Part shown: piece after piece, positions 1 to 64,000 of the stretch
Numbering within the stretch: position 1 is the stretch's first letter
Layout of the letters: every line of letters starts with the position of its first letter
Notes under the pieces: model-generated
Databases searched by the model: none
Told to the model about the DNA's origin: nothing
What the model saw: only the letters and a program-made list of their open reading frames with translations
Translations under genes and position numbers: made by a program
Source: Candidatus Omnitrophota bacterium
GTDB lineage: Bacteria > Omnitrophota > Gorgyraeia > JABMRN01 > RBG-13-46-9
Assembly (NCBI GenBank): GCA_020346285.1
Contig: CP070780.1
Location: 1,113,021 to 1,177,020 of the forward strand
Direction of reading: 5' to 3'
DNA: 64,000 nucleotides

Positions 1-1
1 G

Positions 2-481
2 AATAAACGTAGCTGGTTTTATGAGATTGTAACCGAAGGATATAGATACCACATGAGCAATATAAATGCAAGCATCGGTATTGCACAATTTAAAAAATTC
101 GAGAAATTTATAGAAAAGAAAAAGCGTATTGTTAAAGAGTACGACGATTTTTTTAAATATGTAAAGGGCATAGAACTTTTGCGTAGAAATTATACTGAAA
201 GCGCACCGTTTAATTATACGATAAGGGTTTCTGGTTCGAATAGAGAAAATATCAGGGATAGGTTTATAGGTTATATGGCAAAGAGGGGCATATCAATAGG
301 CATAAATTATATACCCAATCACATTCAGCCATTTTTCAGAAGATTCCGAAAAAGACTGCCTGTTACAGAAAAGGTCTGGAAAGAAATCGTATCCCTGCCG
401 CTTTATTACGATATGACGAAGGCTGAACTGAAAAAAGTGGAGTATTCTGTTAAAAGATTTATGGAAGGTAAAAGAAAATGA
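2..481 (+). CDS. DegT/DnrJ/EryC1/StrS-family PLP-dependent sugar aminotransferase, C-terminal part (5'-truncated by the window edge)
   Basis: The reading frame is open from nt 2 (NKRSWFYEIVTEGYRYHMSNINASIGIAQFKKFEKFIEKK). GYRYHMSNI..IGIAQ matches the conserved GxNYRM(T/S)(E/N)(I/L)QAA(I/L)G(L/I)AQL block of DegT enzymes, followed by the usual C-terminal domain. Confidence 0.6.
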   Translation, partial: NKRSWFYEIVTEGYRYHMSNINASIGIAQFKKFEKFIEKKKRIVKEYDDFFKYVKGIELLRRNYTESAPFNYTIRVSGSNRENIRDRFIGYMAKRGISIGINYIPNHIQPFFRRFRKRLPVTEKVWKEIVSLPLYYDMTKAELKKVEYSVKRFMEGKRK

Positions 482-1563
482 AAGTGCTTTTCATACCATA
501 CGGCACAGTAAAGGCGCCGGCGACACGTTACAGGGTTACGCAGTACCTTCCACATCTCGAGAGAGGGGGAATCGATTATTTTGTATTTTCAGCGATTTCG
601 AAGCTTTCGACTTCGTTTATGATTAAATCTCCCGATTTTGCGCCGCCCTTAAGATTTCTATATTATGTATATGTATCTATGGAAAGGGTATTTCGTTTTC
701 TGGCAATACTCTTTATTTCGAGGGGATTCGACATAATCTTTTTGCAGAGAACCACTTTTCCCCTTCGATTGGAGATGTTGCTCTCGATGGCGAATAACAA
801 TATCATCTTCGATATAGACGATGCCATATATTTACCTGATAGGGAGGGGGATGATTTTCTAACCCGCATAAAAAAATATATTAAAAAAAGCGAAGTAATA
901 AATATACTTAGGATATCCAGAATTGTCATTGTGGAAAACGAATATATAAAAAAATTTGTATCGCAATATTGTAAGGAAATCTTGAAATTACCGGGTCCTA
1001 TTGATACCGAGCGGTTTTTTATTCGCAATAAAGAAAACCTTGATGAGGTTGTTATCGGCTGGATAGGCTCTCCGGCCACAACCTTTTACCTTCACATGCT
1101 GGATAATATATTTGGAGATATTAAACAAAAATATGATTTTGTGAAGTTCAGATTTATAGGCCTGGGAAAGTATAAAAATCCTCCAGTAGAATTCGAAAGA
1201 ATAGACTGGAGCTCTGAAACAGAGGTCACGAATCTGCAGAGTTTTGATATAGGTATTATGCCGATGCCCGATAACGAATGGACAAGGGGTAAGCTCGGCT
1301 GTAAAATGCTCCAGTATATGGCGGTAGGTATACCGGCAGTTGTCTCTTTTACTCCGACTAATGCCGAAATAATAAATGACGGTGAAAATGGATTTTTTGT
1401 TACTAAAGAAGATGAATGGATGCGTATATTGTCTATGCTGATAGAGGATGCCTCTCTCAGAAGCAGAATAGGAAAGAAGGGGAGGGGTACCATCCAGGAG
1501 TTATGTTCGCTTCGGAAAAGCGTAACTCACTTGGTTAAAATATTTGAATCGTTAAAAAGGTAG
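478..1563 (+). CDS. GT-B fold glycosyltransferase, family 1 (GT4-like)
   Basis: 361 aa. The C-terminal half has a GT1 donor-binding signature (GWIGSP...FRFIGLG..., E..GKLGCKMLQYMAVGIPAVVS...NAEII.DGENGFFV resembles the EGFG..LEAMA.G.PVI motif). The start overlaps the upstream stop (ATGA). Confidence 0.7.
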   Translation: MKVLFIPYGTVKAPATRYRVTQYLPHLERGGIDYFVFSAISKLSTSFMIKSPDFAPPLRFLYYVYVSMERVFRFLAILFISRGFDIIFLQRTTFPLRLEMLLSMANNNIIFDIDDAIYLPDREGDDFLTRIKKYIKKSEVINILRISRIVIVENEYIKKFVSQYCKEILKLPGPIDTERFFIRNKENLDEVVIGWIGSPATTFYLHMLDNIFGDIKQKYDFVKFRFIGLGKYKNPPVEFERIDWSSETEVTNLQSFDIGIMPMPDNEWTRGKLGCKMLQYMAVGIPAVVSFTPTNAEIINDGENGFFVTKEDEWMRILSMLIEDASLRSRIGKKGRGTIQELCSLRKSVTHLVKIFESLKR

Positions 1564-1602
1564 GATCACAAATCGGATCATTTTTTATAATCAAATTATT
1601 TT
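1564..1602. terminator. possible weak bidirectional terminator region between convergent genes
   Basis: Convergent 3' ends. It contains a tandem direct repeat ATTTTTTATAATC x2 and T-runs, with only a weak GATC...GATC stem. This is a low-confidence call. Confidence 0.2.
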
Positions 1603-3039
1603 TTATAATCCGATTATGGCAGAAAAGCCATCTATCTGTCCTTTTAATTGATGCAACGTCCTGATAGAGAAGAGCCTCTGCAGAATATAGCCCAATCTGA
1701 AATAAAATCTCCTGGTTGCCTTATCTAAAAAGTCAGAAAATTCGTTTTGTTTCATACCGGGATTAATATAATAAATTTGTTTATGGTCAAGTATTGTACT
1801 TTTTGAAAAATCAAAAACATGCCCTTCCCGGGTTAGTATTTCGTATAATTCCGTACCTGGCAGGGGTGTGAATTTGTTGAAGTGGGCGTAATCCAGTTTC
1901 ATATCAATCGCAAAGCGTAGAGTTTTCTCTAGGCTTTCCCATGTCTCGCCGGGGGTACCGACAATAAAATCCCCCCTTACTTCAAGTCCGGCTTCTTTCG
2001 TCAGGAGGACAGCCCTTTTATTCATTGCTACAGTATTACCTTTTTTGAGAAGTTTGAGCATTCTGTCATCACCCGACTCAAAGCCGTACAAAACCTGCCA
2101 GCACCCAGCCCGTTTCATATGGTTTAGAAGGGGGCTATCTACACACGCGCATTTTGTAAGGCAGGTCCAAGAAATCTTGAGGCGCCTTTTCTCGAATTCA
2201 TCGCAGATCTCGTGCACTCTTTTTTTATTCAGTGTAAACGTGTCGTCAAAAAATCTGATTTCCCTCACCCCGTATTTCGAGACGACGTCTTCGATTTCCC
2301 GGAAGATATTAGAGACGCTTCTCATTCTGCAAAGCTTGCCGAATATTTTCCTGTCGCAAAAAGTACATTGCGACGGACAACCGCGGCTTGTCATGATGAC
2401 GACATATGGTACCCTGCGGCAGGATGCCGGGGTCGGCTTGTAAAATTTGGGATGGGGCAACAGGTGCCTTGCCGGCATCGGTATCGAATCCAAATCTTCA
2501 ATAAAAGCCCGATCTTTATTCCGGTGGATGTTATCGCCGTCTTTATAGATAATTCCGTGAACCTTGTCTAAATTCTCAAACTTTCTGTTTTTATAGTTCT
2601 TAAAAAGCTCTTCAACGGTTGACTCACCTTCGCCGGTTATTCCTATGTCAAAGAGACCGGTTTGCATCGTTTCTTTAGGCAAAGCTGTTACGTGGGCGCC
2701 CCCGATCAGGATTTTTGTTGCCGGGAGCTTTTCTCGGATAAATTTAGCCAGCTTCTCGGCTTTTATGAATGCAGGGGTAGTAGAAGTGATGCCGATGACG
2801 TCGGGAGATGTTTTCAATACCACCTTAAAAAGATCGTCGAAGGGGATTCCTATCGCGCAGTCAATAAGCCTTACTTCTATGCCGATTTTTTCTAAGATCG
2901 CCGCGATGTACGCAATTCCGAGAGGCGGCACGATATTGATAACTTTTTTTACGCTCTTTGTTTTTCCGACAGACTCTTCCTCTTGCTCAAAAGGGGGATT
3001 GATCAGCAATACCTTCGGCATGATATTTATTTTACTCAT
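1603..3039 (-). CDS. B12-binding (class B) radical SAM protein
   Basis: 478 aa. The N-terminal Rossmann-like domain carries the cobalamin-domain motif (KILIGGAHVTALP, GG.H.T). It is followed by the radical SAM motif SRGCPSQCTFCD (Cx3Cx2C). Confidence 0.8.
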   Translation of the reverse strand: MSKINIMPKVLLINPPFEQEEESVGKTKSVKKVINIVPPLGIAYIAAILEKIGIEVRLIDCAIGIPFDDLFKVVLKTSPDVIGITSTTPAFIKAEKLAKFIREKLPATKILIGGAHVTALPKETMQTGLFDIGITGEGESTVEELFKNYKNRKFENLDKVHGIIYKDGDNIHRNKDRAFIEDLDSIPMPARHLLPHPKFYKPTPASCRRVPYVVIMTSRGCPSQCTFCDRKIFGKLCRMRSVSNIFREIEDVVSKYGVREIRFFDDTFTLNKKRVHEICDEFEKRRLKISWTCLTKCACVDSPLLNHMKRAGCWQVLYGFESGDDRMLKLLKKGNTVAMNKRAVLLTKEAGLEVRGDFIVGTPGETWESLEKTLRFAIDMKLDYAHFNKFTPLPGTELYEILTREGHVFDFSKSTILDHKQIYYINPGMKQNEFSDFLDKATRRFYFRLGYILQRLFSIRTLHQLKGQIDGFSAIIGL

Positions 3040-3775
3040 TCTGCCACGATATTAACAACCGAATGGTAGTGGCGATATATTTCCATCCGCGTTTACAATA
3101 GTCGCCAAGACTGGAGCCTGTCTTTGAATAGCCACCTCTTCTCGAAGCCCAGACATATGGGATTTCAACTACCCGATAGTTTAATTTTAGGACGCGATAA
3201 ATAAAATCGATAAAGTATTCACCATAATCACCCTTCAATTCAATCCTGTCAAAAATTTCTTTACGTGCCACTACAAAACCGCTGGTGTAATCCTTAAATC
3301 TATGGTCAAGGCAGATCTGCGTGAATAAATTCATGAGTCTACTTAATGCTACTGCTAAAGGAGTATTTGCGGGATCCGTTTTTTCGCCTATCCAATTACC
3401 TCCTAAAACAAACCGGGAGCCGACAGCCACGTCATGGCCCGCATTTATAAGGGACAAAAGTACGGGAAGATATTTCGGGGGCATTGAAAAATCACAGTCC
3501 ATCCAACCTATCGCGTCCCCCGAAGCCAACTCTATGCCCCTTTTTATGCTATTTGTCAAACCATGGCTTTCTTGCCTTACTTCAAGCTTCAAAAAGGGAT
3601 ATTTACCAGTTTTAATCATATTTTCAACAATACCAGCCGTGCCGTCAGGGGAATCGTCATCGACGACTATTATTTCATGCACGTCTTGCAGGGCGTCTTT
3701 TATGGCGTCTATTAAGGGGTGAATATTTTCGGCTTCATTTAATGCAGGCAGGATGACTGATAATCGTTTTTTCAT
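3032..3775 (-). CDS. GT2 glycosyltransferase, polyprenyl-phosphate sugar transferase type (DPM1/ArnC-like)
   Basis: 247 aa. LSVILPALNEAENI...IIVVDDDSPDGT is the GT-A DxD-region signature typical of dolichyl/undecaprenyl-phosphate hexose transferases. The start overlaps the DegT stop. Confidence 0.8.
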   Translation of the reverse strand: MKKRLSVILPALNEAENIHPLIDAIKDALQDVHEIIVVDDDSPDGTAGIVENMIKTGKYPFLKLEVRQESHGLTNSIKRGIELASGDAIGWMDCDFSMPPKYLPVLLSLINAGHDVAVGSRFVLGGNWIGEKTDPANTPLAVALSRLMNLFTQICLDHRFKDYTSGFVVARKEIFDRIELKGDYGEYFIDFIYRVLKLNYRVVEIPYVWASRRGGYSKTGSSLGDYCKRGWKYIATTIRLLISWQNE

Positions 3776-4977
3776 TGGAGCAATCCTTTTAATACATGAG
3801 AGACTTCTTTTATCTCGGTGTCTTTGATTGCCTGGCCGCTGGGAAGGTAAAAACCGCTTCTGGCGATTTTTTCCGTCACAGGGTAAGACTCGCCTTTAAA
3901 ATACCCATCCTTACGGAATAGAGGCTGCTCATGAATTCCGATAAAGAAAGGCCTTGTCTGAATGCCGCGTTCCGCCAATCTTTGCATTATTTTATATGAG
4001 GGCCAATTCTTGTGTTTCTCGGGAGTTATGTGAACCCAGCCTTTTTCAAAATATGATTGGTTTTTTTTATCTTCGTGAAGAAGAACGCTATACATCCAGA
4101 TGACATTTTTAGCCCACTTATGTTCTACAGGCAGCTGAAGAGATAAACCGTTCAGGCCTTCGGAATATTTTTTTGCCATATCGAGTTTACGTTCAATTGT
4201 TCTATCGAGGTGTTCCAATTGGGCGAGTCCGATAGCAGCCTGGATATTTGTCATCCGGTAATTATGGCCTAACTCATGATGTAAAAATCTCGGGGTTTTC
4301 AGAAAACAAAGGTTTCTATGCTTACGTAGACGCCGGACAATTGCCTCGTCAGAGGTTAAAACCATGCCTCCTTCACCGGTTGTTATATTTTTGTTGGCAT
4401 AGAACGAAAAGCATGAAAGCTCGCCGAAACTGCCGCATTTCCGCCAGTAGGCGGTTGCCCCATCCTTAGAGCCCTTGCAGGCATCTTTTTTTGCGGCCTT
4501 TGACGGCCTGGTGCTCAGATATTCCCCGCCATGCGCTTCGGCGGCATCCTCAATAATGATAAGGCCGTGTTTTTCCGCGATAGCTATTATGGGGTCCATA
4601 TCGCAAGGGTGCCCGTAAATATGCACGGGCATAATCGCGACTGTGCGTTCCGTAATTTTCTCTTCTATCTGGCCAACATCCATGCAGTAGGTTTCAGGAT
4701 TACAGTCAATGGGTACGGGCACACATCCATTTTTCACTATGGCCTGCGCGCAGGAAATAATAGTAAAGCTGGGTAAAATTATTTCACTTCCCTTGGGAAA
4801 ATTGCAGACCTCAACGGCCAATTCCAGTGCCACGGTTCCGTTCGAAACACCGACACCGTATTTCTGTCCGCAATACTGCGCCCATTCCGTTTCAAAACGC
4901 TCTAGATAATTGCCGGAAGAAGAAATCCAGCTTGTTTTAACGCAATCGGATACGTATTTTAGTTCATTTCCCGACAT
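3772..4977 (-). CDS. DegT/DnrJ/EryC1/StrS-family PLP-dependent sugar aminotransferase
   Basis: 401 aa. SGNELKYV..C.....SSSG.Y...FE..WA.Y.G.KYGVGVSNGTVALELAV; ...IEDAAEAHG...; GHNYRMTNIQAAIGLAQLEHLD. It contains an approximately 30-aa Lys-rich insertion. Confidence 0.85.
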   Translation of the reverse strand: MSGNELKYVSDCVKTSWISSSGNYLERFETEWAQYCGQKYGVGVSNGTVALELAVEVCNFPKGSEIILPSFTIISCAQAIVKNGCVPVPIDCNPETYCMDVGQIEEKITERTVAIMPVHIYGHPCDMDPIIAIAEKHGLIIIEDAAEAHGGEYLSTRPSKAAKKDACKGSKDGATAYWRKCGSFGELSCFSFYANKNITTGEGGMVLTSDEAIVRRLRKHRNLCFLKTPRFLHHELGHNYRMTNIQAAIGLAQLEHLDRTIERKLDMAKKYSEGLNGLSLQLPVEHKWAKNVIWMYSVLLHEDKKNQSYFEKGWVHITPEKHKNWPSYKIMQRLAERGIQTRPFFIGIHEQPLFRKDGYFKGESYPVTEKIARSGFYLPSGQAIKDTEIKEVSHVLKGLLQ

Positions 4978-5038
4978 TAAAGGTTCGTTTACGGGGATAA
5001 TATTTAGTCTCCCTTGTCCCGTTAGACACGAATAGTGT

Positions 5039-5476
5039 CTAACGGGGCTTAATTTTCCGTTTTGTTAAAGTAGACGAAAACCTCTCTTTTTCCTGAACAC
5101 CAATATACGGGCCTTGCTTTATCTCCAAGAATATACTGCGTTCATGGAAATGGAAACCGTGGCCCCCGGAAACAAGTATAAGGACATCGCCGGGAAAAAG
5201 TTCGCGGCTTTCTGTATAGTTCTTTTTCTGCGAATAAAAGTCGACGCGGACATGCCCGTTTCTAAGAATTAAAACCTCGGAGGTGCCTTTAATGTTGCGT
5301 GGCATTTCATGATGAATATGGGGTTCGATATCCTTATTCGCGTCGTAAACAATAAAACCCACCTGCTGTTTAAACGTTTCAGGCGTAATGAATTCCGTCT
5401 TCTCCGGATTGTAATTTGCCCTGATAATAAGGGCTAAGAGCTCGCCGTTATGTTCTATTTGCTCTTTTATGCCCAT
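5039..5476 (-). CDS. cupin-fold protein, possibly a WxcM/FdtA-like sugar 3,4-ketoisomerase
   Basis: 145 aa. It has a beta-rich sequence with His-containing cupin-like motifs (EPHIHHEMP..., GGHGFHFHE). Its position in a sugar-aminotransferase unit suggests a keto-sugar isomerase. The family assignment is weak. Confidence 0.35.
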   Translation of the reverse strand: MGIKEQIEHNGELLALIIRANYNPEKTEFITPETFKQQVGFIVYDANKDIEPHIHHEMPRNIKGTSEVLILRNGHVRVDFYSQKKNYTESRELFPGDVLILVSGGHGFHFHERSIFLEIKQGPYIGVQEKERFSSTLTKRKIKPR

Positions 5477-5533
5477 TATAAACCCCTATCTCGTGAACTC
5501 TTCTTAAGAGGAGATATCATACCTAAACCTTAT

Positions 5534-5562
5534 TTAATAACATAAAATAACGATTTAATCAA
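5534..5562 (-). promoter_or_regulatory. candidate sigma70-type promoter for the minus-strand unit (cupin/DegT/GT2/rSAM)
   Basis: On the minus strand this reads TTGATT-17nt-TATTAA (plus-strand AATCAA at 5557-5562 and TTAATA at 5534-5539). There is a GGGG Shine-Dalgarno about 7 nt before the ATG at 5476. Confidence 0.25.
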
Positions 5563-5641
5563 GCGAATTTTTAAGAATTCACTTGAAAAAAACCGGGAAA
5601 AAGAAAGGAAGTAGAAGCAATATTAAAATTTGCAATAATGA

Positions 5642-5670
5642 TTGACAACAGAAACATTGTATGCTATAGT
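5642..5670 (+). promoter_or_regulatory. near-consensus sigma70 promoter with extended -10, heading the long plus-strand gene array
   Basis: TTGACA (5642-5647), a 17-nt spacer, then TGcTATAGT (extended -10, 5662-5670). It lies about 90 nt upstream of the regulator start at 5759, which has a GAGGAG RBS. Confidence 0.5.
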
Positions 5671-5758
5671 TTGTTTAGAACGTTTTAAACGATGTGAATA
5701 TCTACAAACACGTAGAAAATTATGAGTGAAAAAGTGGAAAAAGAACGAGGAGAAAGTT

Positions 5759-6313
5759 ATGAGTGAAGAATTGGAAAAAGCCCAGGATATACTTTTGGGC
5801 AAGGTGAACCAACTATGCGCTAAATTCGGGCTCAATAATGTAATGGCCCAACTTTACATCGTACTATACTTACAGGGTAAGTCCATGTCGCTTGATGCCA
5901 TGGTTGAGCGGCTTAAGATTAGCAAGGGAAGCGTAAGCGTCAATATAAGGGCCCTTGAAAGATACGGTGCTGTAAGAAAAGTATGGGTTAAAGGCTCCAG
6001 GAAAGACTTTTATGAGGTAGAGACAGATATTTCCAGGCTAATAATAGAGAGAGTCAAGTCAATGATACAGGGTCGACTATCTGAAGTGAAGGAAGCGATA
6101 GATGCTTCGCATCGAGCGCTTAACTCCATTAAACCTGTAGATAAAGAAGAAAGGGAGTCTATAAAGGTATTTAACGAAAGGTTAAATCAGCTGAATAAAG
6201 TTCAGAACAAAGCCCGGGGCCTCTTTAATCTATTTAATTCGAGTTTTCTCAACAAAGCGATAGGCCTTAAAACCAAGAGAAATAATAAAGAAGAAATGGT
6301 TGAAATTCATTGA
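5759..6313 (+). CDS. GbsR/MarR-type winged-helix transcriptional regulator
   Basis: LGKVNQLCAKFGLNNVMAQLYIVLYLQGKSMSLDAMVERLKISKGSVSVNIRALERYGAVRKVW.KGSRKDFYE matches the GbsR-family wHTH core. I prefer the ATG at 5759 (GAGGAG RBS) over the upstream GTG at 5726. Confidence 0.65.
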   Translation: MSEELEKAQDILLGKVNQLCAKFGLNNVMAQLYIVLYLQGKSMSLDAMVERLKISKGSVSVNIRALERYGAVRKVWVKGSRKDFYEVETDISRLIIERVKSMIQGRLSEVKEAIDASHRALNSIKPVDKEERESIKVFNERLNQLNKVQNKARGLFNLFNSSFLNKAIGLKTKRNNKEEMVEIH

Positions 6314-7307
6314 AAAGATAGAATTTATGAAATTTACAATAGGTTTTGAGAAAGAAGATACGAAAAAACTCCATAAAATGTGGGATGAAATCATAAAAAC
6401 GCACAAATGGTCAGAAGGAAAGTTTACTCAAATGTTTGAGGAAAGATGGAATGCCTGTAACGATGCGGATTCCGTGGCCTTTTCAAGCTGGGGAGGTGCC
6501 GCATTGGCTGTGTTGGAGTTTTTTAATGTGAAGGGAAAAACAGTGCTTTGTCCCGCCAACACATTTATGGCCACGCCTCTCAGTATCATGAAAGCAGGGG
6601 GTAAGGTTCAATTTGTGGATTGCAATAAGAATGACCTTTGTATGAGCGCGGAAGATTTAAAAGAAAAAATAAATAAATATAATCCATTTGCCGTATTTAT
6701 AGTACATATTGGAGGGCATATAGCATTCCAGATAGAGGAAATAGCAAAATTATGCAAAGAAAAAGGCATTATATTGATTGAAGATTGCGCGCATAGCCAT
6801 GGCGCTTCCTGGAGGGGTCGAAAAGCGGGCACATGGGGGAATGCCGGTATATATTCTTTTTATTCCACAAAAACCATTTCCACAGGCGAAGGCGGCATGC
6901 TGGTTACCAGAAACAAGGATCTTCTAAATTACGCCAAAAAATACAGAAATTACGGAAAATTCGAATACGAAGTAGAGGGCTTAAATTACAGAATGAATGA
7001 GTTTACCGCAGCGGTCGGCTGCGTCCAGGTCAATAGATTGGATGAAATCGTTGATTGGAAAAATGCATACGCCAGAAAATATCTGGACCCCGAATATCCC
7101 AACAGAGTCAATTTTCCTGAAGGAATGAAATCCGGCTATTATAAGTATATCGTATTCGATGAAATTGAGAAATCCACGGGAAAGGTATACGATAAACCCT
7201 GCCATCGAATATTGAAAAAGAGCGATAGTCTGCCGAATACCGATTGGATCGCAAAGAATCATTGGTGTGTTCCCATTTATTACAAGGGTTCTTCTACGCC
7301 AAAGTAG
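6300..7307 (+). CDS. DegT/DnrJ/EryC1/StrS-family PLP-dependent aminotransferase (short N-terminus)
   Basis: 335 aa. IEDCAHSHGASWRGRKAGTWGNAGIYSFYSTKTISTGEGGMLVT...; EGLNYRMNEFTAAVGCVQVNRLDEIV. The N-terminal region is shorter than in typical approximately 380-aa homologues. Confidence 0.8.
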   Translation: MKFIEKIEFMKFTIGFEKEDTKKLHKMWDEIIKTHKWSEGKFTQMFEERWNACNDADSVAFSSWGGAALAVLEFFNVKGKTVLCPANTFMATPLSIMKAGGKVQFVDCNKNDLCMSAEDLKEKINKYNPFAVFIVHIGGHIAFQIEEIAKLCKEKGIILIEDCAHSHGASWRGRKAGTWGNAGIYSFYSTKTISTGEGGMLVTRNKDLLNYAKKYRNYGKFEYEVEGLNYRMNEFTAAVGCVQVNRLDEIVDWKNAYARKYLDPEYPNRVNFPEGMKSGYYKYIVFDEIEKSTGKVYDKPCHRILKKSDSLPNTDWIAKNHWCVPIYYKGSSTPK

Positions 7308-7312
7308 AATTT

Positions 7313-7372
7313 CACAGTAGCTGTGCTTCGAAGAATTCTACGAAGCATAGCATCAATGAAATTTCTACTGTG
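7313..7372 (+). promoter_or_regulatory. nested inverted repeat (potential stem-loop) in the largest intra-array intergenic gap
   Basis: Outer arms are CACAGTAG (7313-7320) and CTACTGTG (7365-7372). The inner imperfect palindrome GCTTCGAAGAATTCTACGAAGC (7325-7346) is centred on GAATTC. It lies in the 87-nt gap between 7307 and 7395. Confidence 0.3.
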
Positions 7373-7394
7373 GCGAAGTAGAAAGGGAGGAAAA

Positions 7395-8345
7395 GTGAAA
7401 GTACTGGTTACAGGCGGAAGCGGTTTTATTGGCTCTCATGTTGTAGAAAAATTGTTGGATAGAGGGATAAGGGTAAGGATTTATGACCTTATGTACCCCG
7501 ATTTTTTAGAAAGTCTCGCGGAGGGCAAAAGAAAAATGGTGGAATATTATCAGGGAAGCCTGCTGGAAGAAGACAGAATCAGACTGGCCCTATCAGGGAT
7601 GGATGCCATTTTTCACCTGGCCGCTGTAGCGGATGTGAATGATGTAGCAAGCGAACCCCGATACGCAGAAAATATAAACATGAAAGGGACTTTTAACATA
7701 CTTGAAGCGGCGCGCTTTACAAAGGTAAAAAGGGTTATTTTTGCAAGCACGGTCTGGGTGTACCAGGATACCCCGCAAGAAGAGAAAATCTTGACGGAAG
7801 ATTCTCCTATTTCGCTTCCTTCTCATTTTTATACCGCGACAAAATTTGCAGGGGAAGCAAATTGCACTTCTTATTCAAAACTTTTTAATGTCCCTTTTAC
7901 TATTTTAAGATTCGGTATCCCCTACGGGCCAAGAGCAAGGGGTACCACCGTCGGCGCGATTTTTGTGGATAAAGCCTTAAAGGGTGAACCACTTACTATT
8001 GCAGGAGACGGGAGCCAATATCGAAAATTTGTTTATGTAGAGGATCTGGCCGAGGGTTGCATATTGGCTTTAAAAAGTATCGCCAGAAATAAAATTTATA
8101 ATTTAGAAGGCGATAAGAAAATCACGATCAAACAAATAGCAGAGACCATAAAAGAGATATTGGGCGAGGCCAAGATTGTCTATATCGCAGACAGGAAAGG
8201 TGATTTTTCCGGAAAAGAGATTTCGAACGAAAAAGCAAAAAAAGAGTTAGGCTGGTATCCGCGAGTTTCTTTTAAAGAGGGTTTAACGGAATATATCGAA
8301 TGGTATAAGAGTGTTCTGAAAGATACCGCAGAAATAGAAATATAA
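7395..8345 (+). CDS. NAD-dependent sugar epimerase/dehydratase (extended SDR)
   Basis: GTG start after an AAGGGAGG RBS. MKVLVTGGSGFIGSHVVEKLLDRGIRVRIYDL is the GxxGxxG Rossmann motif. There is a catalytic YxxxK region (YTATKFAGE). Confidence 0.85.
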   Translation: MKVLVTGGSGFIGSHVVEKLLDRGIRVRIYDLMYPDFLESLAEGKRKMVEYYQGSLLEEDRIRLALSGMDAIFHLAAVADVNDVASEPRYAENINMKGTFNILEAARFTKVKRVIFASTVWVYQDTPQEEKILTEDSPISLPSHFYTATKFAGEANCTSYSKLFNVPFTILRFGIPYGPRARGTTVGAIFVDKALKGEPLTIAGDGSQYRKFVYVEDLAEGCILALKSIARNKIYNLEGDKKITIKQIAETIKEILGEAKIVYIADRKGDFSGKEISNEKAKKELGWYPRVSFKEGLTEYIEWYKSVLKDTAEIEI

Positions 8346-8348
8346 TTA

Positions 8349-9017
8349 ATGAAAAAAATTTTAATTATTGCCCCGCACATGGACGATGAAGTTCTTGGAT
8401 GCGGCGGCACGATATTAAGGTATACCGAAGAGAAGAAGGATGTCTTTATATGTTTTATAGCCAATAGAGCGTACCGTCACCGAATTGATAAAAATAAAAA
8501 CAGAATTCAGAAAAAACATACGCTTCTCGCAAAAAGGATTTTAGGCTATAAAGAAGCGGTATTTTATGAATTAAACGACGAACGGCTCGATATATCGGTT
8601 CAGGACATAATAATTTTGCTTGAATGCTATGTGAACAAGATACAGCCTGGCGCGGTGTACATCCCCTTTATGGGCGATAACAATCAGGACCATAGGGCAG
8701 TTTTTGATGCGGCAAGGGTTGCATTGAGGCCTGCCGCGACACCTTTTGTAAATAGTGTATATATGTATGAAATCCCGTCTTCAACAGAACAGTCACCCCC
8801 CTTAAAAGAAAGCGCATTTCTTCCAAATTACTATGTAGATATAACTAAGTACATTGACAAAAAGACGAAGGCCTTTAGCTCCTATAAAGACGAAAGACGA
8901 AAATATCCCCATCCCCGTTCCGAAAGGGCTATCAGGGCCCTGGCCCAGAAACGGGGTGTTGAAATAGGATTTAAATATGCGGAGGCCTTCATGGTTTTAA
9001 GGGAGAAAGCTCGATGA
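8349..9017 (+). CDS. PIG-L/LmbE-family N-deacetylase
   Basis: ILIIAPHMDDEVLGCGGTILRY is the hallmark (A/S)PHxDDE..G.GG motif of the LmbE/PIG-L family. Confidence 0.8.
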   Translation: MKKILIIAPHMDDEVLGCGGTILRYTEEKKDVFICFIANRAYRHRIDKNKNRIQKKHTLLAKRILGYKEAVFYELNDERLDISVQDIIILLECYVNKIQPGAVYIPFMGDNNQDHRAVFDAARVALRPAATPFVNSVYMYEIPSSTEQSPPLKESAFLPNYYVDITKYIDKKTKAFSSYKDERRKYPHPRSERAIRALAQKRGVEIGFKYAEAFMVLREKAR

Positions 9018-9655
9018 TACTCGGAATAACCCCGGCTCGCGGAGGAAGTAAAGGCATACCGAGGAAAAACATTAAAGAGATCGCCGGTAAGCCTTTAATC
9101 GCATGGACGATAGAAGCGGCGAAGTCGGCAAAATTACTCGATAGATATATTGTCTCTACGGAAGATACGGAGATCGCCCGAGTCTCGCGAAAATACGGGG
9201 CTGAAATATTAAAAAGGCCGGCATGCCTTGCAACTGATAAGGCCTCAACACTTGGCGTGCTCCAACATGCGGTTCGGCAAATTCCTTGTGATATTGTAGT
9301 GCTTCTTCAGGCTACGTCTGCAATAAGAAAATCCACCCTTATCGATGAGTGCATAAGGGAATTTATAGATAATAAATATGACTCCTTATCCACTGGTTTT
9401 ATGTGCAAATATGTGGAATATGCAAAGAACGAGCTTCGAAGGCAGGATATTAAAGGATTCTTTCATGATGATGGCAATGTCTATGTACTAAAAGCTGACC
9501 TTGTCAGAAAGGGAGACCGCTACGGTAGAAAGACCGGGAGGAAAATCGTAAGCCGGTGGGAGAACGTGGAGATAGACGATGAATTCGATTTTTGGCTAAC
9601 CGAGAAAATTCTGAAGGATAGTTATAAAGAAGTAATTAGAGAGATATGCGCGTAA
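9014..9655 (+). CDS. acylneuraminate (nonulosonate) cytidylyltransferase, CMP-NulO synthetase family
   Basis: ILGITPARGGSKGIPRKNIKEIAGKPLIAWTIEAAKSAKLLDRYIVSTEDTEIA matches the N-terminal signature of the CMP-NeuAc/CMP-Pse/CMP-Leg synthetases (CTP_transf_3). Confidence 0.8.
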   Translation: MILGITPARGGSKGIPRKNIKEIAGKPLIAWTIEAAKSAKLLDRYIVSTEDTEIARVSRKYGAEILKRPACLATDKASTLGVLQHAVRQIPCDIVVLLQATSAIRKSTLIDECIREFIDNKYDSLSTGFMCKYVEYAKNELRRQDIKGFFHDDGNVYVLKADLVRKGDRYGRKTGRKIVSRWENVEIDDEFDFWLTEKILKDSYKEVIREICA

Positions 9656-10365
9656 CGATACATCAACCGGAACATATGCCGTGGCCCGGATTTTTCCACA
9701 AGATAAACATGGCGGATACATATGTGGTTCTGGATAATGTTCAATATCGAAGGCGATATTTCCAAAATAGGAATAAGATCAGGACTGCGGATGGCTGGCA
9801 GTGGGTAACAGTTCCTTTAGAAAAAGAAACAAGGGATAGACTGTTAATAAAAGATGCCAGGATCTGGAAGGAAAATTTAAAATGGAAAAGCAAGAATCTC
9901 GAAAGCATTTATCACAACTACCGAAAAGCCGAATACTTTATATATTACTGGAATGGATTCGAGTCTATTTATAATAGAGATTATTTTTACCTGGCAGATT
10001 TCAATCTCGCTCTTTTGAAATTTTTCTTTGAAAAGCTGAAAATCAGGTGCGAAGTCCGGCGGGCTTCGGAAATGGATATTTCCGGCAGGAAGGGGGATTT
10101 GATATTTAATATCTGTAGAGCCTTAAAAGCAAAAAAATATATTTCCGGCATTTCCGGAAAGGAATATTTAAATCTAAAAGATTTTAAGAAAGTGGGGATA
10201 GGGGTAGTTTTTCAGGAATTTCACCACCCGGTTTACAAACAATTACATAAACCTTTTATTGCATGCATGTCTATAATTGACCTTTTATTTAATTACGGAG
10301 ATAGAAGCCTCAATATTATCAGGGGTAAGGGTGGTGTCCCCTTGATGGAAGAGGTAATCCTTTAA
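9646..10365 (+). CDS. WbqC-like family protein (O-antigen cluster associated; function unknown)
   Basis: MRVTIHQPEHMPWPGFFHKINMADTYVVLDNVQYRRRYFQNRNKIRT.DGWQWVTVPL matches the WbqC-like family N-terminal consensus. Confidence 0.75.
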   Translation: MRVTIHQPEHMPWPGFFHKINMADTYVVLDNVQYRRRYFQNRNKIRTADGWQWVTVPLEKETRDRLLIKDARIWKENLKWKSKNLESIYHNYRKAEYFIYYWNGFESIYNRDYFYLADFNLALLKFFFEKLKIRCEVRRASEMDISGRKGDLIFNICRALKAKKYISGISGKEYLNLKDFKKVGIGVVFQEFHHPVYKQLHKPFIACMSIIDLLFNYGDRSLNIIRGKGGVPLMEEVIL

Positions 10366-11241
10366 ATGGGGAAGACTATTATAATAGCGGAAATAGGCGA
10401 GTGTTTTAACGGAGATCTGGAGGTAGCAAAAAAACTAATGTTTGCAGCGAAGAACGCGGGGTGTGATATCGCAAAATTTCAAACACTTGACTATGAGAAT
10501 ATTCAGGAAAATGATCCGGAGTCGGATTGGTTTAAAAAAATTGCGCTTACCGTCGAGAAAATTAATCTCTTGATTAAATATGCCGATGAAACAGGCATAG
10601 ATATCCTCTTTTCGCCAGAAAATTTAAAGACTGCAAAGTGGTTAATAAGGTCAGGTTTGAAAGATGTTAAAATCGCAAGCAACACCATGCAAGATAAGGA
10701 ATTAATCAAGTTTATTAATTGCCATTTTGAACATGTTTTTATGTCAACTGGCATGGCTTTGCTTGAAGAGGTTAAGGATGCTGTGGATAGCTTAAACAAA
10801 GTTAGCGAGCTATATATAATGCATTGTGTTTCCGAGTATCCGACAGGGCCCCTTTTAGAAAAGAGAGGCCTTAAGGCATTATCCCATGATGATGTGAGGC
10901 TTAATATGATGAAAATGCTTATGGAAGAGTTTCCGCGGTACAAGATAGGATATTCGGACCATACGCAAGGGATACTCGCGCCTCTAGCAGCGGTGGCCAT
11001 GGGCGCAAAGGTAATCGAAAAACATATCACCCTTGACAGAAAGACACCTATCGAAAACTTCTTAAAAGGCAAGGAATATCTCGGAACGGACCATATTCTT
11101 TCAATAGAGCCGGATGAACTGAAGGAGATGGTAAGAAGAATACGGGAGATGGAGAGGATGTTCGGCACTAATAAATGGGAACGTTCCGAAGGCGAATATA
11201 TGTTAAGGAATTTTTTGAGAGGACGGTTTGCAAGTAAATAA
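10366..11241 (+). CDS. NeuB-family nonulosonic acid synthase, TIM-barrel catalytic domain only (no SAF/antifreeze-like domain)
   Basis: TIIIAEIGECFNGDLEVAKKLMFAAKNAGCDIAKFQT is the NeuB N-terminal signature. It is only 291 aa and the next gene overlaps its 3' end, so there is no room for the approximately 70-aa C-terminal SAF domain. Confidence 0.75.
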   Translation: MGKTIIIAEIGECFNGDLEVAKKLMFAAKNAGCDIAKFQTLDYENIQENDPESDWFKKIALTVEKINLLIKYADETGIDILFSPENLKTAKWLIRSGLKDVKIASNTMQDKELIKFINCHFEHVFMSTGMALLEEVKDAVDSLNKVSELYIMHCVSEYPTGPLLEKRGLKALSHDDVRLNMMKMLMEEFPRYKIGYSDHTQGILAPLAAVAMGAKVIEKHITLDRKTPIENFLKGKEYLGTDHILSIEPDELKEMVRRIREMERMFGTNKWERSEGEYMLRNFLRGRFASK

Positions 11242-12217
11242 AGTTAAGGTTTTATTCAAAACCAAAGGCGGGCATAAAGAGGGGATGGGGGATATTACCT
11301 CTTCTTTAGCACTGGCGGAGGCATTTAGAGATCAAGGCCATGAAGCAATGTTTATTGTCAATGATAACAAGAGTGCTATAGAGTTAATTTCTCAAAAAGG
11401 TTTCAAATATAAAATGGCCGAGACTCAAACAGAATTAGCGACATCGGTCGGCAAGGAGCCAATAGATATAGCGATTTTAAATCAGTTAAATACGCCCACC
11501 GACGAAACGCAAATCTTCAAGGCTAATTCCAAGATGCTCGTTACAATTGATGATACAGGGGATAGTGCTGAATTAGCCGATATCTCTTTTAACGTTCTTT
11601 ACCCCATAGAAAGCGCTTATGTTGACTTTAAGTACATTGCACTTTTTCCAGTATTCCAGGAGAAACATAATATTTCACGGGTGATAAAAAAAGAGGTGGA
11701 AACAATACTTGTTACCCAGGGAGGAAGCGATACTTATGGTTATACGCCGAAGATCATAAAAGGGTTATACAAAGTGACTCCCGGAATAGTCATAAACGTG
11801 GTACTCGGGCCAAACTTTTCTCACCACCTGCACCTTAAACAAATTCTGGAGGATGCACCGCGGAGTTTTAATATTATAAAAGGAAAAAACGATCTGTCGA
11901 ATTTAATGCTGCAAGCCGACATGGCTATAAGCGGAGGAGGTAATATATTGTTTGAACTGGCGTGTCTTGGCGTTCCGACCATCGTTATATGCGGCGAACG
12001 TTTCGAAGAAAAAACAGCCAAGAGATTACAAGGAGAAGGTTTTGGCATAAATTTGGGTTTCGGAAAATATGTTAAGGAAAAAGATATATGCGGTGCGGTA
12101 ACCGAGCTCATGAATGACACAAAAAAACGCAGGCAAATGAGCGCGAAAGGCATGGATCTTATTGACGGATACGGCGCGACAAGGGTTGCGGAATTAATAA
12201 TAAGACAATTGTTATGA
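11228..12217 (+). CDS. PseG/SpsG-like UDP-sugar hydrolase (GT-B-like)
   Basis: The N-terminus KVLFKTKGGHKEGMGDITSSLALAE.F resembles the G.GH..R...LA motif of PseG. A central ILVTQGGSD motif and a C-terminal ISGGGNILFELACLGVPTIVI are also PseG-like. Confidence 0.55.
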   Translation: MQVNKVKVLFKTKGGHKEGMGDITSSLALAEAFRDQGHEAMFIVNDNKSAIELISQKGFKYKMAETQTELATSVGKEPIDIAILNQLNTPTDETQIFKANSKMLVTIDDTGDSAELADISFNVLYPIESAYVDFKYIALFPVFQEKHNISRVIKKEVETILVTQGGSDTYGYTPKIIKGLYKVTPGIVINVVLGPNFSHHLHLKQILEDAPRSFNIIKGKNDLSNLMLQADMAISGGGNILFELACLGVPTIVICGERFEEKTAKRLQGEGFGINLGFGKYVKEKDICGAVTELMNDTKKRRQMSAKGMDLIDGYGATRVAELIIRQLL

Positions 12218-13275
12218 GGATAAATAAGGACCAGTTTAGTTTTTCAAAACGGAAAAATCTTATTTTTTCTTATAAAAGAGGATATGGGGCAATACCGGCG
12301 TACATTGTCAATCGTTTTCAGTGGTATTTTTATCCGAAATTGCATTACGTTTCTAAGTTTCCGATTCACCTGGATGTCGAAATTTCCAATGAATGTAACA
12401 TGCAATGCCCGATGTGCTTTAGGACCACGGAATTTTTTAAAAAGAACATAGAAAAGGGTTTCATGGAATTTTCTTTATTTAAAAAAGTAGTCAACGAAGC
12501 TCGGCGTTATGGTATTTATTCGATAAGAATAAGCCACAGGGGGGAGGCTTTTATTCACCCCAATGTTATAGAGTTTATCAGATATGCCAAGCGTTCCGGG
12601 ATTAAGGAAGTCGCTGCTCTCAGCAATATCTTGGCGCTTCCGCCTTTGCTTTTTGAAGAGGCAATGAAAGCAGGCCTGGACTGGCTCACTATTTCATTTG
12701 ACGGATTGGGCCCGACTTATGAGAAGATTAGACGCCCGGCGAAATTCAAAGATTCTTACGAGAAGGTGAAAGCATATAAGCGAATAAAAGAGAAAGCCCA
12801 TTCACATAAACCCGTTATAAAGATTCAAAGTGTATGGCCAGCCGTTAGAACCTGCGCAGAAGAATTTATCGAGAGTTTTGAACCGTATGTTGACGGCATA
12901 GCTTCTAATCCGTTGATTGACTATTTGCATAAAGACCACCCCCAAGACATAGAGTACTGGGAGAATTTTGATTGCCCTACTCCATATCAAAGATTAACAA
13001 TTCTTTTTAACGGCTTGGTACCATATTGCCACAACGATGAATTTTGTACATATATTATAGGCGATATCAAAAAAGACACAATTCGTAACGTATGGCATGG
13101 TCCGGACATGACAAAAGTAAGAAAAGCTCACAGGGCGTGTCAGGGGAGGACTGTCTTAAGCGCATGTAAACATTGTTTTTTACCCCGCAAGGCCGAGCCG
13201 GTTATAGAACATATAGGCGATAGAAAATTGGTTGTGGAGAAATACACGAAAAGAACACAAAAAATCGGTGCTTGA
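12214..13275 (+). CDS. radical SAM protein with C-terminal SPASM/twitch-like Cys-rich domain
   Basis: FPIHLDVEISNECNMQCPMC is a Cx3Cx2C radical SAM motif. The C-terminus has additional Cys clusters (CPTP...YCHND...C...CQGRTVLSACKHC). Confidence 0.8.
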   Translation: MRINKDQFSFSKRKNLIFSYKRGYGAIPAYIVNRFQWYFYPKLHYVSKFPIHLDVEISNECNMQCPMCFRTTEFFKKNIEKGFMEFSLFKKVVNEARRYGIYSIRISHRGEAFIHPNVIEFIRYAKRSGIKEVAALSNILALPPLLFEEAMKAGLDWLTISFDGLGPTYEKIRRPAKFKDSYEKVKAYKRIKEKAHSHKPVIKIQSVWPAVRTCAEEFIESFEPYVDGIASNPLIDYLHKDHPQDIEYWENFDCPTPYQRLTILFNGLVPYCHNDEFCTYIIGDIKKDTIRNVWHGPDMTKVRKAHRACQGRTVLSACKHCFLPRKAEPVIEHIGDRKLVVEKYTKRTQKIGA

Positions 13276-13290
13276 TTGATAGGATATAAA

Positions 13291-14973
13291 ATGAAAAGAT
13301 TTGTGAAGACCACCGGCCAAATGGCGGAAGCGAGGGATTATTGCTGGGAGGTTTATGAGACGGTACTTGCGCAATTATCCGAAAGGCTGAATTCTATCCA
13401 CAATGTTTCCTATCCTGCCAGGTATTGGGCAATTCTTATGGGTTCCTGGCTTTTACACTTTATCGAGGTGCTCTATGATAGATACAAAAGAATAGAAAAA
13501 ACCTTAGAGCTTTTCCCGGATTTTTACACCAGCGCACTCCCGGAGGAAAAGTGTTCGCTTGTATCTTCCGATACGTATGATTTTTTAGTCAGAAAAGTAT
13601 CACGTAACAATTATTATAACCTCAAGTTATTCAGCATGGTAGTGCGCAAGTTGTGTCCCCAACATGTGAGAGATAGGGATGTTACGCCGAAAGTCGAGAC
13701 CGGACCCAAAACACTTTCCTTTAAGCATAGCCTGAAAAGAGAAATATTTTATAAACTTCTCCGACTATTCGATATCTTTATAAAGAATCCCATAGTTTTA
13801 AGCGATATGTATCATTTGGACCCTATGGATATTCTGGCGCTGAAATTTAAGAGTTTGAAGACACTGGTTTTTATGGATTTCGAGCCATTGCTGGACTATG
13901 ATGTTTCAAAGAATTGCTATTCCGACAGCATGAGAAAGAAACTGAAATTGGGGGAAAGTAGTGATAGATTTCAATCATTGCTTTATAAGGTCATTCCCGA
14001 CGCGATACCCACATGCTATCTGGAGAATTACAGAATATACAAAGACAGTATCGGCCGCGCCAAAAACACGATGCCTATAAGTGCAATAGGGTCTGCCATA
14101 GGTTGGTTTTTTAATGAAAGGTTCAAGTTTTTTGCCGCAGAAGCGTCATTAAAAGGAACTCTCCTTATAGAGTTTCAACGCGGAGGCAACTTCGGTTATG
14201 CCGCTGTTCTCTCACATGAGGCAATGACTTTACTGGAAAAAGATATTTTTTACACGTGGGGATGGACCTCGGAAATAAATAACAAAACAAAACCTCTGCC
14301 GTCTCCACACCTTTCTAAATTGAGAGATACCCATTCAACAAAACTCGATAACGTTTTATTTATAGGTGTAGTTATGTCCCGATATCACTATAGATTTCAA
14401 AGCGCGCTCCTATCCGATGATATGCCTGGCTATTTTGAAGACAAGAAGATATTTTTCCAGGCCCTGTCAGAAGAAATTAAAAATAAGGTCCTATACCGCC
14501 CTTATGTAGATGACCGTGGATGGGGGGAGTTGGATAAAGTAAAAAAAGTATGCCCTAAAGCAAAATTTATATCAAAGGGCAAAGCTATAAAATGGATGCA
14601 GAGAGTAAAGTTGGTGGTTATAGACCATCCGCACACAAGCTTTCTTGAGGCCTTGGCTATTAATGTCCCTTGCGTTTTTTATTGGAAACACGATGTTTAT
14701 TCTATACGCCCGGAAGCAGAGAGGTATTTCGAGCTGTTAAGAGATGCCGGCATTGTTTTTAAGGATCCGTTAAGCGCCGCCGAGAAGGTTAAAGAGATAT
14801 TCAATGACCCGATGAATTGGTGGCAGAGTGACGGCGTTCAAAAAGCCCGCTTCGAATTTTGTAAACGATTTGCTTACGCCGAAAAGAATTGGCTAAAGAT
14901 ATGGACAGAAGAATTAAAAAAATTTCATGTAGACATATCCAAGAAAACAAAAGATGCAAAAGCACATTGTTAA
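13291..14973 (+). CDS. large hypothetical protein, TagF-like/CMP-sugar-transferase-like C-terminal domain (putative surface-carbohydrate transferase)
   Basis: About 560 aa. The C-terminal VKLVVIDHPHTSFLEALAINVPCVFYW resembles the donor-binding segment of TagF/capsule transferases and carries an HP dipeptide, as in sialyltransferase HP motifs. It is a paralogue of the ORFs at 19363 and 51158. I prefer the ATG at 13291. Confidence 0.35.
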   Translation: MKRFVKTTGQMAEARDYCWEVYETVLAQLSERLNSIHNVSYPARYWAILMGSWLLHFIEVLYDRYKRIEKTLELFPDFYTSALPEEKCSLVSSDTYDFLVRKVSRNNYYNLKLFSMVVRKLCPQHVRDRDVTPKVETGPKTLSFKHSLKREIFYKLLRLFDIFIKNPIVLSDMYHLDPMDILALKFKSLKTLVFMDFEPLLDYDVSKNCYSDSMRKKLKLGESSDRFQSLLYKVIPDAIPTCYLENYRIYKDSIGRAKNTMPISAIGSAIGWFFNERFKFFAAEASLKGTLLIEFQRGGNFGYAAVLSHEAMTLLEKDIFYTWGWTSEINNKTKPLPSPHLSKLRDTHSTKLDNVLFIGVVMSRYHYRFQSALLSDDMPGYFEDKKIFFQALSEEIKNKVLYRPYVDDRGWGELDKVKKVCPKAKFISKGKAIKWMQRVKLVVIDHPHTSFLEALAINVPCVFYWKHDVYSIRPEAERYFELLRDAGIVFKDPLSAAEKVKEIFNDPMNWWQSDGVQKARFEFCKRFAYAEKNWLKIWTEELKKFHVDISKKTKDAKAHC

Positions 14974-15014
14974 TAATAAAAAAAACTACATTGCAATATT
15001 CGGGAATATAAACC

Positions 15015-15989
15015 ATGTTTTTTAAAAACCCTGATTCAAAAAGGGAGAATCCTTTTAGAAAGCTGTATGACAACAAAGAATTTAAGACAATTCACCAGCG
15101 CAAAGATAAATTGCCGGATTTTCCATTTTTAGTCGATGTCGAACTCACCAATCACTGCAATTTGAAATGTATTTTTTGCGGGCAGCAAGCTATGAAAAGG
15201 GACAAGGGTTTTATGTCCGAAACAACTTTAAAGAAAATTGTAGACGAATGCGCGGGACATAATACGCCTATCAGATTTATTCGGCTCGGCGAACCATTTT
15301 TGCATCCGAAGATAACGGATTTCTGTAAATATGTGAAATCCAAGGGGCTTATCCTTCATATTACAAGCAATGGCTTGGCGATAACAGGAAATCATATGAA
15401 CTACCTGATCGAACTCGGAGTTGATTCGCTTATTTTTTCATTACAGGGAGCCACAAAAGAACAATACGAGGCGATGAGGGGGGACAATACCTATGACAGA
15501 TTAAGAGGGAATGTTTTAAAAATGGTGGAACTGAGGAAAGATAGAGAAAATCCTTTTATCCATATATCCAGCACTATGACCGATGAATCAAAAAAAGAAA
15601 TAGACAATTTCGTCAATTATTGGGGGTATCTTATTGACGCAGTTAGTATCGGAAAGACAAATCTCTCGCTCTTATCAGCGGCCCAGATAAATTCTTTTAA
15701 GGCTATCGGTAAACTCGAATTGTTGAAGAAACAGGAAACGATCAAAAAAGAGTATCGGTTGTGTACGGAGGTCTACCAGAAATTGAGTATTGACTGGGAC
15801 GGAAAGGTTACCTGTTGCTGCGGGGATTTCGATAATTTTTTGACAGTCGGCGACCTGGGCCGTTCGACACTTTTTGATATTTGGAATAGTAGCAAGGAAT
15901 TAAGAATTTTCAGAGAATTACTTGAAAAAAACATGCATAAATGTCTGACATTATGCAGCACTTGTTACCACGCATATGACGAATTTTAA
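15015..15989 (+). CDS. radical SAM protein with SPASM-like Cys-rich C-terminal domain
   Basis: FPFLVDVELTNHCNLKCIFCGQ is a radical SAM motif. The C-terminus reads C...VTCCCGDF...C..LCSTCYHAY. Its N-terminal motif is a paralogue of those at 12214 and 46280. Confidence 0.8.
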   Translation: MFFKNPDSKRENPFRKLYDNKEFKTIHQRKDKLPDFPFLVDVELTNHCNLKCIFCGQQAMKRDKGFMSETTLKKIVDECAGHNTPIRFIRLGEPFLHPKITDFCKYVKSKGLILHITSNGLAITGNHMNYLIELGVDSLIFSLQGATKEQYEAMRGDNTYDRLRGNVLKMVELRKDRENPFIHISSTMTDESKKEIDNFVNYWGYLIDAVSIGKTNLSLLSAAQINSFKAIGKLELLKKQETIKKEYRLCTEVYQKLSIDWDGKVTCCCGDFDNFLTVGDLGRSTLFDIWNSSKELRIFRELLEKNMHKCLTLCSTCYHAYDEF

Positions 15990-16005
15990 TTATGGAGTTT
16001 AACCG

Positions 16006-17004
16006 ATGGACTTGAGAAAAAAGAAAGTACTTGTAACGGGTTCTGAAGGATTTATAGGAAGCCATCTTGTCGAGAAGCTTTTGGAGGCGGGATGCGATGT
16101 CAGGACGTTTGTTTATTATAATTTTTCCAATTCCTGGGGTTGGCTGGATACCTTTTCAAAGGGTAAGTTGAATAAAATCGAAATTATTACAGGGAATATA
16201 AGAGACCCCAATAATGTCCTAGAGGCCGTAAAAGGGGTAGACGTTATATTTCATCTTGCTGCGCTGATAGGGATTCCGTTTAGTTATCGCTCTCCGGAGA
16301 GTTATGTTGATACAAATATAAAAGGCACCCTTAACATAATGAAGGCAGCGGCGGATTCAGGAGTTGAAAAAATTCTGGTTGCTTCGACATCGGAAGTATA
16401 TGGAAGCGCCAGATATGTCCCCATAGACGAAGAACACCCAAGGCAGGGGCAGTCCCCTTATTCGGCTACAAAAATAGGGGCGGATTATATAGCGCAATCC
16501 TTCCATAGGAGTTTCGGTTTGCCTGTTGTAATTGCCAGGCCTTTTAATACCTACGGGCCGAGGCAGTCTGCAAGAGCGATTATACCGACAATAATAACGC
16601 AGCTTTTATCGGGAAAAAACCGGGTAAAACTCGGCGCATTGGACCCTACGAGAGATTTTATCTTTGTGAAGGATGTGGCTGGTGCAATGGTTGAAATAGC
16701 AAAATCCGACAAGACAACTGGCGAGGAAATAAACATCGCAAGCCAAACCGAGATATCAATAAGGCACCTTGCGCGCAAACTTATAAATATGATTAACCCC
16801 GAAAGTAAGCTGGTAAAAGATGCAGCAAGGTTAAGACCGGAAAATAGCGAGGTAAAGCAGCTTCTGGGCAGCAATAAAAAAATAATGAAGCTGACAAACT
16901 GGAAAACGACATATAATCTGGATGAAGGTTTGAAGGAAACGGTCGAATGGTTTAAAAACAAAGAAAATTTAAAATTGTATAAGTCGGACATTTATAATGT
17001 GTAA
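16006..17004 (+). CDS. NAD-dependent sugar epimerase/4,6-dehydratase (extended SDR)
   Basis: KVLVTGSEGFIGSHLVEKLLEAGCDVR is the Rossmann motif. YSATKIGADY is the YxxxK catalytic motif. ARPFNTYGPRQ is typical of RmlB/GalE-like enzymes. Confidence 0.85.
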   Translation: MDLRKKKVLVTGSEGFIGSHLVEKLLEAGCDVRTFVYYNFSNSWGWLDTFSKGKLNKIEIITGNIRDPNNVLEAVKGVDVIFHLAALIGIPFSYRSPESYVDTNIKGTLNIMKAAADSGVEKILVASTSEVYGSARYVPIDEEHPRQGQSPYSATKIGADYIAQSFHRSFGLPVVIARPFNTYGPRQSARAIIPTIITQLLSGKNRVKLGALDPTRDFIFVKDVAGAMVEIAKSDKTTGEEINIASQTEISIRHLARKLINMINPESKLVKDAARLRPENSEVKQLLGSNKKIMKLTNWKTTYNLDEGLKETVEWFKNKENLKLYKSDIYNV

Positions 17005-18130
17005 AGAGATATATCTGGATGCGCCGAACATCGGAAGATTAGAAAAAGATTACCTTAGCGAAACAATAGATAGCGGTTTTGTATCTACCTTCGGGCCTTA
17101 TATTTCAAAATTTGAAGAAGAAATGGCTAAATACATGGGTGCAAAAAAAGCTGTTTCTACTCAAAGCGGGACTGCCGCACTTCACGTAGCGTTATATGAA
17201 CTCGGCATAGGCAAAGGCGACGAGGTAATAGTTCCTGCATTGACGTTTATAGCCACAGTTAATCCTGTTATATATGTTGGAGCAAAGCCTGTTTTTGCAG
17301 ACGTAGATATTAAAACCTGGAATATTTCTCCGTCAGAAATTGAAAAGAGAATAACAAAAAAAACAAAAGCAGTGATACCGGTTCATTTTTACGGGAATCC
17401 GTGTGATATGAATGAAATAATGGATATTGCCAAAAGACATAACCTCTATGTAATAGAGGATGCAACCGAAAGCCTGGGGGCAAAGTATGATGAGAGGTAT
17501 GCGGGGACTTTCGGAGATTTAAGTTGTTTTAGTTTCAATGGAAATAAAACTATTACTACGGGTGGCGGAGGCATGGTAGCCGGAAATGACGAAAAGAAGC
17601 TGGAGCATATAAAATTTTTGATAAATCAAGCAAGAAATGAATCTAAGGAATATTACCATCCCGAAATAGGCTTTAATTATAGAATGACAAATTTAGAAGC
17701 GTCATTGGGATTAGCACAAATGGAAAGAATCGATGAATTTTTAATTAAAAAAAGGAGATTCCACGATATATACAAAGAAGAACTTAAAGATATTGAAAAT
17801 GTTTATTTTCAGGAAGAATATGAAGAAGCACAAAGCTCCTGGTGGCTATCGTGCGTTATTTTTGGTAACAGCATAGATATACCCCTGTTACAGAAAGAAT
17901 TAAAGAATAACGGAATTCCGACAAGGAGGATTTTTATGCCTGTAATAGAATTTCCACCGTATGAGAACTATAAAAAAAGAGATTATAAAAATTCCTATTA
18001 TATTTATGAAAGGGGCTTATGTCTTCCTAGCTCCACGCTCAATTCCGAAGAGGGCATATATAAGGTTTGCAAAATGTTGAAAAATATCTTGCTAAAAAGA
18101 GGTGAAGGAAAATGCGTAAGGTCTATATAA
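16997..18130 (+). CDS. DegT/DnrJ/EryC1/StrS-family sugar aminotransferase (PseC/LegC-like)
   Basis: IYLDAPNIG..E..YL.E.IDSGFVST.GPY..KFE...A.YMGAKKAVSTQSGTAALHVAL; VIEDATESLGA.Y; GFNYRMTNLEASLGLAQMERIDEFL. Confidence 0.85.
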   Translation: MCKEIYLDAPNIGRLEKDYLSETIDSGFVSTFGPYISKFEEEMAKYMGAKKAVSTQSGTAALHVALYELGIGKGDEVIVPALTFIATVNPVIYVGAKPVFADVDIKTWNISPSEIEKRITKKTKAVIPVHFYGNPCDMNEIMDIAKRHNLYVIEDATESLGAKYDERYAGTFGDLSCFSFNGNKTITTGGGGMVAGNDEKKLEHIKFLINQARNESKEYYHPEIGFNYRMTNLEASLGLAQMERIDEFLIKKRRFHDIYKEELKDIENVYFQEEYEEAQSSWWLSCVIFGNSIDIPLLQKELKNNGIPTRRIFMPVIEFPPYENYKKRDYKNSYYIYERGLCLPSSTLNSEEGIYKVCKMLKNILLKRGEGKCVRSI

Positions 18131-18194
18131 TAGCCGAAGCCGGCATAATCAAAAAGAGTTTTTATGATATAGATTTTAATCTTGGGAGACAGTA

Positions 18195-19271
18195 ATGCTG
18201 AAAAAAGATATTTTAATTAACGAAGGCGCGTCCATAAAGGATGCCTTGAAGAAATTAGATAAGAGTGCTGAGAAGGTATTACTGGTAGTAGATGAGAAAA
18301 GACACCTGTTGGGAACGATGACAGACGGAGATGTCAGGCGCTGTATTTTAACCGGTAAACATCTGGGAGATGGCATAGGCGAAGTCTATCACAAAAAGCC
18401 CATTCATATAAAGAAAAAAGATTTTTCACAAGAAGTAGTGAAAAAGATAATCGTTGGAAAGAGAATAGCGCTCGTGCCGATAGTAGATGAGGGTAATAAG
18501 ATAATAGATTTCGTAACAAGAGATGAGTTATTGTTAGAAGGAAAGATAGAGCCGTTAATTACAGACAAGTTAGATATACCAGTTGTTATCATGGCAGGAG
18601 GAGAGGGCACGAGATTGGACCCCTTCACCAGGATTCTCCCAAAGCCATTAATTCCTATAGATGATAAGCCCATCGTTGAGATAGTTATAGAAGAATTTAA
18701 AAGACAGGGCCTCAGCAAGTATTATTTAACATTAAACCATAAAAGCGGAATGATAGAGGCATATTTTGATGGCATAGACAAAGACTATGAGATAAAATTT
18801 ATAAGGGAAAACACCTTTTTGGGAACCGCCGGCAGCCTAAGGCTTTTAGAGAAAGAGATCGGCAGCATATTCCTTGTTTCTAATTGTGACGTTATTGTTA
18901 AAACAGATTTTGGGGAGGCATTAAATTTTCATAAAGAACAGCGCGCACTATTAACAATTCTCTCTCCCATCCAGCACTACAAGATTCCTTATGGGGTTGT
19001 AGAATTTAAACAAGGCGGAGAGGTTAAAACTATCATTGAAAAACCAGAGTATACCTTTACCGTCAATGCAGGGATTTACGTGCTGAGTAAAGAATCACTG
19101 CAATTTATGCCGGAAAGGTCACGCTTTGATATGACTGATCTGATAAGGGCCTTGATCGAACATGATAAAAAGGTTGTTATGTATCCGGTAAATGAATGTG
19201 ATTATATAGATATCGGGCAATGGGATAAATATCAGAAAACTGTCAGCAGTTTAAAAAGTCGTATGAGATGA
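18195..19271 (+). CDS. CBS-pair + sugar-phosphate nucleotidyltransferase (PtmE-like)
   Basis: The N-terminus has tandem CBS motifs (ILINEGASIKDALKKLDKSAEKVLLVVDEKRHLLGTMTDGDVRR). The C-terminal NTP-transferase domain begins PVVIMAGGEGTRLDPFTRILPKPLIPIDDKPIVE. The same architecture is known from Campylobacter PtmE of the legionaminic acid pathway. Confidence 0.7.
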   Translation: MLKKDILINEGASIKDALKKLDKSAEKVLLVVDEKRHLLGTMTDGDVRRCILTGKHLGDGIGEVYHKKPIHIKKKDFSQEVVKKIIVGKRIALVPIVDEGNKIIDFVTRDELLLEGKIEPLITDKLDIPVVIMAGGEGTRLDPFTRILPKPLIPIDDKPIVEIVIEEFKRQGLSKYYLTLNHKSGMIEAYFDGIDKDYEIKFIRENTFLGTAGSLRLLEKEIGSIFLVSNCDVIVKTDFGEALNFHKEQRALLTILSPIQHYKIPYGVVEFKQGGEVKTIIEKPEYTFTVNAGIYVLSKESLQFMPERSRFDMTDLIRALIEHDKKVVMYPVNECDYIDIGQWDKYQKTVSSLKSRMR

Positions 19272-19276
19272 TATAG

Positions 19277-19363
19277 AGGGTAAGGCATGAGTTTGATATA
19301 AGAATGTTTGCGGATACCTCAAAATATATAACAGGCCACAATCTTGTTGTAGATGGTGGTTGA
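19277..19363 (+). pseudogene. relic of the C-terminus of a short-chain dehydrogenase (SDR) gene
   Basis: The intergenic frame reads ...MFADTSKYITGHNLVVDGG* and ends at TGA 19361-19363. This is the canonical SDR C-terminal motif (YITGq.l.VDGG), with no upstream body. Confidence 0.5.
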
Positions 19364-21150
19364 TGCAGTATATGAATCTGACTAAAAATAAAATGATTAT
19401 AGCAGTTACAAACTTAAATCTATTTGCAGCTATTAAATTGCTGACTAAAAATAGCGGTTATACCGTTTTGTATTACGAAAGATGTATCCCCGATTTTTTA
19501 TATCATCTATTAGAAAAAAGGCATCACATCAGAGAGTGCAGCAAAAGAAATAACCCCGAATATCTGAAAAATGTAGAAAATGAAAAAGAAACATTTCACC
19601 TGTCATCTAATATAGCAGGCCATGATGACTTGGCAAGTTTCATGGAAGAGATAAGCGATATCTTTTGTATTAAAAAATCACATATTAAATCCACCATGAT
19701 TAAACATTTTGTCAAATTGATAAGAGACGATATAACCCTGATGGGACTGGTAAAAAATAAATATAAGGCTAATGAAAAGGCTGAATATTGGGTGAAAAAT
19801 TACGACATTTTTACCCGACTCTCTAATTTAAACGATAATTTTATTAAAGTAAGTCAACTAAGATTATTTGATATAGCGTATGCGTGTTACATATCTATTT
19901 GGCCTATCCACATTTTCCTGTTTTTTGTTAACGGTATATTTAAAAAACGTAAGAAGCAAAATATAAAAATCGTATTCCAGCAATCATACAAGAAACGTTT
20001 CGGGCATAATCCGGAATTCGAGGCTTTTTTTAGATATTTTAAGACAAGAAACGATGTGGCTTACCATTGTTTTAAAAAGAGCGATGGAATATATCAGGCC
20101 GTGGAATCCTCCGGCAAGCCGGCTTTTACTACTCGAGATTTAAGATTGCCATTATCGGAAGGTTTATTATTAGGTTCTCTTTTATTTAGATTAGTTTTAC
20201 TTTTCCCTAAATATAATCCCCCCCAGAAGACAACGTTTTGGAGGATACTCCTTTGTATTTTCAGGGAGTATGCAGTAACAAAAAGTATATTACTGGAATT
20301 TTCACCCAAATATTTCATTCGCATACGCCAGGAGCTACACGAAAACCACCCCGTAACAACAGGGGTATGCGAACTTCTCGAATGCAGCCACATTGGTTAT
20401 GAACATGGTCCGCCTGTTTATTTTGTCGCAGATTATGCATTAACGGATTTTCATTATTTAGGTGTAATGGGTAAATCATCTATGACTGACATTTATGAAA
20501 ATTGCAAATCGGATATCAAGTGGTCCGTCCTTGGCCCGATAACCGCAGATATATGTTATGACATGCCTGTCCCGAGACGCGACTTTAAAACCATTACTTT
20601 AATAGCAGATTATTATCTTTTGCCCTGGGGAATTTTTCCTTATGAAAGTTATTTCAACGAAGTATTTTTCCCGCTTATAGATTTTATGAAAAATATAAAG
20701 AACGTGAAATTAGTATATAGAATCAAAGCCGTTAAAAAAGAGGGCAAAGCGGCATATGTAAAAAATTTATGCAAACGGCATAATATAAAGTGTGATATTG
20801 AATATTCAGCATCCGGGAAGGATATCTCCGGTTTTTCCTCATATACACTAAGAAAATCTGATTTGGTTGTTGTTCGCGGTACTTCTACAATTGCCTTTGA
20901 GTCTCTTTCACTTGGGAAAAAAGTCATTGTTTTCTGTAACAATCTAATGAAACACCCGCTGGAATCCTTTGCTCCGAAGTTAGCTGTAAGAAGCGGTGAG
21001 GAATTCAACAAAACAATATCCTGGTTATGGGGTGTACCATATCCTGAATATATCAAAAGTATAGAACATATCATCAGGCAGACTTGCAAGAAAGCAAACG
21101 GGAAAATGGTTAAGGAATTTTTTGAGGATTTTGTAGGAATAGATAAATGA
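19363..21150 (+). CDS. large hypothetical protein, TagF-like C-terminal domain (putative surface-carbohydrate transferase); start uncertain
   Basis: About 590 aa. The C-terminal SDLVVVRGTSTIAFESLSLGKKVIVF...HP has the same pattern as the ORFs at 13291 and 51158. Several candidate starts exist (TTG 19360, ATG 19363, 19372, 19393). Confidence 0.35.
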   Translation: MQYMNLTKNKMIIAVTNLNLFAAIKLLTKNSGYTVLYYERCIPDFLYHLLEKRHHIRECSKRNNPEYLKNVENEKETFHLSSNIAGHDDLASFMEEISDIFCIKKSHIKSTMIKHFVKLIRDDITLMGLVKNKYKANEKAEYWVKNYDIFTRLSNLNDNFIKVSQLRLFDIAYACYISIWPIHIFLFFVNGIFKKRKKQNIKIVFQQSYKKRFGHNPEFEAFFRYFKTRNDVAYHCFKKSDGIYQAVESSGKPAFTTRDLRLPLSEGLLLGSLLFRLVLLFPKYNPPQKTTFWRILLCIFREYAVTKSILLEFSPKYFIRIRQELHENHPVTTGVCELLECSHIGYEHGPPVYFVADYALTDFHYLGVMGKSSMTDIYENCKSDIKWSVLGPITADICYDMPVPRRDFKTITLIADYYLLPWGIFPYESYFNEVFFPLIDFMKNIKNVKLVYRIKAVKKEGKAAYVKNLCKRHNIKCDIEYSASGKDISGFSSYTLRKSDLVVVRGTSTIAFESLSLGKKVIVFCNNLMKHPLESFAPKLAVRSGEEFNKTISWLWGVPYPEYIKSIEHIIRQTCKKANGKMVKEFFEDFVGIDK

Positions 21151-21160
21151 GGAAATAAGG

Positions 21161-22549
21161 ATGAGAGTTTTGCTGGTTGCGTATGACAACGCTTCCTATA
21201 CACATTGGTTTCCGCAAGGGTTGGCATATATTGCTGCGGTTCTCCTAAAGGAAGGGCACGATGTAAGAATTTATAATCAGGATAAATTTCATTACCCGGA
21301 CAGCCACCTTACGGCGTATTTGGACAAAAACAGATTTGACATTGTTGGCGTAAGCGTAATAGCGGGGTATTATCAATATAGAAAATTACTGAAAATTTCT
21401 GATGCAATAAATCAATCTAAAAATCGTCCGTTTTATATCCTAGGAGGCCATGGCCCTTCGCCCGAACCCGATTTTTTTATTAAAAGAAGCCTGGCCGATG
21501 CGGTTATTATGGGCGAAGGCGAAAATACGATCATTGATTTAATAGAAACCATAGGTGCAAAAAGGCGGCTTGCGGATGTTAAGGGAATAGCATTTCGCGA
21601 TGGAGAAAAAGTGATTATTAATGAAAAACAACCCCTGATCGAGAATATAGATAGCATACCACCTCCCGCTTATGATTTGTTCCCGATGCATTATTATGGG
21701 CTAAGAAGAGCGCCTCACGCTACAAAATTTGATTTTGTAATTGATGTTATATCAGGCAGAGGCTGCAAGTTTAAATGTACTTTTTGCTATCGCATGGACG
21801 AGGGCTTTAGACCGCGAAGTTCTGAAGCCATTATAGATGAAATTAAATTTCTGAAAGATAAATATGGCATTACCTATGTCACTTTTGCCGATGAGTTATT
21901 GATGTCGTCGGTTGAAAGGACAGAGGCCTTGTGCAAAAGTTTTATCAAAGCCGGATTAAATATTAAATGGAGTTGCAACGGGAGGCTAAATTATGCCAAA
22001 TCAGACGTTTTAAAACTTATGAAACAAGCAGGGTGCATGTTTATTAATTATGGCGTTGAGGCAATGGATGACCAGGTTCTTAAGAATATGAAGAAAGCAT
22101 TAACCGTCAAACAGATTATTGAAGGCGTTGAAGCTACATTAAAGGTGGGGGTAAGCCCCGGTTTAAACATTATTTTTGGAAATATCGGCGATAATAAGGA
22201 AACCTTGAATAAGGGGGTTGAATTTTTATTAAAATATGACGACGGGGCACAACTACGCACTATTCGACCGGTAACTCCATATCCCGGTTGCCCACTTTAT
22301 TATTCTGCTATAGAAAAGGGGCTTCTTAAGGATTGTGAAGATTTTTATGAGAACAAACACACAAATTCGGATTTAGTAGCTGTTAATTTTACAAACTTGG
22401 ACGACGAGGAGTTTCATAAGTGTCTATTAAAGGCTAATACCAAATTAATCGAGAATTATTTCAGAAAAAAATCAAGAGTTATTATTAAACAGGCTAAAAA
22501 ACTTTATCTTGAAAAAGATACTTCTTTTCGAGGTTTTCGTCAGCTCTAA
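21161..22549 (+). CDS. B12-binding (class B) radical SAM protein
   Basis: The N-terminal domain has FYILGGHGPSPEP (GG.H). The radical SAM motif is SGRGCKFKCTFCY. Confidence 0.8.
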   Translation: MRVLLVAYDNASYTHWFPQGLAYIAAVLLKEGHDVRIYNQDKFHYPDSHLTAYLDKNRFDIVGVSVIAGYYQYRKLLKISDAINQSKNRPFYILGGHGPSPEPDFFIKRSLADAVIMGEGENTIIDLIETIGAKRRLADVKGIAFRDGEKVIINEKQPLIENIDSIPPPAYDLFPMHYYGLRRAPHATKFDFVIDVISGRGCKFKCTFCYRMDEGFRPRSSEAIIDEIKFLKDKYGITYVTFADELLMSSVERTEALCKSFIKAGLNIKWSCNGRLNYAKSDVLKLMKQAGCMFINYGVEAMDDQVLKNMKKALTVKQIIEGVEATLKVGVSPGLNIIFGNIGDNKETLNKGVEFLLKYDDGAQLRTIRPVTPYPGCPLYYSAIEKGLLKDCEDFYENKHTNSDLVAVNFTNLDDEEFHKCLLKANTKLIENYFRKKSRVIIKQAKKLYLEKDTSFRGFRQL

Positions 22550-22590
22550 AAAGCAGAGATTTTTAATTGAAAAATTGGAGGGAAAAGTAT

Positions 22591-23562
22591 ATGGAACTCA
22601 AAGAAGCTGTTAAAAACAGAGTTGCTTTAGGTAAAAGGCCAAGATTGATTGAAAATGTATTGCTAATTGAGGGAATTGCCAGGGCAGGGAAATTTCTGCT
22701 TGCGAATTGCCTCTGTGCCATAAATGATGTAGAACATACCTGCTCCAACGGCCTTTTAGACAATATTCCTTTTATGGTAAAATTCAAACTGCTCACGCCA
22801 GAGGCAGCCGAAGCCCTTATTCAGAACATAATAGATAACTCGGGGTACGATATCATGATAGGGAGAAATCTCAATTTTCGATACGATGACAAGAGCTGTA
22901 TTTATAACTCCCCAAGGCTAAAAGAATATCTGGACAGGAGCCTAAACTCTGACCGAGATGTTATTGTAGAACAGATTAAAAATAAAAGGCGTTATTTTAT
23001 GCATATTGTCCACCAGGGTTTTCCGAATATCGAAATATTCCTTCGGATGTATTCTAAGATTAAGGTCATTAGAATTGAAAGACATCCCGTTGATTTAGTT
23101 TATTCATGGTTTCAGAGGGGGTTTGGCCGGCGATTGGGCCGAGATGCCCGATTATTTATTATACCGATCCAAGGAATAAAAGGGCCTATACCGTGGTTTG
23201 CACATGAATGGGCCGAGGATTATGAAAATTCATCCGAGATGGATAGAGTAATCAGATTCCTTTACTATATAAATGAAAAAAGCAAGGAAGCATATGTTAA
23301 TCTAAACATGGAAGATAAAAAAAAGATACATACCGTGTCGTACGAGCGCTTACTTACAGAGACAGACGAAGAAATGAAAAAAATAAGCATTTTTCTGGAT
23401 AAAAAAATATTGCCAGGGATCGAGCTAGTCAAGGCGCGCGAAAGAATCCCGGCACCTAATCCTGCATTGGTAAGGAATAAAAAAATGAATTTTATTAAAA
23501 AACAGACTACACCGAAAATCTTTTCCGCACTTATGGCGATGGAAAATGGATACGAGAAATAG
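22591..23562 (+). CDS. sulfotransferase-family protein (P-loop, PAPS-dependent type)
   Basis: IEGIARAGKFLL resembles the 5'-PSB P-loop (PK.G(T/S)T.L). IRIERHPVDLVYSW resembles the 3'-PB motif (R(D/N)P.D...S.Y). I prefer the ATG at 22591 (GGAGGG RBS). Confidence 0.55.
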   Translation: MELKEAVKNRVALGKRPRLIENVLLIEGIARAGKFLLANCLCAINDVEHTCSNGLLDNIPFMVKFKLLTPEAAEALIQNIIDNSGYDIMIGRNLNFRYDDKSCIYNSPRLKEYLDRSLNSDRDVIVEQIKNKRRYFMHIVHQGFPNIEIFLRMYSKIKVIRIERHPVDLVYSWFQRGFGRRLGRDARLFIIPIQGIKGPIPWFAHEWAEDYENSSEMDRVIRFLYYINEKSKEAYVNLNMEDKKKIHTVSYERLLTETDEEMKKISIFLDKKILPGIELVKARERIPAPNPALVRNKKMNFIKKQTTPKIFSALMAMENGYEK

Positions 23563-25762
23563 AAAAAAAATAAAGATAATCACGACACTAGGACCATCGA
23601 CGAACACCGAGAAGGATTTAAGAAACATAAAGGACAAAGGCGTTGATTTTGTACGAATCAATATGTCCCACTCCAATCTCAACGATTTAAAATATTTCAT
23701 AGATATTTCAAAGAAGATAGACATACCTTTTATCCTGGATACAGAGGGCTCGCAAATAAGGGCAGTTCAACTTGGCAGGGAAAAAATCGAATTTAAGGAA
23801 GGGGATATAATAAAAATTTATAATCGAACCATAGCAGAAAACAGGGAAAAGATATGCCTACAGCCGGGGTCTATTGTAGGGCAGTTGAAGAAAGGAGATC
23901 TGATATTCGTTGATTTTAATACGTTGGTCCTTAGGGTATCAGATATTTCTATGATTACCGACGGCTATATTTCCGCGATAGTTGTTACCAACGGAATGCT
24001 CGGAAACAACAAATCTGCTGTTATTGTTTCGGGAGAACAAAAACACTTTGGATTGCCCGTTTTAACCGAAAAAGACAGAAAATCTATTCAATTGGCTTTG
24101 AAAGAAGGGATAGGGCATATTGCCGTTTCTTTTGTAAGAAGGGGGAGGGACCTTGATGAGGTAAGAAAAACGACAAATAACACAATGCGTATCATCGCAA
24201 AAATAGAATCAAAAGAATCTTTGGAAAATATAGATGAAATAATTGAAAAAACAGACGCACTTTTGATTGACAGAGGAGATCTTGGTAAAGAGATTCCGAT
24301 TGAAAGAATACCCTTTATCCAGAAGGCTGTATTAAAAAAAGCGCACGAAAGACAAAAGCCGGTATTTATCGCAACAAACCTTCTCGAATCTATGGTTGAG
24401 AAGAAAAAGCCTACAAGGGCGGAAGTCAATGATGTTATAAATACCATTTTGGACGGGGCAGATGGCTTGGTTTTATCAGCCGAAACCGCTATCGGAAAAC
24501 ACCCCATGGGATGCATCAATATACTGAACAGGCTTATTAAATATTCAGATTCCGCAAGAAATCTTAACTATGTTAGTCGTTTTTCCGATTTTAGCACTGT
24601 TTCATTAATAAAACCGCATGGAGGCAGATTAATCGAAAGATTCGCCGATAAATTACCCGGCGATTCAGATAAATTGGTAAAAATAAAACTATCCGAAGAA
24701 CAGCAAATGGATGTTGAGCAGATTGCTGTCGGGGCATTTAGCCCTTTGGAAGGCTTTATGTGCAGAAATGATTTTCAGGGTGTCCTCGACAATATGCGGC
24801 TTGTAAGCGGGGTTGTATGGCCGATTCCAATCGTGCTTGATATTTCAAAAGAAGAGGCGAAAAAGATTTCTATCGATAATGAGGTAGCCTTAATCGGTGA
24901 TAAAGACGAAATTATGGCCATCCTTCATGTAAGGGATAAATACGATTTTGACAAAAAAGAGATAATAAATAAGTTATACTGCACGGACGACAAGAGGCAT
25001 CCCGGTGTAAAAATGGCAATGAAAATGAAGCCGATCTTAGTGGGCGGCGAAATTGATTTGGTAAAGAGAAGAGAGTCCGAATACAAGGAATATGAGCTTA
25101 CCCCAAGGCAGGTGCGAAAACTGTTCGAAGATCGAAATTGGATGAAGATTGCCGGTTTTCATACAAGAAACGCAATACACAGGGTGCATGAATTTATACA
25201 ATTAAAGGCGTTGGAAAAAGCGCATTGCGATGGGCTATTTATTCACCCTGTTATTGGAAAAAAGAAACAAGGCGATTTTAATATCAAATACATAATAGAG
25301 GCTTATAAAAAAATGATGAAAGATTTTTATCCAAAAGATAGCGTTGTCTTCGCAACATTTTCCACCTTTTCGCGATACGCGGGGCCTAGAGAAGCTATAT
25401 TTACTGCCTTATGCAGAAAGAATTTTGGATGCAGCCATTTTATTGTAGGAAGGGACCATACGGGTGTCGCGAATTATTATCACCCAAAGGCATCCCAACA
25501 GATTTTTGACAGATTTCCCGATTTGGAAATAAAACCCATAAAATTTGATAAAGTGTTTTATTCGAATAAACTTAACAAATATATTCATGGAAGTGACATT
25601 TGTAAAGAGGGGGATTTAGGAGAAGTGCATATAAACGCGACACAGGCAAGAAAGATGTTACAGGCCCTTGAAATGCCACCGGATTGGTTTATGAGGCCCG
25701 AAATAGCTTTAATAATTTTAAACGGACTAAAGAACAAGGAGGAAGTGTTTGTCAAAGAGTAA
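23546..25762 (+). CDS. fusion protein: pyruvate-kinase-like N-terminal domain + full ATP sulfurylase (sulfate adenylyltransferase)
   Basis: The first approximately 330 aa match pyruvate kinase blocks (IKIITTLGPST..E.L....KGVDFVRINMSHS; IAKIESKESLENIDEI...DALLIDRGDLG.EIP.ERIP..QK....K......PVFIATNLLESMV..KKPTRAEVNDV.N.ILDGADGLVLSAETA.GKHP). The remaining approximately 400 aa match ATP sulfurylase: the PUA-like segment HGGRLIER...LSEEQ..DVEQIAVGAFSPLEGFM, the HxxH motif GFHTRNAIHRVHE, and VGRDHTGV (GRDHAG). Confidence 0.8.
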   Translation: MDTRNRKKIKIITTLGPSTNTEKDLRNIKDKGVDFVRINMSHSNLNDLKYFIDISKKIDIPFILDTEGSQIRAVQLGREKIEFKEGDIIKIYNRTIAENREKICLQPGSIVGQLKKGDLIFVDFNTLVLRVSDISMITDGYISAIVVTNGMLGNNKSAVIVSGEQKHFGLPVLTEKDRKSIQLALKEGIGHIAVSFVRRGRDLDEVRKTTNNTMRIIAKIESKESLENIDEIIEKTDALLIDRGDLGKEIPIERIPFIQKAVLKKAHERQKPVFIATNLLESMVEKKKPTRAEVNDVINTILDGADGLVLSAETAIGKHPMGCINILNRLIKYSDSARNLNYVSRFSDFSTVSLIKPHGGRLIERFADKLPGDSDKLVKIKLSEEQQMDVEQIAVGAFSPLEGFMCRNDFQGVLDNMRLVSGVVWPIPIVLDISKEEAKKISIDNEVALIGDKDEIMAILHVRDKYDFDKKEIINKLYCTDDKRHPGVKMAMKMKPILVGGEIDLVKRRESEYKEYELTPRQVRKLFEDRNWMKIAGFHTRNAIHRVHEFIQLKALEKAHCDGLFIHPVIGKKKQGDFNIKYIIEAYKKMMKDFYPKDSVVFATFSTFSRYAGPREAIFTALCRKNFGCSHFIVGRDHTGVANYYHPKASQQIFDRFPDLEIKPIKFDKVFYSNKLNKYIHGSDICKEGDLGEVHINATQARKMLQALEMPPDWFMRPEIALIILNGLKNKEEVFVKE

Positions 25763-25779
25763 TAAAAAAATCGAGGGAC

Positions 25780-27519
25780 ATGAAGCTTTCTGATTATATA
25801 ACAAGATTTTTAGCAAAGCATACCAGACATGCATTTGTAGGAACCGGCGGTTGCATCGTTCATGTTCTTGATAGCCTGAATAAGAGTCCGCACATTCACT
25901 TGGTACCTTGCGAAAATGAACAGGGGGCTGCTATCGCGGCAGAGGCCTACTATAGAGTAAAGGGGAAGATAGGCGTTGCGATAGCAACAAGCGGGCCTGG
26001 AATGATTAATTTGATCCAAGGCATCGCATGCGCTTATTTTGATTCTACCCCGTCTTTATATATTTCAGGCGCACCTCCGACCTATCATTTAAAGGGTAAA
26101 CATAAAGTAAGGCAGATGGGTTTTCAAGAAATGGATGTTATAAAAATTGTTAAACCACTAACCAAATATGCTGTATTACTTACGAATCCTAAACGGATCA
26201 GATATGAATTGGAAAAATTAATTTATTCAGCCTTTGAAGGAAGGCCCGGGCCGGTATTATTAGATTTACCTGACGATATTCAGAGGGCGCATATTAATCC
26301 TCAAAAGTTAAAATCTTTTATTCCCAAAAGAAAAACTCCTACATTGAATAAAACGGCAATAAATAAAACAATGGGCCTTATCAAAAAAGCTGCCAGGCCC
26401 GTAATTATTGTCGGCGGCGGAGTAAAGACAAGAGACGTAAGAAAGGAATTAAAAACATTTTTAAACAAAAGCCGGATACCCTTCGCCACGACTTGGGCAA
26501 CCATAGATATGTTTTTGGATAATGAGCCTAATCTTATCGGCAATTTCGGCATATCTGCAAACAGGGCCGGAAATTTTGCCATCCAGAATTGCGATTTGCT
26601 TATTAGCCTGGGTTCTAGGCTGGATACGCATGGAGCAGGAAGCGATGTGGCCCGATTTGCGCCAAAAGCCAAAAAAATAGTTGTTGACATTGACAGAGCA
26701 GAATTAGATAAACATACTAGAATGAAAACAGATTTGAAAATTCATTGCGATTTAAAGACATTTTTAAAAGGCCTCATTAACTCTTCCGAGATAGAAACGA
26801 GGGACCTAAATCAATGGAAAAGAAAAATACAAGAATGGAAAGATAGGTACCCCATATACCTTGAGAAATATTATAAGCAGAAAAACAAAGTTAATCCTTA
26901 TGTTTTTATGAATGAACTGTCTAAGGAAACAAAAGAGGGGGATATCGTTGTTACAGAGACAGGAGCGACTTTGACCTGGACTATGCAGGCTTATAAAATA
27001 AGAACCCGGCAAGCTTTGTTCAGTGCATTCAACCATGCTTCGATGGGATATGCATTGCCCGCTGCTATCGGCGCTCAATATGCCGCGCCCGAAAACCGGG
27101 TAATATGCATCACAGGGGACGGCGGCATACAGATGAATATTCAGGAACTGGAGACAATCGCTTATAATAAGTTACCCATAAAGATTTTCTTAATTAATAA
27201 CAGGGGTTACGGAATGATCAAGCAGACCCAGGATACCTGGCTCGATTCCGTGTATGTGGCCTCGGACCCAAGTTGCGGGTTAGGCTTTCCGGATTTTCAA
27301 AAGGTCGCGAAGGCCTATAAAATAAAAACACTGCAAATCGCAAATCACGGTGAATTAAAAAAGATGATAAGGAAGGTTTTGTCCTATAAGGGGCCGGTTC
27401 TTTGCGACGTTAAATTAAGGCCCGGAGAGAAAATAATCCCTAAATTGGAATTCGGAAGGCCTTTAGAAGATATGTCCCCGTTATTACCGAGAAGCGAGCT
27501 AAAGGCAAATAGGCTTTGA
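25780..27519 (+). CDS. thiamine-diphosphate enzyme, acetolactate-synthase large-subunit-like (YerE-like carboligase candidate)
   Basis: The N-terminal Pyr domain reads GAAIAAEAYYRVKGKIGVAIATSGPGMINLIQGIACAYFDSTPSLYISG. There is a central domain and a C-terminal PP domain (ITGDGGIQMNIQELET). No small subunit is present. I prefer the ATG at 25780. Confidence 0.85.
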   Translation: MKLSDYITRFLAKHTRHAFVGTGGCIVHVLDSLNKSPHIHLVPCENEQGAAIAAEAYYRVKGKIGVAIATSGPGMINLIQGIACAYFDSTPSLYISGAPPTYHLKGKHKVRQMGFQEMDVIKIVKPLTKYAVLLTNPKRIRYELEKLIYSAFEGRPGPVLLDLPDDIQRAHINPQKLKSFIPKRKTPTLNKTAINKTMGLIKKAARPVIIVGGGVKTRDVRKELKTFLNKSRIPFATTWATIDMFLDNEPNLIGNFGISANRAGNFAIQNCDLLISLGSRLDTHGAGSDVARFAPKAKKIVVDIDRAELDKHTRMKTDLKIHCDLKTFLKGLINSSEIETRDLNQWKRKIQEWKDRYPIYLEKYYKQKNKVNPYVFMNELSKETKEGDIVVTETGATLTWTMQAYKIRTRQALFSAFNHASMGYALPAAIGAQYAAPENRVICITGDGGIQMNIQELETIAYNKLPIKIFLINNRGYGMIKQTQDTWLDSVYVASDPSCGLGFPDFQKVAKAYKIKTLQIANHGELKKMIRKVLSYKGPVLCDVKLRPGEKIIPKLEFGRPLEDMSPLLPRSELKANRL

Positions 27520-27542
27520 TTGAGTAAAAAATAGGCTTTGAT
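27507..27542 (+). repeat. short tandem duplication (AAATAGGCTTTGAT x2, 22-nt period) spanning the stop codon and next start
   Basis: Copy 1 is at 27507-27520 and contains the ALS-like TGA. Copy 2 is at 27529-27542 and places TGA immediately before the ATG at 27543. Confidence 0.4.
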
Positions 27543-28214
27543 ATGAGTAGAGATTTAATTATAGCGGCTAAATGCGCCCCCCGGGAAGGGCATTTACGGG
27601 ATATTAAAAAAGCAGGATTGCAAGCAGTAGAGCTATATCTCTCGGAAGAGATTATGGAAAATCTGCCTAAGGTCATTGGACTGTGTAAAAAATTTCCATT
27701 TAGATATGCCGTTCACGCCCCTAATGCCGTATATAATCCGCGTAAATTAAGAAAATTGACAGAAGCGATCAATGCCGAAATAGCCGTTTTTCATAATGTT
27801 TATTGGGAGGATGAATGGAAGAGGGTCGCTAAAGCTTTTAAAGGCGTCAAGACTAAACTTTGCGTTGAAAATACATCTTCCACCCATGACTCGGTGAAAT
27901 TTATGAGAAGATATGGGTGGGGTAGGGCCCTGGATTTGGAACACGCGCAAATGGGATCTGCCGGTGTCTATGAAGAAGAGTTTATTACTGTTATGAAAGA
28001 GGCTGCCCATATCCACTTAACCGGTTACACCCATGGTTCGCAATTATGGCACACGCATATCCATCATTCACCGAGGCATAATTCATATTTATTGGATTTA
28101 TTAAGAAAAGCAAGATATTCAGGTTTTGTTGTCTCCGAAGCAAAAAAGTCACTCCAGACTTACGCAGAGTTTAAAAAGTTGAAAGAGTTTTATCAAAAAT
28201 GGAGAAATAAGTGA
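27543..28214 (+). CDS. xylose-isomerase-like TIM-barrel protein (sugar phosphate isomerase/epimerase family)
   Basis: 223 aa. The AVHAPN, ALDLEHAQ and HIHLTGY...HTHIHH segments resemble the metal-binding His/Glu/Asp pattern of the AP_endonuc_2/xylose-isomerase-like fold. This is a moderate-confidence call. Confidence 0.4.
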   Translation: MSRDLIIAAKCAPREGHLRDIKKAGLQAVELYLSEEIMENLPKVIGLCKKFPFRYAVHAPNAVYNPRKLRKLTEAINAEIAVFHNVYWEDEWKRVAKAFKGVKTKLCVENTSSTHDSVKFMRRYGWGRALDLEHAQMGSAGVYEEEFITVMKEAAHIHLTGYTHGSQLWHTHIHHSPRHNSYLLDLLRKARYSGFVVSEAKKSLQTYAEFKKLKEFYQKWRNK

Positions 28215-29059
28215 AGGTTCTCCTTACGGGGGTCACGGGCTTTATCGGCAGTTATTTTGTTTCTCAATGGAAAAATAACCCTTATGAGATAATTGGCATT
28301 GCCAGGCGTAATGTAAATCCTGATTTGCAGATACCGGTTGTGTATGCTGACCTGGCAGAGGGCGTTTCGTTAAAAGAGCCGGTAGATGTTATTGTCCATG
28401 CAGCAACTCAAGCATACGGACCAGACGTTCCGGCAGAGGCTTACATTCACAGTAATGTCGAAGGAATGCAGAAGCTTATTCAATATGCGCGGGATTTTAA
28501 TGTGCGAAAGTTCATCTATCTATCCAGCATGTCAATCTACGGAAAAATATCCGGTAATGTCGCAGACGAAAATACCCCCATTGTAAATCCCGGTATATAC
28601 GGTTTGAGCAAATATATGGGAGAATTGCTTCTTCGTGATGAAGCAGGGTGGCTAAATTCTGTGGTCTTACGTTTACCGGGCATTTTGGGTAAAAGCGCTA
28701 AAATTTGCTGGCTGGCCAAGGCGGCTAAAAAAATCAAGAGTGGCCAAGAGGTGTGGATATACAATCCGCAGTCGCCTTTTAACGCCACGATTCACGTCGC
28801 AGACCTCGAACGCTTTATTTCTCAGCTTATCGTTACAGAATTTAGCGGTTTTGAGATTGTTACGCTTGGATGCCGCCAGCCTATTACAATACGAGAGACG
28901 GCGGATTCTTTAAAAAAATATTTAAATTCAACCTCCAGGATACGGGTGAAAGACGCCAAGAAGAAGTGTTTCATTATTTCCACGGACAAGGCACGCAGAA
29001 TGAAATATAATCCCAGAACTGTTCGGGAAACTTTACGTGCTTATAGTAAGGAATGTTAA
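28211..29059 (+). CDS. NAD-dependent epimerase/dehydratase (extended SDR)
   Basis: MKVLLTGVTGFIGSYFVSQW is the Rossmann motif. YGLSKYMGE is the YxxxK motif. Confidence 0.8.
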   Translation: MKVLLTGVTGFIGSYFVSQWKNNPYEIIGIARRNVNPDLQIPVVYADLAEGVSLKEPVDVIVHAATQAYGPDVPAEAYIHSNVEGMQKLIQYARDFNVRKFIYLSSMSIYGKISGNVADENTPIVNPGIYGLSKYMGELLLRDEAGWLNSVVLRLPGILGKSAKICWLAKAAKKIKSGQEVWIYNPQSPFNATIHVADLERFISQLIVTEFSGFEIVTLGCRQPITIRETADSLKKYLNSTSRIRVKDAKKKCFIISTDKARRMKYNPRTVRETLRAYSKEC

Positions 29060-29072
29060 GAGGGGGTTTAAT

Positions 29073-29759
29073 ATGCGAGAATTTAATGCGTTAAAGGGTT
29101 ATCCGCAACCGAAAGGGCCGCGTTATGTCGGAGCTGACATCAGAACAATTAAGAGCAGAATTATAGCTTCGTATCGCGATGAACGGTATTATGACGGAGA
29201 CCGCAACCACGGTTATGGAGGGTTTAAATATGACGGCCGATGGAAGAAAATAGCACAATCAATGTTTAAGGATTATGGGTTAACCGAGAACTCGGCCTTA
29301 CTCCAGATAGGGTGTGAAAAAGGGTTTCTCCTGCATGATTTTCATGAGCATTTCCCGAATATGAAAATTAGAGGAGCCGAAATGTCCGATTACGCTATTT
29401 CGCATTCCATGCCGTCGGTAAAAAAATGGATTGTAAAGATGGACAATTATACCAAGCTTCCCTTCGAAAGCGGAGAATTTGATTTTGTCATTGCTATAGG
29501 GGTAGTTTATGCCTTAACCTTAAGGGATGCTATATCTTGTCTTCGCGAAATTCAGAGAGTAGGAAAGGGCAAAAGCTTTATAACCCTGGGCGCTTATAAA
29601 GACGAACGGGGAGAAAAGCTTTTTAAGAGTTGGACGGTATTAGGTGCCACCATACTTCATGTAAATGAGTGGCCCGAGGTTTTAAAGGAAGCCCGTTACA
29701 CGGGCGATTATCACTTTATGACCGACGAATATCTAAATTTGGCAGAGAAAAACGGATGA
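29073..29759 (+). CDS. class I SAM-dependent methyltransferase
   Basis: Motif I is LLQIGCEKGFLLHDF. Motif II-like is EFDFVIAIGVVYAL. I prefer the ATG at 29073 after a GAGGGGG RBS. Confidence 0.7.
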   Translation: MREFNALKGYPQPKGPRYVGADIRTIKSRIIASYRDERYYDGDRNHGYGGFKYDGRWKKIAQSMFKDYGLTENSALLQIGCEKGFLLHDFHEHFPNMKIRGAEMSDYAISHSMPSVKKWIVKMDNYTKLPFESGEFDFVIAIGVVYALTLRDAISCLREIQRVGKGKSFITLGAYKDERGEKLFKSWTVLGATILHVNEWPEVLKEARYTGDYHFMTDEYLNLAEKNG

Positions 29760-30769
29760 AAAATCAGGATTTTTTAATAAAAATATTGGATAATAATAAA
29801 ATATTAAACCTAGAGTTTTATAAGAAATTATTTTTAATCAGAAGGAGTGAAGAGAAGATTATCGAGCTTTATCCTGAAAATGAAATGAGAATGCCAATGC
29901 ATATGTCTATGGGAGGAGAGGCAATAGCAGTTGGGGTTTGTCATGCTTTAGGAATAAAAGGCCAGGTTTTTGGAAGCTACAGATCCCATGCTATATATTT
30001 AGCTAAGACGCAAGATACGAATAATTTTTTTGCTGAGATATATGGAAAAACCACATCTTCATTAAAAGGAAAATGCGGCTCTATGCATTTGTGCGCACCT
30101 GATTTTGGGTTTATGGGAGCTTCAGCAATTGTAGCAAGTATAATTCCTGTAGCCTGTGGAACAGCTTTTGCAAATAAGAGAAAAAATAATGGTAAAATTG
30201 TTAGCGTATTTTTTGGAGATGGGGCCGTTGATGAGGGTAATTTTTGGGAGAGCTTGAATGTTGCCTCTCTTATGAAACTGCCGATTTTATTTGTCTGTGA
30301 AGATAACGCTCTTGCGGTTCATACTCCAAGGCACCAAAGGCAGGGTTATGATTCTATCGTTAGTATTGTCTCTAAGTTTAACTGTAATGTTCTTGAAGAG
30401 AGCACTACCGATACAGAAGTTATTTATAGAAAAACTTGCCAGGCTATTGAGTTAATTAGAACAACCCAGATGCCCTGTTTTTTGTATTTAAGATATTATA
30501 GGTACTTGGAGCATGTTGGTACTAAGGAAGATTTTGATGCCGGCTACCGCTCAAAAGAAGAATTTGAAAAATGGCATAAAAAAGACCCTGTAAATTTACA
30601 GAGGAAAAAGCTTTTAAGATTTGGGATAGAAGAAGAACAGATAAGAAAACTTGAAGTAGAGATAGAAGGTCGCATTGAGAACAGTATAAGGTTAGCCCAA
30701 AAAGCACCCTTCACTGAAATTAGCGAATTACACAGAGATGTCTTTTATGAAGAAAATAAGAAAGATTAG
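29756..30769 (+). CDS. thiamine-diphosphate-dependent dehydrogenase E1 component alpha-subunit homologue
   Basis: MHMSMGGEAIAVGVCHALGIKGQVFGSYRSHAIYLAK...; FFGDGAVDEGNFWESLNVASLMKLPILFVCEDNALAV is the TPP-binding GDG...N motif. The start overlaps the methyltransferase stop (ATGA). Confidence 0.8.
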   Translation: MKNQDFLIKILDNNKILNLEFYKKLFLIRRSEEKIIELYPENEMRMPMHMSMGGEAIAVGVCHALGIKGQVFGSYRSHAIYLAKTQDTNNFFAEIYGKTTSSLKGKCGSMHLCAPDFGFMGASAIVASIIPVACGTAFANKRKNNGKIVSVFFGDGAVDEGNFWESLNVASLMKLPILFVCEDNALAVHTPRHQRQGYDSIVSIVSKFNCNVLEESTTDTEVIYRKTCQAIELIRTTQMPCFLYLRYYRYLEHVGTKEDFDAGYRSKEEFEKWHKKDPVNLQRKKLLRFGIEEEQIRKLEVEIEGRIENSIRLAQKAPFTEISELHRDVFYEENKKD

Positions 30770-31799
30770 TTATTGTCAGGCATTGAATGAAGCAATGCGG
30801 CAGGAAATGGAAAGAGATCCAAATATATTTGTATATGGACTAGGTGTGCCTGACCATAAAAGAGTATTCACAACTACTGCGGGGTTGGTGGAGAAATTTG
30901 GTAAGGAAAGATGTTTTGATACCCCACTGTCTGAAGATACTATGACCGGGTTCGGATTGGGCGCGGCCATTAGCGGAATGAGGCCTATTCATATCCATAT
31001 GCGAGTTGATTTTCTTCTTCTAGCAGTAAATCAGCTTGCTAATATGGTTTCTAATTACAGATATGCAACAGCGGGGAAATTAAGAGTCCCTTTGCTAATA
31101 AGGGCTGTTGTGGGCAGGGGACGGGGACAATCTTTTCAGCATAGTAAGACTATGCATTCTATCTTTGCGCACATCCCTGGATTAAAAGTTGTTTTGCCCA
31201 CTACTCCCAGGGATGCCAAAGGGCTACTTATAGCAGCTATCAGGGATGAGAATCCAGTAATTTTTATAGAACATAGATGGTTATATTTTGCGGTTGACGA
31301 AGTTCCAGAACTACCATATACCATCCCTTTGGAAGAAGCTAATATTCTGCGTTCAGGCAGAGATGTTACAGTGGTGGCAACTTCGTGGATGAATGTAGAG
31401 GCCTTAAAAGCTGCACAGGTTCTTGAACGAAAGCACAAGATAAGCGTAGAAGTGATCGACGCCAGAATAGTAGCTCCCTTCAATGATAAGCTTATTGTTC
31501 ACTCCGTCAATAAGACAGGACATTGTATTGTGGCGGACAATGATTGGCTTGATTGCGGATTTAGTGCAGAAGTAGCTGCTCGAGTTTCAGAGAAGTGTTT
31601 CAGTCAATTAAAATCCCCTGTGCAGCGAATAGGATTTGCTCCCACTCCCTGCCCTTGCACAAAGTCTTTGGAGAATTGTTTTTATCCAAACGCAATTGAC
31701 ATTATAAAAACTATAGAATCAAAGTTAAACTTGGAAGAGGCAGATTTGTCTAATGAAGACTTTTATGGCTTTGAAAATAAGTTCAACGGTCCTTTTTAA
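30738..31799 (+). CDS. thiamine-diphosphate-dependent dehydrogenase E1 component beta-subunit homologue
   Basis: Transketolase-like Pyr domain (GFGLGAAISGMRPIHIHMRVDFLLLAVNQLANMVSNYRYATAGKLRVPLLIRAVVGRGRGQSFQHSKTMHSIFAHIPGLKVVLPTTPRDAKGLLIAAIRDENPVIFIEH) plus a C-terminal domain. Confidence 0.8.
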   Translation: MSFMKKIRKISYCQALNEAMRQEMERDPNIFVYGLGVPDHKRVFTTTAGLVEKFGKERCFDTPLSEDTMTGFGLGAAISGMRPIHIHMRVDFLLLAVNQLANMVSNYRYATAGKLRVPLLIRAVVGRGRGQSFQHSKTMHSIFAHIPGLKVVLPTTPRDAKGLLIAAIRDENPVIFIEHRWLYFAVDEVPELPYTIPLEEANILRSGRDVTVVATSWMNVEALKAAQVLERKHKISVEVIDARIVAPFNDKLIVHSVNKTGHCIVADNDWLDCGFSAEVAARVSEKCFSQLKSPVQRIGFAPTPCPCTKSLENCFYPNAIDIIKTIESKLNLEEADLSNEDFYGFENKFNGPF

Positions 31800-31832
31800 G
31801 TGGTAGTTGCGTTATAAAATTTTGAGGTGGTT

Positions 31833-32612
31833 ATGAATTTTGGTATTAGCGATAAAAGGGTTTTAGTCGTAGGAACCGGCAAGGGCATCGGGGGGGCTGT
31901 TGCAAGGGCTTTTGCGGCTGAAGGTTGCAGGGTGTCAATGGTAGCCCGTAATCCAGACACGCTAAAACAGCTTCTTGAGGAGATGGGTGGTCTTGAGAAA
32001 GGCCACAGGTTCCTGACGGCAGATTTGCTGGAAGCTGGTGCACCGACAAGAGTTGTAAAAGAGTTTTCGAGCGCGGATGGCCCATTTGATATAGTCGTCC
32101 ATAATGTAGGGGGCGCAATAACGCTTAAAGATCCTCTTGGTCCGGTTGAAGACTGGATGCGCGTATGGCGGTTTAATGTTGGCATCGCCATTGAGATGAA
32201 TGCCCTTTTGGTGCCACCCATGCGGAAACAAGGCTGGGGGCGGGTCATTCACATTTCGTCAATTTCCGCAGAGTTAGGAGAGCCGCGGCTGCATCCTTAT
32301 GGGGGTGCGCTTTCCTATGCGGCGGCAAAAGCATATCTCAACGTATATGTAAGGGGATTAGGCCGCGAAGTAGCAAAGGAAAATGTTATAGTTACTGCAT
32401 TGATGCCCGGACCGATTCTTTCCGAAGGAAAATACGTGGATAAGCTCCGTAAGACGAATCCTGAACTTATGAATAACTTCTTACGTCAACACTGCCCGAT
32501 CGGACGTTTCGGGATGCCTGAAGAGATTGCACCTTTCGCAGTCTTCATGGCCTCGGAGCAAGCCTCTTATGCCAGTGGTTCCATTGTACCGATCGACGGT
32601 GGAAGAATATGA
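31833..32612 (+). CDS. short-chain dehydrogenase/reductase (classical SDR)
   Basis: KRVLVVGTGKGIGGAVARAFAAEGCRVSMVARN is the TGxxxGxG motif. YGGALSYAAAKAY is the YxxxK motif. The C-terminus is YASGSIVPIDGG. Local GC is higher than in the flanks. I prefer the ATG at 31833 (GAGGTGG RBS). Confidence 0.85.
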   Translation: MNFGISDKRVLVVGTGKGIGGAVARAFAAEGCRVSMVARNPDTLKQLLEEMGGLEKGHRFLTADLLEAGAPTRVVKEFSSADGPFDIVVHNVGGAITLKDPLGPVEDWMRVWRFNVGIAIEMNALLVPPMRKQGWGRVIHISSISAELGEPRLHPYGGALSYAAAKAYLNVYVRGLGREVAKENVIVTALMPGPILSEGKYVDKLRKTNPELMNNFLRQHCPIGRFGMPEEIAPFAVFMASEQASYASGSIVPIDGGRI

Positions 32613-32630
32613 TAGTGTGGAAGAAAAAGC

Positions 32631-33848
32631 ATGGGAATATTGTCAAAAATCACTGATCTACTTTTAGGACAGCCGATGTTCAATCTTCTCCAGAAAGCTC
32701 AAAAAATGGAGATATCCGGAAGAAGAATCATTCACTATGAGATAGGCGATCCGAGCTTTGACTCTCCTCCCCATGCTATTGAAGCGGCAAAAGAAGCTCT
32801 CGACGCAAACTTAACGCATTATACAAGTTCCATGGGGCTTTTCGAATATAGAGAAGCGATTAGAGAATACACAAAGGCCAACTCTGGTTTTAAACCCTCC
32901 ATAGATCAGGTTCTGGCCTGCCCTGCTAATGCTGTGATTGATTTTGTTATACGCTGCACAGCTAATCCTGGCGAGGAGGTTATTTATCCCGACCCAGGTT
33001 TTCCTACTTATTATTCTGCTATTACTTATAATAAGGCGATACCAGTAGGTATTTTATTAAAGGAAGAGAATATGTTTCGGATGAGCCCTCGAGATGTCCA
33101 CGATAAAATAACCGATAAGACTAGATTAATTATCATTAACAGCCCCCAAAATCCTACAGGTGCTGTTTTGAAAGAAGAGGAGATTCTTGAATTTGCCAGA
33201 ATCGCGGAGGAACATGATATTTACCTCTTAAGCGATGAGGTCTATGCAAAGCTTACTTATGATAAAGCTCATTATTCGCCGAGCGTAAGAGATCAATGTA
33301 AGGCAAGAACCATTATTTTAAACAGTCTTTCGAAACAATATTCGATGGCGGGCTGGCGCTTGGGTTATGCTATCGGCCCTGAGAAACTAATAGAAAAAAT
33401 GGGATTACTTCTGCAAACAATAATCTCGTGTCTACCGGCCTTTACACAACTTGGAGGCAGGGCTGCGCTTCTGGGCAATCAAGAGTTTATGGATGCCAGG
33501 ATTGCCATGTTGAGAGAAAGGCGCGATATATTAACCGAAGGGCTTAATAAACTTCCCGGGGTCTCATGCGTTGTACCGGATGGGGCATTTTATGTTTTCG
33601 CCAATATAAGTAAAACTGGGATAACTTCAGAGGAATATTCAGAGAAACTTTTGCAAGAGACCGGTGTCTGTGTACTAGCCGGTAATTATTTTGGAAAAGG
33701 CGGAAGTGGATACATTAGATTATGTTATGCCAGTTCGCCGATCAGCCTTATTGAAGAAACGCTTGAGAAGATGAAAGAATTCCATGAAAAAATTGTTTGT
33801 AATTCTGGATTAGTTTGTTCTGGAGGGGAAAATGCAAAGACTTACTGA
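32631..33848 (+). CDS. class I/II (aspartate-aminotransferase-fold) PLP-dependent aminotransferase
   Basis: IIHYEIGDPSFDSPPHAIEAAKEALDANLTHYTSSMGLFEYREAI...; SLSKQYSMAGWRLGYAIGP is the Lys-containing SxSK..(A/G)..G.R.G motif. Confidence 0.8.
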   Translation: MGILSKITDLLLGQPMFNLLQKAQKMEISGRRIIHYEIGDPSFDSPPHAIEAAKEALDANLTHYTSSMGLFEYREAIREYTKANSGFKPSIDQVLACPANAVIDFVIRCTANPGEEVIYPDPGFPTYYSAITYNKAIPVGILLKEENMFRMSPRDVHDKITDKTRLIIINSPQNPTGAVLKEEEILEFARIAEEHDIYLLSDEVYAKLTYDKAHYSPSVRDQCKARTIILNSLSKQYSMAGWRLGYAIGPEKLIEKMGLLLQTIISCLPAFTQLGGRAALLGNQEFMDARIAMLRERRDILTEGLNKLPGVSCVVPDGAFYVFANISKTGITSEEYSEKLLQETGVCVLAGNYFGKGGSGYIRLCYASSPISLIEETLEKMKEFHEKIVCNSGLVCSGGENAKTY

Positions 33849-35520
33849 TTATATCGCTCAATTTCTTATCGGTCAAGGCGTTAGAGATATTTTTATGCTT
33901 ACGGGCTATGGTGCAATGTATCTCAACGATGCTATTGCCCTATCGGGTATTAACTATTATGCTTCTCGAAATGAAGCAGCAGCCCCTATGATGGCTGAGG
34001 CCTATGCTCGTGTGAAACAATCGTTGGGGGCAGTATGCGTAACAGCAGGCCCGGGAGCAACAAATGCGGTATCAGGCTTAGCGGAGGCTTGGGTTGATTC
34101 AGCTCCGATAATAGTATTTTCAGGACAAGTTACAAGGAGGCACACTACCCATAACGCCAATGTTCCAGGCCTTAGGACTTTTGGAACGGCTGAGATTAAT
34201 ATTGTACCGATTGTAAAAAACCTAACCAAATATGCCGCTGTCATCGACGAACCCACGTCGGTGCGTTATCATCTCGAAAAAGCCGTTTATTATGCTACCA
34301 CAGGTCGTCCCGGCCCGGTATGGCTGGATATTCCATTAGATGTCCAACAGGCATTAATTGATCCAAGCAGTTTAGATGGTTTTATACCGCCTAAAGAACG
34401 ATGGTTTAATACGAATCTGACCGCTGCTACTAATTCTGTTATTAAGTTGCTTTTACGCGCTAAACGCCCTGTCCTTGTATGTGGTCATGGTATTCGCCAG
34501 GGGGGTGCAATTTCTGAGTGGCGGAACTTAGTTGATTTGCTCAATATGCCAGTTATATTTTCACGCTTGGGCCTGGATTTGATGCCACATTCTCACCCGA
34601 ACGTATTTGGAATGGCGGGAATTAAGGGTTCACGTTACTGTAAGTTCCTCATGAATGAGGCGGACTTGGTGATTTCGTTAGGGTCTCGCCTTGCTGTACC
34701 CTTTGTAGGTCATGACTTAGAGGCTTTTGCGCCCGGCGCAAAGATAGTGATGGTAGATATTGATAAAGCTGAGTTAAGCAAGCCAGGCGTCCATATTGAT
34801 TTACCTATTCATGCGGACATAAAACCATTTACCCAGGAATTACTCAAGGCCATTGATAACGAAAAACTACCAGACTGGGGAGGGTGGATTGAGTCTTGTC
34901 GAGAACTCACTCGGAAGTGCCCCATATTATCAGCATCTCAAAAACGAAATCCAATCGACTTATACTATTTTATGTCACGGATTGATGCGCTTTCCCAAAA
35001 ACATCACATTCTGGTGACAGATGCCGGTTCCAATTATTATGTAGGAGGCCAGGTATGGCGATTCGAGAATGCTCGGCGTGAGATTACTTCATCTGCTTAT
35101 GCCGCCATGGGCTTGAGTATTCCACTTGCGATAGGTGCAAGCATCGCAGATAAAAAAAGCCAAGTCCTGGCTATTACAGGAGATGGTTCGTTAGAGTTAA
35201 ATATCCAAGAGCTTAAGACCCTATCCCATTATAATTTGAACATCAAACTGTTTGTTATTAATAACGGCGGCTATGTCTCAATGAGAAATTGGCAGGATAC
35301 TGTCTTTGAGGGGCGCCGTATCGACACGGAAGCAACGACCGGCGCCGGAACTTTAAATCTTAGGAAAGTAGCCGAGGCCTTCAATCTCGATTATTTAAAA
35401 ATTGAGAAACATGAAGAGATCGATGAAAAGTTGAAACAAGTGATGAGCAATGATTCTCCTATATTTGTAGAAGTAATTACTGATTATAACCAGAAAATAT
35501 TAGAGCCTTTCGATAGATAA
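33832..35520 (+). CDS. thiamine-diphosphate enzyme, acetolactate-synthase large-subunit-like (second copy)
   Basis: AAPMMAEAYARVKQSLGAVCVTAGPGATNAVSGLAEAWVDSAPIIVFSGQV; the C-terminal PP domain reads ITGDGSLELNIQELKT. It overlaps the upstream aminotransferase by 17 nt. Confidence 0.85.
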   Translation: MQRLTDYIAQFLIGQGVRDIFMLTGYGAMYLNDAIALSGINYYASRNEAAAPMMAEAYARVKQSLGAVCVTAGPGATNAVSGLAEAWVDSAPIIVFSGQVTRRHTTHNANVPGLRTFGTAEINIVPIVKNLTKYAAVIDEPTSVRYHLEKAVYYATTGRPGPVWLDIPLDVQQALIDPSSLDGFIPPKERWFNTNLTAATNSVIKLLLRAKRPVLVCGHGIRQGGAISEWRNLVDLLNMPVIFSRLGLDLMPHSHPNVFGMAGIKGSRYCKFLMNEADLVISLGSRLAVPFVGHDLEAFAPGAKIVMVDIDKAELSKPGVHIDLPIHADIKPFTQELLKAIDNEKLPDWGGWIESCRELTRKCPILSASQKRNPIDLYYFMSRIDALSQKHHILVTDAGSNYYVGGQVWRFENARREITSSAYAAMGLSIPLAIGASIADKKSQVLAITGDGSLELNIQELKTLSHYNLNIKLFVINNGGYVSMRNWQDTVFEGRRIDTEATTGAGTLNLRKVAEAFNLDYLKIEKHEEIDEKLKQVMSNDSPIFVEVITDYNQKILEPFDR

Positions 35521-35540
35521 CAAAATAGAGGAATTTCCCG

Positions 35541-36368
35541 ATGCAAGAAAAAGTGCAAATGCTAAAGAAAAAAGCAAGGTGGGTGCGAACCAAGGTTCTA
35601 AATACCATAGCCAGACTAAGAAAGGGTCATCTCGGAGGTACCTTATCCTGTACGGACCTTTTGGTGGCCTTATATTACGGGAAAATCATGAGATTCGATG
35701 CTGCTAATCCAAATTGGAGCGAAAGAGACAGATTTCTTATAGGGAAAGGGCATGCCCATCTTGCCTTATATTATATATGGACTGACCTCGGATTTTTTGA
35801 TGTTCGCAAATTAGAAGAATATGGAACCGACGGTAGCTCATTAGGTTTTCAACTCGATCGTAACATTCCGGGTTCAGAATATAATACAGGTTCATTAGGA
35901 CATGTGATTGGAATCGGAGCTGGAATGGCATTAGCCGCAAAGATGGATCGCAAGGCCTATAAGACCATTGTTCTTGTCGGTGATGGGGAATGTGATGAAG
36001 GTTCTATCTGGGAAGCGGTCATGTTTGCGAGCCGATATCGATTGAATAATTTAATGACCATTGTTGATAGAAATCAGGCAACAGTCATTGAAAATAGAGT
36101 GGAAGACGATGGTTCCGGGAGATTAGAGGAAAAGTTCAAAATGTGCGGTTGGGAGTCTATAACTATCAACGGGCACTCCTTTGAGCAGATACTGTCCGCT
36201 TTCACTGGATTGGAAAAATTCAATAGGCCCCTGGCGATAATTGCCGATACGGTGAAGGGTAAAGGGGCCTCTTTTTTGGAGCAAGGGGCTAAATGGCACC
36301 ATTTGGTTCCTTCTGCAGAAGAATTTGATAGGGTAATTAGGGAGTTTGAATTGGAGGCTGAAACGTGA
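35541..36368 (+). CDS. transketolase, N-terminal (TPP-binding) subunit of a split transketolase
   Basis: HLGGTLSCTDLLVALYY...; GSLGHVIGIGAGMALAAKMDRKAYKTIVLVGDGECDEGSIWEA is the GDG...E TPP motif. It is 275 aa. Confidence 0.85.
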   Translation: MQEKVQMLKKKARWVRTKVLNTIARLRKGHLGGTLSCTDLLVALYYGKIMRFDAANPNWSERDRFLIGKGHAHLALYYIWTDLGFFDVRKLEEYGTDGSSLGFQLDRNIPGSEYNTGSLGHVIGIGAGMALAAKMDRKAYKTIVLVGDGECDEGSIWEAVMFASRYRLNNLMTIVDRNQATVIENRVEDDGSGRLEEKFKMCGWESITINGHSFEQILSAFTGLEKFNRPLAIIADTVKGKGASFLEQGAKWHHLVPSAEEFDRVIREFELEAET

Positions 36369-37300
36369 AAAATGCAATTGATTTTAGAAATGCTTTTTTT
36401 GATAACTTATATGACATAGCTATAAAAAATAAGGAGGTTGTTTTCATAACATCTGATATGCCTGCAGAAAGCCTCGTCAAATACAATAAGGATTTCCCTG
36501 ACCGATTCATTAATAGCAGGGTTGCTGAACAGAACACGGTGAGTGTAGCAGCGGGGCTTGCACTAAGCGGAAAAAAAGTTTTCATTTATGGTATGTTACC
36601 TTTTGTAACAATGCGTTGTTATGAACAGATTAAGGTTGATATTTGTAGTATGAATTTACCCGTTACTCTTATAGGGCTGGGAGCAGGATTATCCTTTGAT
36701 GTGGATGGGCCAACCGCCCATGGAGTTATTGACATTGCTATTATGCGCTCACTACCTGAAATGACCATTCTCAATCCTTCCGACCCTATTACGGCATCTG
36801 CCTTTGCAGAAACTGCATACAGTAGTTGCACTCCCACCTATATTCGGCTGCACAAAGGTAGAACCCCATCTATTTATGATAATGCTACAGATTTCTCAGA
36901 TGGATTCTCTATACTTAAAAATGGCGATGATCTTTGTATTATTACAACAGGGGTCATGCTGCATACTGCTCTTCGCATAAGAGATGAACTAAAAAGGTAT
37001 TCTCTTGATGCGGGTGTTATTGATTTATATCAATTGAAACCAATTAAAGAAGACTTGTTCCTTAAAGCGTTAACTAACCATAAAAAAATAGTGACCATTG
37101 AAGAGCATTCACTTATTGGGGGACTTGGCAGTATCATCAGTGAAATCATAACCGACAATCAGCGGCCGATTTCACTCAAGCGCATTGCACTTAAAGATGA
37201 ACAGTGTTTTCATTATGGTAAGAGAGAGTGGCTACGCGAGGTGTATAAAGTTGATGCAGATAGTATTGTTAAGCAAATTATAGCATGGGAGAAGAAGTAG
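36365..37300 (+). CDS. transketolase, C-terminal (Pyr + C-terminal domain) subunit
   Basis: FITSDMPAESLVKYNKDFPDRFINSRVAEQNTVSVAAGLALSGKKVFIYGM... It is 311 aa and overlaps the N-terminal subunit by 4 nt. Confidence 0.85.
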   Translation: MKNAIDFRNAFFDNLYDIAIKNKEVVFITSDMPAESLVKYNKDFPDRFINSRVAEQNTVSVAAGLALSGKKVFIYGMLPFVTMRCYEQIKVDICSMNLPVTLIGLGAGLSFDVDGPTAHGVIDIAIMRSLPEMTILNPSDPITASAFAETAYSSCTPTYIRLHKGRTPSIYDNATDFSDGFSILKNGDDLCIITTGVMLHTALRIRDELKRYSLDAGVIDLYQLKPIKEDLFLKALTNHKKIVTIEEHSLIGGLGSIISEIITDNQRPISLKRIALKDEQCFHYGKREWLREVYKVDADSIVKQIIAWEKK

Positions 37301-37301
37301 C

Positions 37302-38372
37302 ATGGGCCTTGTATATGCAAAAATGAAAATATTCCATTTTAAAGACAAAGTAGATTCTCTGTCAATAACAAAAGATGAAATATTGCCTCCCATACAGATA
37401 AGAATCAAACCGACGAATGTCTGCAATCATAACTGTTCCTATTGCTCATACAAGATAGATAACGTACAGATCGGTAAGGACATAGTGGCGAAGGACCGAA
37501 TCCCCAGGGAAAAGATGATGGAAATAATGGATGATATTATTGACATGCAGGTTGAGTGCGTTACCTTTAGCGGGGGAGGGGAGCCGTTCTGCTATCCTTA
37601 TTTGCTTGAGGCCGTTAAGAGGTTGTCCAGTACGCCTGTCAAATTCGCGACCCTGACGAACGGCTCAAAATTAGACGGAGAACTGGCAGAGGTCTTTGCC
37701 CACAAGGCCACATGGCTTAGGGTTTCCATAGATGGGTGGGATGACGAAAGCTATTCTGCCTACAGGGGCGTACCCAAGGGGGAATTCACAAAGGTAATCA
37801 GAAACATAGAGAATTTCAAGAAATATAGAGGAAAATGTTATTTGGGAGCCTGTATAGTTATCGATAAGAAAAACGCCTCTCATGTGTATGAATTGATAGC
37901 GCGGTTAAAAGATAGCGGTATTGACAGCGTCAAGATTGCGCCGTCTATTCTGAGTAATAGCAGTACGGAAATCAATCTATATCACAAACCCATATTTGAA
38001 CAAGTTAAAAGAGAAATTGCTAAAGCATCAGATGAACTTTCAGAGGAAGTGTTTGAGATATTCGACTCATATCATAGCCAGCTCGAAGGCTTTGAAAAAG
38101 GATATACCTGGTGCCCATATCTTCAGATATTGCCTGTTATCGGCGCAGACCTTAATGTATATTCCTGCCACGACAAGGCATATAATCTCGATGAAGGGCT
38201 TATGGGTTCCATTAAAAATCGCCGATTCAAAGATTTTTGGCTTTCGGACAAGAATAAATTTTTTAAAATAGACCCCTCTCGCCATTGCAACCACCATTGT
38301 GTGGTAGATATGAAAAATAGACTTATCCTGGACTATTTGGATGCAGATAAAGGACATTTAGGGTTTGTTTAA
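37302..38372 (+). CDS. radical SAM protein with SPASM/twitch-like C-terminal Cys cluster
   Basis: IRIKPTNVCNHNCSYCSY is a Cx3Cx2C motif. The C-terminus reads C.YLQ....YSCHD...RHCNHHC. Confidence 0.75.
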   Translation: MGLVYAKMKIFHFKDKVDSLSITKDEILPPIQIRIKPTNVCNHNCSYCSYKIDNVQIGKDIVAKDRIPREKMMEIMDDIIDMQVECVTFSGGGEPFCYPYLLEAVKRLSSTPVKFATLTNGSKLDGELAEVFAHKATWLRVSIDGWDDESYSAYRGVPKGEFTKVIRNIENFKKYRGKCYLGACIVIDKKNASHVYELIARLKDSGIDSVKIAPSILSNSSTEINLYHKPIFEQVKREIAKASDELSEEVFEIFDSYHSQLEGFEKGYTWCPYLQILPVIGADLNVYSCHDKAYNLDEGLMGSIKNRRFKDFWLSDKNKFFKIDPSRHCNHHCVVDMKNRLILDYLDADKGHLGFV

Positions 38373-38375
38373 TCG

Positions 38376-40013
38376 ATGAAAAATAATATCAGAGTTCTTC
38401 TAATGACCTCTAAAAGCGATACCCGGGATTTCTATGTAGCCTCGGCGCCGCCACTGGGTTTGTATCGGTTGCAGCATTACATAGCCGGACGGGGAATTAA
38501 GTGTGATGTGTTGGATTTAGGCGTGCAGCGCGAATTAGAGGAAAAATATCTACGCATGGTTGAAGAAGGATTATACGATATCGTGGGCATGAGCGTTACG
38601 CACCGTAACATGATTCCGGAGCTCGAAACCATATGGAAGTTCCGTGTTGCCAGTGAAAAGAGTAAAAAAAGATGTCTATTTATAGCGGGAGGACAAGACG
38701 CGACACTTAACTACAAGCAGTGGCTAAATTCCGGAATTGACCTGATTTTATTAGGTTTTGCCGAAAAAAGTCTATACGAGCTTTGCCTACGGCTTTCAAA
38801 AGGGCAGCATATCGAAACAGGTAAAATGGTCGAAGGGATGGCCGGGTGCGCCGTTCGCAATAGTAATAACCAGATTATTTATCAGCCAAGCGAAATTCTT
38901 ACAGATTCAGAATTCAAGGAGTTTTCGTTTTCTCAGATTATGGAACTGGATATACCCTATGAAATTTACTGGAAAGATTTGGGCAAATTGGACACTGTTG
39001 CCAATTTTCATGAAAACAAATTTGTTGCAAAAACAGTCAGGCTTTATACAGCGAGCCATTGCCCCATGAATTGCGGTTACTGCAGTTCGCGCTCCTTTAT
39101 CCCCGAATCACAAAAGAGAAAGTCTCCGGTTTTTATGCTCTCGGCTTCCGAGGTTCATCAATTAATCGTGCATCACGTAAAAAAATACGGCGCCATGGGC
39201 TTTCTTTTCTGCGAAGACGATTTTATGATTGGGAGCCCGAAGGGAATACAGCGTGTAGTTGATGTATGCCGCCTAATTGCGAGGTCAAAGGAAGACGGCA
39301 CTATTCCAGAAGATACCCTTTTTAACTGTCAAGCGCGAATCGATGATTTTTTGATTAGGAAAGGCCCGAATAAAAAGGTTGTAAATTTGGAAGTTATGGA
39401 CGTTCTGAAGCGTGCGGGATTTCGTGGGTTCGGAATCGGCGTTGAGACATTTTCCGACAGATTGCTTAAGTGTAAGTCGGTTAACAAGTTTGCATACTCT
39501 TACCAGGACTCCCGTTTAGTGCTTGACAGTATGTTAGAAAAGGGACTAAACCCAACGATCAACCTCATATTGGCGATCCCTGAGTCCACGGTAGAAGATA
39601 TGGTTCACTCGATGGAGGTAGCCGTAGAGTATTTCGAGAAGGGATGTCAGATGGCGGTTAGTGCGTTAATGGATTCATTTCCAGGCTCGACGATTCACGG
39701 TACAAAGGATTATCCGGCAACGACGAAAGAATGGAAAAACCCTTATACCAAAGAGATTGTTTCTATCGATGATTACTTTATTCCTAAAAACGATAGGATA
39801 GCCAGTATTACGAGCCGGTTTAGAGAGGTATCCTCTGATGAGCTGGAGAAATTGAAAATTGATGCCTCATGGACGAATTCAGCCGTTCCTAAACCGATTA
39901 CCGGGCTATCTAATTTTATAGGCATTTCAAAATTGCTAGGGAAGCATGATCTGGCTAAGCGCTTCAGGGATGTAACCTACGAGGCATTATGCAAAGAGAC
40001 AATCTTTTCTTAA
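38376..40013 (+). CDS. B12-binding (class B) radical SAM protein
   Basis: The N-terminal domain has LFIAGGQDATLN (GG..T). The radical SAM motif is TASHCPMNCGYCSS. Confidence 0.8.
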   Translation: MKNNIRVLLMTSKSDTRDFYVASAPPLGLYRLQHYIAGRGIKCDVLDLGVQRELEEKYLRMVEEGLYDIVGMSVTHRNMIPELETIWKFRVASEKSKKRCLFIAGGQDATLNYKQWLNSGIDLILLGFAEKSLYELCLRLSKGQHIETGKMVEGMAGCAVRNSNNQIIYQPSEILTDSEFKEFSFSQIMELDIPYEIYWKDLGKLDTVANFHENKFVAKTVRLYTASHCPMNCGYCSSRSFIPESQKRKSPVFMLSASEVHQLIVHHVKKYGAMGFLFCEDDFMIGSPKGIQRVVDVCRLIARSKEDGTIPEDTLFNCQARIDDFLIRKGPNKKVVNLEVMDVLKRAGFRGFGIGVETFSDRLLKCKSVNKFAYSYQDSRLVLDSMLEKGLNPTINLILAIPESTVEDMVHSMEVAVEYFEKGCQMAVSALMDSFPGSTIHGTKDYPATTKEWKNPYTKEIVSIDDYFIPKNDRIASITSRFREVSSDELEKLKIDASWTNSAVPKPITGLSNFIGISKLLGKHDLAKRFRDVTYEALCKETIFS

Positions 40014-40028
40014 AAGGGGGGCTATTAT

Positions 40029-41243
40029 ATGAACAATGGTAAATTAGCTATCTATGGCGGGCCAAAGATAAGAAAAAAACCCTTGCCATATCGGAAGCTT
40101 TTTGACGAAGAGGAATTGGAAAACGTGAAGAGGGTTTTTAAGGACAGTTGGCGGGAGGGGGTTGATTTCGGCTATCAGGGTAAATACGAGAAACTGTATA
40201 CAGACAAATTTTGCGATTTTCAAGGCGGCGGATTCGCTGATGCGGTATCTTCAGGAACAGCAGCCGTCTATCTTGCGTTAAAGGCTTTCGATATTGAACC
40301 CGGAAACGATGTCATTGTCTCTCCTGTTACCAATCCCGGTAGTGTTACTCCTGCTGTAATCCAGGGCATGAACATCGTCATTGCGGATTCCGCGCCGGAT
40401 AGTTTTAACATCGGGCCGGATGAATTTGAAAAAGCGTTAACTTCCGATACCCGCGCCGCAATTTTAACCCATCTGGGCGGGCAACCTATTGATATAGAGC
40501 CGATAATAGAAATAGCAAAGTCAAGGGGCATCAAGGTAATCGAAGATTGCTCACAGGCTCACGGCGCGTTATACAAGGGAGAAAGAGTTGGGCGTTTTGG
40601 GGATATCGCTGCTTCTTCGACCATGTTTTCGAAAACCCTTGCCACCGGAGGATGCGGGGGCCTTGTCTATATGCAGAACGAAGATTACTATTGGTTAATC
40701 CGTTCCCTGGCCGACAGGGGTAAGCATTTTCGCCTTCCCGACTTTGATTTTAGGGATACCGGCCAATGCCTGTTCCCGGCCTTGAATTTTAATCTCGATG
40801 AGCTATCCTGCGCCATCGGCCTTTCGATTCTTTCCCGATTACAGAGCATTATAGATAAGCGCCTTGAAATAACAGCTAAGATAGATACTTCCCTTGAGGC
40901 GTCGTCAGTGGTATTTCCCTGCCGAAGCCGGGACGATTGCAAACCGTCCCCCTTCTTTCATACTGTTGGGGTTGCCGTTGACAAGCTGAAGGTATCAAAA
41001 AAGGAGTTCGCAAAAGCTGTCGCCGCGGAGGGCATTTGGATTAATCCTCACTATAGCCAACTTGTCTCCGAGTGGAAGTGGTTGCATAAATACGTGAAAA
41101 ATGGCTTGAAGACACCCAACGCCAGACGCTTCAGGGATAGGACATTTAATCTCCTATTTAATGAGAAGTTTTCAGATGGCGAAGTCGAAGATATAATTTC
41201 GAGCGTAGTTAAAGTTGAATCGTTTTTTAAAAAAGATCGATGA
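40029..41243 (+). CDS. DegT/DnrJ/EryC1/StrS-family PLP-dependent sugar aminotransferase
   Basis: GKLAIYGGPKIRKKPLP...; ADAVSSGTAAVYLALKAF; IEDCSQAHGALYKGERVGRFGDIAASSTMFSKTLATGGCGGLV. Confidence 0.8.
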   Translation: MNNGKLAIYGGPKIRKKPLPYRKLFDEEELENVKRVFKDSWREGVDFGYQGKYEKLYTDKFCDFQGGGFADAVSSGTAAVYLALKAFDIEPGNDVIVSPVTNPGSVTPAVIQGMNIVIADSAPDSFNIGPDEFEKALTSDTRAAILTHLGGQPIDIEPIIEIAKSRGIKVIEDCSQAHGALYKGERVGRFGDIAASSTMFSKTLATGGCGGLVYMQNEDYYWLIRSLADRGKHFRLPDFDFRDTGQCLFPALNFNLDELSCAIGLSILSRLQSIIDKRLEITAKIDTSLEASSVVFPCRSRDDCKPSPFFHTVGVAVDKLKVSKKEFAKAVAAEGIWINPHYSQLVSEWKWLHKYVKNGLKTPNARRFRDRTFNLLFNEKFSDGEVEDIISSVVKVESFFKKDR

Positions 41244-41264
41244 CAGAGAGCGAAGAAGTATTAG

Positions 41265-42374
41265 ATGATATCAGATAAAGATTTATATAGCCAGAATAAA
41301 TTGCTACAACATTTAGAGAGATTACTTATGTGGAAGAGGGAAGGATTCGCGCACCCTATTTTTATAGACCTTGATCTTACGAATAGATGCAACAATAGAT
41401 GCCCTTTATGCGTTACTTCTCAAAATAGAGATCAAACAACAATGCCTTTCGGGCTTGCGAAAGATGTTATTTCACAACTTAAAAGTATGAATGTAAAGGC
41501 CATTCTGTTAGTCGGAGGCGGTGACCCTACCTGTCACCCTAATCTGGGGGAGGTAATAAGATTCATAAAACGAAAAGGTTTAGAAGTCGCGATCAATACC
41601 AACGCATATAAGATATCAAAAGATACTATAAAGACTATAGTTCGCTGTTGCGCATGGGTAAGAATAAGTTTAGACGCTGGCACCCCGGCAATTTATAAAA
41701 AAACACACGCTATGAATAAAAAAGCATTTTATCAGGTTGTGGACAACATATCTAATTTAGTTGACGAAAAACGAAAGCGTAAACGTAATATAGTTCTCGG
41801 AGCTACGTATCTAATCGGCCCCCATACTATAGAGGGGATATATGATGCAGCGCGGTTATGCAAAAAAATAGGCCTTGATAAGTTAAGATACAGGTTGTTT
41901 GAGCCGGAGATTGACGGTACAGAAATCAGCCTATCCAAGGACGAAAGAAAAAAAGCCGCGCCTGTAAGGCCGTGGAGCTTCACAAAAAAAGAAAAAGAAA
42001 ACATGTTTAACGAGCTGAAGAGGTGTAAAGAATTTGAAGATGAATATTTTTCATTCTCCTATTCCGAAGATAGATTTGAAGCAGTAATAAAAGGAAAATC
42101 ACGTAGTTGTAAAAGGTGCCATATCACCCACTTTATTACGTCCATAACCCCTGACCTCAAAGTATACCCTTGTCCTTATCTAAAAAACATTGAAAAATAT
42201 TGTTTAGGAGATCTGACAAAAGAGAATTTTAAAGAAATATGGTTTTCTGATAAACGGAAGAAAACTTCTGAAAAAATAAATGTCGAAAGGTGTTTCCACT
42301 CTTGCAAATATGAAAAACAAAACGAATTATTGCACAATATAAAAAAAGCAATGTTTCATCCGAATTTTTTATAA
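41265..42374 (+). CDS. radical SAM protein with SPASM-like C-terminal Cys-rich domain
   Basis: IDLDLTNRCNNRCPLCV is the radical SAM motif. The C-terminus reads CKRCHITHF...YPCPY...YC...C.HSCKY. Confidence 0.75.
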   Translation: MISDKDLYSQNKLLQHLERLLMWKREGFAHPIFIDLDLTNRCNNRCPLCVTSQNRDQTTMPFGLAKDVISQLKSMNVKAILLVGGGDPTCHPNLGEVIRFIKRKGLEVAINTNAYKISKDTIKTIVRCCAWVRISLDAGTPAIYKKTHAMNKKAFYQVVDNISNLVDEKRKRKRNIVLGATYLIGPHTIEGIYDAARLCKKIGLDKLRYRLFEPEIDGTEISLSKDERKKAAPVRPWSFTKKEKENMFNELKRCKEFEDEYFSFSYSEDRFEAVIKGKSRSCKRCHITHFITSITPDLKVYPCPYLKNIEKYCLGDLTKENFKEIWFSDKRKKTSEKINVERCFHSCKYEKQNELLHNIKKAMFHPNFL

Positions 42375-42392
42375 AAGGTGTATAAGAGGTGC

Positions 42393-42443
42393 ATGAAAAC
42401 CCGGGATTTTTTACGAAAAATTTTGGCAATGTTAACCGTTCCC
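42393..42443 (+). repeat. 51-nt direct repeat (left copy): a duplicated 5' gene fragment
   Basis: ATGAAAACCCGGGATTTTTTACGAAAAATTTTGGCAATGTTAACCGTTCCC has 47 of 51 identities to 43333-43383, the true start of the gene at 43333. It sits in an intergenic spacer and forms a 30-codon dead-end ORF. Confidence 0.7.
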
Positions 42444-42474
42444 ACAACCGAAATGTTACCAAACAGGAGAAATT

Positions 42475-43230
42475 ATGAAAGACAAAATGAGTGATTTTAG
42501 GAGCAGCAGCCCACAGGAGCTTGCTATCAGAAGAAAATTCTTGGAACATTATAAAAAAAGTCCCATTCCTGATGATCAGCTCTTTGTAAACCTCGGGCTT
42601 TTTCTGAACACCAAAAATTTATCTCGAATCTTATTTATGAATGATATATACAAACAAATTATTGATGTTCAAGGGATTATTGTTGAATTTGGTACAAGAT
42701 GGGGTCCAAACCTGTCACTTTTTGCTGCTTTGCGAGGAATTTATGAGCCATATAACATACAGAGAAAAATAGTTGGATTTGATACGTTTGAAGGATTTCC
42801 AGGCCTATCAGAAAAAGACAGCTCTAGTGATATGATGAAAATAGGTAATCTTTCCTGTTCAGAAGGATATGTTGATTATCTTACAAAGGTGATGGAATTC
42901 CAAGAAGCTGATAATCCTGTCTCACACATCAAGAAATTTGAGATAAGAAAGGGAGATGCAAACATTGAAGTGGTGAAATATCTTGAAGAAAACCCGGAAA
43001 CGATTATTGCTTTGGCTTTTTTTGATTTCGACATTTACGAACCGACTAAAAATTGTTTGCAAGCTATAAAACCCCACTTGGTAAAAGGGAGTTTATTGTG
43101 TTTTGATGAATTGAATGCCCATAGTGCCCCGGGAGAAACTATAGCATTGAAAGAGGTATACGGACTTAATAATATAAAGTTACGACGGCCCCGCTACACC
43201 ACGAGAGTATCGTACTTTATTATAGAATAA
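42475..43230 (+). CDS. TylF/MycF-family (macrocin-O-methyltransferase-like) SAM-dependent sugar O-methyltransferase
   Basis: QGIIVEFGTRWGPNLSLFAAL...KIVGFDTFEGFPG matches the TylF family core (G.(I/V)VE.G(V/T).(R/W)G.S......GRtvw.yDsFeGlP). Confidence 0.75.
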   Translation: MKDKMSDFRSSSPQELAIRRKFLEHYKKSPIPDDQLFVNLGLFLNTKNLSRILFMNDIYKQIIDVQGIIVEFGTRWGPNLSLFAALRGIYEPYNIQRKIVGFDTFEGFPGLSEKDSSSDMMKIGNLSCSEGYVDYLTKVMEFQEADNPVSHIKKFEIRKGDANIEVVKYLEENPETIIALAFFDFDIYEPTKNCLQAIKPHLVKGSLLCFDELNAHSAPGETIALKEVYGLNNIKLRRPRYTTRVSYFIIE

Positions 43231-43238
43231 AGCGTTAC

Positions 43239-43332
43239 TATAACCCTGGGCGCTTACAGGGACGAACGGAGAGAAAGGAAACGATTGTCACTTTATGACC
43301 GCCGAATATCTAAATTTGAAGGAGAAAAACAG
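43239..43332 (+). pseudogene. relic of a methyltransferase 3' end (homologous to the end of the gene at 29073-29759), internally deleted
   Basis: 43239-43278 matches 29579-29618, and 43288-43332 matches 29711-29755, both at high identity. About 90 nt of intervening sequence is missing and no upstream gene body is present. Confidence 0.6.
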
Positions 43333-43383
43333 ATGAAAAGCCGGGATTTTTTACGAAAAATATTGGCAATGTTGACCATTCCC
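43333..43383 (+). repeat. 51-nt direct repeat (right copy), part of the functional gene start
   Basis: ATGAAAAGCCGGGATTTTTTACGAAAAATATTGGCAATGTTGACCATTCCC is the partner of 42393-42443. A related start (ATGAAAAATCAGGATTTTTTAATAAAAATATTGG) occurs at 29756. Confidence 0.7.
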
Positions 43384-44505
43384 GCAGTACTTGTAATACG
43401 GATATTGCGGCCGTTCGTGCTAATCCGTTTTGGAAAACTCCTTAGCGATAGAATAGGTCATTTTGCCATCAATACAGAAGAATATCTGTGCGAGAAGGAT
43501 GCGGGCATGTACGGCCGGCGAATCTTTGATATTTTTTATACCGTTAAACCAATTTGCAATCAACAGTTGAAAAAGATGTGGAGCCGCATACTGCACATTT
43601 CCAAGATTGCGCATTTTTTTGATATTGCCAATAGATGCTTACCGGGATATGAGGACCATTCGGTTTCCTTGCTAGGGCTTATGGATGTTCATGGTCTCTT
43701 TGTGCGTACCGCGCCGCATCTTTCTTTTACCCCAAAAGAGGAACGTATGGGGCTTGATGGGCTCCGGAAGATGGGCATACCTGAAGGCGTTCCTTTTGTC
43801 TGTTTTCATGCACGCAATCAGGCTTACCTGGAAACCGTGTATCCGAAAGCGGATTGGCACAGTCACAGCCACCGTAATTCGGACATTTATAATTATATCC
43901 CGGCAGTAGAAAAATTAGTAAATAGGGGGTATTTTGCTATTAGGATGGGTGCTGTTGTAAAAAAGAAATTGAATAACAATAACCCAAGGATTATCGATTA
44001 TGCCGTAAATCACAGGACAGATTTTCTTGACATATACCTCTTGGCTAAATGCAAATTTCTTATTAATAACGAGGCAGGTATTCATGGCGTATCCGTGATT
44101 TTCAGGAGACCGGTGGTTGAGGCAAATATCGTCCACATTGACCCCCCAAATCTCATCAAAGGGGAAAATAGTTTATTTATCTTAAAAAAATTATGGTCGC
44201 GAAGAAAAGGTCGCTTTTTGACTTTTAAAGAAATACTCAACACCGGCATAGGAAAATTTTCTACAGCCCAACAATATGAAAAGTCCCAAATAGAGTTAAT
44301 AGAGAACACACCGGAAGAAATCAGCGCTGTTTCCATGGAGATGGATGAGCGATTGAAGAATACATGGCAGACGACCGAAAAAGATGAGCAGTTGCAGCAG
44401 CAATTTTGGGCAATACTTAAGCCAATCTGCCCTAATGAAAATGGAATAATTTTTCCACGACTTGGCGCAGAATTTTTGCGCCAGAATAAAGAATTGTTAA
44501 AGTAG
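43333..44505 (+). CDS. hypothetical protein (about 390 aa), possibly a glycosyl/sugar-modifying transferase; no recognisable motif
   Basis: The ORF has a consistent reading frame. I prefer the ATG at 43333 (AAGGAG RBS) over the caller's TTG at 43285. Function cannot be assigned from sequence alone. Confidence 0.4.
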   Translation: MKSRDFLRKILAMLTIPAVLVIRILRPFVLIRFGKLLSDRIGHFAINTEEYLCEKDAGMYGRRIFDIFYTVKPICNQQLKKMWSRILHISKIAHFFDIANRCLPGYEDHSVSLLGLMDVHGLFVRTAPHLSFTPKEERMGLDGLRKMGIPEGVPFVCFHARNQAYLETVYPKADWHSHSHRNSDIYNYIPAVEKLVNRGYFAIRMGAVVKKKLNNNNPRIIDYAVNHRTDFLDIYLLAKCKFLINNEAGIHGVSVIFRRPVVEANIVHIDPPNLIKGENSLFILKKLWSRRKGRFLTFKEILNTGIGKFSTAQQYEKSQIELIENTPEEISAVSMEMDERLKNTWQTTEKDEQLQQQFWAILKPICPNENGIIFPRLGAEFLRQNKELLK

Positions 44506-44519
44506 GAAGGAATATAAGA

Positions 44520-46280
44520 TTGAAGGCTTTAACTTTTATTCGTGATATCTTCAGAAAATATCCCACATTAGTTACAGTTACAACGGTACTGGTAGTTTTT
44601 GTTAGTGTAGTTGAGGCGGCTTGTCTTTTTACCGTTGGCCCGCTTGTTGATGTTTTAATTCATCCTGCTCTCGAGAACATCAGCCCTCTTACCCAAAAGG
44701 TAATGAACGTTATGCAATTTTTTGATATTCCACTGGTATTAAAAAGCTGCTTAATTGTTTTTATTGTATTTGTCATTTTAAGCAGCGCTTTGCGTATCTT
44801 GGTGCGGTATTCTATTTTGAGTATTAAATATATCGTGCTTCGCGATCTTACGGTTGGAACATTTAGTGATTTTTTCCACGCGAGGTGGTATTTTTTTAGC
44901 AGCAGTGGACAGGGCAAACTTTTAAATACTTTCCTGCGCGAACTTAATATTGTAGCCGAGGCCTTCAGGGCAGTAGCATATTTTTTTGCGGGGACCTTGC
45001 AATTAATTTTTTATCTGGCAATTCCGTTTTATATCTCCTGGCAAGTGACGAGCATTAGCCTTATGAGCGCAATTTTACTTTCCTGCCCCTTTATTTTACT
45101 CGGGAAAATCTGCTATTGGTTAGGTAAATTGAATACCGAGACAAGCAATCGGCTAGCCGCCCTCATACAGGAGAACTTTACATTAGCCAAAGTTGTTCTG
45201 GGCTTTGGCAAGCAAGAAAAAAGCATTGATAATCTTGCTTCTACTTTTGATGTTCATCGCAAAATAACCGTTAAGAGCCAGACAATTAACTTAGCCATAC
45301 CAATTCTTTATCGCCCGCTTGGCGTGGCGGTATTAGCTGCGGCCATTATTTCGGCGCAATGGTTCAAAATTCCCATTTCAGAAATGGCAGTATTGCTATT
45401 GGCATTGCTGCAGGTTGTTGTCTCTATAGGTAATTTGATAATGCGAAAAAATTCACTGGATAACTCCCTTCCCAGCTATGAACAGGTCAATGATTTACAA
45501 CGTAAAGCAAAAGAATGGAAGCAAGCCACGGGCGGTAAAATATTTTCGGGGTTTAATAAAGAAATAATTATTGAAGGTGTTTCGTTTGCCTACCCGGGGC
45601 ATGAGCCGGTGTTAAAGGACATTAATGTTAAAATTCCGAAGGGAAAAATGATTGCCTTTGTTGGTAAATCAGGCGCGGGAAAATCAACGCTGATTGACAT
45701 GATTATGGGATTTAACGAATTTATAACCGGGCGAATTACATTTGATGGCGTGAATATCGAAGAATTTAACGTCAGTTCATATCGTAAGCGCATCGGTTAC
45801 GTACCTCAGGACAGCATTCTTTTTAATATGACTATTAGAGATAACTTGCTCTGGGCCAAGGAAGATGCTACCCAAGAGGAGATCAAGTATGCTTGCCGCC
45901 AGGCAAACGCAGATGAGTTTATAGAAGCATTTTCGCATGGGTACGATACATTAGTGGGGGACCGTGGTATTCGCCTGTCAGGTGGCCAGTGCCAAAGGGT
46001 AGCATTGGCCAGAGCGATATTAAGGAGACCCGAGCTTCTTATTCTGGATGAAGCTACCAGTTCTCTGGATAGCCGTTCCGAACGATTGATCCAAGAGGCC
46101 ACTGAAAATATTGCCAAGGAAACCACGGTTATTGTCATTGCGCATCGCCTTTCCACGATTGTAAATGCGGATTATATGTATGTAATGGAAAAAGGAAGGA
46201 TAGTCGAACAAGGGATATATTCTGACCTGGTTAAAATGAACGGCCATTTTAACCGTATGGTAAAACTTCAGGTATTGTAA
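44520..46280 (+). CDS. ABC transporter, fused permease/ATPase exporter (MsbA/PglK-like)
   Basis: The N-terminal half has six predicted TM segments. The ATPase has Walker A (GKSGAGKST), the ABC signature (LSGGQCQRVALARA) and Walker B (ILILDEATSSLD). Confidence 0.85.
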   Translation: MKALTFIRDIFRKYPTLVTVTTVLVVFVSVVEAACLFTVGPLVDVLIHPALENISPLTQKVMNVMQFFDIPLVLKSCLIVFIVFVILSSALRILVRYSILSIKYIVLRDLTVGTFSDFFHARWYFFSSSGQGKLLNTFLRELNIVAEAFRAVAYFFAGTLQLIFYLAIPFYISWQVTSISLMSAILLSCPFILLGKICYWLGKLNTETSNRLAALIQENFTLAKVVLGFGKQEKSIDNLASTFDVHRKITVKSQTINLAIPILYRPLGVAVLAAAIISAQWFKIPISEMAVLLLALLQVVVSIGNLIMRKNSLDNSLPSYEQVNDLQRKAKEWKQATGGKIFSGFNKEIIIEGVSFAYPGHEPVLKDINVKIPKGKMIAFVGKSGAGKSTLIDMIMGFNEFITGRITFDGVNIEEFNVSSYRKRIGYVPQDSILFNMTIRDNLLWAKEDATQEEIKYACRQANADEFIEAFSHGYDTLVGDRGIRLSGGQCQRVALARAILRRPELLILDEATSSLDSRSERLIQEATENIAKETTVIVIAHRLSTIVNADYMYVMEKGRIVEQGIYSDLVKMNGHFNRMVKLQVL

Positions 46281-47272
46281 TGAGAAACATAATAATCGAG
46301 GTAAATTCAAATTTCCACCATATTGCCGGCGAGGATCTTTCCGATAAGGCGGACAATCGCTTCAGGGAATACAGGAAAAAGTGGGAAGAGTGGCCGAAAA
46401 ATTTCCATACGGGGGAATTTCCTCTTTTTATTGATGTTGAGGCAACAAGTGCTTGTAATCTGAAATGCCCTTTTTGTGCCACCACGTTCATGGAGAAGAG
46501 AATAAAAAAAGGATTTATATCATTTGATATCGTAAAGGGGATAATTGACGAAGGTGCCGAGAACGGCTTATACGGAATAAAACTTAACATTAGAGGAGAG
46601 CCGTTATTACATCCCCAGATTCACGATTTTGTAGAATATGCTAAAAAGAGAGGCCTTATAGATGTTTATTTCAATACCAATGCCATGCTACTTACGGAAG
46701 AGATTTCAAGGAAGTTGGTTGATGCGGGACTCGATAGGATCTCGATTTCTTTTGAAGGTTTCACGAAAGATGTTTATGAAGAATGCAGACCGGGCGCAAG
46801 CTATGAAAAGGTTTTGGCAAATATCGAAAATTTACAGACGTTAAAAAGAAAACTCGGTGTTGACCACCCAAAAGTGAGAGTTCAGGCAGTAATGATGAAA
46901 GATTTGTGGCCCACCTTTGATGAATATAAAAAATTCTGGTCAGAGCGAGCGGATGAGGCAGGCTTTCTGGACTTTAAAGAAATGAAGCGCAAAAGAACGG
47001 GTATTCGGTATCCATGGGCCTGCCCGCAAATTTGGCAGAGGATGGCTGTTTGGTGGGATGGCACCGTATTACCCTGTAACCATGATGACGACGGTCTCCT
47101 TGCGCTTGGAAACATACAAAAGGTGTCAATAAAAAAAGCATGGAATTCGCGAAAGTTGCAAGAGATAAGAAATAGCCATAAAAATGGAATCGCGCACGAA
47201 CTTAGTGCATGCAACGGGTGCTATTTACGGGATAGCGAGATACTCAAGCTTGTCGATAAGGATAAGTTGTAA
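46280..47272 (+). CDS. radical SAM protein with SPASM-like C-terminal domain
   Basis: FPLFIDVEATSACNLKCPFC is the radical SAM motif. The C-terminus reads CPQ....WDGTVLPCNHDD...SACNGCY. Confidence 0.8.
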   Translation: MRNIIIEVNSNFHHIAGEDLSDKADNRFREYRKKWEEWPKNFHTGEFPLFIDVEATSACNLKCPFCATTFMEKRIKKGFISFDIVKGIIDEGAENGLYGIKLNIRGEPLLHPQIHDFVEYAKKRGLIDVYFNTNAMLLTEEISRKLVDAGLDRISISFEGFTKDVYEECRPGASYEKVLANIENLQTLKRKLGVDHPKVRVQAVMMKDLWPTFDEYKKFWSERADEAGFLDFKEMKRKRTGIRYPWACPQIWQRMAVWWDGTVLPCNHDDDGLLALGNIQKVSIKKAWNSRKLQEIRNSHKNGIAHELSACNGCYLRDSEILKLVDKDKL

Positions 47273-48018
47273 TGATTATAGCCATTTTAATGGGAAGAAA
47301 AGGAAGTGTGGGATTTCCCGGTAAGAATGTGTACAGTGTTCTGGGAAGGCCCCTTGCGCATTACCCGATGAGAGCCGCGAAGAATTGCCCTGAGATTGAT
47401 AGGATATACCTTTCTACGGATGACAGACAACTTGCAAAACTCGCAAAAGCAAGTGGCGTGGAGGTTATTAAGCGGCCGCCCAAATTGTGCACTGATAAAG
47501 CCCTCGGCGAAGATGTGTACCTTCATGCATATAATTACGCAAAGAAGAAGAACAAGGTTCAAAAGATCGACCAGGTTATTTTGTTAATGTGTAACGCTGC
47601 TACTATTATGTCCGCAACAATTTCAAAAGGAATAAAAATTTTAAAGAAACACCCGAATTATGATTCCTGCGTTACTGTATCAAAGTATAATATGTGGAGC
47701 CCATTAAGGGCAAGAAAGATTGACAGTGACAATCTTTTAAAACCTTTTATTCCCCTTGAATTGTTTGCTGGCTCAAAGAAATTAAATTGCGACAGGGATT
47801 CACAGGGTGATGTATGGTTTGCCGATATGGGCGTTTCGATAGTCCGGCCCCGGTGTTTAGAAAATATAAAAGCGGGGCTACTTCCGCAAAAATGGATGGG
47901 GCAAAGAATATACCCACTTAAGCAAGATGGCGGCCTTGATGTCGATTACGAATGGCAGATACCGCAAATCGAATACTGGCTGAGAGAACATGGTATTTCC
48001 GGCATAAATAAGGAGTAA
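47272..48018 (+). CDS. cytidylyltransferase of the CMP-NulO/CMP-Kdo synthetase family (second copy)
   Basis: MIIAILMGRKGSVGFPGKNVYSVLGRPLAHYPMRAAKNCPEIDRIYLSTDD matches the N-terminal signature of CMP-sugar synthetases. Confidence 0.7.
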   Translation: MIIAILMGRKGSVGFPGKNVYSVLGRPLAHYPMRAAKNCPEIDRIYLSTDDRQLAKLAKASGVEVIKRPPKLCTDKALGEDVYLHAYNYAKKKNKVQKIDQVILLMCNAATIMSATISKGIKILKKHPNYDSCVTVSKYNMWSPLRARKIDSDNLLKPFIPLELFAGSKKLNCDRDSQGDVWFADMGVSIVRPRCLENIKAGLLPQKWMGQRIYPLKQDGGLDVDYEWQIPQIEYWLREHGISGINKE

Positions 48019-48022
48019 ACTG

Positions 48023-48763
48023 ATGGGTAACAAGGGCTCAAAAGGGACTGTTTTGATAACCGGCGCAACCGGCGACATAGGACGAGCAATAGCAACCAGA
48101 TTCGCCGGAGGGGGTTGGAATATAATATGCCACTATTTTTCCTCAAAAGAAAGGGCCGTGGCACTGAAGAGCATAATCGAAAAATACAAGGTCAATTGCG
48201 CTTTATTTAGGGCTAATTTGTTGTCGGAGAGGCAATTATCGGTTTTTATTAGCAGGCTTAAGAAAATTAATATTGATAGCCTTATTAATAACGCCGGCAC
48301 TTGTGTTGGGCACAAGCATTTCGATAGATTAACAGTCCGTGATATCACGAGTACATTTATGGTAAATACCTTCGCGCCCACATTACTTGCCGCGGCCGTA
48401 TTTAAGCGCATGAAGGCCAGGCGGTTCGGAAGGGTCGTTAATATAAGCTCGATTGCCGCCAAATACGGCAGTTCGAGCCATTCCATACATTATGGCACTT
48501 CTAAACTTGCATTAGAGGGGTTGACAAAAACCCTTGCCAGAGAAGGCGCCAAACACAATGTGCTTGTAAATACAATCAGGCCGGGCGTGATAAATACAAA
48601 ATTTCATAAAAAATTTCCGAAAGACATGAAAAAAAGAGTTAAACTTATTCCATTAAGAAAGATAGGCACACCGGCTGATATAGCGGATATGGCGTATTGT
48701 CTCGGTAGCGAAAAAAATAATTTTATAACGAATGAAATTATAACAATATCCGGCGGAGAATAA
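48023..48763 (+). CDS. short-chain dehydrogenase/reductase (classical SDR)
   Basis: TVLITGATGDIGRAIATRFAGGGWNI..., YGTSKLALEG, ITNEIITISGGE. There is an AAGGAG RBS. Confidence 0.85.
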   Translation: MGNKGSKGTVLITGATGDIGRAIATRFAGGGWNIICHYFSSKERAVALKSIIEKYKVNCALFRANLLSERQLSVFISRLKKINIDSLINNAGTCVGHKHFDRLTVRDITSTFMVNTFAPTLLAAAVFKRMKARRFGRVVNISSIAAKYGSSSHSIHYGTSKLALEGLTKTLAREGAKHNVLVNTIRPGVINTKFHKKFPKDMKKRVKLIPLRKIGTPADIADMAYCLGSEKNNFITNEIITISGGE

Positions 48764-48786
48764 CTTTAAAGACTGGAGGAACAAAA

Positions 48787-49665
48787 ATGAAGATAATAGT
48801 ATTCGGAGGTTCGGGATTTTTGGGCAGCCACGTTGCCGATGTACTTTCAGAAAGAGGCCATGATGTTACTATATTTGATTTAAAGCCGTCCTCGCATTTA
48901 AAAGGCAATCAAGAAATAGTAATCGGGGATATCTTGGATAAAAAAGCTGTGGAAGACATGGTAAAAGCAAAAGATTATGTCTATAATTTTGCAGGTATCG
49001 CGGATATTGACATAGCAAAGATTAATCCTACCGAAACAATCAGGCAGAATATACTGGGTAATTCCATAATCCTTGAGGCCTGCCACAAGCAGAGAATCAA
49101 GCGAATTCTCTATGCCTCTTCCGTATATGTCTATAGCAATTCCGGCTCTTTTTACCGTACCAGCAAACAGGCCTGCGAACTTCTCATAGAAGACTACCAG
49201 AAAGCTTATGGGCTCAATTTCACTGTAATGCGTTACGGCTCGCTTTATGGCCCACGCGCCGACGAAAAAAACTGGGTATACTGCATATTGAAGGATGCGC
49301 TTACGAAGGGTAAGATAACAAGAAAAGGTGATGGAGAGGAAATCAGGGAGTATATCCATGTCCATGACGCAGCCAGAATAAGCGCGGACCTTCTGGATGA
49401 GCGGTACGTTAACGAGTTCGCCATTATATCGGGAAATCAGACGATTAAGATAAAGGATCTTCTAGTGATGATTAAAGAAATAATGAATAATAAAATCGAA
49501 ATCGAATATGTTCCTGCAGGATATGAGGAGCATTACGAGGTTACGCCGTATTCATTCAACCCGAGAATCGCGAAAAAAATAATTAGTAATTCATACCTCG
49601 ATCTTGGCCAGGGAATCCTCGACATCATAGAGCGAATTTATAAGGAAACCCCGCAATGCGCATAA
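48787..49665 (+). CDS. NAD-dependent epimerase/dehydratase (extended SDR)
   Basis: MKIIVFGGSGFLGSHVADVLSERGHDVTIFDL; YRTSKQACE (YxxxK). Confidence 0.8.
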   Translation: MKIIVFGGSGFLGSHVADVLSERGHDVTIFDLKPSSHLKGNQEIVIGDILDKKAVEDMVKAKDYVYNFAGIADIDIAKINPTETIRQNILGNSIILEACHKQRIKRILYASSVYVYSNSGSFYRTSKQACELLIEDYQKAYGLNFTVMRYGSLYGPRADEKNWVYCILKDALTKGKITRKGDGEEIREYIHVHDAARISADLLDERYVNEFAIISGNQTIKIKDLLVMIKEIMNNKIEIEYVPAGYEEHYEVTPYSFNPRIAKKIISNSYLDLGQGILDIIERIYKETPQCA

Positions 49666-51158
49666 GGGATAAATTCAGAGTTTTGTTTATATACCCGAAT
49701 CTTATGATGAGCACATTGGTACCTATACATATATCGCTTTTATCCTCTTGCCTGAAACAAGAGGGTTTTCAAACAGATTTATTCGATACCACTTATTATA
49801 AAACAGAAGAGATAAGTTTTGATGAAAAAAAGGTCGAATTATTGCAGGTAAAAAAATTCAACTTGGAAGAACAAGGAGTAAAATATAAAGAAACTGATAT
49901 GTATGAAGATCTGATAAAGAAAGTAAAGGACTATAAACCGGACCTTATTGCTATAACCCTGGTCGAGGATACTTACGAGTTGGGTTTATCGTTGTTAAAC
50001 GCTATTAAAGATTTTGATATTCCGGTAATTGCAGGAGGGGTTTTTGTTACATTTTCTCCGGAGAAAACAATTACCAACGAAAATATTGATATGATATGCA
50101 TAGGCGAAGGCGAAGAAACCCTGGTAGAATTATGCGACAAGATGCGTAAAGGGCAAGATTATCCCATGGTCAAAAACTTGTGGATAAAACAAAACGGCAA
50201 AATTATAAAAAACGAACTAAGAAAAATAACAGACATAAATAATCTTCCTTTCATCGATTATGATATATTTGAGCCAAAGAGATTATATAGGCCTATGTAT
50301 GGCAGGATTTATACGATGATACATATTGAGCTGGACAGAGGCTGCCCCTATGAATGCTCTTACTGCGAATCGCCCCAGCTCAGGCGGCTTTACAGGGAGA
50401 AAGGTTGCGGTGTCTATTACAGAAAGAAAAGTGTCGCGAGAATTACCGAAGAATTAAAATGGTTGCTTAAAAAGTATAACCCCGATTATATCTATTTCAA
50501 TTCCGAATCATTTCTCGCAAAATCTCCAGCGGAACTCGGGAAATTCGCTAATCTGTATAAGCGGGAAATAGGCCTTCCTTTCTGGTGCCAATCGAGGCCA
50601 GAAACGGTTACAGAAGAGAAAATAAAAATTCTTAAAGATACGGATTGTCAGAACCTGCAATTTGGCATTGAGCAAGGGAATGAAAACTTTAGGGCAAAGA
50701 TTCTGAAGCGCAGGTGCTCTAATAAACAGATAATAGATGCCATGAAGCTGGTAGAGAAATATAAGATAGCTTATACGGTTAACAATATAATAGGCTTTCC
50801 TGATGAAACAAGAGAGCTAATCTTCGATACAATAAATATAAATCACCAGATTAATCCCACGACGCTTAATTGTTATATATTTGCGCCTTACAGAGGTACA
50901 TATCTTTATAACTACTGTTTAGAAAAGGGTTATCTTACCGAAGATTACAAGATACACCAATTGCTGGATGGTGCGAGATTAAGAATGAATAGCATTACAT
51001 ACGAAGAGTTAAAAGGATTGCAAAGGACATTTCCGCTTTACGCAAAAATGCCGGAGGAGAAGTGGCCGAAAATCAGGATTGCCGAGAGATTTGACGAAGA
51101 AGGAAATCGTATGTTTGAAAAATTACGAAAAGTGTATTATGAAAGATATTTCAAATAA
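49656..51158 (+). CDS. B12-binding (class B) radical SAM protein
   Basis: The N-terminal domain has VIAGGVFVTFSP. The radical SAM motif is ELDRGCPYECSYCES. Confidence 0.8.
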   Translation: MRIRDKFRVLFIYPNLMMSTLVPIHISLLSSCLKQEGFQTDLFDTTYYKTEEISFDEKKVELLQVKKFNLEEQGVKYKETDMYEDLIKKVKDYKPDLIAITLVEDTYELGLSLLNAIKDFDIPVIAGGVFVTFSPEKTITNENIDMICIGEGEETLVELCDKMRKGQDYPMVKNLWIKQNGKIIKNELRKITDINNLPFIDYDIFEPKRLYRPMYGRIYTMIHIELDRGCPYECSYCESPQLRRLYREKGCGVYYRKKSVARITEELKWLLKKYNPDYIYFNSESFLAKSPAELGKFANLYKREIGLPFWCQSRPETVTEEKIKILKDTDCQNLQFGIEQGNENFRAKILKRRCSNKQIIDAMKLVEKYKIAYTVNNIIGFPDETRELIFDTININHQINPTTLNCYIFAPYRGTYLYNYCLEKGYLTEDYKIHQLLDGARLRMNSITYEELKGLQRTFPLYAKMPEEKWPKIRIAERFDEEGNRMFEKLRKVYYERYFK

Positions 51159-53128
51159 TGAAAAGCATACTCTTTGTATTTGATTCCGGGATAAAAATGA
51201 AAAAGAACCTTAAATTACCGATTACATCCGGAGATTCGATATATTTGTTCCCCCTGACCTCAAAGATTTCCGTAACAGGGGCAATCTTGGAAAAAATCAA
51301 ATCTTTAAATGCCGTTTGCGTTACAATCCCCACCGGAAACGCGGTTAATTCCGCAGCCGAGAGAATAAGGGAAAGGTATATACGGTTTATAGCAGAAATC
51401 ACAAATCAGGTTAAATGCGACAACAGAAACTTAAGAGAAATTTTTGCCGTTGACCGGTACGCCAGCCTGTGGTGGCTTGGCCTTGTCTCCGAGAAGAATA
51501 CAATTAAATCCGACGTTTTTAATATTCTTGCGCAGCTCGACTCGATTGTCGAAACAATAAAAAATAAAAAGATTAGGAAAGTTATATTTGGTTGCGACAA
51601 CGAGAAATTAAAAAGTGTATTACGCGAATACGCCTCCAAAAATAGCATGGCATTTAAAGTTTTGCCTGTCAAGAAGGAAAAGGACATAAAAAAACGTTTT
51701 CGGAAGAGTCAAAGGTTATTTTACCTGCGCCATATTCTATCTTTGTTAAATACCGCATTAAAATTCTTTTTTAGGGCCAAAAAAATCAAGCGCAAACTCA
51801 AGGGCCTGCATTTACCTCCGCCCGGGCGAAGGGAATTTGCGACGATTACATATTATCCGAACATTGATGTTTCTCTTGCGCGTAAGGACATCTTTAAGAA
51901 CAGGTACTACAATAAATTACAGGAAGCGCTGGAAAATGAGAAGAAGAATATCGTATGGGTTGCCCTGTATGCAGAGAATAATTCCATATCGTTTAAGGAA
52001 TCCTTAGAGTACCTGGAACAGTTTGTAAAAGCAGGCTACGATATATTCTTTCTGGAAGAGTTTAACTCAATAAACGCAGGGATAAAAAACCTCCTCTATA
52101 TGCTTCGAAGCGGATTAAAGTTTATCAGGCTTGAGGAAAACATTCGCCGCGAACATGTTTTTGACGGTTACAATTTTTATTCACTCCTCAGAAATGACTG
52201 GTTTGCGTCATTTGTGGGAAGCGTGGGTTATTCGGGCCTTTTATTTTACAGCATGTTTAAGGCGTTTTTCAATAAAATTAAGGCTGAAAAATGCTTGTAT
52301 TTCTGCGAAATGCACGCATGGGAAAAGGCGCTCATATATGCAAGGGATGCCGTGGGTTCGAAAACGGCATTATTCGGTTACCAGCATAGTACGGTGTCGA
52401 AAATGCTTTTGAACTACTTTAATAAACCGGACGAAATAAGGAAACTTCAAAATTATATGTTTCCGCAACCGGACAGAATTATCTGTGACGGCCCACTTCC
52501 CCTGAGGTACCTGAAAGAGTCAGGCTGGCCCGAAGATAAACTTACGATTGCGGAGGCCGTACGTTATGACCATTTGAGAAAACAAATATGCAAGAGCCGG
52601 GAAAAAAAGAAAAATACGGTACTCCTGGCGCTTTCCATTAGCACAGAAGAAAGCAGCTCGATTCTTAACATTACTTACCAGGCGCTCAATCAGTTAAAAG
52701 AAATGGAAGTTTGGATTAGGCCGCATCCATTCGCATCCGTGGAAGATATATTTAAGACCTCCGGCATATCCAAAAAAAATCTTACGTTTTCAATCAGAAA
52801 CGAACCCATCGAAAAATTGTTATCCGAAGCCCATATAGTTATTGTCGGATTCTCGGGAGTTTCTGTAGAGGCCGTAGCGTTTGGTTGCAGGATTGTGACA
52901 GTTAATGTCCCCGAATGGATTAATATGTCGGCTTTAAAAGATATAAAGAGCGAGATTGTAAAAACCGCCGGTTCGCCCGCGGAATTACGGGAAATTGTTA
53001 TTAAAATCACCAAAGAGAAATACGACTTTCAAATGATTAAATCCGAATCCAAAAAGATAATAGACGCTTTCTTTTACCTAGATCGGAAATCTGACGTTCC
53101 GGAGCGGTTTATCGAATTACTCAAGTAA
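51158..53128 (+). CDS. large hypothetical protein, TagF-like C-terminal domain (putative surface-carbohydrate/CMP-sugar transferase)
   Basis: 656 aa. The C-terminus reads VWIRPHPFASVED...AHIVIVGFSGVSVEAVAFGCRIVTVNV, with an HP motif and the TagF/sialyltransferase-like segment. It is a paralogue of the ORFs at 13291 and 19363. Confidence 0.35.
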   Translation: MKSILFVFDSGIKMKKNLKLPITSGDSIYLFPLTSKISVTGAILEKIKSLNAVCVTIPTGNAVNSAAERIRERYIRFIAEITNQVKCDNRNLREIFAVDRYASLWWLGLVSEKNTIKSDVFNILAQLDSIVETIKNKKIRKVIFGCDNEKLKSVLREYASKNSMAFKVLPVKKEKDIKKRFRKSQRLFYLRHILSLLNTALKFFFRAKKIKRKLKGLHLPPPGRREFATITYYPNIDVSLARKDIFKNRYYNKLQEALENEKKNIVWVALYAENNSISFKESLEYLEQFVKAGYDIFFLEEFNSINAGIKNLLYMLRSGLKFIRLEENIRREHVFDGYNFYSLLRNDWFASFVGSVGYSGLLFYSMFKAFFNKIKAEKCLYFCEMHAWEKALIYARDAVGSKTALFGYQHSTVSKMLLNYFNKPDEIRKLQNYMFPQPDRIICDGPLPLRYLKESGWPEDKLTIAEAVRYDHLRKQICKSREKKKNTVLLALSISTEESSSILNITYQALNQLKEMEVWIRPHPFASVEDIFKTSGISKKNLTFSIRNEPIEKLLSEAHIVIVGFSGVSVEAVAFGCRIVTVNVPEWINMSALKDIKSEIVKTAGSPAELREIVIKITKEKYDFQMIKSESKKIIDAFFYLDRKSDVPERFIELLK

Positions 53129-53145
53129 AAAGGAGCATTACCAGG

Positions 53146-54054
53146 ATGAATACATTGTTGACCGGTGCAACGGGTTTACTCGGAAGTTATATAGTGAAGG
53201 CGTGGCGGCGAAGAGGAAACCTTATCGGGTTATATTCCGGTAACTATAAAATAGAAGATAAAGAGATCCCGTATTATATCTGCGATGTGCGCGATAATAA
53301 GCTGGAATCTATATTTCGGAAACACAAGATAGATTCCGTGATACACACAGCAGGAGAGAGCAGGGTAGATTTTTGCGAAAGAAATTATGAACATGCTTAT
53401 TCCACAAATGTGACAGGCACCAAAAACATAATTGAGCTGTGCAAGCGGCATAAATCACGCCTCGTTTATGTATCAACCAATGCTGTTTTTGACGGCACAA
53501 AACCGCCTTACAGAGAAACAGACACCCCCAATCCGATAAATACTTACGGCCGCATTAAATTAGAATGCGAAAAATTGGTCCGCGAGGCATCGGACAACTT
53601 TCTTATCATAAGACCCATCTTGATGTACGGATGGAATAATCCTAAGGAGCGCGAAAACATCGCGACATGGCTTTTAAGAAAACTTAAAAACAATGAGCAA
53701 ATTTTACTTGTGGATGACATATACGATAATATGCTTTACGCGCTCGAATGCGCGGACTCTTTGCTTAAACTTGCAGAAGAATCAAAGGGCAACGTGTATC
53801 ACATTGCGGGGAAGGATATTTTAAACCGTTATCAGTTCGGGTTGAAACTTGCCGAGATTTTCGGTTACGATAAAAATTTAATCAAACCCGTAAAGAATAG
53901 TTTCTTTAAGGAAATAGCGCCAAGGCCGAAAAATACCTCATACGATACGGCTAAACTGGAGAAAGAACTTAAGGCAAGGCTTATGGGCGTGGAAGCGGGC
54001 CTTTCGGCGATGTTCAAGGAGAAAAATTGTGCCAGACAAGAAGCCGTTATTTAG
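53146..54054 (+). CDS. RmlD-like NAD(P)-dependent 4-keto-sugar reductase (dTDP-4-dehydrorhamnose reductase family)
   Basis: MNTLLTGATGLLGSYIV...VIHTAGESRVDFCE.NYEHAYSTNVTGTKNIIELCKRHKSRLVYVSTNAVFDGTKPPYRETDTPNPINTYGRIKLECEK is the RmlD substrate-binding pattern (STD.VFDG....Y.E.D...P...YG.SK). There is an AAAGGAG RBS. Confidence 0.7.
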   Translation: MNTLLTGATGLLGSYIVKAWRRRGNLIGLYSGNYKIEDKEIPYYICDVRDNKLESIFRKHKIDSVIHTAGESRVDFCERNYEHAYSTNVTGTKNIIELCKRHKSRLVYVSTNAVFDGTKPPYRETDTPNPINTYGRIKLECEKLVREASDNFLIIRPILMYGWNNPKERENIATWLLRKLKNNEQILLVDDIYDNMLYALECADSLLKLAEESKGNVYHIAGKDILNRYQFGLKLAEIFGYDKNLIKPVKNSFFKEIAPRPKNTSYDTAKLEKELKARLMGVEAGLSAMFKEKNCARQEAVI

Positions 54055-54955
54055 TATAGCAGCAACGACTTATAATCACGGCGATTATATAAAGGCGACG
54101 TTGAAATCAGTGCTAGAGCAGACAATACAGGATTTTGAACTAATTCTTGTCGACGACGGCTCAACCGACAATACCAAAGAGGAGGTTTTGAGCATTAAGG
54201 ACGAGAGAATAAAGTATTTTTATCAAGCCCCCACCGGCCTACCTGCCTGCGCAAGGAATAGGTCTATCGAACGTACCTGCGGCAGGTATATCGCCCTTCT
54301 CGACGGAGACGATATATGGTCGCAGGAGAAGCTGGAGAGGTCGCTCGGGGTTTTTAAAGAGAATCCCGAAACAGATATCCTATGCCACGACGTAAATGTA
54401 ACCAATGAAAAGGCAAACAGCAAAAGGCGAGTACGCTTCGGGCCGTATCCGAAAGACCTGTATAGCAAGCTATTATGGGAAGGTTATTGCTTCGGAATAA
54501 GCATGTCCGTATTAAAAAAAGAAGTATTTTTCAAATATAACTTTTGGTTTGATGAGGATAAAAGACTTTTTGCGGTAGAGGATTACGAGTTTTTTTTGAG
54601 GCTCGCTAAATCACAAAAGTTTAACTTCTATTATCTTCCCGAGGCCTTAGCAGAACACGTTGTTTCAGAAAAGGGTGCGATATTGAATAATGTCGATAGA
54701 AATGCAAAAAACCTTCTGTATCTCTTTGATACGCACATAAAGAAGCATAATTATGATACCCCCGATAAAAAGGAACGTATCGCAAAAAGGCGTTCATCTC
54801 TTATAAGGAGTATAGCCCTTTTATATAACTATCGAAGAAATTATTCGAAAAGCCGGCTTTGGTTTATAAAAGCAATAAAGGAATATCCTTTTAACATAAA
54901 TAACTATCTAGGTGCTATACTATCTTCTTTGAAGATACGGGTAGGTACTATATGA
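54029..54955 (+). CDS. GT2 (GT-A fold) glycosyltransferase
   Basis: LFSIAATTYNHGDYIKATLKSVLEQTIQDFELILVDDGSTDNT, then ALLDGDD (DxD). Confidence 0.8.
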   Translation: MPDKKPLFSIAATTYNHGDYIKATLKSVLEQTIQDFELILVDDGSTDNTKEEVLSIKDERIKYFYQAPTGLPACARNRSIERTCGRYIALLDGDDIWSQEKLERSLGVFKENPETDILCHDVNVTNEKANSKRRVRFGPYPKDLYSKLLWEGYCFGISMSVLKKEVFFKYNFWFDEDKRLFAVEDYEFFLRLAKSQKFNFYYLPEALAEHVVSEKGAILNNVDRNAKNLLYLFDTHIKKHNYDTPDKKERIAKRRSSLIRSIALLYNYRRNYSKSRLWFIKAIKEYPFNINNYLGAILSSLKIRVGTI

Positions 54956-56397
54956 GAGTATGCCTTGTAAGAACCCCGTTTTTTAAACTTTTAGGCATAA
55001 AAAAGGTGCATTTTCCTTTAAGCATAGGTTACCTCGCCTCCTATCTTGAGAAAGGCGGCCATAACGTTAGCTTTGTAGACGGCGAAGCCATAGATTATAA
55101 CCTATACAGAGGATTATTATACAGAAGCCCTATAAATGAGATAGTTGTTTACGCAGACCCGTACTTTATACAGAGAAAAATTAATGTAGTCACGAAGATT
55201 ATGCAGGATAGAAACGCCAACGTATGGAATATATTAATCAAAAAAATATCGGAGACAAAACCCGACGTCGTAGGCATAAGCTGTTATACGGTAGATATGA
55301 CCGCTGCCAGTGTCCTGGCCGGCAGAATCAAAAAAGACTTGGGCAATATCCCGGTTGTTTTGGGAGGCATACATCCCACCTCTGACCCCCAGGGGACTTT
55401 AGAAGGGATTGAAGGTGCGGATTATGTCGTTGTTGGAGAAGGCGAGGAGAGTTTCTTAGCATTAATAAATAATATAGACAAAAAAGGCCGTTTGGATTTT
55501 CCTGTAAAGGGGATTCTTGCCAGAGGCAGAAATTATTTTGAACCGAGGCCGCTTATTGAAGATTTGGATTCAATCCCTTTCCCAAGAAGGGATTTTTACG
55601 ACAAATCAAATTATATTTTCGGCGCTGCACTTTTGACATCGAGAGGATGCGTATTCGAGTGCACATTTTGCGCTTCACATTTAACATGGACCCGAAAGGT
55701 AAGATATAGAAGCGTTGCTAACGTTATCGAAGAGTTAAAGGTTTTGAAAGCAAAATTTGACGTCAAGAGAATAAGGATACTTGACGATACGTTTGTCCTG
55801 AATAAAAAGTGGATTCTGGAATTCTGCGATGCCCTCAAGAAGAATAATCTGAAGTTCACCTTTAACTGCAGCGGCAGGATCAATACAGTAGATGAAGAGT
55901 TGCTGAGGGTTTTATCCGGAAGCGGGTTTGACTCGATAGCCTTCGGCGTAGAAAGCGGTAGCCCGCGCATCATACATAGCATAAAGAAAAATATAGATGT
56001 ATCCAGAGTCACTGATATTATAAAAATGGCTAATAGATTCAAGTTTGACACGACATCCTTTTATATGACGGGGCACCCCGGCGAGACATTGGAAGATATC
56101 AGAATGTCCGAAGAATTGTTTAAAAAATCAATGTCAAAACGCGGCGAATTGAGCATGCTGATTCCCTATCTGAAGACAGGGGTGGGCAATGAGGCCGAGA
56201 AAAAAGGGTTTAAATTTAAAATCAAAGATTGTTACAAGTTTTTTCACGCGCGAAACAGAGTGTTATTTAATATGACCAAATTGTCTGATAGGGAATTCTT
56301 GGCCGAACATAGGAGATTTGAAAAAATTATTAAGCGAAGAAATTATAAGACAGCATTTAAAAAGCTTTTGAAATTGGCTCTAAAATATTGTTTGTAA
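54952..56397 (+). CDS. B12-binding (class B) radical SAM protein
   Basis: The N-terminal domain has VVLGGIHPTSDP (GG.H.T). The radical SAM motif is TSRGCVFECTFCAS. Confidence 0.8.
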   Translation: MRVCLVRTPFFKLLGIKKVHFPLSIGYLASYLEKGGHNVSFVDGEAIDYNLYRGLLYRSPINEIVVYADPYFIQRKINVVTKIMQDRNANVWNILIKKISETKPDVVGISCYTVDMTAASVLAGRIKKDLGNIPVVLGGIHPTSDPQGTLEGIEGADYVVVGEGEESFLALINNIDKKGRLDFPVKGILARGRNYFEPRPLIEDLDSIPFPRRDFYDKSNYIFGAALLTSRGCVFECTFCASHLTWTRKVRYRSVANVIEELKVLKAKFDVKRIRILDDTFVLNKKWILEFCDALKKNNLKFTFNCSGRINTVDEELLRVLSGSGFDSIAFGVESGSPRIIHSIKKNIDVSRVTDIIKMANRFKFDTTSFYMTGHPGETLEDIRMSEELFKKSMSKRGELSMLIPYLKTGVGNEAEKKGFKFKIKDCYKFFHARNRVLFNMTKLSDREFLAEHRRFEKIIKRRNYKTAFKKLLKLALKYCL

Positions 56398-56421
56398 AGC
56401 CATAAAGGATTTACTAAAGAA

Positions 56422-57423
56422 ATGAATGGTCAGTTTTTTTGGTTAAATTGTTCTCAGAAGGATATCTGGAAAAAGTGGCTCTTAAAACTACCGCATGAGA
56501 AAAGAGACATTTATTATGAGCCGGACTATGTCGGGCTCTATGCAGAAGGCACGAGGAGCAGTGCGGACTGTTATATATATGCAAGAAAAGATAATATTTA
56601 TATTTATCCTTTTATAGTGCGCCCTATTCCTCAAATTGTCGGATATTTCGATATCTCCACCTCCTACGGATACGGTGGGCCTATCTTTAATACCGAAGAT
56701 CCTGTTTTTTTGAATCAAGCGTATCAATGTTTTTACCAGGAGGCTTTAAGACGAAACATAATAGCCGAAATAGTTAAGTTCCACCCTTTATTATGTAATC
56801 ATCCGCCGCTTGCAAATATTTTCAAAGGTAATATTATGAAAATGTGTTCTACTGTTTATGTGGATATAAATGTCGATGAAGGCTGCAGATGGAGAAATAT
56901 ATATACCCATGCAAATAGGAAAAATATAAATAAAGCTAAACGAAATAATATTGAGGTTAAGATCGATCAGAGCGAAGAAGCTTGGCAGGCTTTTAAATTT
57001 CTGTATGAGGCTACTCTGAGCGTAAATAAAGCCGATAAATTTTACTTTTTTTCACCTAAATATTTTGAAGGTATACAAGAACATCTTGCCGATAATTATC
57101 TCTTAGTTTCATGCGCAATTGAGGGAAAGATAATATCAGTGATGCTGGTGCTTCTTGGCACAGTTTATGCCCATTGCCACTTAATCGGCACCCAGAGGGA
57201 GCTTATGACTATGGGGGTTAATAATTTACTTCATCATGAACTTATTTTATGGTGTAAAAAGAATGGATATAAAGAGCTTCATATTGGCGGAGGGCGAAGC
57301 GACAGCGACGATGATTCGCTGCTCAGGTTTAAGAAGAATTTTTCAGATAAGACTTCTGCTTTATATGTAGGAGAATCTGTTTTGAATTACGAAATATACA
57401 ATAAGTTATACAGGAAACGATAG
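56422..57423 (+). CDS. FemAB-like / GNAT-fold acyl- or aminoacyl-transferase family protein
   Basis: 333 aa with a two-lobed architecture. The N-terminal lobe has YGYGGPIF, and the C-terminal lobe has a GNAT-like core (LVSCAIEGKIISVMLVLLGTVYAHCHLIGT..). The assignment is moderate. Confidence 0.45.
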   Translation: MNGQFFWLNCSQKDIWKKWLLKLPHEKRDIYYEPDYVGLYAEGTRSSADCYIYARKDNIYIYPFIVRPIPQIVGYFDISTSYGYGGPIFNTEDPVFLNQAYQCFYQEALRRNIIAEIVKFHPLLCNHPPLANIFKGNIMKMCSTVYVDINVDEGCRWRNIYTHANRKNINKAKRNNIEVKIDQSEEAWQAFKFLYEATLSVNKADKFYFFSPKYFEGIQEHLADNYLLVSCAIEGKIISVMLVLLGTVYAHCHLIGTQRELMTMGVNNLLHHELILWCKKNGYKELHIGGGRSDSDDDSLLRFKKNFSDKTSALYVGESVLNYEIYNKLYRKR

Positions 57424-57426
57424 GCC

Positions 57427-58359
57427 TTGATGATGATTGTTGAAAAAAAACAAAAAGATATAGAACGGTATGTTTTTAATTGGTCTTATTTTAACTCAGC
57501 AAGAGAAGGCTTTAGGCATATACTGGAAACCGAGGGACTAAACGGCAGGAAAATATTAGTTCCTCTTTACGTAGGATATAGTACGAAGGAAGGGTCTGGT
57601 GTTTTTGAACCGATAAGAGAAGCTAAAATGCAGTATGTTTTTTATAATCTGGATGGATGCCTCAATATTAATCTGGAAGATTTGAAGAGAAAAATTAAGG
57701 AAAATCAAAACAATGTTTTATTAATAATACACTATTTCGGATTTACAGATGGAAACCTAAAGAAAATAAAACAATATGCCAAGGAACACGGTATGATAAT
57801 TATTGAAGATTTTGCCCAGGCTTTTTTTACATTTTGGTTAAATCCCATAATTGATTTTGATTATGGTATATTCTCTATACATAAATTGTTTCCTGTAGAT
57901 TCAGGAGGCATGGTAATCGGTAGAAAAAAAATAAAGAGCAGCATTAATAACGGCAATATTAAGTATAATTTATTTAACTATAACATTAAAGAGATAATAC
58001 AAAGACGTATAGAAAATTATAAGTATATCTTGTACAGGATTAAAAAAATGACCGGCTTATATAAAATCACTGTTCTCAAAGAAAAATTGCAGGGGGTTGT
58101 CCCCCATAGTTTTCCGATTTTACTTCCCGACCGTAATATTAGGGATCAGTTGTATTTTCAAATGAATGAAGAAGGTTATGGAGTGATAAGCTTATATCAT
58201 ACATTAATAGATGAAATAGAGAGTCCTTTTACCATTGAGCATAAAATTTCAAGCAGGATATTAAACCTTCCTGTTCATCAGGATGCTGAAAAAGAGGACT
58301 TGGGCAATATGATCGATAGGATGTTTACGATTATCAATGACTATAATAAAAATGTATAG
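57427..58359 (+). CDS. DegT-like PLP-dependent enzyme (aminotransferase/dehydratase fold), N-terminally short
   Basis: GRKILVPLYVGYS...; LIIHYFGFTDGNLKKIKQYAKEHGMIIIEDFAQA...IDFDYGIFSIHKLFPVDSGGMVI follows the DegT core order, including the candidate PLP lysine (SIHK). It lacks the first approximately 50 aa of typical members. Confidence 0.45.
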   Translation: MMMIVEKKQKDIERYVFNWSYFNSAREGFRHILETEGLNGRKILVPLYVGYSTKEGSGVFEPIREAKMQYVFYNLDGCLNINLEDLKRKIKENQNNVLLIIHYFGFTDGNLKKIKQYAKEHGMIIIEDFAQAFFTFWLNPIIDFDYGIFSIHKLFPVDSGGMVIGRKKIKSSINNGNIKYNLFNYNIKEIIQRRIENYKYILYRIKKMTGLYKITVLKEKLQGVVPHSFPILLPDRNIRDQLYFQMNEEGYGVISLYHTLIDEIESPFTIEHKISSRILNLPVHQDAEKEDLGNMIDRMFTIINDYNKNV

Positions 58360-58380
58360 AGAGGGCTTAGAGAATAAAAT

Positions 58381-59061
58381 ATGACCTGGGATGATATCTG
58401 GGAAAAGGTATTTCAAGAGAATGAATGGGGCAGATATCCGGATGAGGGTCTTATCAGGTTTATCGCGAGAAATTTTTTCCAGAGAACAGATAGAGGAAAT
58501 ATCAATATATTGGAAGTTGGATGCGGTCCGGGACCTAATATCTGGTATCTTTCGAGAGAAGGCTTTGACGCTTATGGAATTGACGGCTCTACCAGTGCTA
58601 TTGAAAAGGCAAAAGGGAGGTTGGGCGAAGAGGGTTTAAAAGCATATCTAAGGATAGGGGATATAATAAGCTTACCATATAAAGATAATTTTTTTGACGC
58701 GGTTATAGATATTGAGTGTCTATACAGTAATTCGAGGGAGGATACAAAAACCATTCTCGGAGAGATAAAACGCGTATTAAAGAAAGACGGTTTATTCTAT
58801 AGCAGAACCCTTACGGATGAGATGTATTTAGGAAAAACGCAGACTAAAGTAGGTCATCTGGAGTACAAAAACATATCTGACGGGCCGATAGCTGGAAAAG
58901 GATTTGCAAGACTTATGGATAAGGTAGAAATATCGAATTTATATGGATCTTTTTTCGATATAATATCAGTTGATAAACTCGAATATACCAAAAATAACGG
59001 TTCAATGAAGATTAACGAGTGGATTATTGTTTGCCAAAATAGTCGAAAAAATAGAAAATGA
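58381..59061 (+). CDS. class I SAM-dependent methyltransferase
   Basis: Motif I is NILEVGCGPGPNIWYLSREGFDAYGIDGS. Motif II is FDAVIDIECL. Motif III is LKKDGLFY. Confidence 0.8.
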   Translation: MTWDDIWEKVFQENEWGRYPDEGLIRFIARNFFQRTDRGNINILEVGCGPGPNIWYLSREGFDAYGIDGSTSAIEKAKGRLGEEGLKAYLRIGDIISLPYKDNFFDAVIDIECLYSNSREDTKTILGEIKRVLKKDGLFYSRTLTDEMYLGKTQTKVGHLEYKNISDGPIAGKGFARLMDKVEISNLYGSFFDIISVDKLEYTKNNGSMKINEWIIVCQNSRKNRK

Positions 59062-60062
59062 ATAGAATTTTTATAATAGCGGAAGCGGGTATTAATCATA
59101 ACGGAAGCATTGTAAATGCAAAGAAAATGATAGATGGGGCGTCCGAGGCCGGCGTAGATGCAGTAAAATTTCAGACCTTTAAGGCGGAGAAGGAGATAAG
59201 TAAATATGCGCCCAAGGTTGAATACCAGAAAAGAACTACTGGCGCTGAAGAATCTCAGCTTGATATGGCTAAGAGATTTGAATTAAAGCAGAGCCAGTTT
59301 AAAGAGCTTTATAATTACTGTAAAGAGAAAAGAATTATTTTTTTATCCTCCCCATCCGATTTAGAGAGTATAGATTTTTTAATAGAACTTGAGCTCGATA
59401 CTTTAAAAATTCCTTCAGGAGAAATAACCAATCTGCCCTTTTTAAGGAAGATAGGAAGTTTAGGAAAGAAAGTTATAATGTCAACTGGGATGGCAGATTT
59501 AGAAGAGATAAAAGATGCTTTAGATATTTTAACCGAGGCAGGAACTCCCAAAAAAAATATAACTATTTTACATTGCAATACAGAGTATCCCACTTCTATG
59601 GAGGACGTAAATCTCTTAGCTATGCTTACAATTAGAGATACTTTTAAAGTAGAAGTTGGATATTCTGACCATACACTTGGAATAGAAGTTCCAATTGCAG
59701 CCGTGGCTTTGGGGGCAGCTATTATAGAAAAGCATTTTACACTCGATAGAAACATGGAAGGACCCGATCATAAAGCATCTTTAGAACTCGATGAACTAAA
59801 AGCTATGGTGAAGGCAATAAGAAATATAGAGAAAACTCTCGGCAATGGGATTAAAAAGCCTTCACCTTCAGAGATTAAAAACATAATACTAGTTCGTAAA
59901 AGCATAGTAGCAACAAGACCTATCAAAGAAGGAGAGATTTTTACAGTGAAAAACATTACAACTAAAAGACCGGCAACAGGAATAAGTCCAATGGAGTGGG
60001 ATAAACTACTTGGGACAACTGCCAAAAGAGATTTTAAGAAAGATGAGGTAGTGGAGTTATGA
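59058..60062 (+). CDS. NeuB-family nonulosonic acid synthase with C-terminal SAF domain (NeuB/LegI/PseI-like)
   Basis: IFIIAEAGINHNGSIVNAKKMIDGASEAGVDAVKFQTF; YSDHTLGIEVPIAAVALGAAIIEKHFTLDR; the C-terminal SAF domain begins KSIVATRPIKEGEIFTVKNITTKRP. Confidence 0.85.
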   Translation: MNRIFIIAEAGINHNGSIVNAKKMIDGASEAGVDAVKFQTFKAEKEISKYAPKVEYQKRTTGAEESQLDMAKRFELKQSQFKELYNYCKEKRIIFLSSPSDLESIDFLIELELDTLKIPSGEITNLPFLRKIGSLGKKVIMSTGMADLEEIKDALDILTEAGTPKKNITILHCNTEYPTSMEDVNLLAMLTIRDTFKVEVGYSDHTLGIEVPIAAVALGAAIIEKHFTLDRNMEGPDHKASLELDELKAMVKAIRNIEKTLGNGIKKPSPSEIKNIILVRKSIVATRPIKEGEIFTVKNITTKRPATGISPMEWDKLLGTTAKRDFKKDEVVEL

Positions 60063-61234
60063 AAAGAAAGGTTTGTATTGTTACAAGCTCAAGAGCAGAA
60101 TATGGTCTTTTAAGACCATTACTTGAAGAAATCGCAAATGATAAAAATTTAACTTTACAACTAATAGTTACCGGGATGCATTTATCACCTGAATTTGGAT
60201 TAACTTATAGAGAAATAGAAAAAGATGGTTTTGCCGTTGATGAAAAAATAGAAATTTTATTAAGTTCGGATACCCCCGCCAGTATTTCAAAATCTATGGG
60301 TCTGGCAATGATAAGTTTTTCCGAAGCTTATGGAAGGCTGAAATCAGATATTATTGTTGTACTCGGTGATAGATTCGAATTCCTTAGTGCGGTTGCAGCA
60401 GCTCTTATAAGCAGGATTCCTGTTGCCCATATTGCTGGTGGCGAAGTTACCGAGGCTGCTTTTGACGATTCTATCCGCCATTCTATAACCAAAATGAGTC
60501 ATTTGCATTTTACTATTATAGAAGATTATAGAAAAAGAGTTATTCAATTAGGAGAAGATCCCCAAAGGGTTTTTAATGTAGGTGCACTGGGAATAGATAA
60601 TATAAAAAAATTAAAGCTCTTTTCTAGAGAAGCTTTGGAAAAGGAGTTAAATTTTAAATTCAATAAACACAATTTGTTAGTTACTTTTCATCCTGTGACA
60701 TTGGAAAATAATACTTCCCCGCAGCAGTTCAAAGATTTACTTAGTGCATTAGAAAACCTGGAGGATACATTTATCATTTTTACTAAAGCAAATGCGGATC
60801 CAGGGGGAAGAATAATTAATAAAATGATCGATACCTATGTATCAAAAAATTGTAGTAAATCTGCGGCCTTTACTTCCTTGGGACATTTAAAATATTTATC
60901 AATACTGCAATTTGTCGATGCTGTAGTCGGGAATTCATCAAGTGGGATTGTAGAAGCTCCTAGCTTTAAGATGGGTACTATCAACATTGGTGGCAGACAG
61001 AAGGGAAGAGTAGAGCCTAAAAGTATAATTGATTGCCAACCCACAAAAGAATCAATTATCAAAGCCTTTGAAAAATTGTATTCTAAGGAATTTCAGAGAA
61101 GTCTCAAGAAGGTTGTCAATCCTTACGGCGATGGTAATGCTGCAAAAAGAATTAAAAATATACTAAAAAACTATGACATCAATAATATCTTAAAAAAGCC
61201 CTTCTTTGATATAGATTTTGGGTATAGGAGATAG
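60059..61234 (+). CDS. hydrolysing UDP/GDP-N-acetylhexosamine 2-epimerase (NeuC/LegG family)
   Basis: KVCIVTSSRAEYGLLRPLLEEI; VVLGDRFEFLSAVAAALISRIPVAHIAGGEVTEAAFDDSIRHSITKMSHLHF is the conserved NeuC core. Confidence 0.85.
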   Translation: MKRKVCIVTSSRAEYGLLRPLLEEIANDKNLTLQLIVTGMHLSPEFGLTYREIEKDGFAVDEKIEILLSSDTPASISKSMGLAMISFSEAYGRLKSDIIVVLGDRFEFLSAVAAALISRIPVAHIAGGEVTEAAFDDSIRHSITKMSHLHFTIIEDYRKRVIQLGEDPQRVFNVGALGIDNIKKLKLFSREALEKELNFKFNKHNLLVTFHPVTLENNTSPQQFKDLLSALENLEDTFIIFTKANADPGGRIINKMIDTYVSKNCSKSAAFTSLGHLKYLSILQFVDAVVGNSSSGIVEAPSFKMGTINIGGRQKGRVEPKSIIDCQPTKESIIKAFEKLYSKEFQRSLKKVVNPYGDGNAAKRIKNILKNYDINNILKKPFFDIDFGYRR

Positions 61235-61255
61235 ACATGTTGCAGAAAATGAAAA

Positions 61256-62494
61256 ATGATAGATCGTTTAAAGAGGGTTTGTTTGAAAGAAATTGATATA
61301 GATTATAATGGGCTGTTTAGACACCTCGAAGATTTAAGGAAAGTTTTGCTTGTTACGACTGGCAGGACTGGCTCAGATTTTTTTCAAAGTCTTTTAGACG
61401 GTCATTCGGAAATTTTGCAGTTTACAGGTATGTGGAAGCATCATTGGTGGTGGAAGCAAGCGAAATGCAAAGAAAATTTACCAGACTTAATTAATGAATT
61501 TATCTGGTATACATGTAGTTTTACTTTTTGTAATCATATTGCAAAATTTAAGTCTTGCTATAATAAGCAGGAACGCTGGGGTCAACTGGGAGCTAATAAA
61601 AACGAATCTTTCGAAGTAGATATGGACACCTTTAAGAATCATATGTTGAACATCTTAACCGATAAGGAGTCGAATAGTAAAAATTTCTTTTTAGCAGTTA
61701 ATTTGGCTTACGGTCTTACTACAGGAGTTGACATTAAGAAAACAAAAATAATTTTTTATCACATTCACCATTTCGAGAGATTGAAAGATTTTAAGGAAGA
61801 TTTCCCAGATTTTGACATAATTTGCACAGTAAGAGAACCACGGAATACTTTGGTCTCAGGCATAGAGCATTGGAAAAAATATGATATTAACACATATAAT
61901 TCCAGGTTTTTCTATCAGCTTTTAAAGAGAATTTTTGAAGAGTCTGAACCAATACTGCAAGATACGGGAAACATCAAGACCTTAAAATTGGAAGACTTAC
62001 ATTTATTCTCTAAAGAAACGCTAAGTGAATTTTGTCAGATGTATAATTTGGAGCTTGAGAACTGCATGTTCGAATCTTCTTATCACGGCAAAAAATGGTG
62101 GGGTGATGTTTTATCCGGCAAATATTTAGATGGCTTTAACAAAGATATTAATGAGCGGAAATGGAGAGATAAATTATTTTTTTATGACAATCTTCTAATA
62201 GAATTTATTTTGGAAGATAGATTAAGACATTATGGATATTTTATTGAGAATAAAATATCAAGAATATATTTAATCCTCATTTGGTTTTTAGTCTTTTTGC
62301 CAATGAAATATGAATTAAAGATTTTGGCTTACAATTTCAGAAGTAATAGAACCGCAAACGCCAAACTTTTAGTATTATGCAAGGGCTGGGGGTTTTATAT
62401 ACTGAGAATTCTGCTATATTTTAAATTTATTTTGAAAAAAGTTACTAAAAAAATTTTCTTGGCAGATTTTTTTATTCAAGAAAAATATCGTTAA
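61256..62494 (+). CDS. hypothetical protein with sulfotransferase-like P-loop and hydrophobic C-terminus
   Basis: VLLVTTGRTGSDFF resembles the 5'-PSB P-loop. TVREPRNTLVSGIEHW resembles the 3'-PB motif. The C-terminal approximately 60 aa are hydrophobic (ISRIYLILIWFLVFLPM...ILRILLYF). This is a weak assignment. Confidence 0.35.
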   Translation: MIDRLKRVCLKEIDIDYNGLFRHLEDLRKVLLVTTGRTGSDFFQSLLDGHSEILQFTGMWKHHWWWKQAKCKENLPDLINEFIWYTCSFTFCNHIAKFKSCYNKQERWGQLGANKNESFEVDMDTFKNHMLNILTDKESNSKNFFLAVNLAYGLTTGVDIKKTKIIFYHIHHFERLKDFKEDFPDFDIICTVREPRNTLVSGIEHWKKYDINTYNSRFFYQLLKRIFEESEPILQDTGNIKTLKLEDLHLFSKETLSEFCQMYNLELENCMFESSYHGKKWWGDVLSGKYLDGFNKDINERKWRDKLFFYDNLLIEFILEDRLRHYGYFIENKISRIYLILIWFLVFLPMKYELKILAYNFRSNRTANAKLLVLCKGWGFYILRILLYFKFILKKVTKKIFLADFFIQEKYR

Positions 62495-62530
62495 TAAAGA
62501 TAGGTTGACTAACTTTTAGAGAAGGTAGAT

Positions 62531-63316
62531 ATGAAAGCAATTATTATTGCTGCGGGAATGGGTTCGCGACTGGATCCTTTAACCAATGATGCGCCTAAAT
62601 GTATGTTAGAATTAAACGGCAAGACTTTACTCCAGCATCAGATTGAGGCATTGAGGGGTGCTGGCATAAATAGAATATCTGTAATTAAAGGATATAAAAA
62701 AGAGATGATAGACTATCCTGATTTGGTTTATTATTTCAATGACGATTATCAAGATAATAATATACTGCACTCCTTATTTTATGCAAAAGAAGAAATGAAT
62801 GATGAATTTATAGCCGCTTATTCAGATATCCTTTATAGTAGAGAGATAGTAGAGAGATTGCTTGATAGTAAAGAAGATATCTCAATAGTAGTCGACATAG
62901 ACTGGCGTGGATATTATGAAGGTAGAACAGATCATCCAATTGAAGAAGCAGAAAACGTCATTTTTGATGCTGATAATAATGTGGTTAAGATTGGTAAAAT
63001 TTTACCCGATAAAGATGCTGTTCACGGTGAATTCATTGGTATGATGAAGTGTTCAAAGAAAGGCGCGCTTATTTTTAGGAAATATTTTAACCAGCTAAAA
63101 AAGCGTTATGCCGGAAAGCCTTTTCAGAGGGCTTCTGTATTTAAAAGGGCATATTTGACCGATATTTTTCAGGATATGGCTGATTCCGGTATTAAAATCG
63201 GCTGTGTAATTATTGAAAGGGGCTGGATAGAGATAGATACTATTCAAGATTTTAAGAGGGCCGAAAAGGAATTTTCCAAGAAAGAAGAGGTATTTTTTAA
63301 AAATGAAAAACAATAA
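62531..63316 (+). CDS. LicC-family nucleotidyltransferase (CTP:phosphocholine-type cytidylyltransferase fold)
   Basis: MKAIIIAAGMGSRLDPLTNDAPKCMLELNGKTLLQHQIEALRGAGINRISVIKGYKKEMIDYPDLVYYFNDDYQDNNILHSLFYAKEEM is co-linear with S. pneumoniae LicC (MKAIILAAGLGTRLRPMTENTPKALVQVN.KPLIEYQIEFLKEKGI.DIIIIVGYLKEQFDYL...VFNDKYADYNNFYSLYLVKEEL). Confidence 0.65.
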   Translation: MKAIIIAAGMGSRLDPLTNDAPKCMLELNGKTLLQHQIEALRGAGINRISVIKGYKKEMIDYPDLVYYFNDDYQDNNILHSLFYAKEEMNDEFIAAYSDILYSREIVERLLDSKEDISIVVDIDWRGYYEGRTDHPIEEAENVIFDADNNVVKIGKILPDKDAVHGEFIGMMKCSKKGALIFRKYFNQLKKRYAGKPFQRASVFKRAYLTDIFQDMADSGIKIGCVIIERGWIEIDTIQDFKRAEKEFSKKEEVFFKNEKQ

Positions 63317-64000
63317 GACATTTTGGAATATTTGGACATCATATGCCACATATTACTTTGGAAAAGTAAATTTAAGTATAGTTGTTCCTGCGCTATTGGC
63401 TACATATAAAGACTTGAATTTATATAGTGTTGGGCTGGTGTCGAGCGGATTTTTCTTTGCCTACGCACTGGGCCAGTTCTTGCACGGTCAAATTTCAGAG
63501 CGATACAATCCATTTGTGTATATTTCGTTGGGGCTTATTAGCTCAGCGATTATGAACCTGATCCTTGGGTTTTCTGCTGGTTTTTTCATAATATTATTTA
63601 TAGGAGAGACTCTTGATGGTTTTTTTCAATCAATGGGATGGTCATCTTGCGTAAGAGCAAATGCCTTGATACAAAAGGCTGAAGATAGGGAAAGGTCATC
63701 CACAGTATTGGGAACATCATATCAGGTAGGTAATTCTGTGGCTTGGTTGATATCTGCTTTTGCTGTGGGTCATTGGGGTTGGCAAGCAGGTTTCTGGGTG
63801 GCAAGCATTTTCCTGTTGGCAAGAGGGATATTGTTGTTATTGACAAAACCAAAGATAGAAATAGCGCCCCCTCAAAAAGTGAAAGCGCAAGTAAGAAATA
63901 CTTTATCCTTTCCGATTGTATTGAGCGGTGTATCATTATGCTTACTAAATATGGTCAGGTTCGGAGTTATTACATGGATACCGTTATATTTATTTCAGAA
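63303..64000 (+). CDS. MFS transporter, organophosphate:phosphate antiporter (GlpT/UhpC-like) family, 3'-truncated by the window end
   Basis: The ATG at 63303 overlaps the upstream stop. LGQFLHGQISERYNPFVYISLGL parallels GlpT (G.VSDRSNPRVFL). GFFQSMGWSSCVRA parallels GWFQGMGWPPCGRT. Multiple TM segments follow, and the frame is open to nt 64000. Confidence 0.6.
   Translation, partial: MKNNKTFWNIWTSYATYYFGKVNLSIVVPALLATYKDLNLYSVGLVSSGFFFAYALGQFLHGQISERYNPFVYISLGLISSAIMNLILGFSAGFFIILFIGETLDGFFQSMGWSSCVRANALIQKAEDRERSSTVLGTSYQVGNSVAWLISAFAVGHWGWQAGFWVASIFLLARGILLLLTKPKIEIAPPQKVKAQVRNTLSFPIVLSGVSLCLLNMVRFGVITWIPLYLFQ

Follow-up and report, generated by a model that had tools for sequence, protein, structure and literature searches.

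The locus described here raises the question of why a pyruvate kinase (PK) barrel should be joined to an ATP sulfurylase (ATPS) on one polypeptide. Sulfate activation is among the most thermodynamically unfavourable steps of core metabolism, and the known solutions are GTP hydrolysis, as in CysDN, fusion to a pyrophosphatase, and fusion to an APS kinase. In the 64-kb stretch of DNA analysed here (the window), a single gene carries a PK region and a sulfurylase in the following arrangement:

23546..25762, + strand: PK-ATP sulfurylase fusion gene (738 aa; single ORF; Pfam and NCBIfam domain matches)
23564..24511, + strand: pyruvate kinase barrel, A-domain TIM barrel with inserted B (lid) domain (aa 7-322; PF00224, E 1e-73)
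24560..24601, + strand: inter-domain linker (aa 339-352, 14 residues; AlphaFold pLDDT < 50)
24608..25066, + strand: PUA-like N-terminal domain of ATP sulfurylase (aa 355-507; PF14306, PUA_2, E 2e-48, 164 bits)
25088..25720, + strand: ATP sulfurylase catalytic domain (aa 515-725; PF01747, E 1e-71, 241 bits)

The 738 codons form one frame without interruption, and the N-terminus of the product matches the family consensus of a 50-sequence alignment. A first, sequence-only reading had described this frame as a PK region followed by a complete ATP sulfurylase, and the Pfam searches bear it out for three of the four models it had named: PF00224 matches over model positions 2-326 of 328, with about aa 70-165 forming the B domain, and PF14306 and PF01747 match as well, whereas the PK_C domain PF02887 is absent. 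Neither an APS kinase domain (PF01583) nor a pyrophosphatase domain was found by Pfam in the fusion protein. The catalytic motifs picked out in that reading are indeed present, HTRNAIHRVH at aa 539-548, within FHTRNAIHRVH at aa 538-548, and GRDHTGV at aa 635-641. The AlphaFold model is confident, with a pLDDT of 87.5 and a pTM of 0.84; values below 50 occur only at aa 1-5 and in the linker, which is disordered and varies in length from 16 to about 31 residues among members of the fusion family. A fold search of the PDB returned no chain spanning both halves.

Could two separate genes have been joined by a frameshift or a misassembly? We found nothing in favour of such an artefact, and it is refuted by the family-wide sharing of the junction. 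This recurs in 80 independent genomes and in upwards of 120 protein clusters, and when sequences are clustered at 50% identity, about 130 cluster representatives span it in one stretch. The gene is thus confirmed as a genuine PK-ATP sulfurylase fusion. More than 120 full-length homologues, 55-72% identical to the window protein, have the same architecture, while an exact-sequence look-up of the window protein itself gave no record; the 80 species genomes all belong to uncultured organisms, and the hosts include DPANN archaea, CPR bacteria, Chloroflexota and Acidobacteriota. Throughout the family, the partner of the PK module is always a sulfurylase and the domain order is fixed. Further domains may be added: the relative nearest to the window protein, with 72% identity, is a PK-ATPS-APSK triple fusion, one locus (L068) encodes a four-part PK-ATPS-APSK-CysQ protein, and one variant (P0016) has an extra N-terminal NTP-transferase. 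A viral origin was considered and rejected, as IMG/VR holds no relative of the fusion protein. The architecture had been thought undescribed, and our literature searches likewise found no paper describing a PK-ATP sulfurylase fusion, but it is not rare, being present in hundreds of public sequences labelled either 'sulfate adenylyltransferase' or 'pyruvate kinase'. The fusion family is therefore large, uncharacterised and widespread in uncultured microbes.

The sulfurylase half looks catalytically complete. It passes the NCBIfam cut-offs (PRK04149, 422 bits against 387; TIGR00339, 351 against 323) and has the full PUA-like and catalytic domains of Sat-type homo-oligomeric ATP sulfurylases such as those of Methanothermococcus thermolithotrophicus (8A8D) and Thermus thermophilus (1V47). 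The former is the closest solved structure (E 4e-98, 41% identity, TM 0.93) and shares the HxxH and GRD motifs, and neither H545-R-V-H548 nor the GRD loop G635-R-D637 varies among 50 members of the family. Unlike these enzymes, the fusion bears a 340-aa N-terminal PK module, and it has a histidine, H539, where canonical sulfurylases have the Gln of QxRN/QTRN, with the Arg and Asn of the motif kept. This replacement occurs in nearly all members of the family, FH[TS]RN being found in 162 of the 172 full-length proteins and FQTRN in only one; in yeast ATPS, the Gln contacts the sulfate group.

For the PK half, the best PDB sequence matches are the enzyme of G. stearothermophilus (2e28) and E. coli PykF, with which it shares the A-domain barrel and the B lid at about 33-35% identity, and all of the catalytic, Mg2+, PEP and nucleotide-phosphate ligands of these enzymes are kept. 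R37, N39, S41, D65, T66, R72, K156, K219, E221, D245, T277 and E313 align to PDB pyruvate kinases; among them are the Mg2+ ligands E221 and D245, the catalytic K219, the Arg/Asn/Ser/Asp/Thr set that forms the phosphate and K+ site, and the Thr that donates the proton. In an alignment of 50 diverse fusions, D65, T66, R72, K156, K219, E221, D245, T290-E293 and E313 are invariant, and R37, N39, S41, H42 and T277 are at least 90% conserved. What the fusion lacks is the C-terminal domain of PykF and 2E28, which is regulatory and allosteric and normally builds the active tetramer. Its absence explains why TIGR01064 scores just under its cut-off, at 298 (298.1) bits against 306 (306.4), with the other NCBIfam PK models far under theirs; the Foldseek TM of about 0.63 against PykF is normalised to the target, which includes the C-domain. 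The fusion also differs by family-specific changes adjoining the active site, namely DTEGSQIR for DTKGPEIR and KIE[C/S/T] for KIEN. At the positions equivalent to 113, 114 and 117 of rabbit PK it has T66, E67 and Q70, and at position 120 it has A or T; this T/E/Q signature matches neither the K+-dependent class (T/K/E) nor the K+-independent class (L/Q/K) of pyruvate kinases (PMC8835810).

The missing C-domain and the family-specific substitutions near the K+/nucleotide site would both fit a module that has become a non-catalytic or sensory scaffold, standing in for an oligomerisation or regulatory domain and perhaps sensing PEP or the adenylate state. Fungal sulfurylases, two of which (1i2d and 1m8p) are among the PDB matches of the sulfurylase half, provide a precedent, given that a degenerate APS-kinase-like domain serves them as a regulator. 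Degenerate regulatory domains, however, normally lose their catalytic residues, whereas the residues of PK chemistry (E221, D245, K219, R37/R72/K156 and T277) are invariant or at least 90% conserved here, and the B-domain lid is kept. Moreover, mean pairwise identity within the family is 0.68-0.72 for the PK A-domain and 0.69 for the sulfurylase catalytic domain, which indicates that both halves are under equal constraint. We therefore regard a scaffold as unlikely; judged by its residues, the PK module looks catalytically complete despite the absent C-domain.

If both halves are enzymes, the genomic surroundings should be informative about the pathway that they serve. The window contains two sulfotransferase-like genes, both in the same cluster:

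22567..23562, + strand: sulfotransferase-like gene (PF00685, 31.7 bits against a cut-off of 22)
61256..62494, + strand: second sulfotransferase-like gene (PF13469, 27.4 bits against a cut-off of 27)

The fusion gene had been placed directly downstream of a sulfotransferase-like gene, and this is correct: the two overlap by 17 nt, the first gene reaching its stop codon within the start of the fusion gene. As read from the sequence, its product has a 5'-PSB-like 'GIARAGK' and a 3'-phosphate-binding 'RHPVDLVYS' (R-x7-S), while the second product has 'TGRTGS' and 'REPRNTLVS', so that the PAPS 3'-phosphate motif is kept in both. Similar surroundings were found for the relatives, for which we counted neighbours at 89 loci including duplicates, or 84 non-redundant loci. 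The 89 loci comprise 23 PK-ATPS-APSK triple fusions, 33 in which the APS kinase has a gene of its own, mostly 0-4 nt downstream, and a remainder with none. Counted over the non-redundant set and including AAA_33-type kinases, APS kinase is fused or nearby in 57 of 84 loci, a sulfotransferase is present in 34 and a CysQ-like phosphatase gene in 15, and 70 of the 84 have at least one of the three within 8 kb. The adjoining sulfotransferases belong to different families in different loci. These counts show that the fusion is genomically tied to PAPS-pathway genes, and the same link, which holds across the relatives, supports the earlier suggestion that a glycan is provided with its own source of sulfo donor. 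They also speak against a sulfurylase for sulfate reduction rather than sulfation: sulfotransferases, APS kinases and CysQ are common, and no CysH-like reductase was found in the 89 loci by a seed-based search of limited sensitivity. Nothing was found in favour of sulfate reduction, and taken together with the artefact discussed above, it has a negligible probability.

The surroundings bear equally on whether the fused PK is simply the ordinary glycolytic enzyme, or one that converts NDPs to NTPs in general for the many nucleotidyltransferases of the glycan cluster, and is co-expressed with the sulfurylase without direct kinetic coupling. PK has broad NDP specificity, many members are annotated as 'pyruvate kinase' by JGI, reduced genomes are found in many of the hosts, which are CPR or DPANN organisms, and the N-terminal NTP-transferase of P0016 would suit such a role. 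Nevertheless, contigs of 3.8-10.4 Mb from Latescibacterota, Acidobacteriota and Ardenticatenaceae carry the fusion too, and such hosts would be expected to have a canonical PK; the genes stand in glycan or sulfation clusters and not among glycolytic genes; and the sulfurylase is the constant partner in a fixed order. We consider this role quite improbable.

A further possibility arises from what the window lacks. No APS kinase was found in its 64 kb, a tblastn search with the kinase domain of the triple fusion P0001 giving only noise (best match E 0.25, within a methyltransferase), and a Walker-A scan returned only an ABC transporter and a 100-aa antisense ORF at 20097-20396, leaving no other candidate P-loop kinase. 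About a third of the relatives' loci (about 27 of 84) are likewise without a nearby APS kinase. Given that both window sulfotransferases keep the PAPS motif and that the T/E/Q signature fits neither known PK class, the PK-like module might have acquired a new acceptor; if, for instance, it phosphorylated APS with PEP, the 738-aa protein would by itself be a complete PAPS synthase. Yet APS kinase is fused or adjacent in two thirds of the loci, and the closest relative is itself an APS kinase triple fusion, so that PK co-exists with APS kinase and does not replace it. In addition, the PK residues that bind the ADP phosphate are all kept and nothing suggests a site for the ribose 3'-OH. A new acceptor is thus very improbable.

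The reading that we prefer is that the protein probably helps to supply PAPS for the sulfation of glycans, with its PK module turning ADP into ATP at the expense of PEP. The C-terminal half would act as a Sat-type ATP sulfurylase (ATP + sulfate -> APS + PPi), and the APS would feed PAPS-dependent sulfotransferases decorating a cell-surface glycan, with the necessary APS kinase of this organism presumably encoded outside the window. The N-terminal A+B module, having lost the C-domain, would convert PEP and ADP, and possibly other NDPs, so that ATP is regenerated right beside the sulfate-activating sites. Removal of ADP would free both APS kinase and the sulfurylase from inhibition, and sulfate activation would gain the large drop in free energy that comes with PEP hydrolysis, for a predicted net reaction of sulfate + ATP + PEP -> PAPS + PPi + pyruvate. 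We infer that both activities are present and coupled.

APS kinase produces ADP, and two published observations concern the effects of this product. In vitro, PAPS synthesis by PAPSS1 nearly fails without ATP regeneration by PK/PEP, owing to an E-ADP-APS dead-end complex (PMC9885120), and ADP binds the ATP sulfurylase site almost identically to APS (PMC3734648). As both the product of one enzyme and an APS mimic in the other, ADP is a molecule whose removal should relieve inhibition. Of the two effects that the sequence-only reading had offered for the kinase, local regeneration of ATP is plausible, but a pull on the sulfurylase equilibrium does not hold for PK by itself: it acts on ADP, does not remove PPi and cannot pull the sulfurylase step directly. 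Several points count against the proposed function: no pyrophosphatase was found when the 89 loci were searched with an E. coli Ppa seed, at limited sensitivity, residues next to the PK active site are altered, the C-domain is absent and H539 replaces the Gln. Moreover, where no APS kinase is nearby, as in the window and about a third of the loci, the source of ADP would not be local.

Comparison with known systems places the fusion among enzymes that carry sulfate-activation steps on one chain, such as the bifunctional ATPS-APS kinases of Aquifex aeolicus (2GKS) and the metazoan PAPS synthases. The same C-terminal APS kinase is carried by 23 relatives, in contrast to the window protein, which has none. 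To our knowledge, none of the described ATPS-APS kinase enzymes has a PK module. The GTPase-coupled CysDN is another helper-coupled sulfurylase. Helper-fused forms are also known, namely the ATPS-pyrophosphatase of stramenopiles and haptophytes and ATPS-APR (PMC2275785), and the catalogue of ATPS fusions in that paper includes no PK fusion, pyruvate being mentioned only with sulfite reductase. As in all these systems, an unfavourable sulfurylase reaction would be tied to an enzyme that provides driving force or removes product, but the proposed helper is a PEP-using, ATP-regenerating kinase that acts on ADP and not on PPi or GTP. The closest parallel in activities is man-made: PAPS cascades combine sulfurylase, APS kinase and PK with PEP, the stated purpose of the latter being to avoid ADP inhibition of APS kinase (PMC9885120). 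Those cascades are engineered mixes of separate enzymes, whereas here the fusion is natural.

We lean slightly towards seeing in this family a natural 'self-regenerating' sulfate-activating system, with the ATP-recycling module hard-wired into the biosynthetic enzyme. If so, the known solutions to the energetics of sulfate activation would gain a fourth, a conserved fusion to a PEP-using kinase, and sulfation would be tied directly to the pool of glycolytic PEP in organisms with a limited energy metabolism, many of them CPR or DPANN. The family suggests, too, that these uncultured lineages commonly bear sulfated glycans on their surface. Furthermore, the PK-ATPS-APSK and PK-ATPS-APSK-CysQ fusions are candidates for a cheap enzymatic supply of PAPS, which is now assembled from separate enzymes.

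Some minor observations concern the window as a whole. It contains no tRNAs and no housekeeping genes. Shine-Dalgarno-like motifs precede 26 of its 51 starts, a share that does not tell bacteria from archaea. A scan for promoters and terminators around the fusion gene gave nothing above chance, which is consistent with a long operon. Genes for TPP enzymes adjoin the fusion gene; a supply of pyruvate to them was considered and rejected, as these neighbours are not conserved across the fusion family.

The PK barrel and the ATPS domains lie on a single 738-codon frame, so the sequence-only reading was right to place both enzymes on one ORF, and the two motifs that it quoted, HTRNAIHRVH and GRDHTGV, are present in the protein.

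23546-25762, + strand: PK-ATP sulfurylase fusion gene, one open frame, 738 codons
aa 7-322: pyruvate kinase barrel, complete (Pfam, model positions 2-326 of 328, E 1e-73)
aa 355-507: PUA-like domain (Pfam, E 2e-48)
aa 515-725: ATP-sulfurylase catalytic domain (Pfam, E 1e-71)

The C-terminal half scores above the curated NCBIfam thresholds for sulfate adenylyltransferases (PRK04149, 422 vs 387; TIGR00339, 351 vs 323), and by sequence the protein can be classed as a Sat-type ATP sulfurylase, except for a Gln-to-His change. The N-terminal half falls slightly short of the NCBIfam PK equivalog cut-off (298 vs 306) because the PK C-terminal domain, for which the Pfam search gave no match, is absent. 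Given this absence and the score, the protein is not a full pyruvate kinase family member; its PK module probably works like pyruvate kinase. In the AlphaFold model (pLDDT 87.5, pTM 0.84), disorder is confined to aa 1-5 and the linker (339-352), and the high pTM suggests a defined mutual arrangement of the two halves. PDB fold and sequence searches found no solved structure covering both; the sulfurylase half matches the M. thermolithotrophicus ATPS (TM 0.93), and PykF-type structures are the matches for the PK half.

Among 5.8 billion proteins searched, at least 120 full-length homologues with 55-72% identity were retrieved, all combining PK, PUA_2 and ATP-sulfurylase domains, and a subset of those listed (~920-940 aa) carries an extra C-terminal APS kinase. 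A junction-only query of 131 aa retrieved 148 cluster representatives among 1.84 billion at E <= 1e-10, about 130 of which cover the junction in one stretch, and scanning a single genome for each species yielded 80 loci, all encoding the fusion (46-68% identity). A misassembly or frameshift artefact is thus ruled out by the recurrence of the same architecture and junction across many proteins and genomes. All 80 hosts are metagenome-assembled or single-cell genomes and, by record titles, among which some bin labels may be unreliable, they include archaea (Pace-, Woese- and Nanoarchaeia of the DPANN) and bacteria (many Patescibacteria/CPR lineages, Chloroflexota/Anaerolineae, Acidobacteriota, Planctomycetota, Gemmatimonadota, Latescibacterota, Myxococcota, Omnitrophota, Nitrospinia and others). 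No viral relatives were found in IMG/VR.

The fusion partners described for sulfurylases are APS kinase, pyrophosphatase and APS reductase (PMC2275785); none is a PK. The earlier suggestion that the architecture is undescribed holds for the literature, where our searches found no published description, but not for sequence databases, where it is abundant under differing names ("sulfate adenylyltransferase" at NCBI, "pyruvate kinase" at JGI). Thus, the architecture is apparently uncharacterised, and we place it among the helper-fused sulfate-activating enzymes, with PK as the proposed helper. GTPase-coupled CysDN is a further helper-coupled sulfurylase. Such an enzyme would surprise a sulfur-metabolism specialist and is easy to test; it bears on CPR and DPANN physiology and has practical appeal for making PAPS enzymatically.

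We aligned the window protein to solved pyruvate kinases, and 50 diverse fusions for conservation; rabbit-muscle positions were assigned by us on the first of these alignments. In the window protein, the phosphate and K+ site (R37, N39, S41, H42, D65, T66), the nucleotide-phosphate ligands (R72, K156), the catalytic lysine (K219) and the Mg2+ ligands (E221, D245) are all retained, and so are T277, the PTRAE segment and E313. Across the 50 fusions most of this set does not vary, and R37, N39, S41, H42 and T277 reach 90% conservation or better. Pairwise identities average 0.68-0.72 in the PK A-domain, 0.51 in the B lid, 0.56 in the PUA domain and 0.69 in the sulfurylase catalytic domain. The PK module is thus as constrained as the sulfurylase, which speaks against decay of the domain; a regulatory or structural role for it is unlikely.

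Family-wide signatures adjoin both active sites at aa 65-72, 219-222 and 538-542: DTEGSQ[IV]R (DTKGPEIR in canonical PKs), KIE[C/S/T] (canonically KIEN) and, in the sulfurylase, FH[TS]RN, which replaces FQTRN in 162 of 172 full-length members. DTEGSQIR, KIE[C/S/T] and FHTRN set the family apart from all characterised classes of PK and sulfurylase. At rabbit positions 113/114/117 the family has T/E/Q, which fits neither class of PK, K+-dependent (T/K/E) or K+-independent (L/Q/K) (PMC8835810). That the module acts on a new acceptor, such as APS, is very improbable.

The sulfotransferase-like gene placed immediately upstream by the sequence-only reading is indeed there, overlapping the fusion's start ATG by 17 nt, and a TPP enzyme gene starts within about 20 nt 3' of the fusion. 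Given this spacing, and with no promoter or terminator signals above chance around the gene, the fusion lies inside a long operon. Essentially all of the window is taken up by a single co-directional glycan cluster (about 58 kb; 1603-63316), with two NeuB genes, two CMP-type cytidylyltransferases, a UDP-GlcNAc 2-epimerase, at least six DegT aminotransferases, two ALS-like TPP enzymes, two split transketolase/E1-like pairs, glycosyltransferases, an ABC exporter and an unusually large number (ten) of radical-SAM genes.

1603-3039 (-), 21161, 38376, 49656, 54952: B12-binding radical-SAM genes (n=5)
12214, 15015, 41265, 46280: SPASM-type radical-SAM genes (n=4)
37302: tenth radical-SAM gene
22567-23562: sulfotransferase-like gene 1
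61256-62494: sulfotransferase-like gene 2

This content suggests that the cluster makes heavily modified nonulosonic-acid-type sugars. Three large ORFs in the operon have no Pfam match (13276-14973, 19360-21150 and 51158-53128; 565, 596 and 656 aa) and are candidate new glycan-processing enzymes or polymerases; 11228-12217, 27543-28214 and 42475-43230 belong to the same group. As read from their sequences, both sulfotransferase-like genes keep a P-loop-like 5'-phosphosulfate motif and R-x7-S, which binds the PAPS 3'-phosphate in canonical sulfotransferases; since both PAPS-binding motifs are kept, the enzymes should need PAPS. A tblastn search and a Walker-A scan of the 64-kb window turned up neither an APS kinase nor any other P-loop kinase.

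In the relatives, an APS kinase is often fused or adjacent. Triple fusions (PK-ATPS-APSK, ending in APS kinase) account for 23 of 89 loci, and in 33 of 89 the APS kinase is a gene of its own, as a rule encoded on the same strand and starting 0-4 nt downstream. Among 84 non-redundant loci, an APS kinase occurs in 57, a sulfotransferase in 34, a CysQ-like gene in 15, and at least one of the three in 70. The neighbouring sulfotransferases belong to unrelated families in different loci, which strengthens the functional link. For instance, P0001, the closest relative among the matches listed (72% identity), is a triple fusion whose start is overlapped by a sulfotransferase gene; P0050 has an APS kinase-CysQ fusion 4 nt downstream; and downstream of P0003 lie genes for an AAA_33 kinase and a sulfotransferase and a CysQ-like gene. 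At locus L068 (ORF 3-3227, 5' end cut), PK, PUA, ATPS, APSK and inositol monophosphatase/CysQ form one chain, the whole PAPS cycle except the sulfotransferase. Apart from these, the genes most often seen nearby are those for nonulosonic acids and glycans, flippases and CDP-alcohol phosphatidyltransferases. Neither a pyrophosphatase (E. coli Ppa as seed) nor a CysH-like reductase was found in any of the 89 loci, both searches being of limited sensitivity. With these neighbours, an ordinary housekeeping PK or general NTP supplier uncoupled from the sulfurylase is quite unlikely.

It is almost certain that the sulfurylase half produces APS so that a surface polymer can be sulfated by PAPS-dependent enzymes, and the best-supported reading of the PK half is ATP regeneration (PEP + ADP -> pyruvate + ATP). 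ADP sits in the sulfurylase site almost exactly as APS does (PMC3734648), it traps APS kinase with APS as a dead-end E-ADP-APS complex, and in an engineered cascade PAPSS1 formed almost no PAPS unless a PK/PEP module was present (PMC9885120). The fused PK would play that module's role in vivo, consuming the ADP released by APS kinase and adding the free energy of PEP; overall, sulfate + ATP + PEP would give PAPS + PPi + pyruvate. In the window organism, APS kinase would be encoded elsewhere in the genome. The PK-ATPS-APSK-CysQ architecture fits this by-product-clearing logic, as PK would clear ADP and CysQ would clear PAP. The earlier suggestion that PK could pull the sulfurylase equilibrium does not hold for the sulfurylase step itself, because PK leaves PPi untouched.

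Several further associations were observed. The P0001 locus and the window (43285-46280) share a pair comprising a 406-420-aa unknown protein and an ABC exporter. The Pfam-less 406-aa window protein is 54% identical to its L001 counterpart; the pair adjoins the fusion in P0001 and lies directly downstream of it in L001 (11538-14582) and L005, which are among the closest relatives, while in the window additional biosynthetic genes put about 17.5 kb between the two. Ahead of PK-ATPS, P0229 (1151 aa) carries a type I phosphodiesterase/nucleotide pyrophosphatase domain (PF01663) and P0016 (1019 aa) a MobA/IspD-like nucleotidyltransferase. A protein of ~950-990 aa with cytidylyltransferase-like, PPDK_N and PEP-utilizer domains (L003 13388-16354, L007 4599-7448 and 10 other loci) recurs near the fusion, accompanied by a class-I glutamine amidotransferase and a CDP-alcohol phosphatidyltransferase, and is another PEP-linked enzyme. 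In four Chloroflexota loci (L024 9794-11602, L031 12069-13781, L038 4476-6248, L041 2819-4516), PK-ATPS adjoins a bifunctional ATPS-APS kinase gene, which gives two neighbouring sulfurylase domains; the one in this second protein spans just positions 2-152 of the 212-position model and is possibly non-catalytic. Finally, an AAA_33-type P-loop kinase (~183 aa, not detected by PF01583) replaces APS kinase directly downstream of the fusion in L003 (6728-7279), L019 (10265-10849) and L015 (6027-6473), and may be a non-orthologous APS kinase.

Follow-up and report, generated by a model that had tools for sequence, protein, structure and literature searches.

Synthesis of the sulfate donor PAPS is textbook two-enzyme chemistry. 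In the bifunctional PAPS synthases, such as Aquifex aeolicus Sat/CysC (PDB 2gks) and human PAPSS1/2, a Sat-type catalytic domain with a PUA-like N-domain is combined with an APS-kinase domain, and these enzymes are dedicated to supplying activated sulfate to sulfotransferases. The same role is probable for a fusion protein encoded directly after a sulfotransferase gene in the 64-kb stretch of DNA from an uncultured Omnitrophota bacterium analysed here (the window). The fusion matches 2gks at E 1e-63 and has the Sat-type and PUA-like domains in common with it. Its close homologues add, as the bifunctional synthases do, a C-terminal APS-kinase domain. Unlike the bifunctional synthases, the window protein has no such domain and begins with a pyruvate-kinase (PK) barrel, which is not known from any characterised PAPS synthase.

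The PK-like domain matches the pyruvate kinase of Geobacillus stearothermophilus (2e28) at E 1e-56, sharing its TIM-barrel (A) and cap (B) domains. It keeps the residues of pyruvate kinase (2e28 and E. coli PykF, 1pky) that act in catalysis (Lys, Glu, Asp and Thr), that bind K+/Mg2+ and that bind the phosphates of ADP. Unlike pyruvate kinase, the PK-like domain lacks the C-terminal regulatory/tetramerisation domain (no Pfam match to PK_C in the fusion, where the PK part gives way to PUA_2 near aa 340) and scores 298.1 bits against the pyruvate kinase equivalog model TIGR01064, under the cut-off of 306.4. Three motifs are substituted in its clade: DTKGPEIR has become DTEGSQIR, ARGDLGVE has become DRGDLSKE and ETAKG has become ETAIG. 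Its fusion partners and gene neighbours are PAPS-synthesis enzymes and not glycolytic genes.

The closest described systems for the sulfotransferase are the PAPS-dependent enzymes of the TPST, CurM-ST and Stf types (PDB 5wri, 3ap3, 4gox, 2z6v), with 11-15% identity. Unlike these, it falls in a small family of its own (42 clusters found), encoded within gene clusters for nonulosonic-acid biosynthesis in uncultured lineages. Sulfated sialic acids are described from animals, with the sulfate at 8-O or 9-O (PMC9304399, PMC13634767).

Table 1. Features of the sulfation locus, with positions counted from the first nucleotide of the window.
Feature	Position	Strand	Remarks
CBS-domain sugar-1-phosphate nucleotidyltransferase (legionaminic-acid-pathway type)	18195..19271	+	Pfam
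B12-binding radical SAM enzyme	21161..22549	+	Pfam; immediately upstream of sulfotransferase
Sulfotransferase	22591..23562	+	323 aa; small family associated with nonulosonic-acid clusters
PK-like::PUA_2::ATP-sulfurylase fusion	23546..25762	+	738 aa; UCD54957.1
Pyruvate-kinase barrel and cap domain	23564..24511	+	aa 7-322 of fusion; Pfam PK 248.7 bits
PUA_2 and ATP-sulfurylase catalytic domain	24608..25720	+	PUA_2 aa 355-507; catalytic domain aa 515-725
Second sulfotransferase-like ORF	61256..62494	+	412 aa; same cluster; Pfam Sulfotransfer_3 27.4 bits (cut-off 27)

The sulfotransferase ORF has a GGAGGG 8 nt ahead of its ATG start, and its product is identical to UCD54956.1, named by NCBI 'sulfotransferase domain-containing protein [Candidatus Omnitrophota bacterium]'. 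The initial annotation had recognised it as a sulfotransferase from two motif strings, and this was borne out by a Pfam Sulfotransfer_1 match of 31.8 bits (E 1.3e-7, cut-off 22 bits) that covers profile positions 74-184 only; Sulfotransfer_3 gave 22.6 bits, under its cut-off of 27. Both strings, IEGIARAGKFLL (aa 26-37) and IERHPVDLVYSW (aa 162-173), are present and coincide with the best-conserved columns of the family alignment, in which G28, G33 and K34 are invariant and R31, R164, D168, S172 and W173 are conserved in at least 90%. The 5'-PSB loop, G28-I-A-R31-A-G33-K34-F35, follows the modelled strand 23-28 and represents a variant of the PKSGTT / RSGTT sequence. The 3'-PB motif, R164-H-P-V-D168-L-V-Y-S172-W173, has the canonical R-x7-S spacing and pairs with R-NPRDVLV-S of SULT2A8 in the HMMER alignment. 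A candidate for the catalytic base is H141, which is invariant in the family and is placed by the model at the end of strand 135-141. The predicted structure has the sulfotransferase alpha/beta fold, and its structural matches were PAP/PAPS-bound sulfotransferases, every neighbour binding PAP or PAPS. The protein is a normal-looking enzyme of the PAPS type, for which PAPS-dependent sulfuryl transfer is predicted from sequence.

The start of the fusion ORF and the stop of the sulfotransferase ORF overlap by 17 nt. The PK and ATP-sulfurylase domains named in the initial annotation were recovered with Pfam (ATP-sulfurylase 241.2 bits, PK barrel as in Table 1), together with PUA_2 (164.4 bits), and the protein also passes the NCBIfam sulfate adenylyltransferase models NF003166 (422.3 bits, cut-off 387) and TIGR00339 (351.1 bits, cut-off 322.95). 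For the part with PUA_2 and the ATP-sulfurylase domain, the best solved relative is M. thermolithotrophicus ATP sulfurylase 8a8d (E 2e-97). The HxxH motif (H545, H548) is kept and R541, N542, R636, D637 and H638 are conserved. Two sulfate-site motifs are altered family-wide, reading FHTRN and GRDHTG where the canonical forms, found in the bifunctional PAPS synthases, are FQTRN and GRDHAG; H539 replaces Q in 120 of 121 fusion-family members and T639 replaces A in 118.

Column counts over the 121 family members, and an alignment that adds E. coli PykF and the stand-alone PK-like proteins, show that R37, N39, S41, D65, T66, R72, K156, K219, E221, D245 and T277 of the PK-like domain, which are catalytic or ADP-binding residues, are conserved. 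With its signatures DTEGSQIR and DRGDL(S/G)KE the domain falls in a clade of its own, one tied specifically to PAPS synthesis. This clade is the most unusual feature of the locus and was passed over in the initial annotation.

A mis-joining of two neighbouring genes was ruled out as the origin of the fusion, which in the window as in over 100 homologues is a single unbroken ORF and gives one alignment stretch across the junction. Clustering at 50% identity gives at least about 96 clusters that span the junction. The fusion (PK::ATPS) is an uncharacterised, widespread architecture, and no paper describing a PK/ATP-sulfurylase fusion was found in literature searches. Its hosts are Omnitrophota and metagenome bins labelled by NCBI as Paceibacterota/Pacebacteria, Pacearchaeota, Nanoarchaeota and Anaerolineae. 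When genome contigs were scanned with the fusion protein almost all matches were ordinary pyruvate kinases, the only true fusions being in loci L006 and L007.

The absence of cysC from the window, pointed out in the initial annotation, was upheld by every search. PF01583 had no match in any window ORF of at least 150 aa and tblastn with two CysC sequences gave chance matches only. An HMM built from 24 fused APS-kinase domains and run against all six frames did no better than E 0.07, at the P-loop of an ABC transporter, the sole window ORF with a Walker-A motif. Divergent P-loop kinases of the AAA_33 and AAA_18 types, which adjoin PK::ATPS in loci L001 and L169, had no match in the window. The 22 kb upstream and 38 kb downstream contain no APS kinase, CysQ or P-loop kinase of any type, and the partial ORFs at the two window ends encode an aminotransferase and an MFS-like transporter. 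The fusion itself includes no APS-kinase domain, ending at the domain boundary, the exact point where triple-fusion homologues run on into one. A weak search, with the closest triple fusion's APS-kinase domain as query, gave none from the source contig among the 120 matches listed.

Absence of a nearby APS kinase is the minority state among loci carrying PK::ATPS. A C-terminal APS_kinase domain is present in 24 of the best 120 fusion homologues (about 20%), including the closest among the matches listed, a PK-ATPS-APSK triple fusion with 72% identity (P0001). In the distinct loci of this sulfotransferase family an APS kinase is visible in 29 of 64; in 18 of 64, PK, ATPS and APS kinase all adjoin the sulfotransferase, the kinase being a separate gene or part of a PK-ATPS-APSK protein. 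Locus L116 has the sulfotransferase and PK::ATPS in the same order as the window, followed by APS kinase; in L166 and L167 PK::ATPS is followed by an APSK::Inositol_P (CysQ-like) fusion, and in another Omnitrophota MAG (L007) an APS kinase adjoins PK::ATPS. Marine loci have a stand-alone 337-aa PK-like protein of the same clade (signature RGDLS[RK]E) between sulfotransferase and APS kinase, with no Sat-type sulfurylase nearby.

The sulfotransferase and PK::ATPS occur with no APS kinase within the available flanks in L003/L004, L005, L107, L126 and L168, so the arrangement is a recurrent one that might already be functional in this form. No activation genes were found near the sulfotransferase in five groups whose flanks extend 5.9 kb or more on each side, nor in L170, the locus of a close homologue (50% identity), and an unlinked activation supply therefore has precedent. 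In L171 the gene that follows the sulfotransferase was checked as a possible truncated PK::ATPS and is not one.

The preferred explanation, with a probability of roughly 0.7, is ordinary PAPS-dependent sulfation within a very large nonulosonic-acid/glycan cluster, with the APS kinase encoded outside the window and ATP recycled by the PK-like domain. The ATP-sulfurylase domain would form APS from ATP and sulfate, and the APS kinase would convert APS to PAPS with release of ADP. From this ADP and PEP the fused PK-like domain would regenerate ATP, supplying both ATP-consuming steps and removing the ADP that gives rise to the dead-end E.ADP.APS complex. The sulfotransferase would then pass the sulfate from PAPS, its 3'-phosphate held by R164 and S172, to an acceptor containing nonulosonic acid. 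The PEP-driven recycling is suggested by the catalytic and ADP-binding residues kept in the PK-like domain and by its occurrence alone beside an APS kinase.

A gene elsewhere in the genome is the ordinary, and likely, answer to the missing APS kinase; its most likely place is elsewhere on the 1.43-Mb source contig. Of the two possibilities raised in the initial annotation, PAPS made elsewhere thus fits, given the retained 3'-PB Arg and Ser, the PAP/PAPS-bound fold matches and the APS kinases adjacent or fused in relatives.

A third module, pyruvate-kinase-like and predicted to use PEP, is repeatedly fused to, or encoded beside, the enzymes of PAPS synthesis. If the PK-like domain does recycle ADP to ATP for APS kinase, it would be nature's counterpart of the PK-coupled system that biochemists add in vitro, and it could serve in enzymatic PAPS regeneration.

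The module may also be a remnant, the APS kinase having been lost and the sulfotransferases being idle or reliant on a host or partner cell for PAPS or APS kinase. A reduced lifestyle has been proposed for many Omnitrophota, in line with this reading, and so are the small source contig and the ending of the window protein exactly where its closest homologue continues into an APS-kinase domain. It is nevertheless unlikely, as both ORFs are intact and translationally coupled, every conserved catalytic residue is kept and the cluster retains a second sulfotransferase.

The fusion might, alternatively, not serve the sulfotransferase at all. Sat-type enzymes also serve sulfate assimilation, and the family-wide substitutions in two sulfate-contacting motifs could mean that the altered anion site activates another oxyanion. 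The overlap of the fusion gene with the sulfotransferase gene makes a role in assimilatory sulfur metabolism or with another oxyanion improbable, as does the placement of the fusion, across metagenomes, beside sulfotransferases, APS kinases and CysQ-like phosphatases in glycan clusters. No APS/PAPS-reductase or sulfite-reductase family was found among the annotated neighbours in these loci.

Equally improbable is sulfation without any APS kinase, here and in similar loci, whether because the sulfotransferase accepts APS or because a PEP-dependent step of the PK-like domain replaces the kinase. Either route, if true, would amount to a kind of sulfate-donor biochemistry that is not known from the enzyme fold concerned. 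Direct use by the sulfotransferase of APS made by the fusion, in a genome without APS kinase, was the other possibility raised in the initial annotation and is disfavoured. The 64 kb without an APS kinase, the other loci that lack one within their flanks and the search that listed no APS-kinase homologue from the source contig are compatible with it, but R164 and S172 are kept family-wide at the canonical spacing, and all structural neighbours of the sulfotransferase bind PAP or PAPS. Family members beside an APS kinase have identical motifs, so there is no signature of an APS-specific subgroup. To our knowledge no member of the sulfotransferase fold is APS-dependent, and the proposal, which gained no positive support, is very doubtful. 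Replacement of the kinase by the PK-like domain, so that PEP would phosphorylate APS and the two-domain fusion alone make PAPS, is scarcely credible: the divergence of the clade (DTEGSQIR, DRGDLSKE, ETAIG), its restriction to sulfation contexts and the lack of an APS kinase near some loci speak for it, but an APS kinase is present in the same protein in about 20% of close homologues, in an adjacent gene in many others and next to the stand-alone PK-like proteins, a redundancy not expected if the PK-like domain did the same job, R37, R72 and K156, which position the ADP phosphates in pyruvate kinases, are invariant, and we know of no phosphorylation of a ribose 3'-OH by the pyruvate-kinase fold.

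For PAPS-dependent sulfation the gene neighbourhood points to an acceptor. In the 80 sulfotransferase-family loci, genes for a CMP-transferase (32-35 loci), NeuB (26-27), DegT (24-26) and a NeuC-like epimerase (22) recur, as does the order CMP-transferase, SDR, sulfotransferase. The CBS-nucleotidyltransferase gene type, present in the window (Table 1), is found in 17 of the 80 and lies just upstream of the sulfotransferase in the related loci L116 and L163. The radical SAM enzyme of the window has a strong orthologue in L116 (positions 3207-4604, 784 bits). Because the family co-occurs with nonulosonic-acid genes of the legionaminic type, a sulfated nonulosonic acid, or a glycan containing it, is the likely product of the window sulfotransferase.

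Sulfated nonulosonic acids, so far known from animal sialic acids, are thus predicted on prokaryotic surfaces; literature searches found no report of them in prokaryotes and no relevant report on Omnitrophota sulfotransferases. The likeness to animal sialic-acid O-sulfation, as far as the sources cited above describe it, would be in the product, a sulfated nine-carbon keto-sugar acid if the proposed acceptor is correct. In the animal case, as given there, Golgi sulfotransferases act on sialoglycans, whereas here only genomic evidence connects the enzyme with nonulosonic acids. The second sulfotransferase-like ORF of the cluster has a 5'-PSB-like GRTGSDF, a 3'-PB-like REPRNTLVS (R-x7-S) and a hydrophobic C-terminal tail.

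On balance, the evidence favours a PAPS-dependent sulfation step encoded by the window genes. The ATP-sulfurylase (ATPS) domain of the fusion would produce APS, an APS kinase encoded outside the window would convert APS to PAPS, and the PAPS would be consumed by the sulfotransferase preceding the fusion and by a second sulfotransferase, R-x7-S in motif and membrane-tailed, near the end of the window. The pyruvate-kinase-like (PK) domain would use PEP to recycle ADP to ATP, tied to the APS-kinase step. The initial annotation had found it puzzling that sulfation genes occur without APS kinase (cysC); most likely the kinase is simply encoded elsewhere, a question of gene location, and the puzzle is therefore probably an ordinary one.

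The window is a single long glycan-biosynthesis cluster from about 0.5 to 63.3 kb, mostly on the plus strand, with an even GC content (0.34-0.44). It contains two NeuB, two CMP-transferase and six DegT-type aminotransferase genes together with 10 radical-SAM enzymes (5 B12-binding, 4 SPASM and 1 other), and through it heavily modified sugars take up about 4% of the 1.43-Mb contig. The sulfotransferase ORF has an ATG start 8 nt past GGAGGG, and its 323 amino acid product is a 100% match to UCD54956.1 (NCBI) from a Candidatus Omnitrophota MAG (contig of 1,432,423 bp). Its stop codon lies 17 nt within the fusion ORF. The names originally given to the two parts, sulfotransferase and PK::ATP-sulfurylase fusion, are correct according to the Pfam domains, the former passing the profile test with 31.8 bits (Sulfotransfer_1, cut-off 22). 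The second sulfotransferase-like ORF contains the motifs GRTGSDF and REPRNTLVS, and its hydrophobic C-terminal tail is probably a membrane anchor. Its exact sequence was not found in the protein collection, and another start call is possible. Three large ORFs have no counterpart among 80 loci of the sulfotransferase family; the 596 amino acid one is placed between a CBS-nucleotidyltransferase gene and the B12-radical-SAM gene preceding the sulfotransferase.

Coordinates of features in the window and in related metagenome loci (L-numbers)
Feature	Position	Strand	Remark
Glycan cluster, span by ORFs	478-63316		nearly whole window
Sulfotransferase	22591-23562		
PK::PUA_2::ATPS fusion	23546-25762		PK barrel aa 7-322; PUA_2 aa 355-507; ATP-sulfurylase aa 515-725 (Pfam)
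Variant codon H539 of fusion	25160-25162	+	H in 120/121 members
Variant codon T639 of fusion	25460-25462	+	T in 118/121 members
Second sulfotransferase-like ORF	61256-62494	+	412 aa; Sulfotransfer_3 27.4 bits, cut-off 27
Acetolactate-synthase-like ThDP enzymes	25780-27519; 33832-35520		
E1 alpha/beta pair	29669-31799		
Split transketolase	35541-37300		
TIGR04372 glycosyltransferase	43285-44505		
Large ORF, 596 aa	19360-21150		no match in Pfam, NCBIfam
Large ORF, 565 aa	13276-14973		no match in Pfam, NCBIfam
Large ORF, 656 aa	51158-53128		no match in Pfam, NCBIfam
ABC exporter near PK::ATPS	window 44520-46280; L003:13645-15423; L005:6248-8017; L168:265-2034; L169:1-1783		19 kb downstream in window
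P-loop proteins beside PK::ATPS, no canonical APS kinase	L001:6728-7279; L169:11210-11827		AAA_33; AAA_18
APSK::Inositol_P fusion	L166:10260-11600; L167:10293-11669		
Region with stand-alone PK-like protein	L163:10972-12566		marine
TauE/SafE-family transporter	L163:12634-13377; L126:3531-4262		unrelated loci

The absence of APS kinase from the window was borne out over 22 kb upstream and 38 kb downstream, since all checks were negative. PF01583 had no match in any window ORF of at least 150 amino acids, all of which were scanned against Pfam, and tblastn of the window with two CysC sequences gave chance matches only. A profile made from the APS-kinase domains of 24 triple-fusion homologues of the window's own fusion protein found nothing in a six-frame search, its top match (E 0.07) being an ABC-transporter P-loop, and among the window ORFs the Walker-A motif was present in that ABC transporter only. 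The window also lacks any match to the divergent P-loop kinases that adjoin the fusion elsewhere, and the partial ORFs at its two edges encode an aminotransferase and an MFS-like transporter.

The fusion product (738 amino acids) is a 100% match to UCD54957.1, annotated 'sulfate adenylyltransferase'. It scores above the cut-offs of the NCBIfam sulfate-adenylyltransferase models and slightly under that of the pyruvate-kinase equivalog (298 bits, cut-off 306), a shortfall due to the lack of a PK C-terminal domain. The architecture is found in 120/120 best homologues, and a single alignment stretch spans the PK-ATPS junction in 96 of the 112 first representatives of a library clustered at 50% identity. 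Source labels include Omnitrophota, Pacearchaeota, Nanoarchaeota, Paceibacterota and Anaerolineae. Extra N-terminal domains precede PK::ATPS in some members (P0016, 1019 amino acids; P0314, 1151), the P0016 addition being an NTP_transferase/IspD-like nucleotidyltransferase. An extra C-terminal APS-kinase domain (about 930 amino acids in all) occurs in 24 of the 120. One of these triple fusions, P0001 (72% identity), is the closest homologue, and the window protein ends (KNKEEVFVKE) at the exact point where P0001 runs on into FSGLSGSGKTT. For the ATPS part, which retains HxxH, the best match is the enzyme of Methanothermococcus thermolithotrophicus (8a8d, E 2e-97). Canonical ATP sulfurylases have FQTRN and GRDHAG, whereas the PK-fused family has FHTRN and GRDHTG; both variant residues sit in sulfate/APS-contacting motifs. 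The PK part shows the clade substitutions DTEGSQIR, DRGDLSKE and ETAIG and retains R37, N39, S41, D65, T66, R72, K156, K219, E221, D245 and T277, which we take to serve K+/Mg2+, PEP and ADP-phosphate binding and proton donation as in pyruvate kinases. Decay of the module, or another purpose for the fusion, is possible but less likely than a role in PAPS synthesis.

The 80 metagenome loci were scanned with PK, ATPS, APS-kinase and sulfotransferase domain profiles, and merging of near-identical loci left 64 groups. PK, ATPS and APS kinase adjoined the sulfotransferase in 18 groups (11 with a separate kinase gene, 7 with a triple fusion). Four groups had ATPS and APS kinase with the PK side lost at a contig end, three had APS kinase only, on short contigs, and four a stand-alone PK-like protein and APS kinase, their flanks free of Sat-type sulfurylase genes. 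In another four, PK::ATPS was seen but APS kinase was not, all of them with a short flank on at least one side; a PK-like gene only was found in four and an ATPS fragment only in one. The sulfotransferase was alone in 26, five of which have 5.9 kb or more on each side. Locus L116 has the order of the window, sulfotransferase and PK::ATPS, followed by APS kinase, and the B12-radical-SAM gene upstream of the window pair has a strong orthologue there. In L007, another Omnitrophota MAG, APS kinase is immediately ahead of PK::ATPS. Separate look-ups of two-domain fusions gave L166 and L167, where an APS kinase fused to an Inositol_P domain (CysQ-like PAP phosphatase) is directly downstream, as well as L001, L169, L003/L004, L005 and L168. 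The L167 setting suggests an archaeal N-glycan context; an STT3/AglB oligosaccharyltransferase gene is found near the site. PK::ATPS is accompanied in L001 by a small AAA_33 kinase, a sulfotransferase and a CysQ-like gene and in L169 by an AAA_18-like P-loop protein. Both P-loop proteins match the APS-kinase profile only marginally (E about 1e-3) and may be non-canonical APS kinases. The flanks of the two-domain fusions in L003/L004, L005 and L168 contain no kinase. Of the sulfotransferase homologues with fetched contigs, the two closest (50-51% identity) are in nonulosonic-acid clusters with no activation genes nearby, thus giving a precedent for unlinked PAPS supply. Sulfate transfer directly from APS is a possible but less probable reading of the sulfotransferase.

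For the PK-like domain, the best explanation is recycling of ADP to ATP for the APS-kinase step, on three grounds: its catalytic residues are intact, about one in five close homologues joins it to APS kinase in one protein, and the same clade adjoins APS kinase even with no Sat-type sulfurylase nearby (L163). APS kinase is inhibited via a dead-end E.ADP.APS complex and the equilibrium of ATP sulfurylase is very unfavourable; it would therefore be an advantage to remove ADP and supply ATP on the spot. The stand-alone protein, a barrel of about 337 amino acids between sulfotransferase and APS kinase, is found in marine loci L163, L148, L153-L158, L161, L162 and L165, with no Sat-type sulfurylase in their flanks. 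It belongs to the clade of the fused domain, with RGDLS[RC]E in 4/4 checked. That the PK-like domain itself stands in for APS kinase is possible but less likely than the recycling role. Two features are of lasting interest: the tie of this uncharacterised clade of PK-like proteins to PAPS synthesis, and a family of sulfotransferases devoted to clusters for nonulosonic acids.

The product can reasonably be predicted to be a sulfated nonulosonic acid or a glycan that includes such a residue, since the family loci, like the window with its NeuB and CMP-transferase pairs, are rich in nonulosonic-acid genes. CMP-transferase was found in 32-35 of the 80 loci, NeuB in 26-27, 4,6-dehydratase in 27, DegT aminotransferase in 24-26, NeuC-type epimerase in 22 and CBS-nucleotidyltransferase in 17. 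No report of sulfated nonulosonic acid from prokaryotes was found in the literature. The sulfotransferase often directly follows CMP-transferase and SDR, as in L163, where the order is CBS-nucleotidyltransferase, GFO oxidoreductase, CMP-transferase, SDR, sulfotransferase, PK-like, APS kinase and TauE. The TauE/SafE-family anion transporter gene that adjoins sulfation genes in L163 and L126 may encode a sulfate importer; none is found in the window. A recurrent neighbour of PK::ATPS, found in several loci, is an ABC exporter whose membrane and ATPase domains are fused.

What the first reader, a model, noticed from the sequence alone, without database searches (positions are those of the whole stretch)
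25780..35520. Two acetolactate-synthase-like ThDP enzymes lack a small subunit and ilv neighbours, so they are candidate sugar C-branching carboligases
The ORFs at 25780-27519 and 33832-35520 have complete Pyr, central and PP domains of ALS large subunits. They are embedded in sugar genes, not branched-chain amino-acid genes. There is established precedent: YerE (Yersinia pseudotuberculosis yersiniose A pathway) is an ALS-like ThDP enzyme that transfers an activated C2 unit from pyruvate to a CDP-4-keto-3,6-dideoxyhexose. Two such enzymes suggest two-carbon branches, or longer 2-keto-acid-derived branches, on keto-sugar intermediates.
Basis: partly seen in the sequence, partly recalled or inferred. 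Interest (0 to 1): 0.65.

Follow-up and report, generated by a model that had tools for sequence, protein, structure and literature searches.

The report
YerE-like sugar-branching thiamine enzymes, not AHAS
Two genes that look like acetolactate synthase belong to the YerE-like family of thiamine enzymes that attach carbon side chains to sugars, and one of them is always paired with a split transketolase, as in the phosphonothrixin antibiotic pathway.

Summary
ORFs 25780-27519 (A, 579 aa) and 33832-35520 (B, 562 aa) are intact three-domain ThDP enzymes. They lie in a co-directional ~58 kb glycan island of a Candidatus Omnitrophota MAG, with no ilvN/ilvH/ilvC.

Neither is AHAS.
- Both score below every NCBIfam AHAS cut-off.
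- Their best solved relative is JanthE, a characterised YerE-like enzyme.
- They share the YerE-like insertion before FQE and lack the AHAS RFDDR motif.
- In an NJ tree they group with JanthE and 5ahk (PpYerE from memory) at 100% bootstrap, away from IlvB, IlvI, Ilv2, Gcl and PoxB.
- In 75 of 87 related loci from more than 25 phyla, the enzyme sits beside nucleotide-sugar genes.

The stretch 25.8-37.3 kb holds four ThDP systems: A, an E1 alpha/beta pair, B and a split transketolase. These cover all three enzyme classes proposed in the literature to branch keto-sugars.

B also belongs to a separate clade that always has a split transketolase next to it (8/8 loci against 1/79). That clade includes PEP-mutase-linked actinobacterial genes arranged like the phosphonothrixin cluster. 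There, as I recall, an ALS homologue makes the ThDP-bound unit and the split transketolase forms the C-C bond.

A is therefore probably a stand-alone YerE-type carboligase, and B probably the donor half of a two-enzyme system. Substrates and products are unknown.

The parts
25780..27519 (+). ThDP enzyme A (579 aa): YerE-like carboligase, basal clade near 5ahk (PpYerE from memory)
   Evidence: Pfam N/M/C domains. Below all AHAS cut-offs. Best PDB hits are JanthE 8rph at 1.7e-102 and 5ahk at 4.9e-91, against the best AHAS at 1e-79. Forms a clade with L001 and L003 at 100% bootstrap. Carries the YerE-type insertion, RLDTH in place of RFDDR, and a PLEDMSPLLPR tail.
27543..28214 (+). Xylose-isomerase-like TIM-barrel protein (223 aa), candidate ketol isomerase/epimerase acting on A's product
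   Evidence: No direct Pfam hit. Most of its 60-80% identical homologues carry PF01261 and some sources name them sugar phosphate isomerase/epimerase. A 58% identical copy follows the A orthologue in L094. The order mirrors E. coli gcl-hyi.
28211..29059 (+). Extended-SDR epimerase/reductase (282 aa), candidate YerF-like ketoreductase or epimerase
   Evidence: Pfam Epimerase 3.6e-30. Its start overlaps the preceding gene by 4 nt.
29037..29759 (+). SAM-dependent methyltransferase (240 aa)
   Evidence: Pfam Methyltransf_11/25/31. Homologues lie next to related ThDP genes in L029, L037, L045 and L060.
29669..30769 (+). E1 alpha subunit (ThDP-binding) of a 2-oxo-acid dehydrogenase-like pair with no E2 or E3
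   Evidence: Pfam E1_dh 3.9e-48. Below the PDH E1 alpha cut-offs. No lipoyl or E2 domain was found anywhere in the window. Homologues precede B orthologues in L007.
30738..31799 (+). E1 beta subunit (Transket_pyr + Transketolase_C)
   Evidence: Pfam. Homologues of 44-66% identity in L005, L007 and L010.
31827..32612 (+). Classical SDR (261 aa), candidate ketoreductase
   Evidence: Pfam adh_short_C2 5.7e-36. SDR homologues occur in B-clade loci L006 and L010.
32631..33848 (+). Class I/II (aspartate-aminotransferase-type) PLP aminotransferase, candidate supplier of the 2-oxo-acid donor
   Evidence: Pfam Aminotran_1_2 2.2e-64. Overlaps B's start by 17 nt. Copies of 61-62% identity lie directly upstream of B orthologues in L009 and L010. 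A homologue is present within the fetched flank in 14 of 87 loci.
33832..35520 (+). ThDP enzyme B (562 aa): YerE-like superfamily, transketolase-linked clade
   Evidence: Pfam N/M/C domains. Best PDB hit JanthE at 2.4e-100, against the best AHAS at 8.5e-69. Member of a 10-sequence clade at 100% bootstrap that includes the PepM-linked L019 and L021. GTAE replaces GFQE, RLAVP replaces RFDDR, the C-terminal tail is short, and the JanthE K567 position is Pro.
35541..36368 (+). Split transketolase, N-terminal (PP-domain) subunit
   Evidence: Pfam Transketolase_N 1.7e-29. Best PDB hit 6yak, a split-chain transketolase, at 4.5e-56. Adjacent to the ThDP gene in 8 of 8 non-redundant B-clade loci against 1 of 79 others.
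36365..37300 (+). Split transketolase, Pyr + C-terminal subunit
   Evidence: Pfam Transket_pyr and Transketolase_C. Overlaps the N-terminal subunit gene by 4 nt. Cofactor and catalytic residues are kept, but the positions of phosphate-binding R358, S385, H461 and R520 (E. coli TktA numbering) are replaced.
42475..43230 (+). TylF-like methyltransferase-fold protein (251 aa), conserved partner of the B/TK module
   Evidence: Weak Pfam TylF and Methyltransf_24 hits. Copies of 54-66% identity lie just after the transketolase in L005, L007, L009 and L011, and beside a second split-transketolase pair in L010.
16006..19271 (+). Candidate keto-sugar supply: NDP-sugar 4,6-dehydratase, DegT aminotransferase, CBS-nucleotidyltransferase
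   Evidence: Pfam. Homologues of the first two lie beside related ThDP genes in 46 and 49 of 87 loci.

Best explanation
A and B are members of the YerE-like branch of the ALS-like (decarboxylase) ThDP superfamily. They serve a very large glycan-building island of an Omnitrophota bacterium and are not AHAS.

Shown here: intact cofactor motifs, family placement, absence of ilv partners, and conserved neighbours.

Inferred for A: it works alone like YerE. It decarboxylates a 2-oxo acid (pyruvate or a longer one) on ThDP and adds the acyl-anion equivalent to the keto group of a nucleotide-activated keto-sugar, giving an acyl-branched tertiary alcohol. The TIM-barrel isomerase, SDR and methyltransferase encoded directly downstream then tailor that product.

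Inferred for B: it is the donor half of a two-enzyme system. The aminotransferase encoded directly upstream turns an amino acid into the 2-oxo acid. B decarboxylates it to a ThDP-bound acyl unit. The adjacent split transketolase homologue, which has lost the usual sugar-phosphate-binding residues, transfers that unit to a ketone acceptor. This is the division of labour reported for the phosphonothrixin pair (ALS homologue plus split transketolase). A nearby reductase then reduces the branch ketone. The E1 alpha/beta pair, which has no E2 or E3, is a third branching-type ThDP enzyme in the same module.
For: Family placement:
- Both score below the cut-off of every NCBIfam AHAS model (TIGR00118: 407.7 and 369.5 bits against 538).
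- phmmer against the PDB ranks JanthE first for both, at 347 and 340 bits, against 272 and 236 for the best true AHAS. JanthE is a characterised YerE-like ketone-accepting carboligase (PMC12188165).
- An NJ tree of 96 sequences puts every window and locus protein with JanthE and 5ahk at 100% bootstrap, away from IlvB, IlvI, Ilv2, Gcl and PoxB.
- They share a 6-9 residue insertion before FQE and have lost RFDDR.

Context:
- 75 of 87 non-redundant related loci carry nucleotide-sugar genes.
- No IlvN, IlvH or IlvC anywhere.

B and the transketolase:
- The split-TK pair is adjacent in 8 of 8 B-clade loci against 1 of 79 others, Fisher p = 1.5e-10.
- The B clade has 100% bootstrap and contains L019 and L021, where PEP mutase, TK-N, TK-C and the ALS-like gene are contiguous.
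- The B clade lacks the basic residue at JanthE hot-spot K567 and, outside actinobacteria, has a short tail.
- B-linked transketolases keep H26, H66, D155, N185, H261 and E411 but not R358, S385, H461 or R520.

Donor supply: the class I/II aminotransferase lies directly upstream of B, and also upstream of the ThDP gene in L009, L010, L001 and L093.

A: a natural fusion of an A-type enzyme with a radical SAM enzyme (P0115) and conserved radical SAM neighbours point to pathway coupling. The TIM-barrel gene recurs after the A orthologue in L094.

Literature: YerE-like enzymes, E1 alpha/beta (alpha-KADH2) enzymes and split transketolases are the three ThDP classes proposed to branch keto-sugars (PMC12247030).
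Against: - No enzymology was done, and neither the acceptor nor the donor is identified.
- YpYerE and the phosphonothrixin proteins PtxB5/6/7 were not available as sequences. Placement rests on JanthE, on 5ahk (which I believe is PpYerE but could not confirm), and on gene order in L019.
- The phosphonothrixin mechanism is recalled from papers that are not in the library. Only their titles were seen.
- The tree is neighbour-joining with only five outgroup sequences, and deep nodes inside the YerE-like group are unsupported (4-36%).
- In the window, A lacks the radical SAM and aminotransferase neighbours that its orthologues have elsewhere.
- The acceptor could be a small ketose or ketose phosphate rather than an NDP-sugar.
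- The transketolase residue calls depend on an alignment of diverged split enzymes to E. coli TktA.
- FAD binding could not be judged.
Confidence: 0.55

Rival explanations
1. Both A and B are independent, stand-alone YerE-type carboligases, each adding a branch directly to an NDP-keto-sugar. The split transketolase and the E1 pair would do unrelated steps, such as separate hydroxyacetyl or acetyl branches.
For: Both fall in the YerE-like group. All three ThDP classes are individually proposed to be branching enzymes (PMC12247030). B keeps the catalytic Glu and the GDG...NN motif. The two-enzyme hand-over was not tested here.
Against: The 8/8 against 1/79 linkage of the B clade to a split transketolase calls for a functional tie. 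The same clade contains the PepM-linked actinobacterial genes. The B clade has lost the tail and the basic residue that line the acceptor/product site in JanthE.
Confidence: 0.25
2. The ThDP enzymes and the class I/II aminotransferase build a free, non-sugar acyloin, hydroxy-keto acid or amino acid. This is later attached as an N-acyl or ester decoration to an amino sugar or nonulosonic acid, so no sugar C-branch is formed.
For: The island has two NeuB, two CMP-sugar synthetase-like genes, several DegT genes and a FemAB-like acyl/aminoacyl transferase. An amino-acid-type aminotransferase is the most frequent non-sugar partner. NeuB homologues lie near the ThDP gene in 17 of 87 loci.
Against: No acyl-CoA ligase, ACP or ATP-grasp gene was detected next to A or B in the window. 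The characterised relatives use ketone acceptors (PMC12247030). Linkage to 4,6-dehydratases, which make keto-sugars, is the strongest contextual signal, at 46 of 87 loci.
Confidence: 0.15
3. They are ordinary acetohydroxyacid synthase catalytic subunits (IlvB/G/I) that happen to lie in a glycan island, or A is a sulfoacetaldehyde acetyltransferase (Xsc) tied to the neighbouring sulfate-activation genes.
For: The top-scoring NCBIfam model is TIGR00118 (acolac_lg), and many databases name relatives 'acetolactate synthase'. A sits directly after a pyruvate kinase-ATP sulfurylase fusion and a sulfotransferase.
Against: Scores are below every AHAS and Xsc cut-off (for A, Xsc-type PRK07525 scores 230 bits against 620). 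Separation from AHAS has 100% bootstrap. RFDDR is lost and the YerE-type insertion is present. No IlvN, IlvH or IlvC was found. The PK-ATP sulfurylase fusion is a widespread module of its own, sometimes fused to APS kinase, and was never found near related ThDP genes.
Confidence: 0.03

Closest known systems
YerE of Yersinia pseudotuberculosis and characterised YerE-like enzymes (JanthE, PpYerE, ErwE, MygE)
   Same: Three-domain ALS-like ThDP enzymes with no regulatory subunit, encoded in glycan clusters. They transfer the decarboxylated 2-oxo-acid unit to a ketone such as CDP-4-keto-3,6-dideoxyglucose. JanthE is the best solved relative of both A and B. The insertion before FQE is shared, and A also shares the C-terminal PLED..P..PR tail (PMC9306805, PMC12247030).
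   Different: A and B are only about 35-40% identical to JanthE and 5ahk over the aligned regions. They have GDG, not JanthE's CDG. They come from an uncultivated Omnitrophota bacterium, in an island rich in radical SAM genes and holding two sulfotransferases. Neither a CDP-3,6-dideoxyhexose pathway nor an aldolase for donor synthesis is evident. YpYerE itself was not compared.
Phosphonothrixin two-enzyme system: ALS homologue (PtxB7) plus split-gene transketolase homologue (PtxB5/6). Zhu et al., JACS 2022; Bown et al., J Bacteriol 2023. Titles were seen in reference lists; the mechanism is from my own knowledge.
   Same: B's clade is always adjacent to a split transketolase. It includes actinobacterial genes in the order PEP mutase, TK-N, TK-C, ALS-like. 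The chemistry in both cases installs an acyl branch on a ketone to give a tertiary alcohol.
   Different: There is no PEP mutase, and hence no phosphonate chemistry, in the window or in the non-actinobacterial B-clade loci. The context is nucleotide-sugar and glycan genes. Identity to the actinobacterial proteins is only about 40% for the ALS-like enzyme and 30-38% for the transketolase.
alpha-KADH2-type E1 alpha/beta sugar-branching enzymes (aldgarose AlmDI/DII, KbDH-alpha/beta of kibdelomycin) and the split transketolases proposed for miharamycin and amipurimycin
   Same: The E1 alpha/beta pair has no E2 or E3, and a split transketolase lies inside a sugar cluster (PMC12247030).
   Different: The published examples are actinomycete secondary-metabolite clusters that each use one class. 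The review says all 13 predicted branching transketolases are from Streptomycetes. Here all three classes lie together in a cell-surface-type glycan island, and the same trio recurs in a Curtissbacteria genome, L007.
Acetohydroxyacid synthase large subunits (IlvB, IlvG, IlvI)
   Same: Same fold and domain order, same ThDP/Mg2+ motifs, and most likely the same first half-reaction (decarboxylation of a 2-oxo acid).
   Different: Below the family cut-offs, no regulatory subunit, RFDDR motif lost, extra insertion, and a separate clade.
E. coli gcl-hyi (glyoxylate carboligase followed by hydroxypyruvate isomerase)
   Same: An ALS-like carboligase is followed directly by a gene of the xylose-isomerase-like TIM-barrel family (hyi's family membership is from my own knowledge). 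This suggests ketol isomerisation of the carboligation product.
   Different: A is not a Gcl: NCBIfam Gcl scores 234 bits against a cut-off of 791, and Gcl lies outside the YerE-like clade. The parallel is one of gene order only.

Membership tests
AHAS catalytic subunit (IlvB/IlvG/IlvI) | Scores above the curated equivalog cut-off of an AHAS large-subunit model | tested here: not met
   TIGR00118 scores 407.7 (A) and 369.5 (B) against a cut-off of 538.35. All other AHAS models fall far below their cut-offs.
AHAS catalytic subunit (IlvB/IlvG/IlvI) | Adjacent ACT-domain regulatory subunit (IlvN/IlvH) and ilv pathway neighbours | tested here: not met
   No tblastn hit for EcIlvH, EcIlvN or EcIlvC at E<=1e-3 in the window or in 87 loci. 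The flanking genes are PK-ATP sulfurylase, a TIM barrel, an aminotransferase and a transketolase.
AHAS catalytic subunit (IlvB/IlvG/IlvI) | RFDDR motif, whose last Arg binds the carboxylate of the 2-keto-acid acceptor (role of the Arg from my own knowledge) | tested here: not met
   A has RLDTH and B has RLAVP at the aligned position. IlvB, IlvI and Ilv2 all have RFDDR.
AHAS catalytic subunit (IlvB/IlvG/IlvI) | Groups with AHAS in a phylogeny | tested here: not met
   All window and locus proteins plus JanthE and 5ahk form a clade at 100% NJ bootstrap that excludes IlvB, IlvI, Ilv2, Gcl and PoxB. Caveat: NJ method and few outgroups.
YerE-like ThDP carboligases (decarboxylase superfamily) | Pyr, middle and PP domains with the catalytic Glu and the GDG...NN ThDP/Mg2+ motif | tested here: met
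   Pfam N/M/C domains. The Glu lies in ENEQGAA (A) and RNEAAAP (B). GDGGIQMN...INN (A) and GDGSLELN...INN (B).
YerE-like ThDP carboligases (decarboxylase superfamily) | Closer to characterised YerE-like enzymes than to AHAS, with shared sequence signatures | tested here: met
   JanthE is the top PDB hit for both. 5ahk is second for A but only tenth for B. Both share the insertion before FQE and fall in the 100% clade. YpYerE itself was not available.
YerE-like ThDP carboligases (decarboxylase superfamily) | Encoded with genes that make an NDP-keto-sugar acceptor, and with a ketoreductase (YerF-like) | tested here: met
   The window has a 4,6-dehydratase, a DegT and a nucleotidyltransferase at 16006-19271, and SDRs at 28211 and 31827. 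Across 87 loci, 46 have a dehydratase homologue and 49 a DegT homologue. Which SDR, if any, plays the YerF role is not established.
YerE-like ThDP carboligases (decarboxylase superfamily) | Carboligation of a 2-oxo-acid donor to a non-activated ketone or keto-sugar | not testable with these tools
   Needs enzymology.
YerE-like ThDP carboligases (decarboxylase superfamily) | Bound FAD (YerE is described as a flavoenzyme, PMC11331486; JanthE is drawn with FAD in its active site, PMC12188165) | tested here: inconclusive
   The G-rich central-domain stretch is kept (VGGGV in A, CGHGI in B). The FAD-stabilising JanthE positions Y268 and P293 are S/H in A and K/P in B, and they vary widely across the family.
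Phosphonothrixin-type pair (ALS homologue + split transketolase homologue) | ALS homologue encoded next to a split-gene transketolase | tested here: met
   B is followed after 20 nt by TK-N, and the TK-C subunit gene overlaps TK-N by 4 nt. Adjacency holds in 8 of 8 B-clade loci against 1 of 79 others. A does not meet this feature.
Phosphonothrixin-type pair (ALS homologue + split transketolase homologue) | Orthology to PtxB7 and PtxB5/6 | tested here: inconclusive
   B groups at 100% bootstrap with the L019 and L021 ALS-like genes, which lie in a PepM, TK-N, TK-C, ALS-like order. That L019 is a phosphonothrixin-type cluster is inferred from gene content.
Phosphonothrixin-type pair (ALS homologue + split transketolase homologue) | PEP mutase / phosphonate context | tested here: not met
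   tblastn with the L019 PepM found hits only in L019 and L021, not in the window or in any other locus.
Phosphonothrixin-type pair (ALS homologue + split transketolase homologue) | Hand-over of a ThDP-bound C2 unit from the ALS homologue to the transketolase homologue | not testable with these tools
   Needs reconstitution with both proteins.
alpha-KADH2-type sugar-branching E1 alpha/beta | E1 alpha and beta subunits without E2 or E3 partners, inside a sugar cluster | tested here: met
   E1_dh and Transket_pyr/Transketolase_C genes at 29669-31799. No lipoyl, 2-oxoacid_dh or E3 domain appeared in any Pfam scan of the window. Activity not tested.

The most novel reading that the evidence does not exclude
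The phosphonothrixin 'two ThDP enzymes divide the work' mechanism is not a phosphonate curiosity. It would be a widespread, portable module: an ALS-like donor enzyme, a split transketolase that has lost its sugar-phosphate-binding residues, and often an E1 alpha/beta pair, an amino-acid-type aminotransferase and a TylF-like protein. Omnitrophota, CPR bacteria, Chloroflexota and others would use it to build acyl-branched or chain-extended sugars for their surface glycans, with ThDP-bound acyl units passed between enzymes.
Probability: 0.3. Interest if true: 0.8.

Novelty: new variant of a known kind. Interest (0 to 1): 0.6.

Why it matters
YerE-like enzymes are valued as rare biocatalysts that make chiral tertiary alcohols from ketones. 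Only a handful are characterised, and most predicted ones come from Proteobacteria and Actinobacteria.

This window shows two divergent subfamilies in an uncultivated phylum. The genome survey shows the wider family sits in sugar clusters in at least 596 species-representative genomes, spanning more than 25 phyla and including CPR bacteria and archaea.

The tight pairing of one subfamily with a non-canonical split transketolase links glycan biosynthesis to the only known case where two ThDP enzymes share one C-C bond formation. It gives a directly testable prediction: B plus the transketolase, but not B alone, should branch a ketone.

It also suggests that some surface glycans of Omnitrophota and CPR bacteria carry unusual acyl-branched sugars that are also sulfated and modified by radical SAM enzymes (probably methylated). 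No structure exists for any of them.

Tried and rejected
1. Exact-sequence look-up of B in the contig index found nothing. The source was identified instead from the protein searches.
2. I could not read Krug 2024, Lanza 2024 or Bown 2023. I could not confirm from a paper that PDB 5ahk is PpYerE. Both points are marked as memory.
3. Idea: A is Xsc-like, or is fed pyruvate by the upstream pyruvate kinase-ATP sulfurylase fusion. Weakened. The Xsc models score far below cut-off. The fusion is a widespread architecture of its own, sometimes with APS kinase attached. No homologue of it lies near any related ThDP gene.
4. Idea: gene 27543 is a cryptic regulatory subunit. Rejected, because its homologues are PF01261 TIM barrels.
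5. Idea: the B/TK module marks phosphonate glycans. Rejected for the window, because there is no PEP mutase outside L019 and L021.
6. FAD-residue check: inconclusive, because the JanthE FAD-stabilising positions vary across the family.
7. The radical SAM neighbours of A orthologues match window radical SAM genes at only 21-26% identity, so no orthologue could be assigned in the window.
8. Structure prediction and fold search were not run. The fold is not in doubt, and models without ligands would not settle cofactor or substrate questions.

Full report
**The observation.** A is 25780-27519 (579 aa from the ATG). The longest ORF starts at TTG 25684, but the ATG version is identical to the deposited protein P0001. 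B is 33832-35520 (562 aa) and equals P0121. Both deposited proteins come from a 1.43 Mb contig of a Candidatus Omnitrophota MAG. Each has the TPP_enzyme_N, _M and _C domains, with E-values from 1e-29 to 1e-42. Each also has the catalytic glutamate and the GDG...NN ThDP/Mg2+ motif.

Pfam scans of nearly every ORF of 150 aa or more found only glycan-type functions. These include SDR dehydratases and epimerases, five DegT-type aminotransferases with full-length hits and two with partial hits, nucleotidyltransferases, two NeuB and two CMP-sugar-synthetase-like genes. They also include a hydrolysing UDP-GlcNAc 2-epimerase, glycosyltransferases, an ABC exporter, ten radical SAM enzymes (five of the B12-binding class) and two sulfotransferases.

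There is no room for a small-subunit gene beside either ORF, because gaps to the neighbours run from -17 to +23 nt. The 223-aa gene after A belongs to the xylose-isomerase-like TIM-barrel family, judged by its homologues. tblastn with E. coli IlvH, IlvN and IlvC found nothing in the window or in 87 related loci.

The stretch from 25.8 to 37.3 kb carries four ThDP systems, not two: A, an E1 alpha/beta pair (29669-31799), B, and a split transketolase (35541-37300). No E2 or E3 component accompanies the E1 pair in any Pfam scan.

**They are not AHAS.**
- Both proteins score highest on the AHAS model TIGR00118, but well below its curated cut-off (407.7 and 369.5 bits against 538). They also fall below every other AHAS, Gcl, PoxB and Xsc model.
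- Against all solved structures, the best match for both is 8rph, at 1.7e-102 for A and 2.4e-100 for B. The best genuine AHAS scores 1e-79 and 8.5e-69.
- 8rph is JanthE, a characterised YerE-like enzyme from Janthinobacterium that couples 2-oxo acids to ketones (PMC12188165).
- A's second hit is 5ahk. I believe this is the Pseudomonas protegens YerE homologue, but I could not confirm it.
- In the pairwise alignments, A shares a six-residue insertion before the FQE motif with JanthE and 5ahk, and AHAS lacks it. The AHAS motif RFDDR is RLDTH in A.

I reconstructed the JanthE, 5ahk and yeast Ilv2 sequences from those alignments. I took IlvB, IlvI, Gcl and PoxB from E. coli K-12. I then built an NJ tree of 96 sequences with 100 bootstraps. 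Every window and locus protein groups with JanthE and 5ahk at 100% support, away from the AHAS, Gcl and PoxB sequences.

The multiple alignment shows three further points. The insertion before FQE is present throughout the group. RFDDR is absent from A and B. The tail motif PLEDxxPxLPR is shared by A, JanthE and most relatives. Caveats: the method is NJ, there are only five outgroup sequences, and YerE of Yersinia itself was not included.

**Relatives are sugar-cluster enzymes across the tree of life.** The 80 loci kept span more than 25 phyla. They include CPR groups, Pacearchaeota, Methanobacteriaceae, Streptomyces, Campylobacter, Legionella and Clostridia.

I compared all window proteins with the ORFs of these loci and of the metagenomic loci. 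Of 87 non-redundant loci, 75 have at least one nucleotide-sugar gene beside the ThDP gene. A 4,6-dehydratase homologue is present in 46, a DegT homologue in 49 and a NeuB homologue in 17. This agrees with the published picture of YerE-like enzymes, which transfer C2 to C8 acyl units from 2-oxo acids to NDP-4-keto-sugars (PMC9306805; PMC12247030).

**A and B are different things.** They share only 34% identity and fall in separate, well-supported clades.

A groups with orthologues of 52-74% identity from Nitrospinae, Elusimicrobia and other metagenomes. In those loci the conserved neighbours are two radical SAM enzymes, a class I/II aminotransferase directly upstream, an HldE-like kinase/nucleotidyltransferase and a SIS isomerase. 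One relative, P0115, is a natural fusion of the ThDP enzyme with a radical SAM domain.

In the window, A has a different setting. A pyruvate kinase-ATP sulfurylase fusion and a sulfotransferase lie upstream. The TIM-barrel gene, an SDR and a methyltransferase lie downstream. The TIM-barrel gene recurs directly after the A orthologue in L094 at 58% identity. The order of carboligase then TIM-barrel isomerase mirrors E. coli gcl-hyi, which suggests ketol isomerisation of the acyloin product.

**B is tied to the split transketolase.** Every member of B's clade has a split transketolase next to it. The clade has 10 sequences at 100% bootstrap, from 8 non-redundant loci plus the window. Adjacency holds in 8 of 8 loci against 1 of 79 loci outside the clade, Fisher p = 1.5e-10.

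Several loci also repeat other window genes:
- the class I/II aminotransferase directly upstream of B (61-62% identity in L009 and L010);
- the E1 alpha/beta pair (L007 from Curtissbacteria has the full trio);
- a reductase;
- a 54-66% identical homologue of the TylF-like gene at 42475.

The two actinobacterial members of the clade are L019 (Streptomyces sp. NRRL F-6131) and L021 (Kitasatospora misakiensis). In L019, Pfam shows the contiguous order PEP mutase, TK-N, TK-C, ALS-like, followed by NRPS-type, 2-hydroxyacid dehydrogenase and semialdehyde dehydrogenase genes. L021 shares a 99% identical PEP mutase and the same transketolase and ALS-like arrangement.

This is the gene arrangement I know from the phosphonothrixin pathway. 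[quoted passage not shown] 2022) and Bown et al. 2023. The papers themselves are not held. From memory, the ALS homologue decarboxylates pyruvate to a ThDP-bound C2 unit. The split transketolase homologue then transfers that unit to the ketone 3-hydroxy-2-oxopropylphosphonate.

PEP mutase is absent from the window and from all non-actinobacterial loci. The module has therefore been used outside phosphonate chemistry.

Two sequence features fit a division of labour.
- The B clade has lost the basic residue at JanthE hot-spot K567, which is K or R in A, 5ahk and most relatives. Outside actinobacteria it also has a short C-terminal tail.
- The B-linked transketolases keep the cofactor and catalytic residues H26, H66, D155, N185, H261 and E411 (E. 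coli TktA numbering). They replace the positions of R358, S385, H461 and R520, which I recall as the sugar-phosphate-binding residues. This call depends on the alignment.

**Most likely mechanism.** Shown here: family membership, intact cofactor motifs, absence of ilv partners, and the conserved gene partnerships.

Inferred: A acts like YerE. It adds the acyl-anion equivalent of pyruvate or a longer 2-oxo acid to a keto-sugar made by the island's dehydratase-type enzymes or, possibly, by its radical SAM enzymes. Isomerisation, reduction and methylation follow.

Inferred: B takes a 2-oxo acid made by the upstream aminotransferase and forms the ThDP-bound acyl unit. The transketolase homologue installs it on a ketone acceptor, and a reductase finishes the branch. 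The E1 alpha/beta pair adds or supplies a C2 unit, as proposed for alpha-KADH2 enzymes (PMC12247030).

The acceptors could be NDP-sugars or small ketoses. I cannot tell which.

**Comparison with what is known, and novelty.** YerE-like enzymes are an established family, and a published in-silico survey counts more than 200 of them. At the simplest level A and B are therefore new members of a known kind.

Three things appear new relative to the literature I could read.
- All three proposed sugar-branching ThDP classes occur together in one module. The review describes them in separate systems and states that all predicted branching transketolases are from Streptomycetes.
- An ALS-like clade is obligately coupled to a non-canonical split transketolase outside phosphonate clusters.
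- These systems occur in Omnitrophota, CPR bacteria and archaea.

I rate this as a new variant of a known kind, with moderate-to-good interest.

**Limits.** There is no biochemistry. The tree is NJ, and deep nodes inside the YerE-like group are unresolved (4-36% support). FAD binding is undetermined. A's orthologues have partners that A lacks in this window.

Noticed in passing
window 23546-25762 (+): A 738-aa fusion of a pyruvate kinase barrel (without the C-terminal regulatory domain), a PUA-like domain and ATP sulfurylase. Dozens of 50%-identity representative clusters match it end to end. P0361 has the same three domains, P0362 adds an APS kinase, and P0390 adds a phosphodiesterase domain. 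It looks like a sulfate-activation unit with built-in ATP regeneration. I found no name for it.
   Followed up: partly
window 22567-23562 and 61256-62494 (+): Two sulfotransferase-family genes lie in the island, but no APS kinase gene was detected in the window. The glycan is probably sulfated, and the source of PAPS is unclear. The sulfotransferases might use APS.
   Followed up: no
window 1603, 12214, 15015, 21161, 37302, 38376, 41265, 46280, 49656, 54952: Ten radical SAM genes sit in one glycan island: five of the B12-binding class, four SPASM and one other. This is an unusually high density. It suggests multiple C-methylations and radical oxidations or epimerisations of sugars in an anaerobe.
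   Followed up: no
P0115 / L095 10001-12910: A natural fusion protein of 969 aa: an A-type ThDP enzyme (residues 1-545) joined to a radical SAM domain (635-789). It is followed by a second radical SAM-SPASM gene. The same locus encodes an epimerase fused to a class I/II aminotransferase.
   Followed up: partly
L019 7338-18609 and L021 (Streptomyces sp. NRRL F-6131, Kitasatospora misakiensis): PEP mutase, split transketolase and an ALS-like gene are followed by an NRPS condensation domain, an adenylation domain fused to a 2-hydroxyacid dehydrogenase, a semialdehyde dehydrogenase and an ATP-grasp ligase. This may be a peptide-extended phosphonothrixin-type phosphonate cluster. The PEP mutase is 99% identical between the two genera.
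   Followed up: partly
L009 and L010: These B-clade loci each carry two separate split-transketolase pairs near one ALS-like gene. One donor-generating enzyme might serve more than one transferase.
   Followed up: no
L094 6614-8455: An E1-beta-like module (Transket_pyr + Transketolase_C) is fused to a family-2 glycosyltransferase (613 aa). It lies close to an A orthologue.
   Followed up: no
L006 1-6400 (JGI contig named Anaplasmataceae by one source): About twenty consecutive short ORFs, nearly all without a Pfam hit, lie just upstream of a B/TK sugar module on a 378 kb contig. This looks like phage or other mobile DNA, and the taxonomic label seems doubtful.
   Followed up: no
window 43285-46280 (+) and L093 11692-14801: A 406-443 aa protein with no Pfam hit is followed by an ABC exporter. 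The pair recurs (51% and 56% identity) directly after the A orthologue in L093, and homologues of the unknown protein lie next to related ThDP genes in L025, L037 and L060. It may be an unrecognised transferase or polymerase coupled to export.
   Followed up: partly
window 10366-11241 and 59058-60062 (+): Two NeuB paralogues are present. One is short (291 aa) and has no SAF domain, and a similar short NeuB occurs in L093. Together with two CMP-sugar synthetase-like genes (9014, 47272), this suggests two different ulosonic-acid pathways in one island.
   Followed up: no
window 6300-7307 and 57427-58359 (+): Two DegT-family ORFs are shorter than usual (335 and 310 aa) and cover only part of the Pfam profile. 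They could be truncated, mis-started or diverged genes.
   Followed up: no
L001 1-850: An A orthologue's sugar cluster in a Nitrospinae genome lies directly downstream of fliD and fliS. At least some of these clusters may therefore glycosylate flagellin.
   Followed up: no
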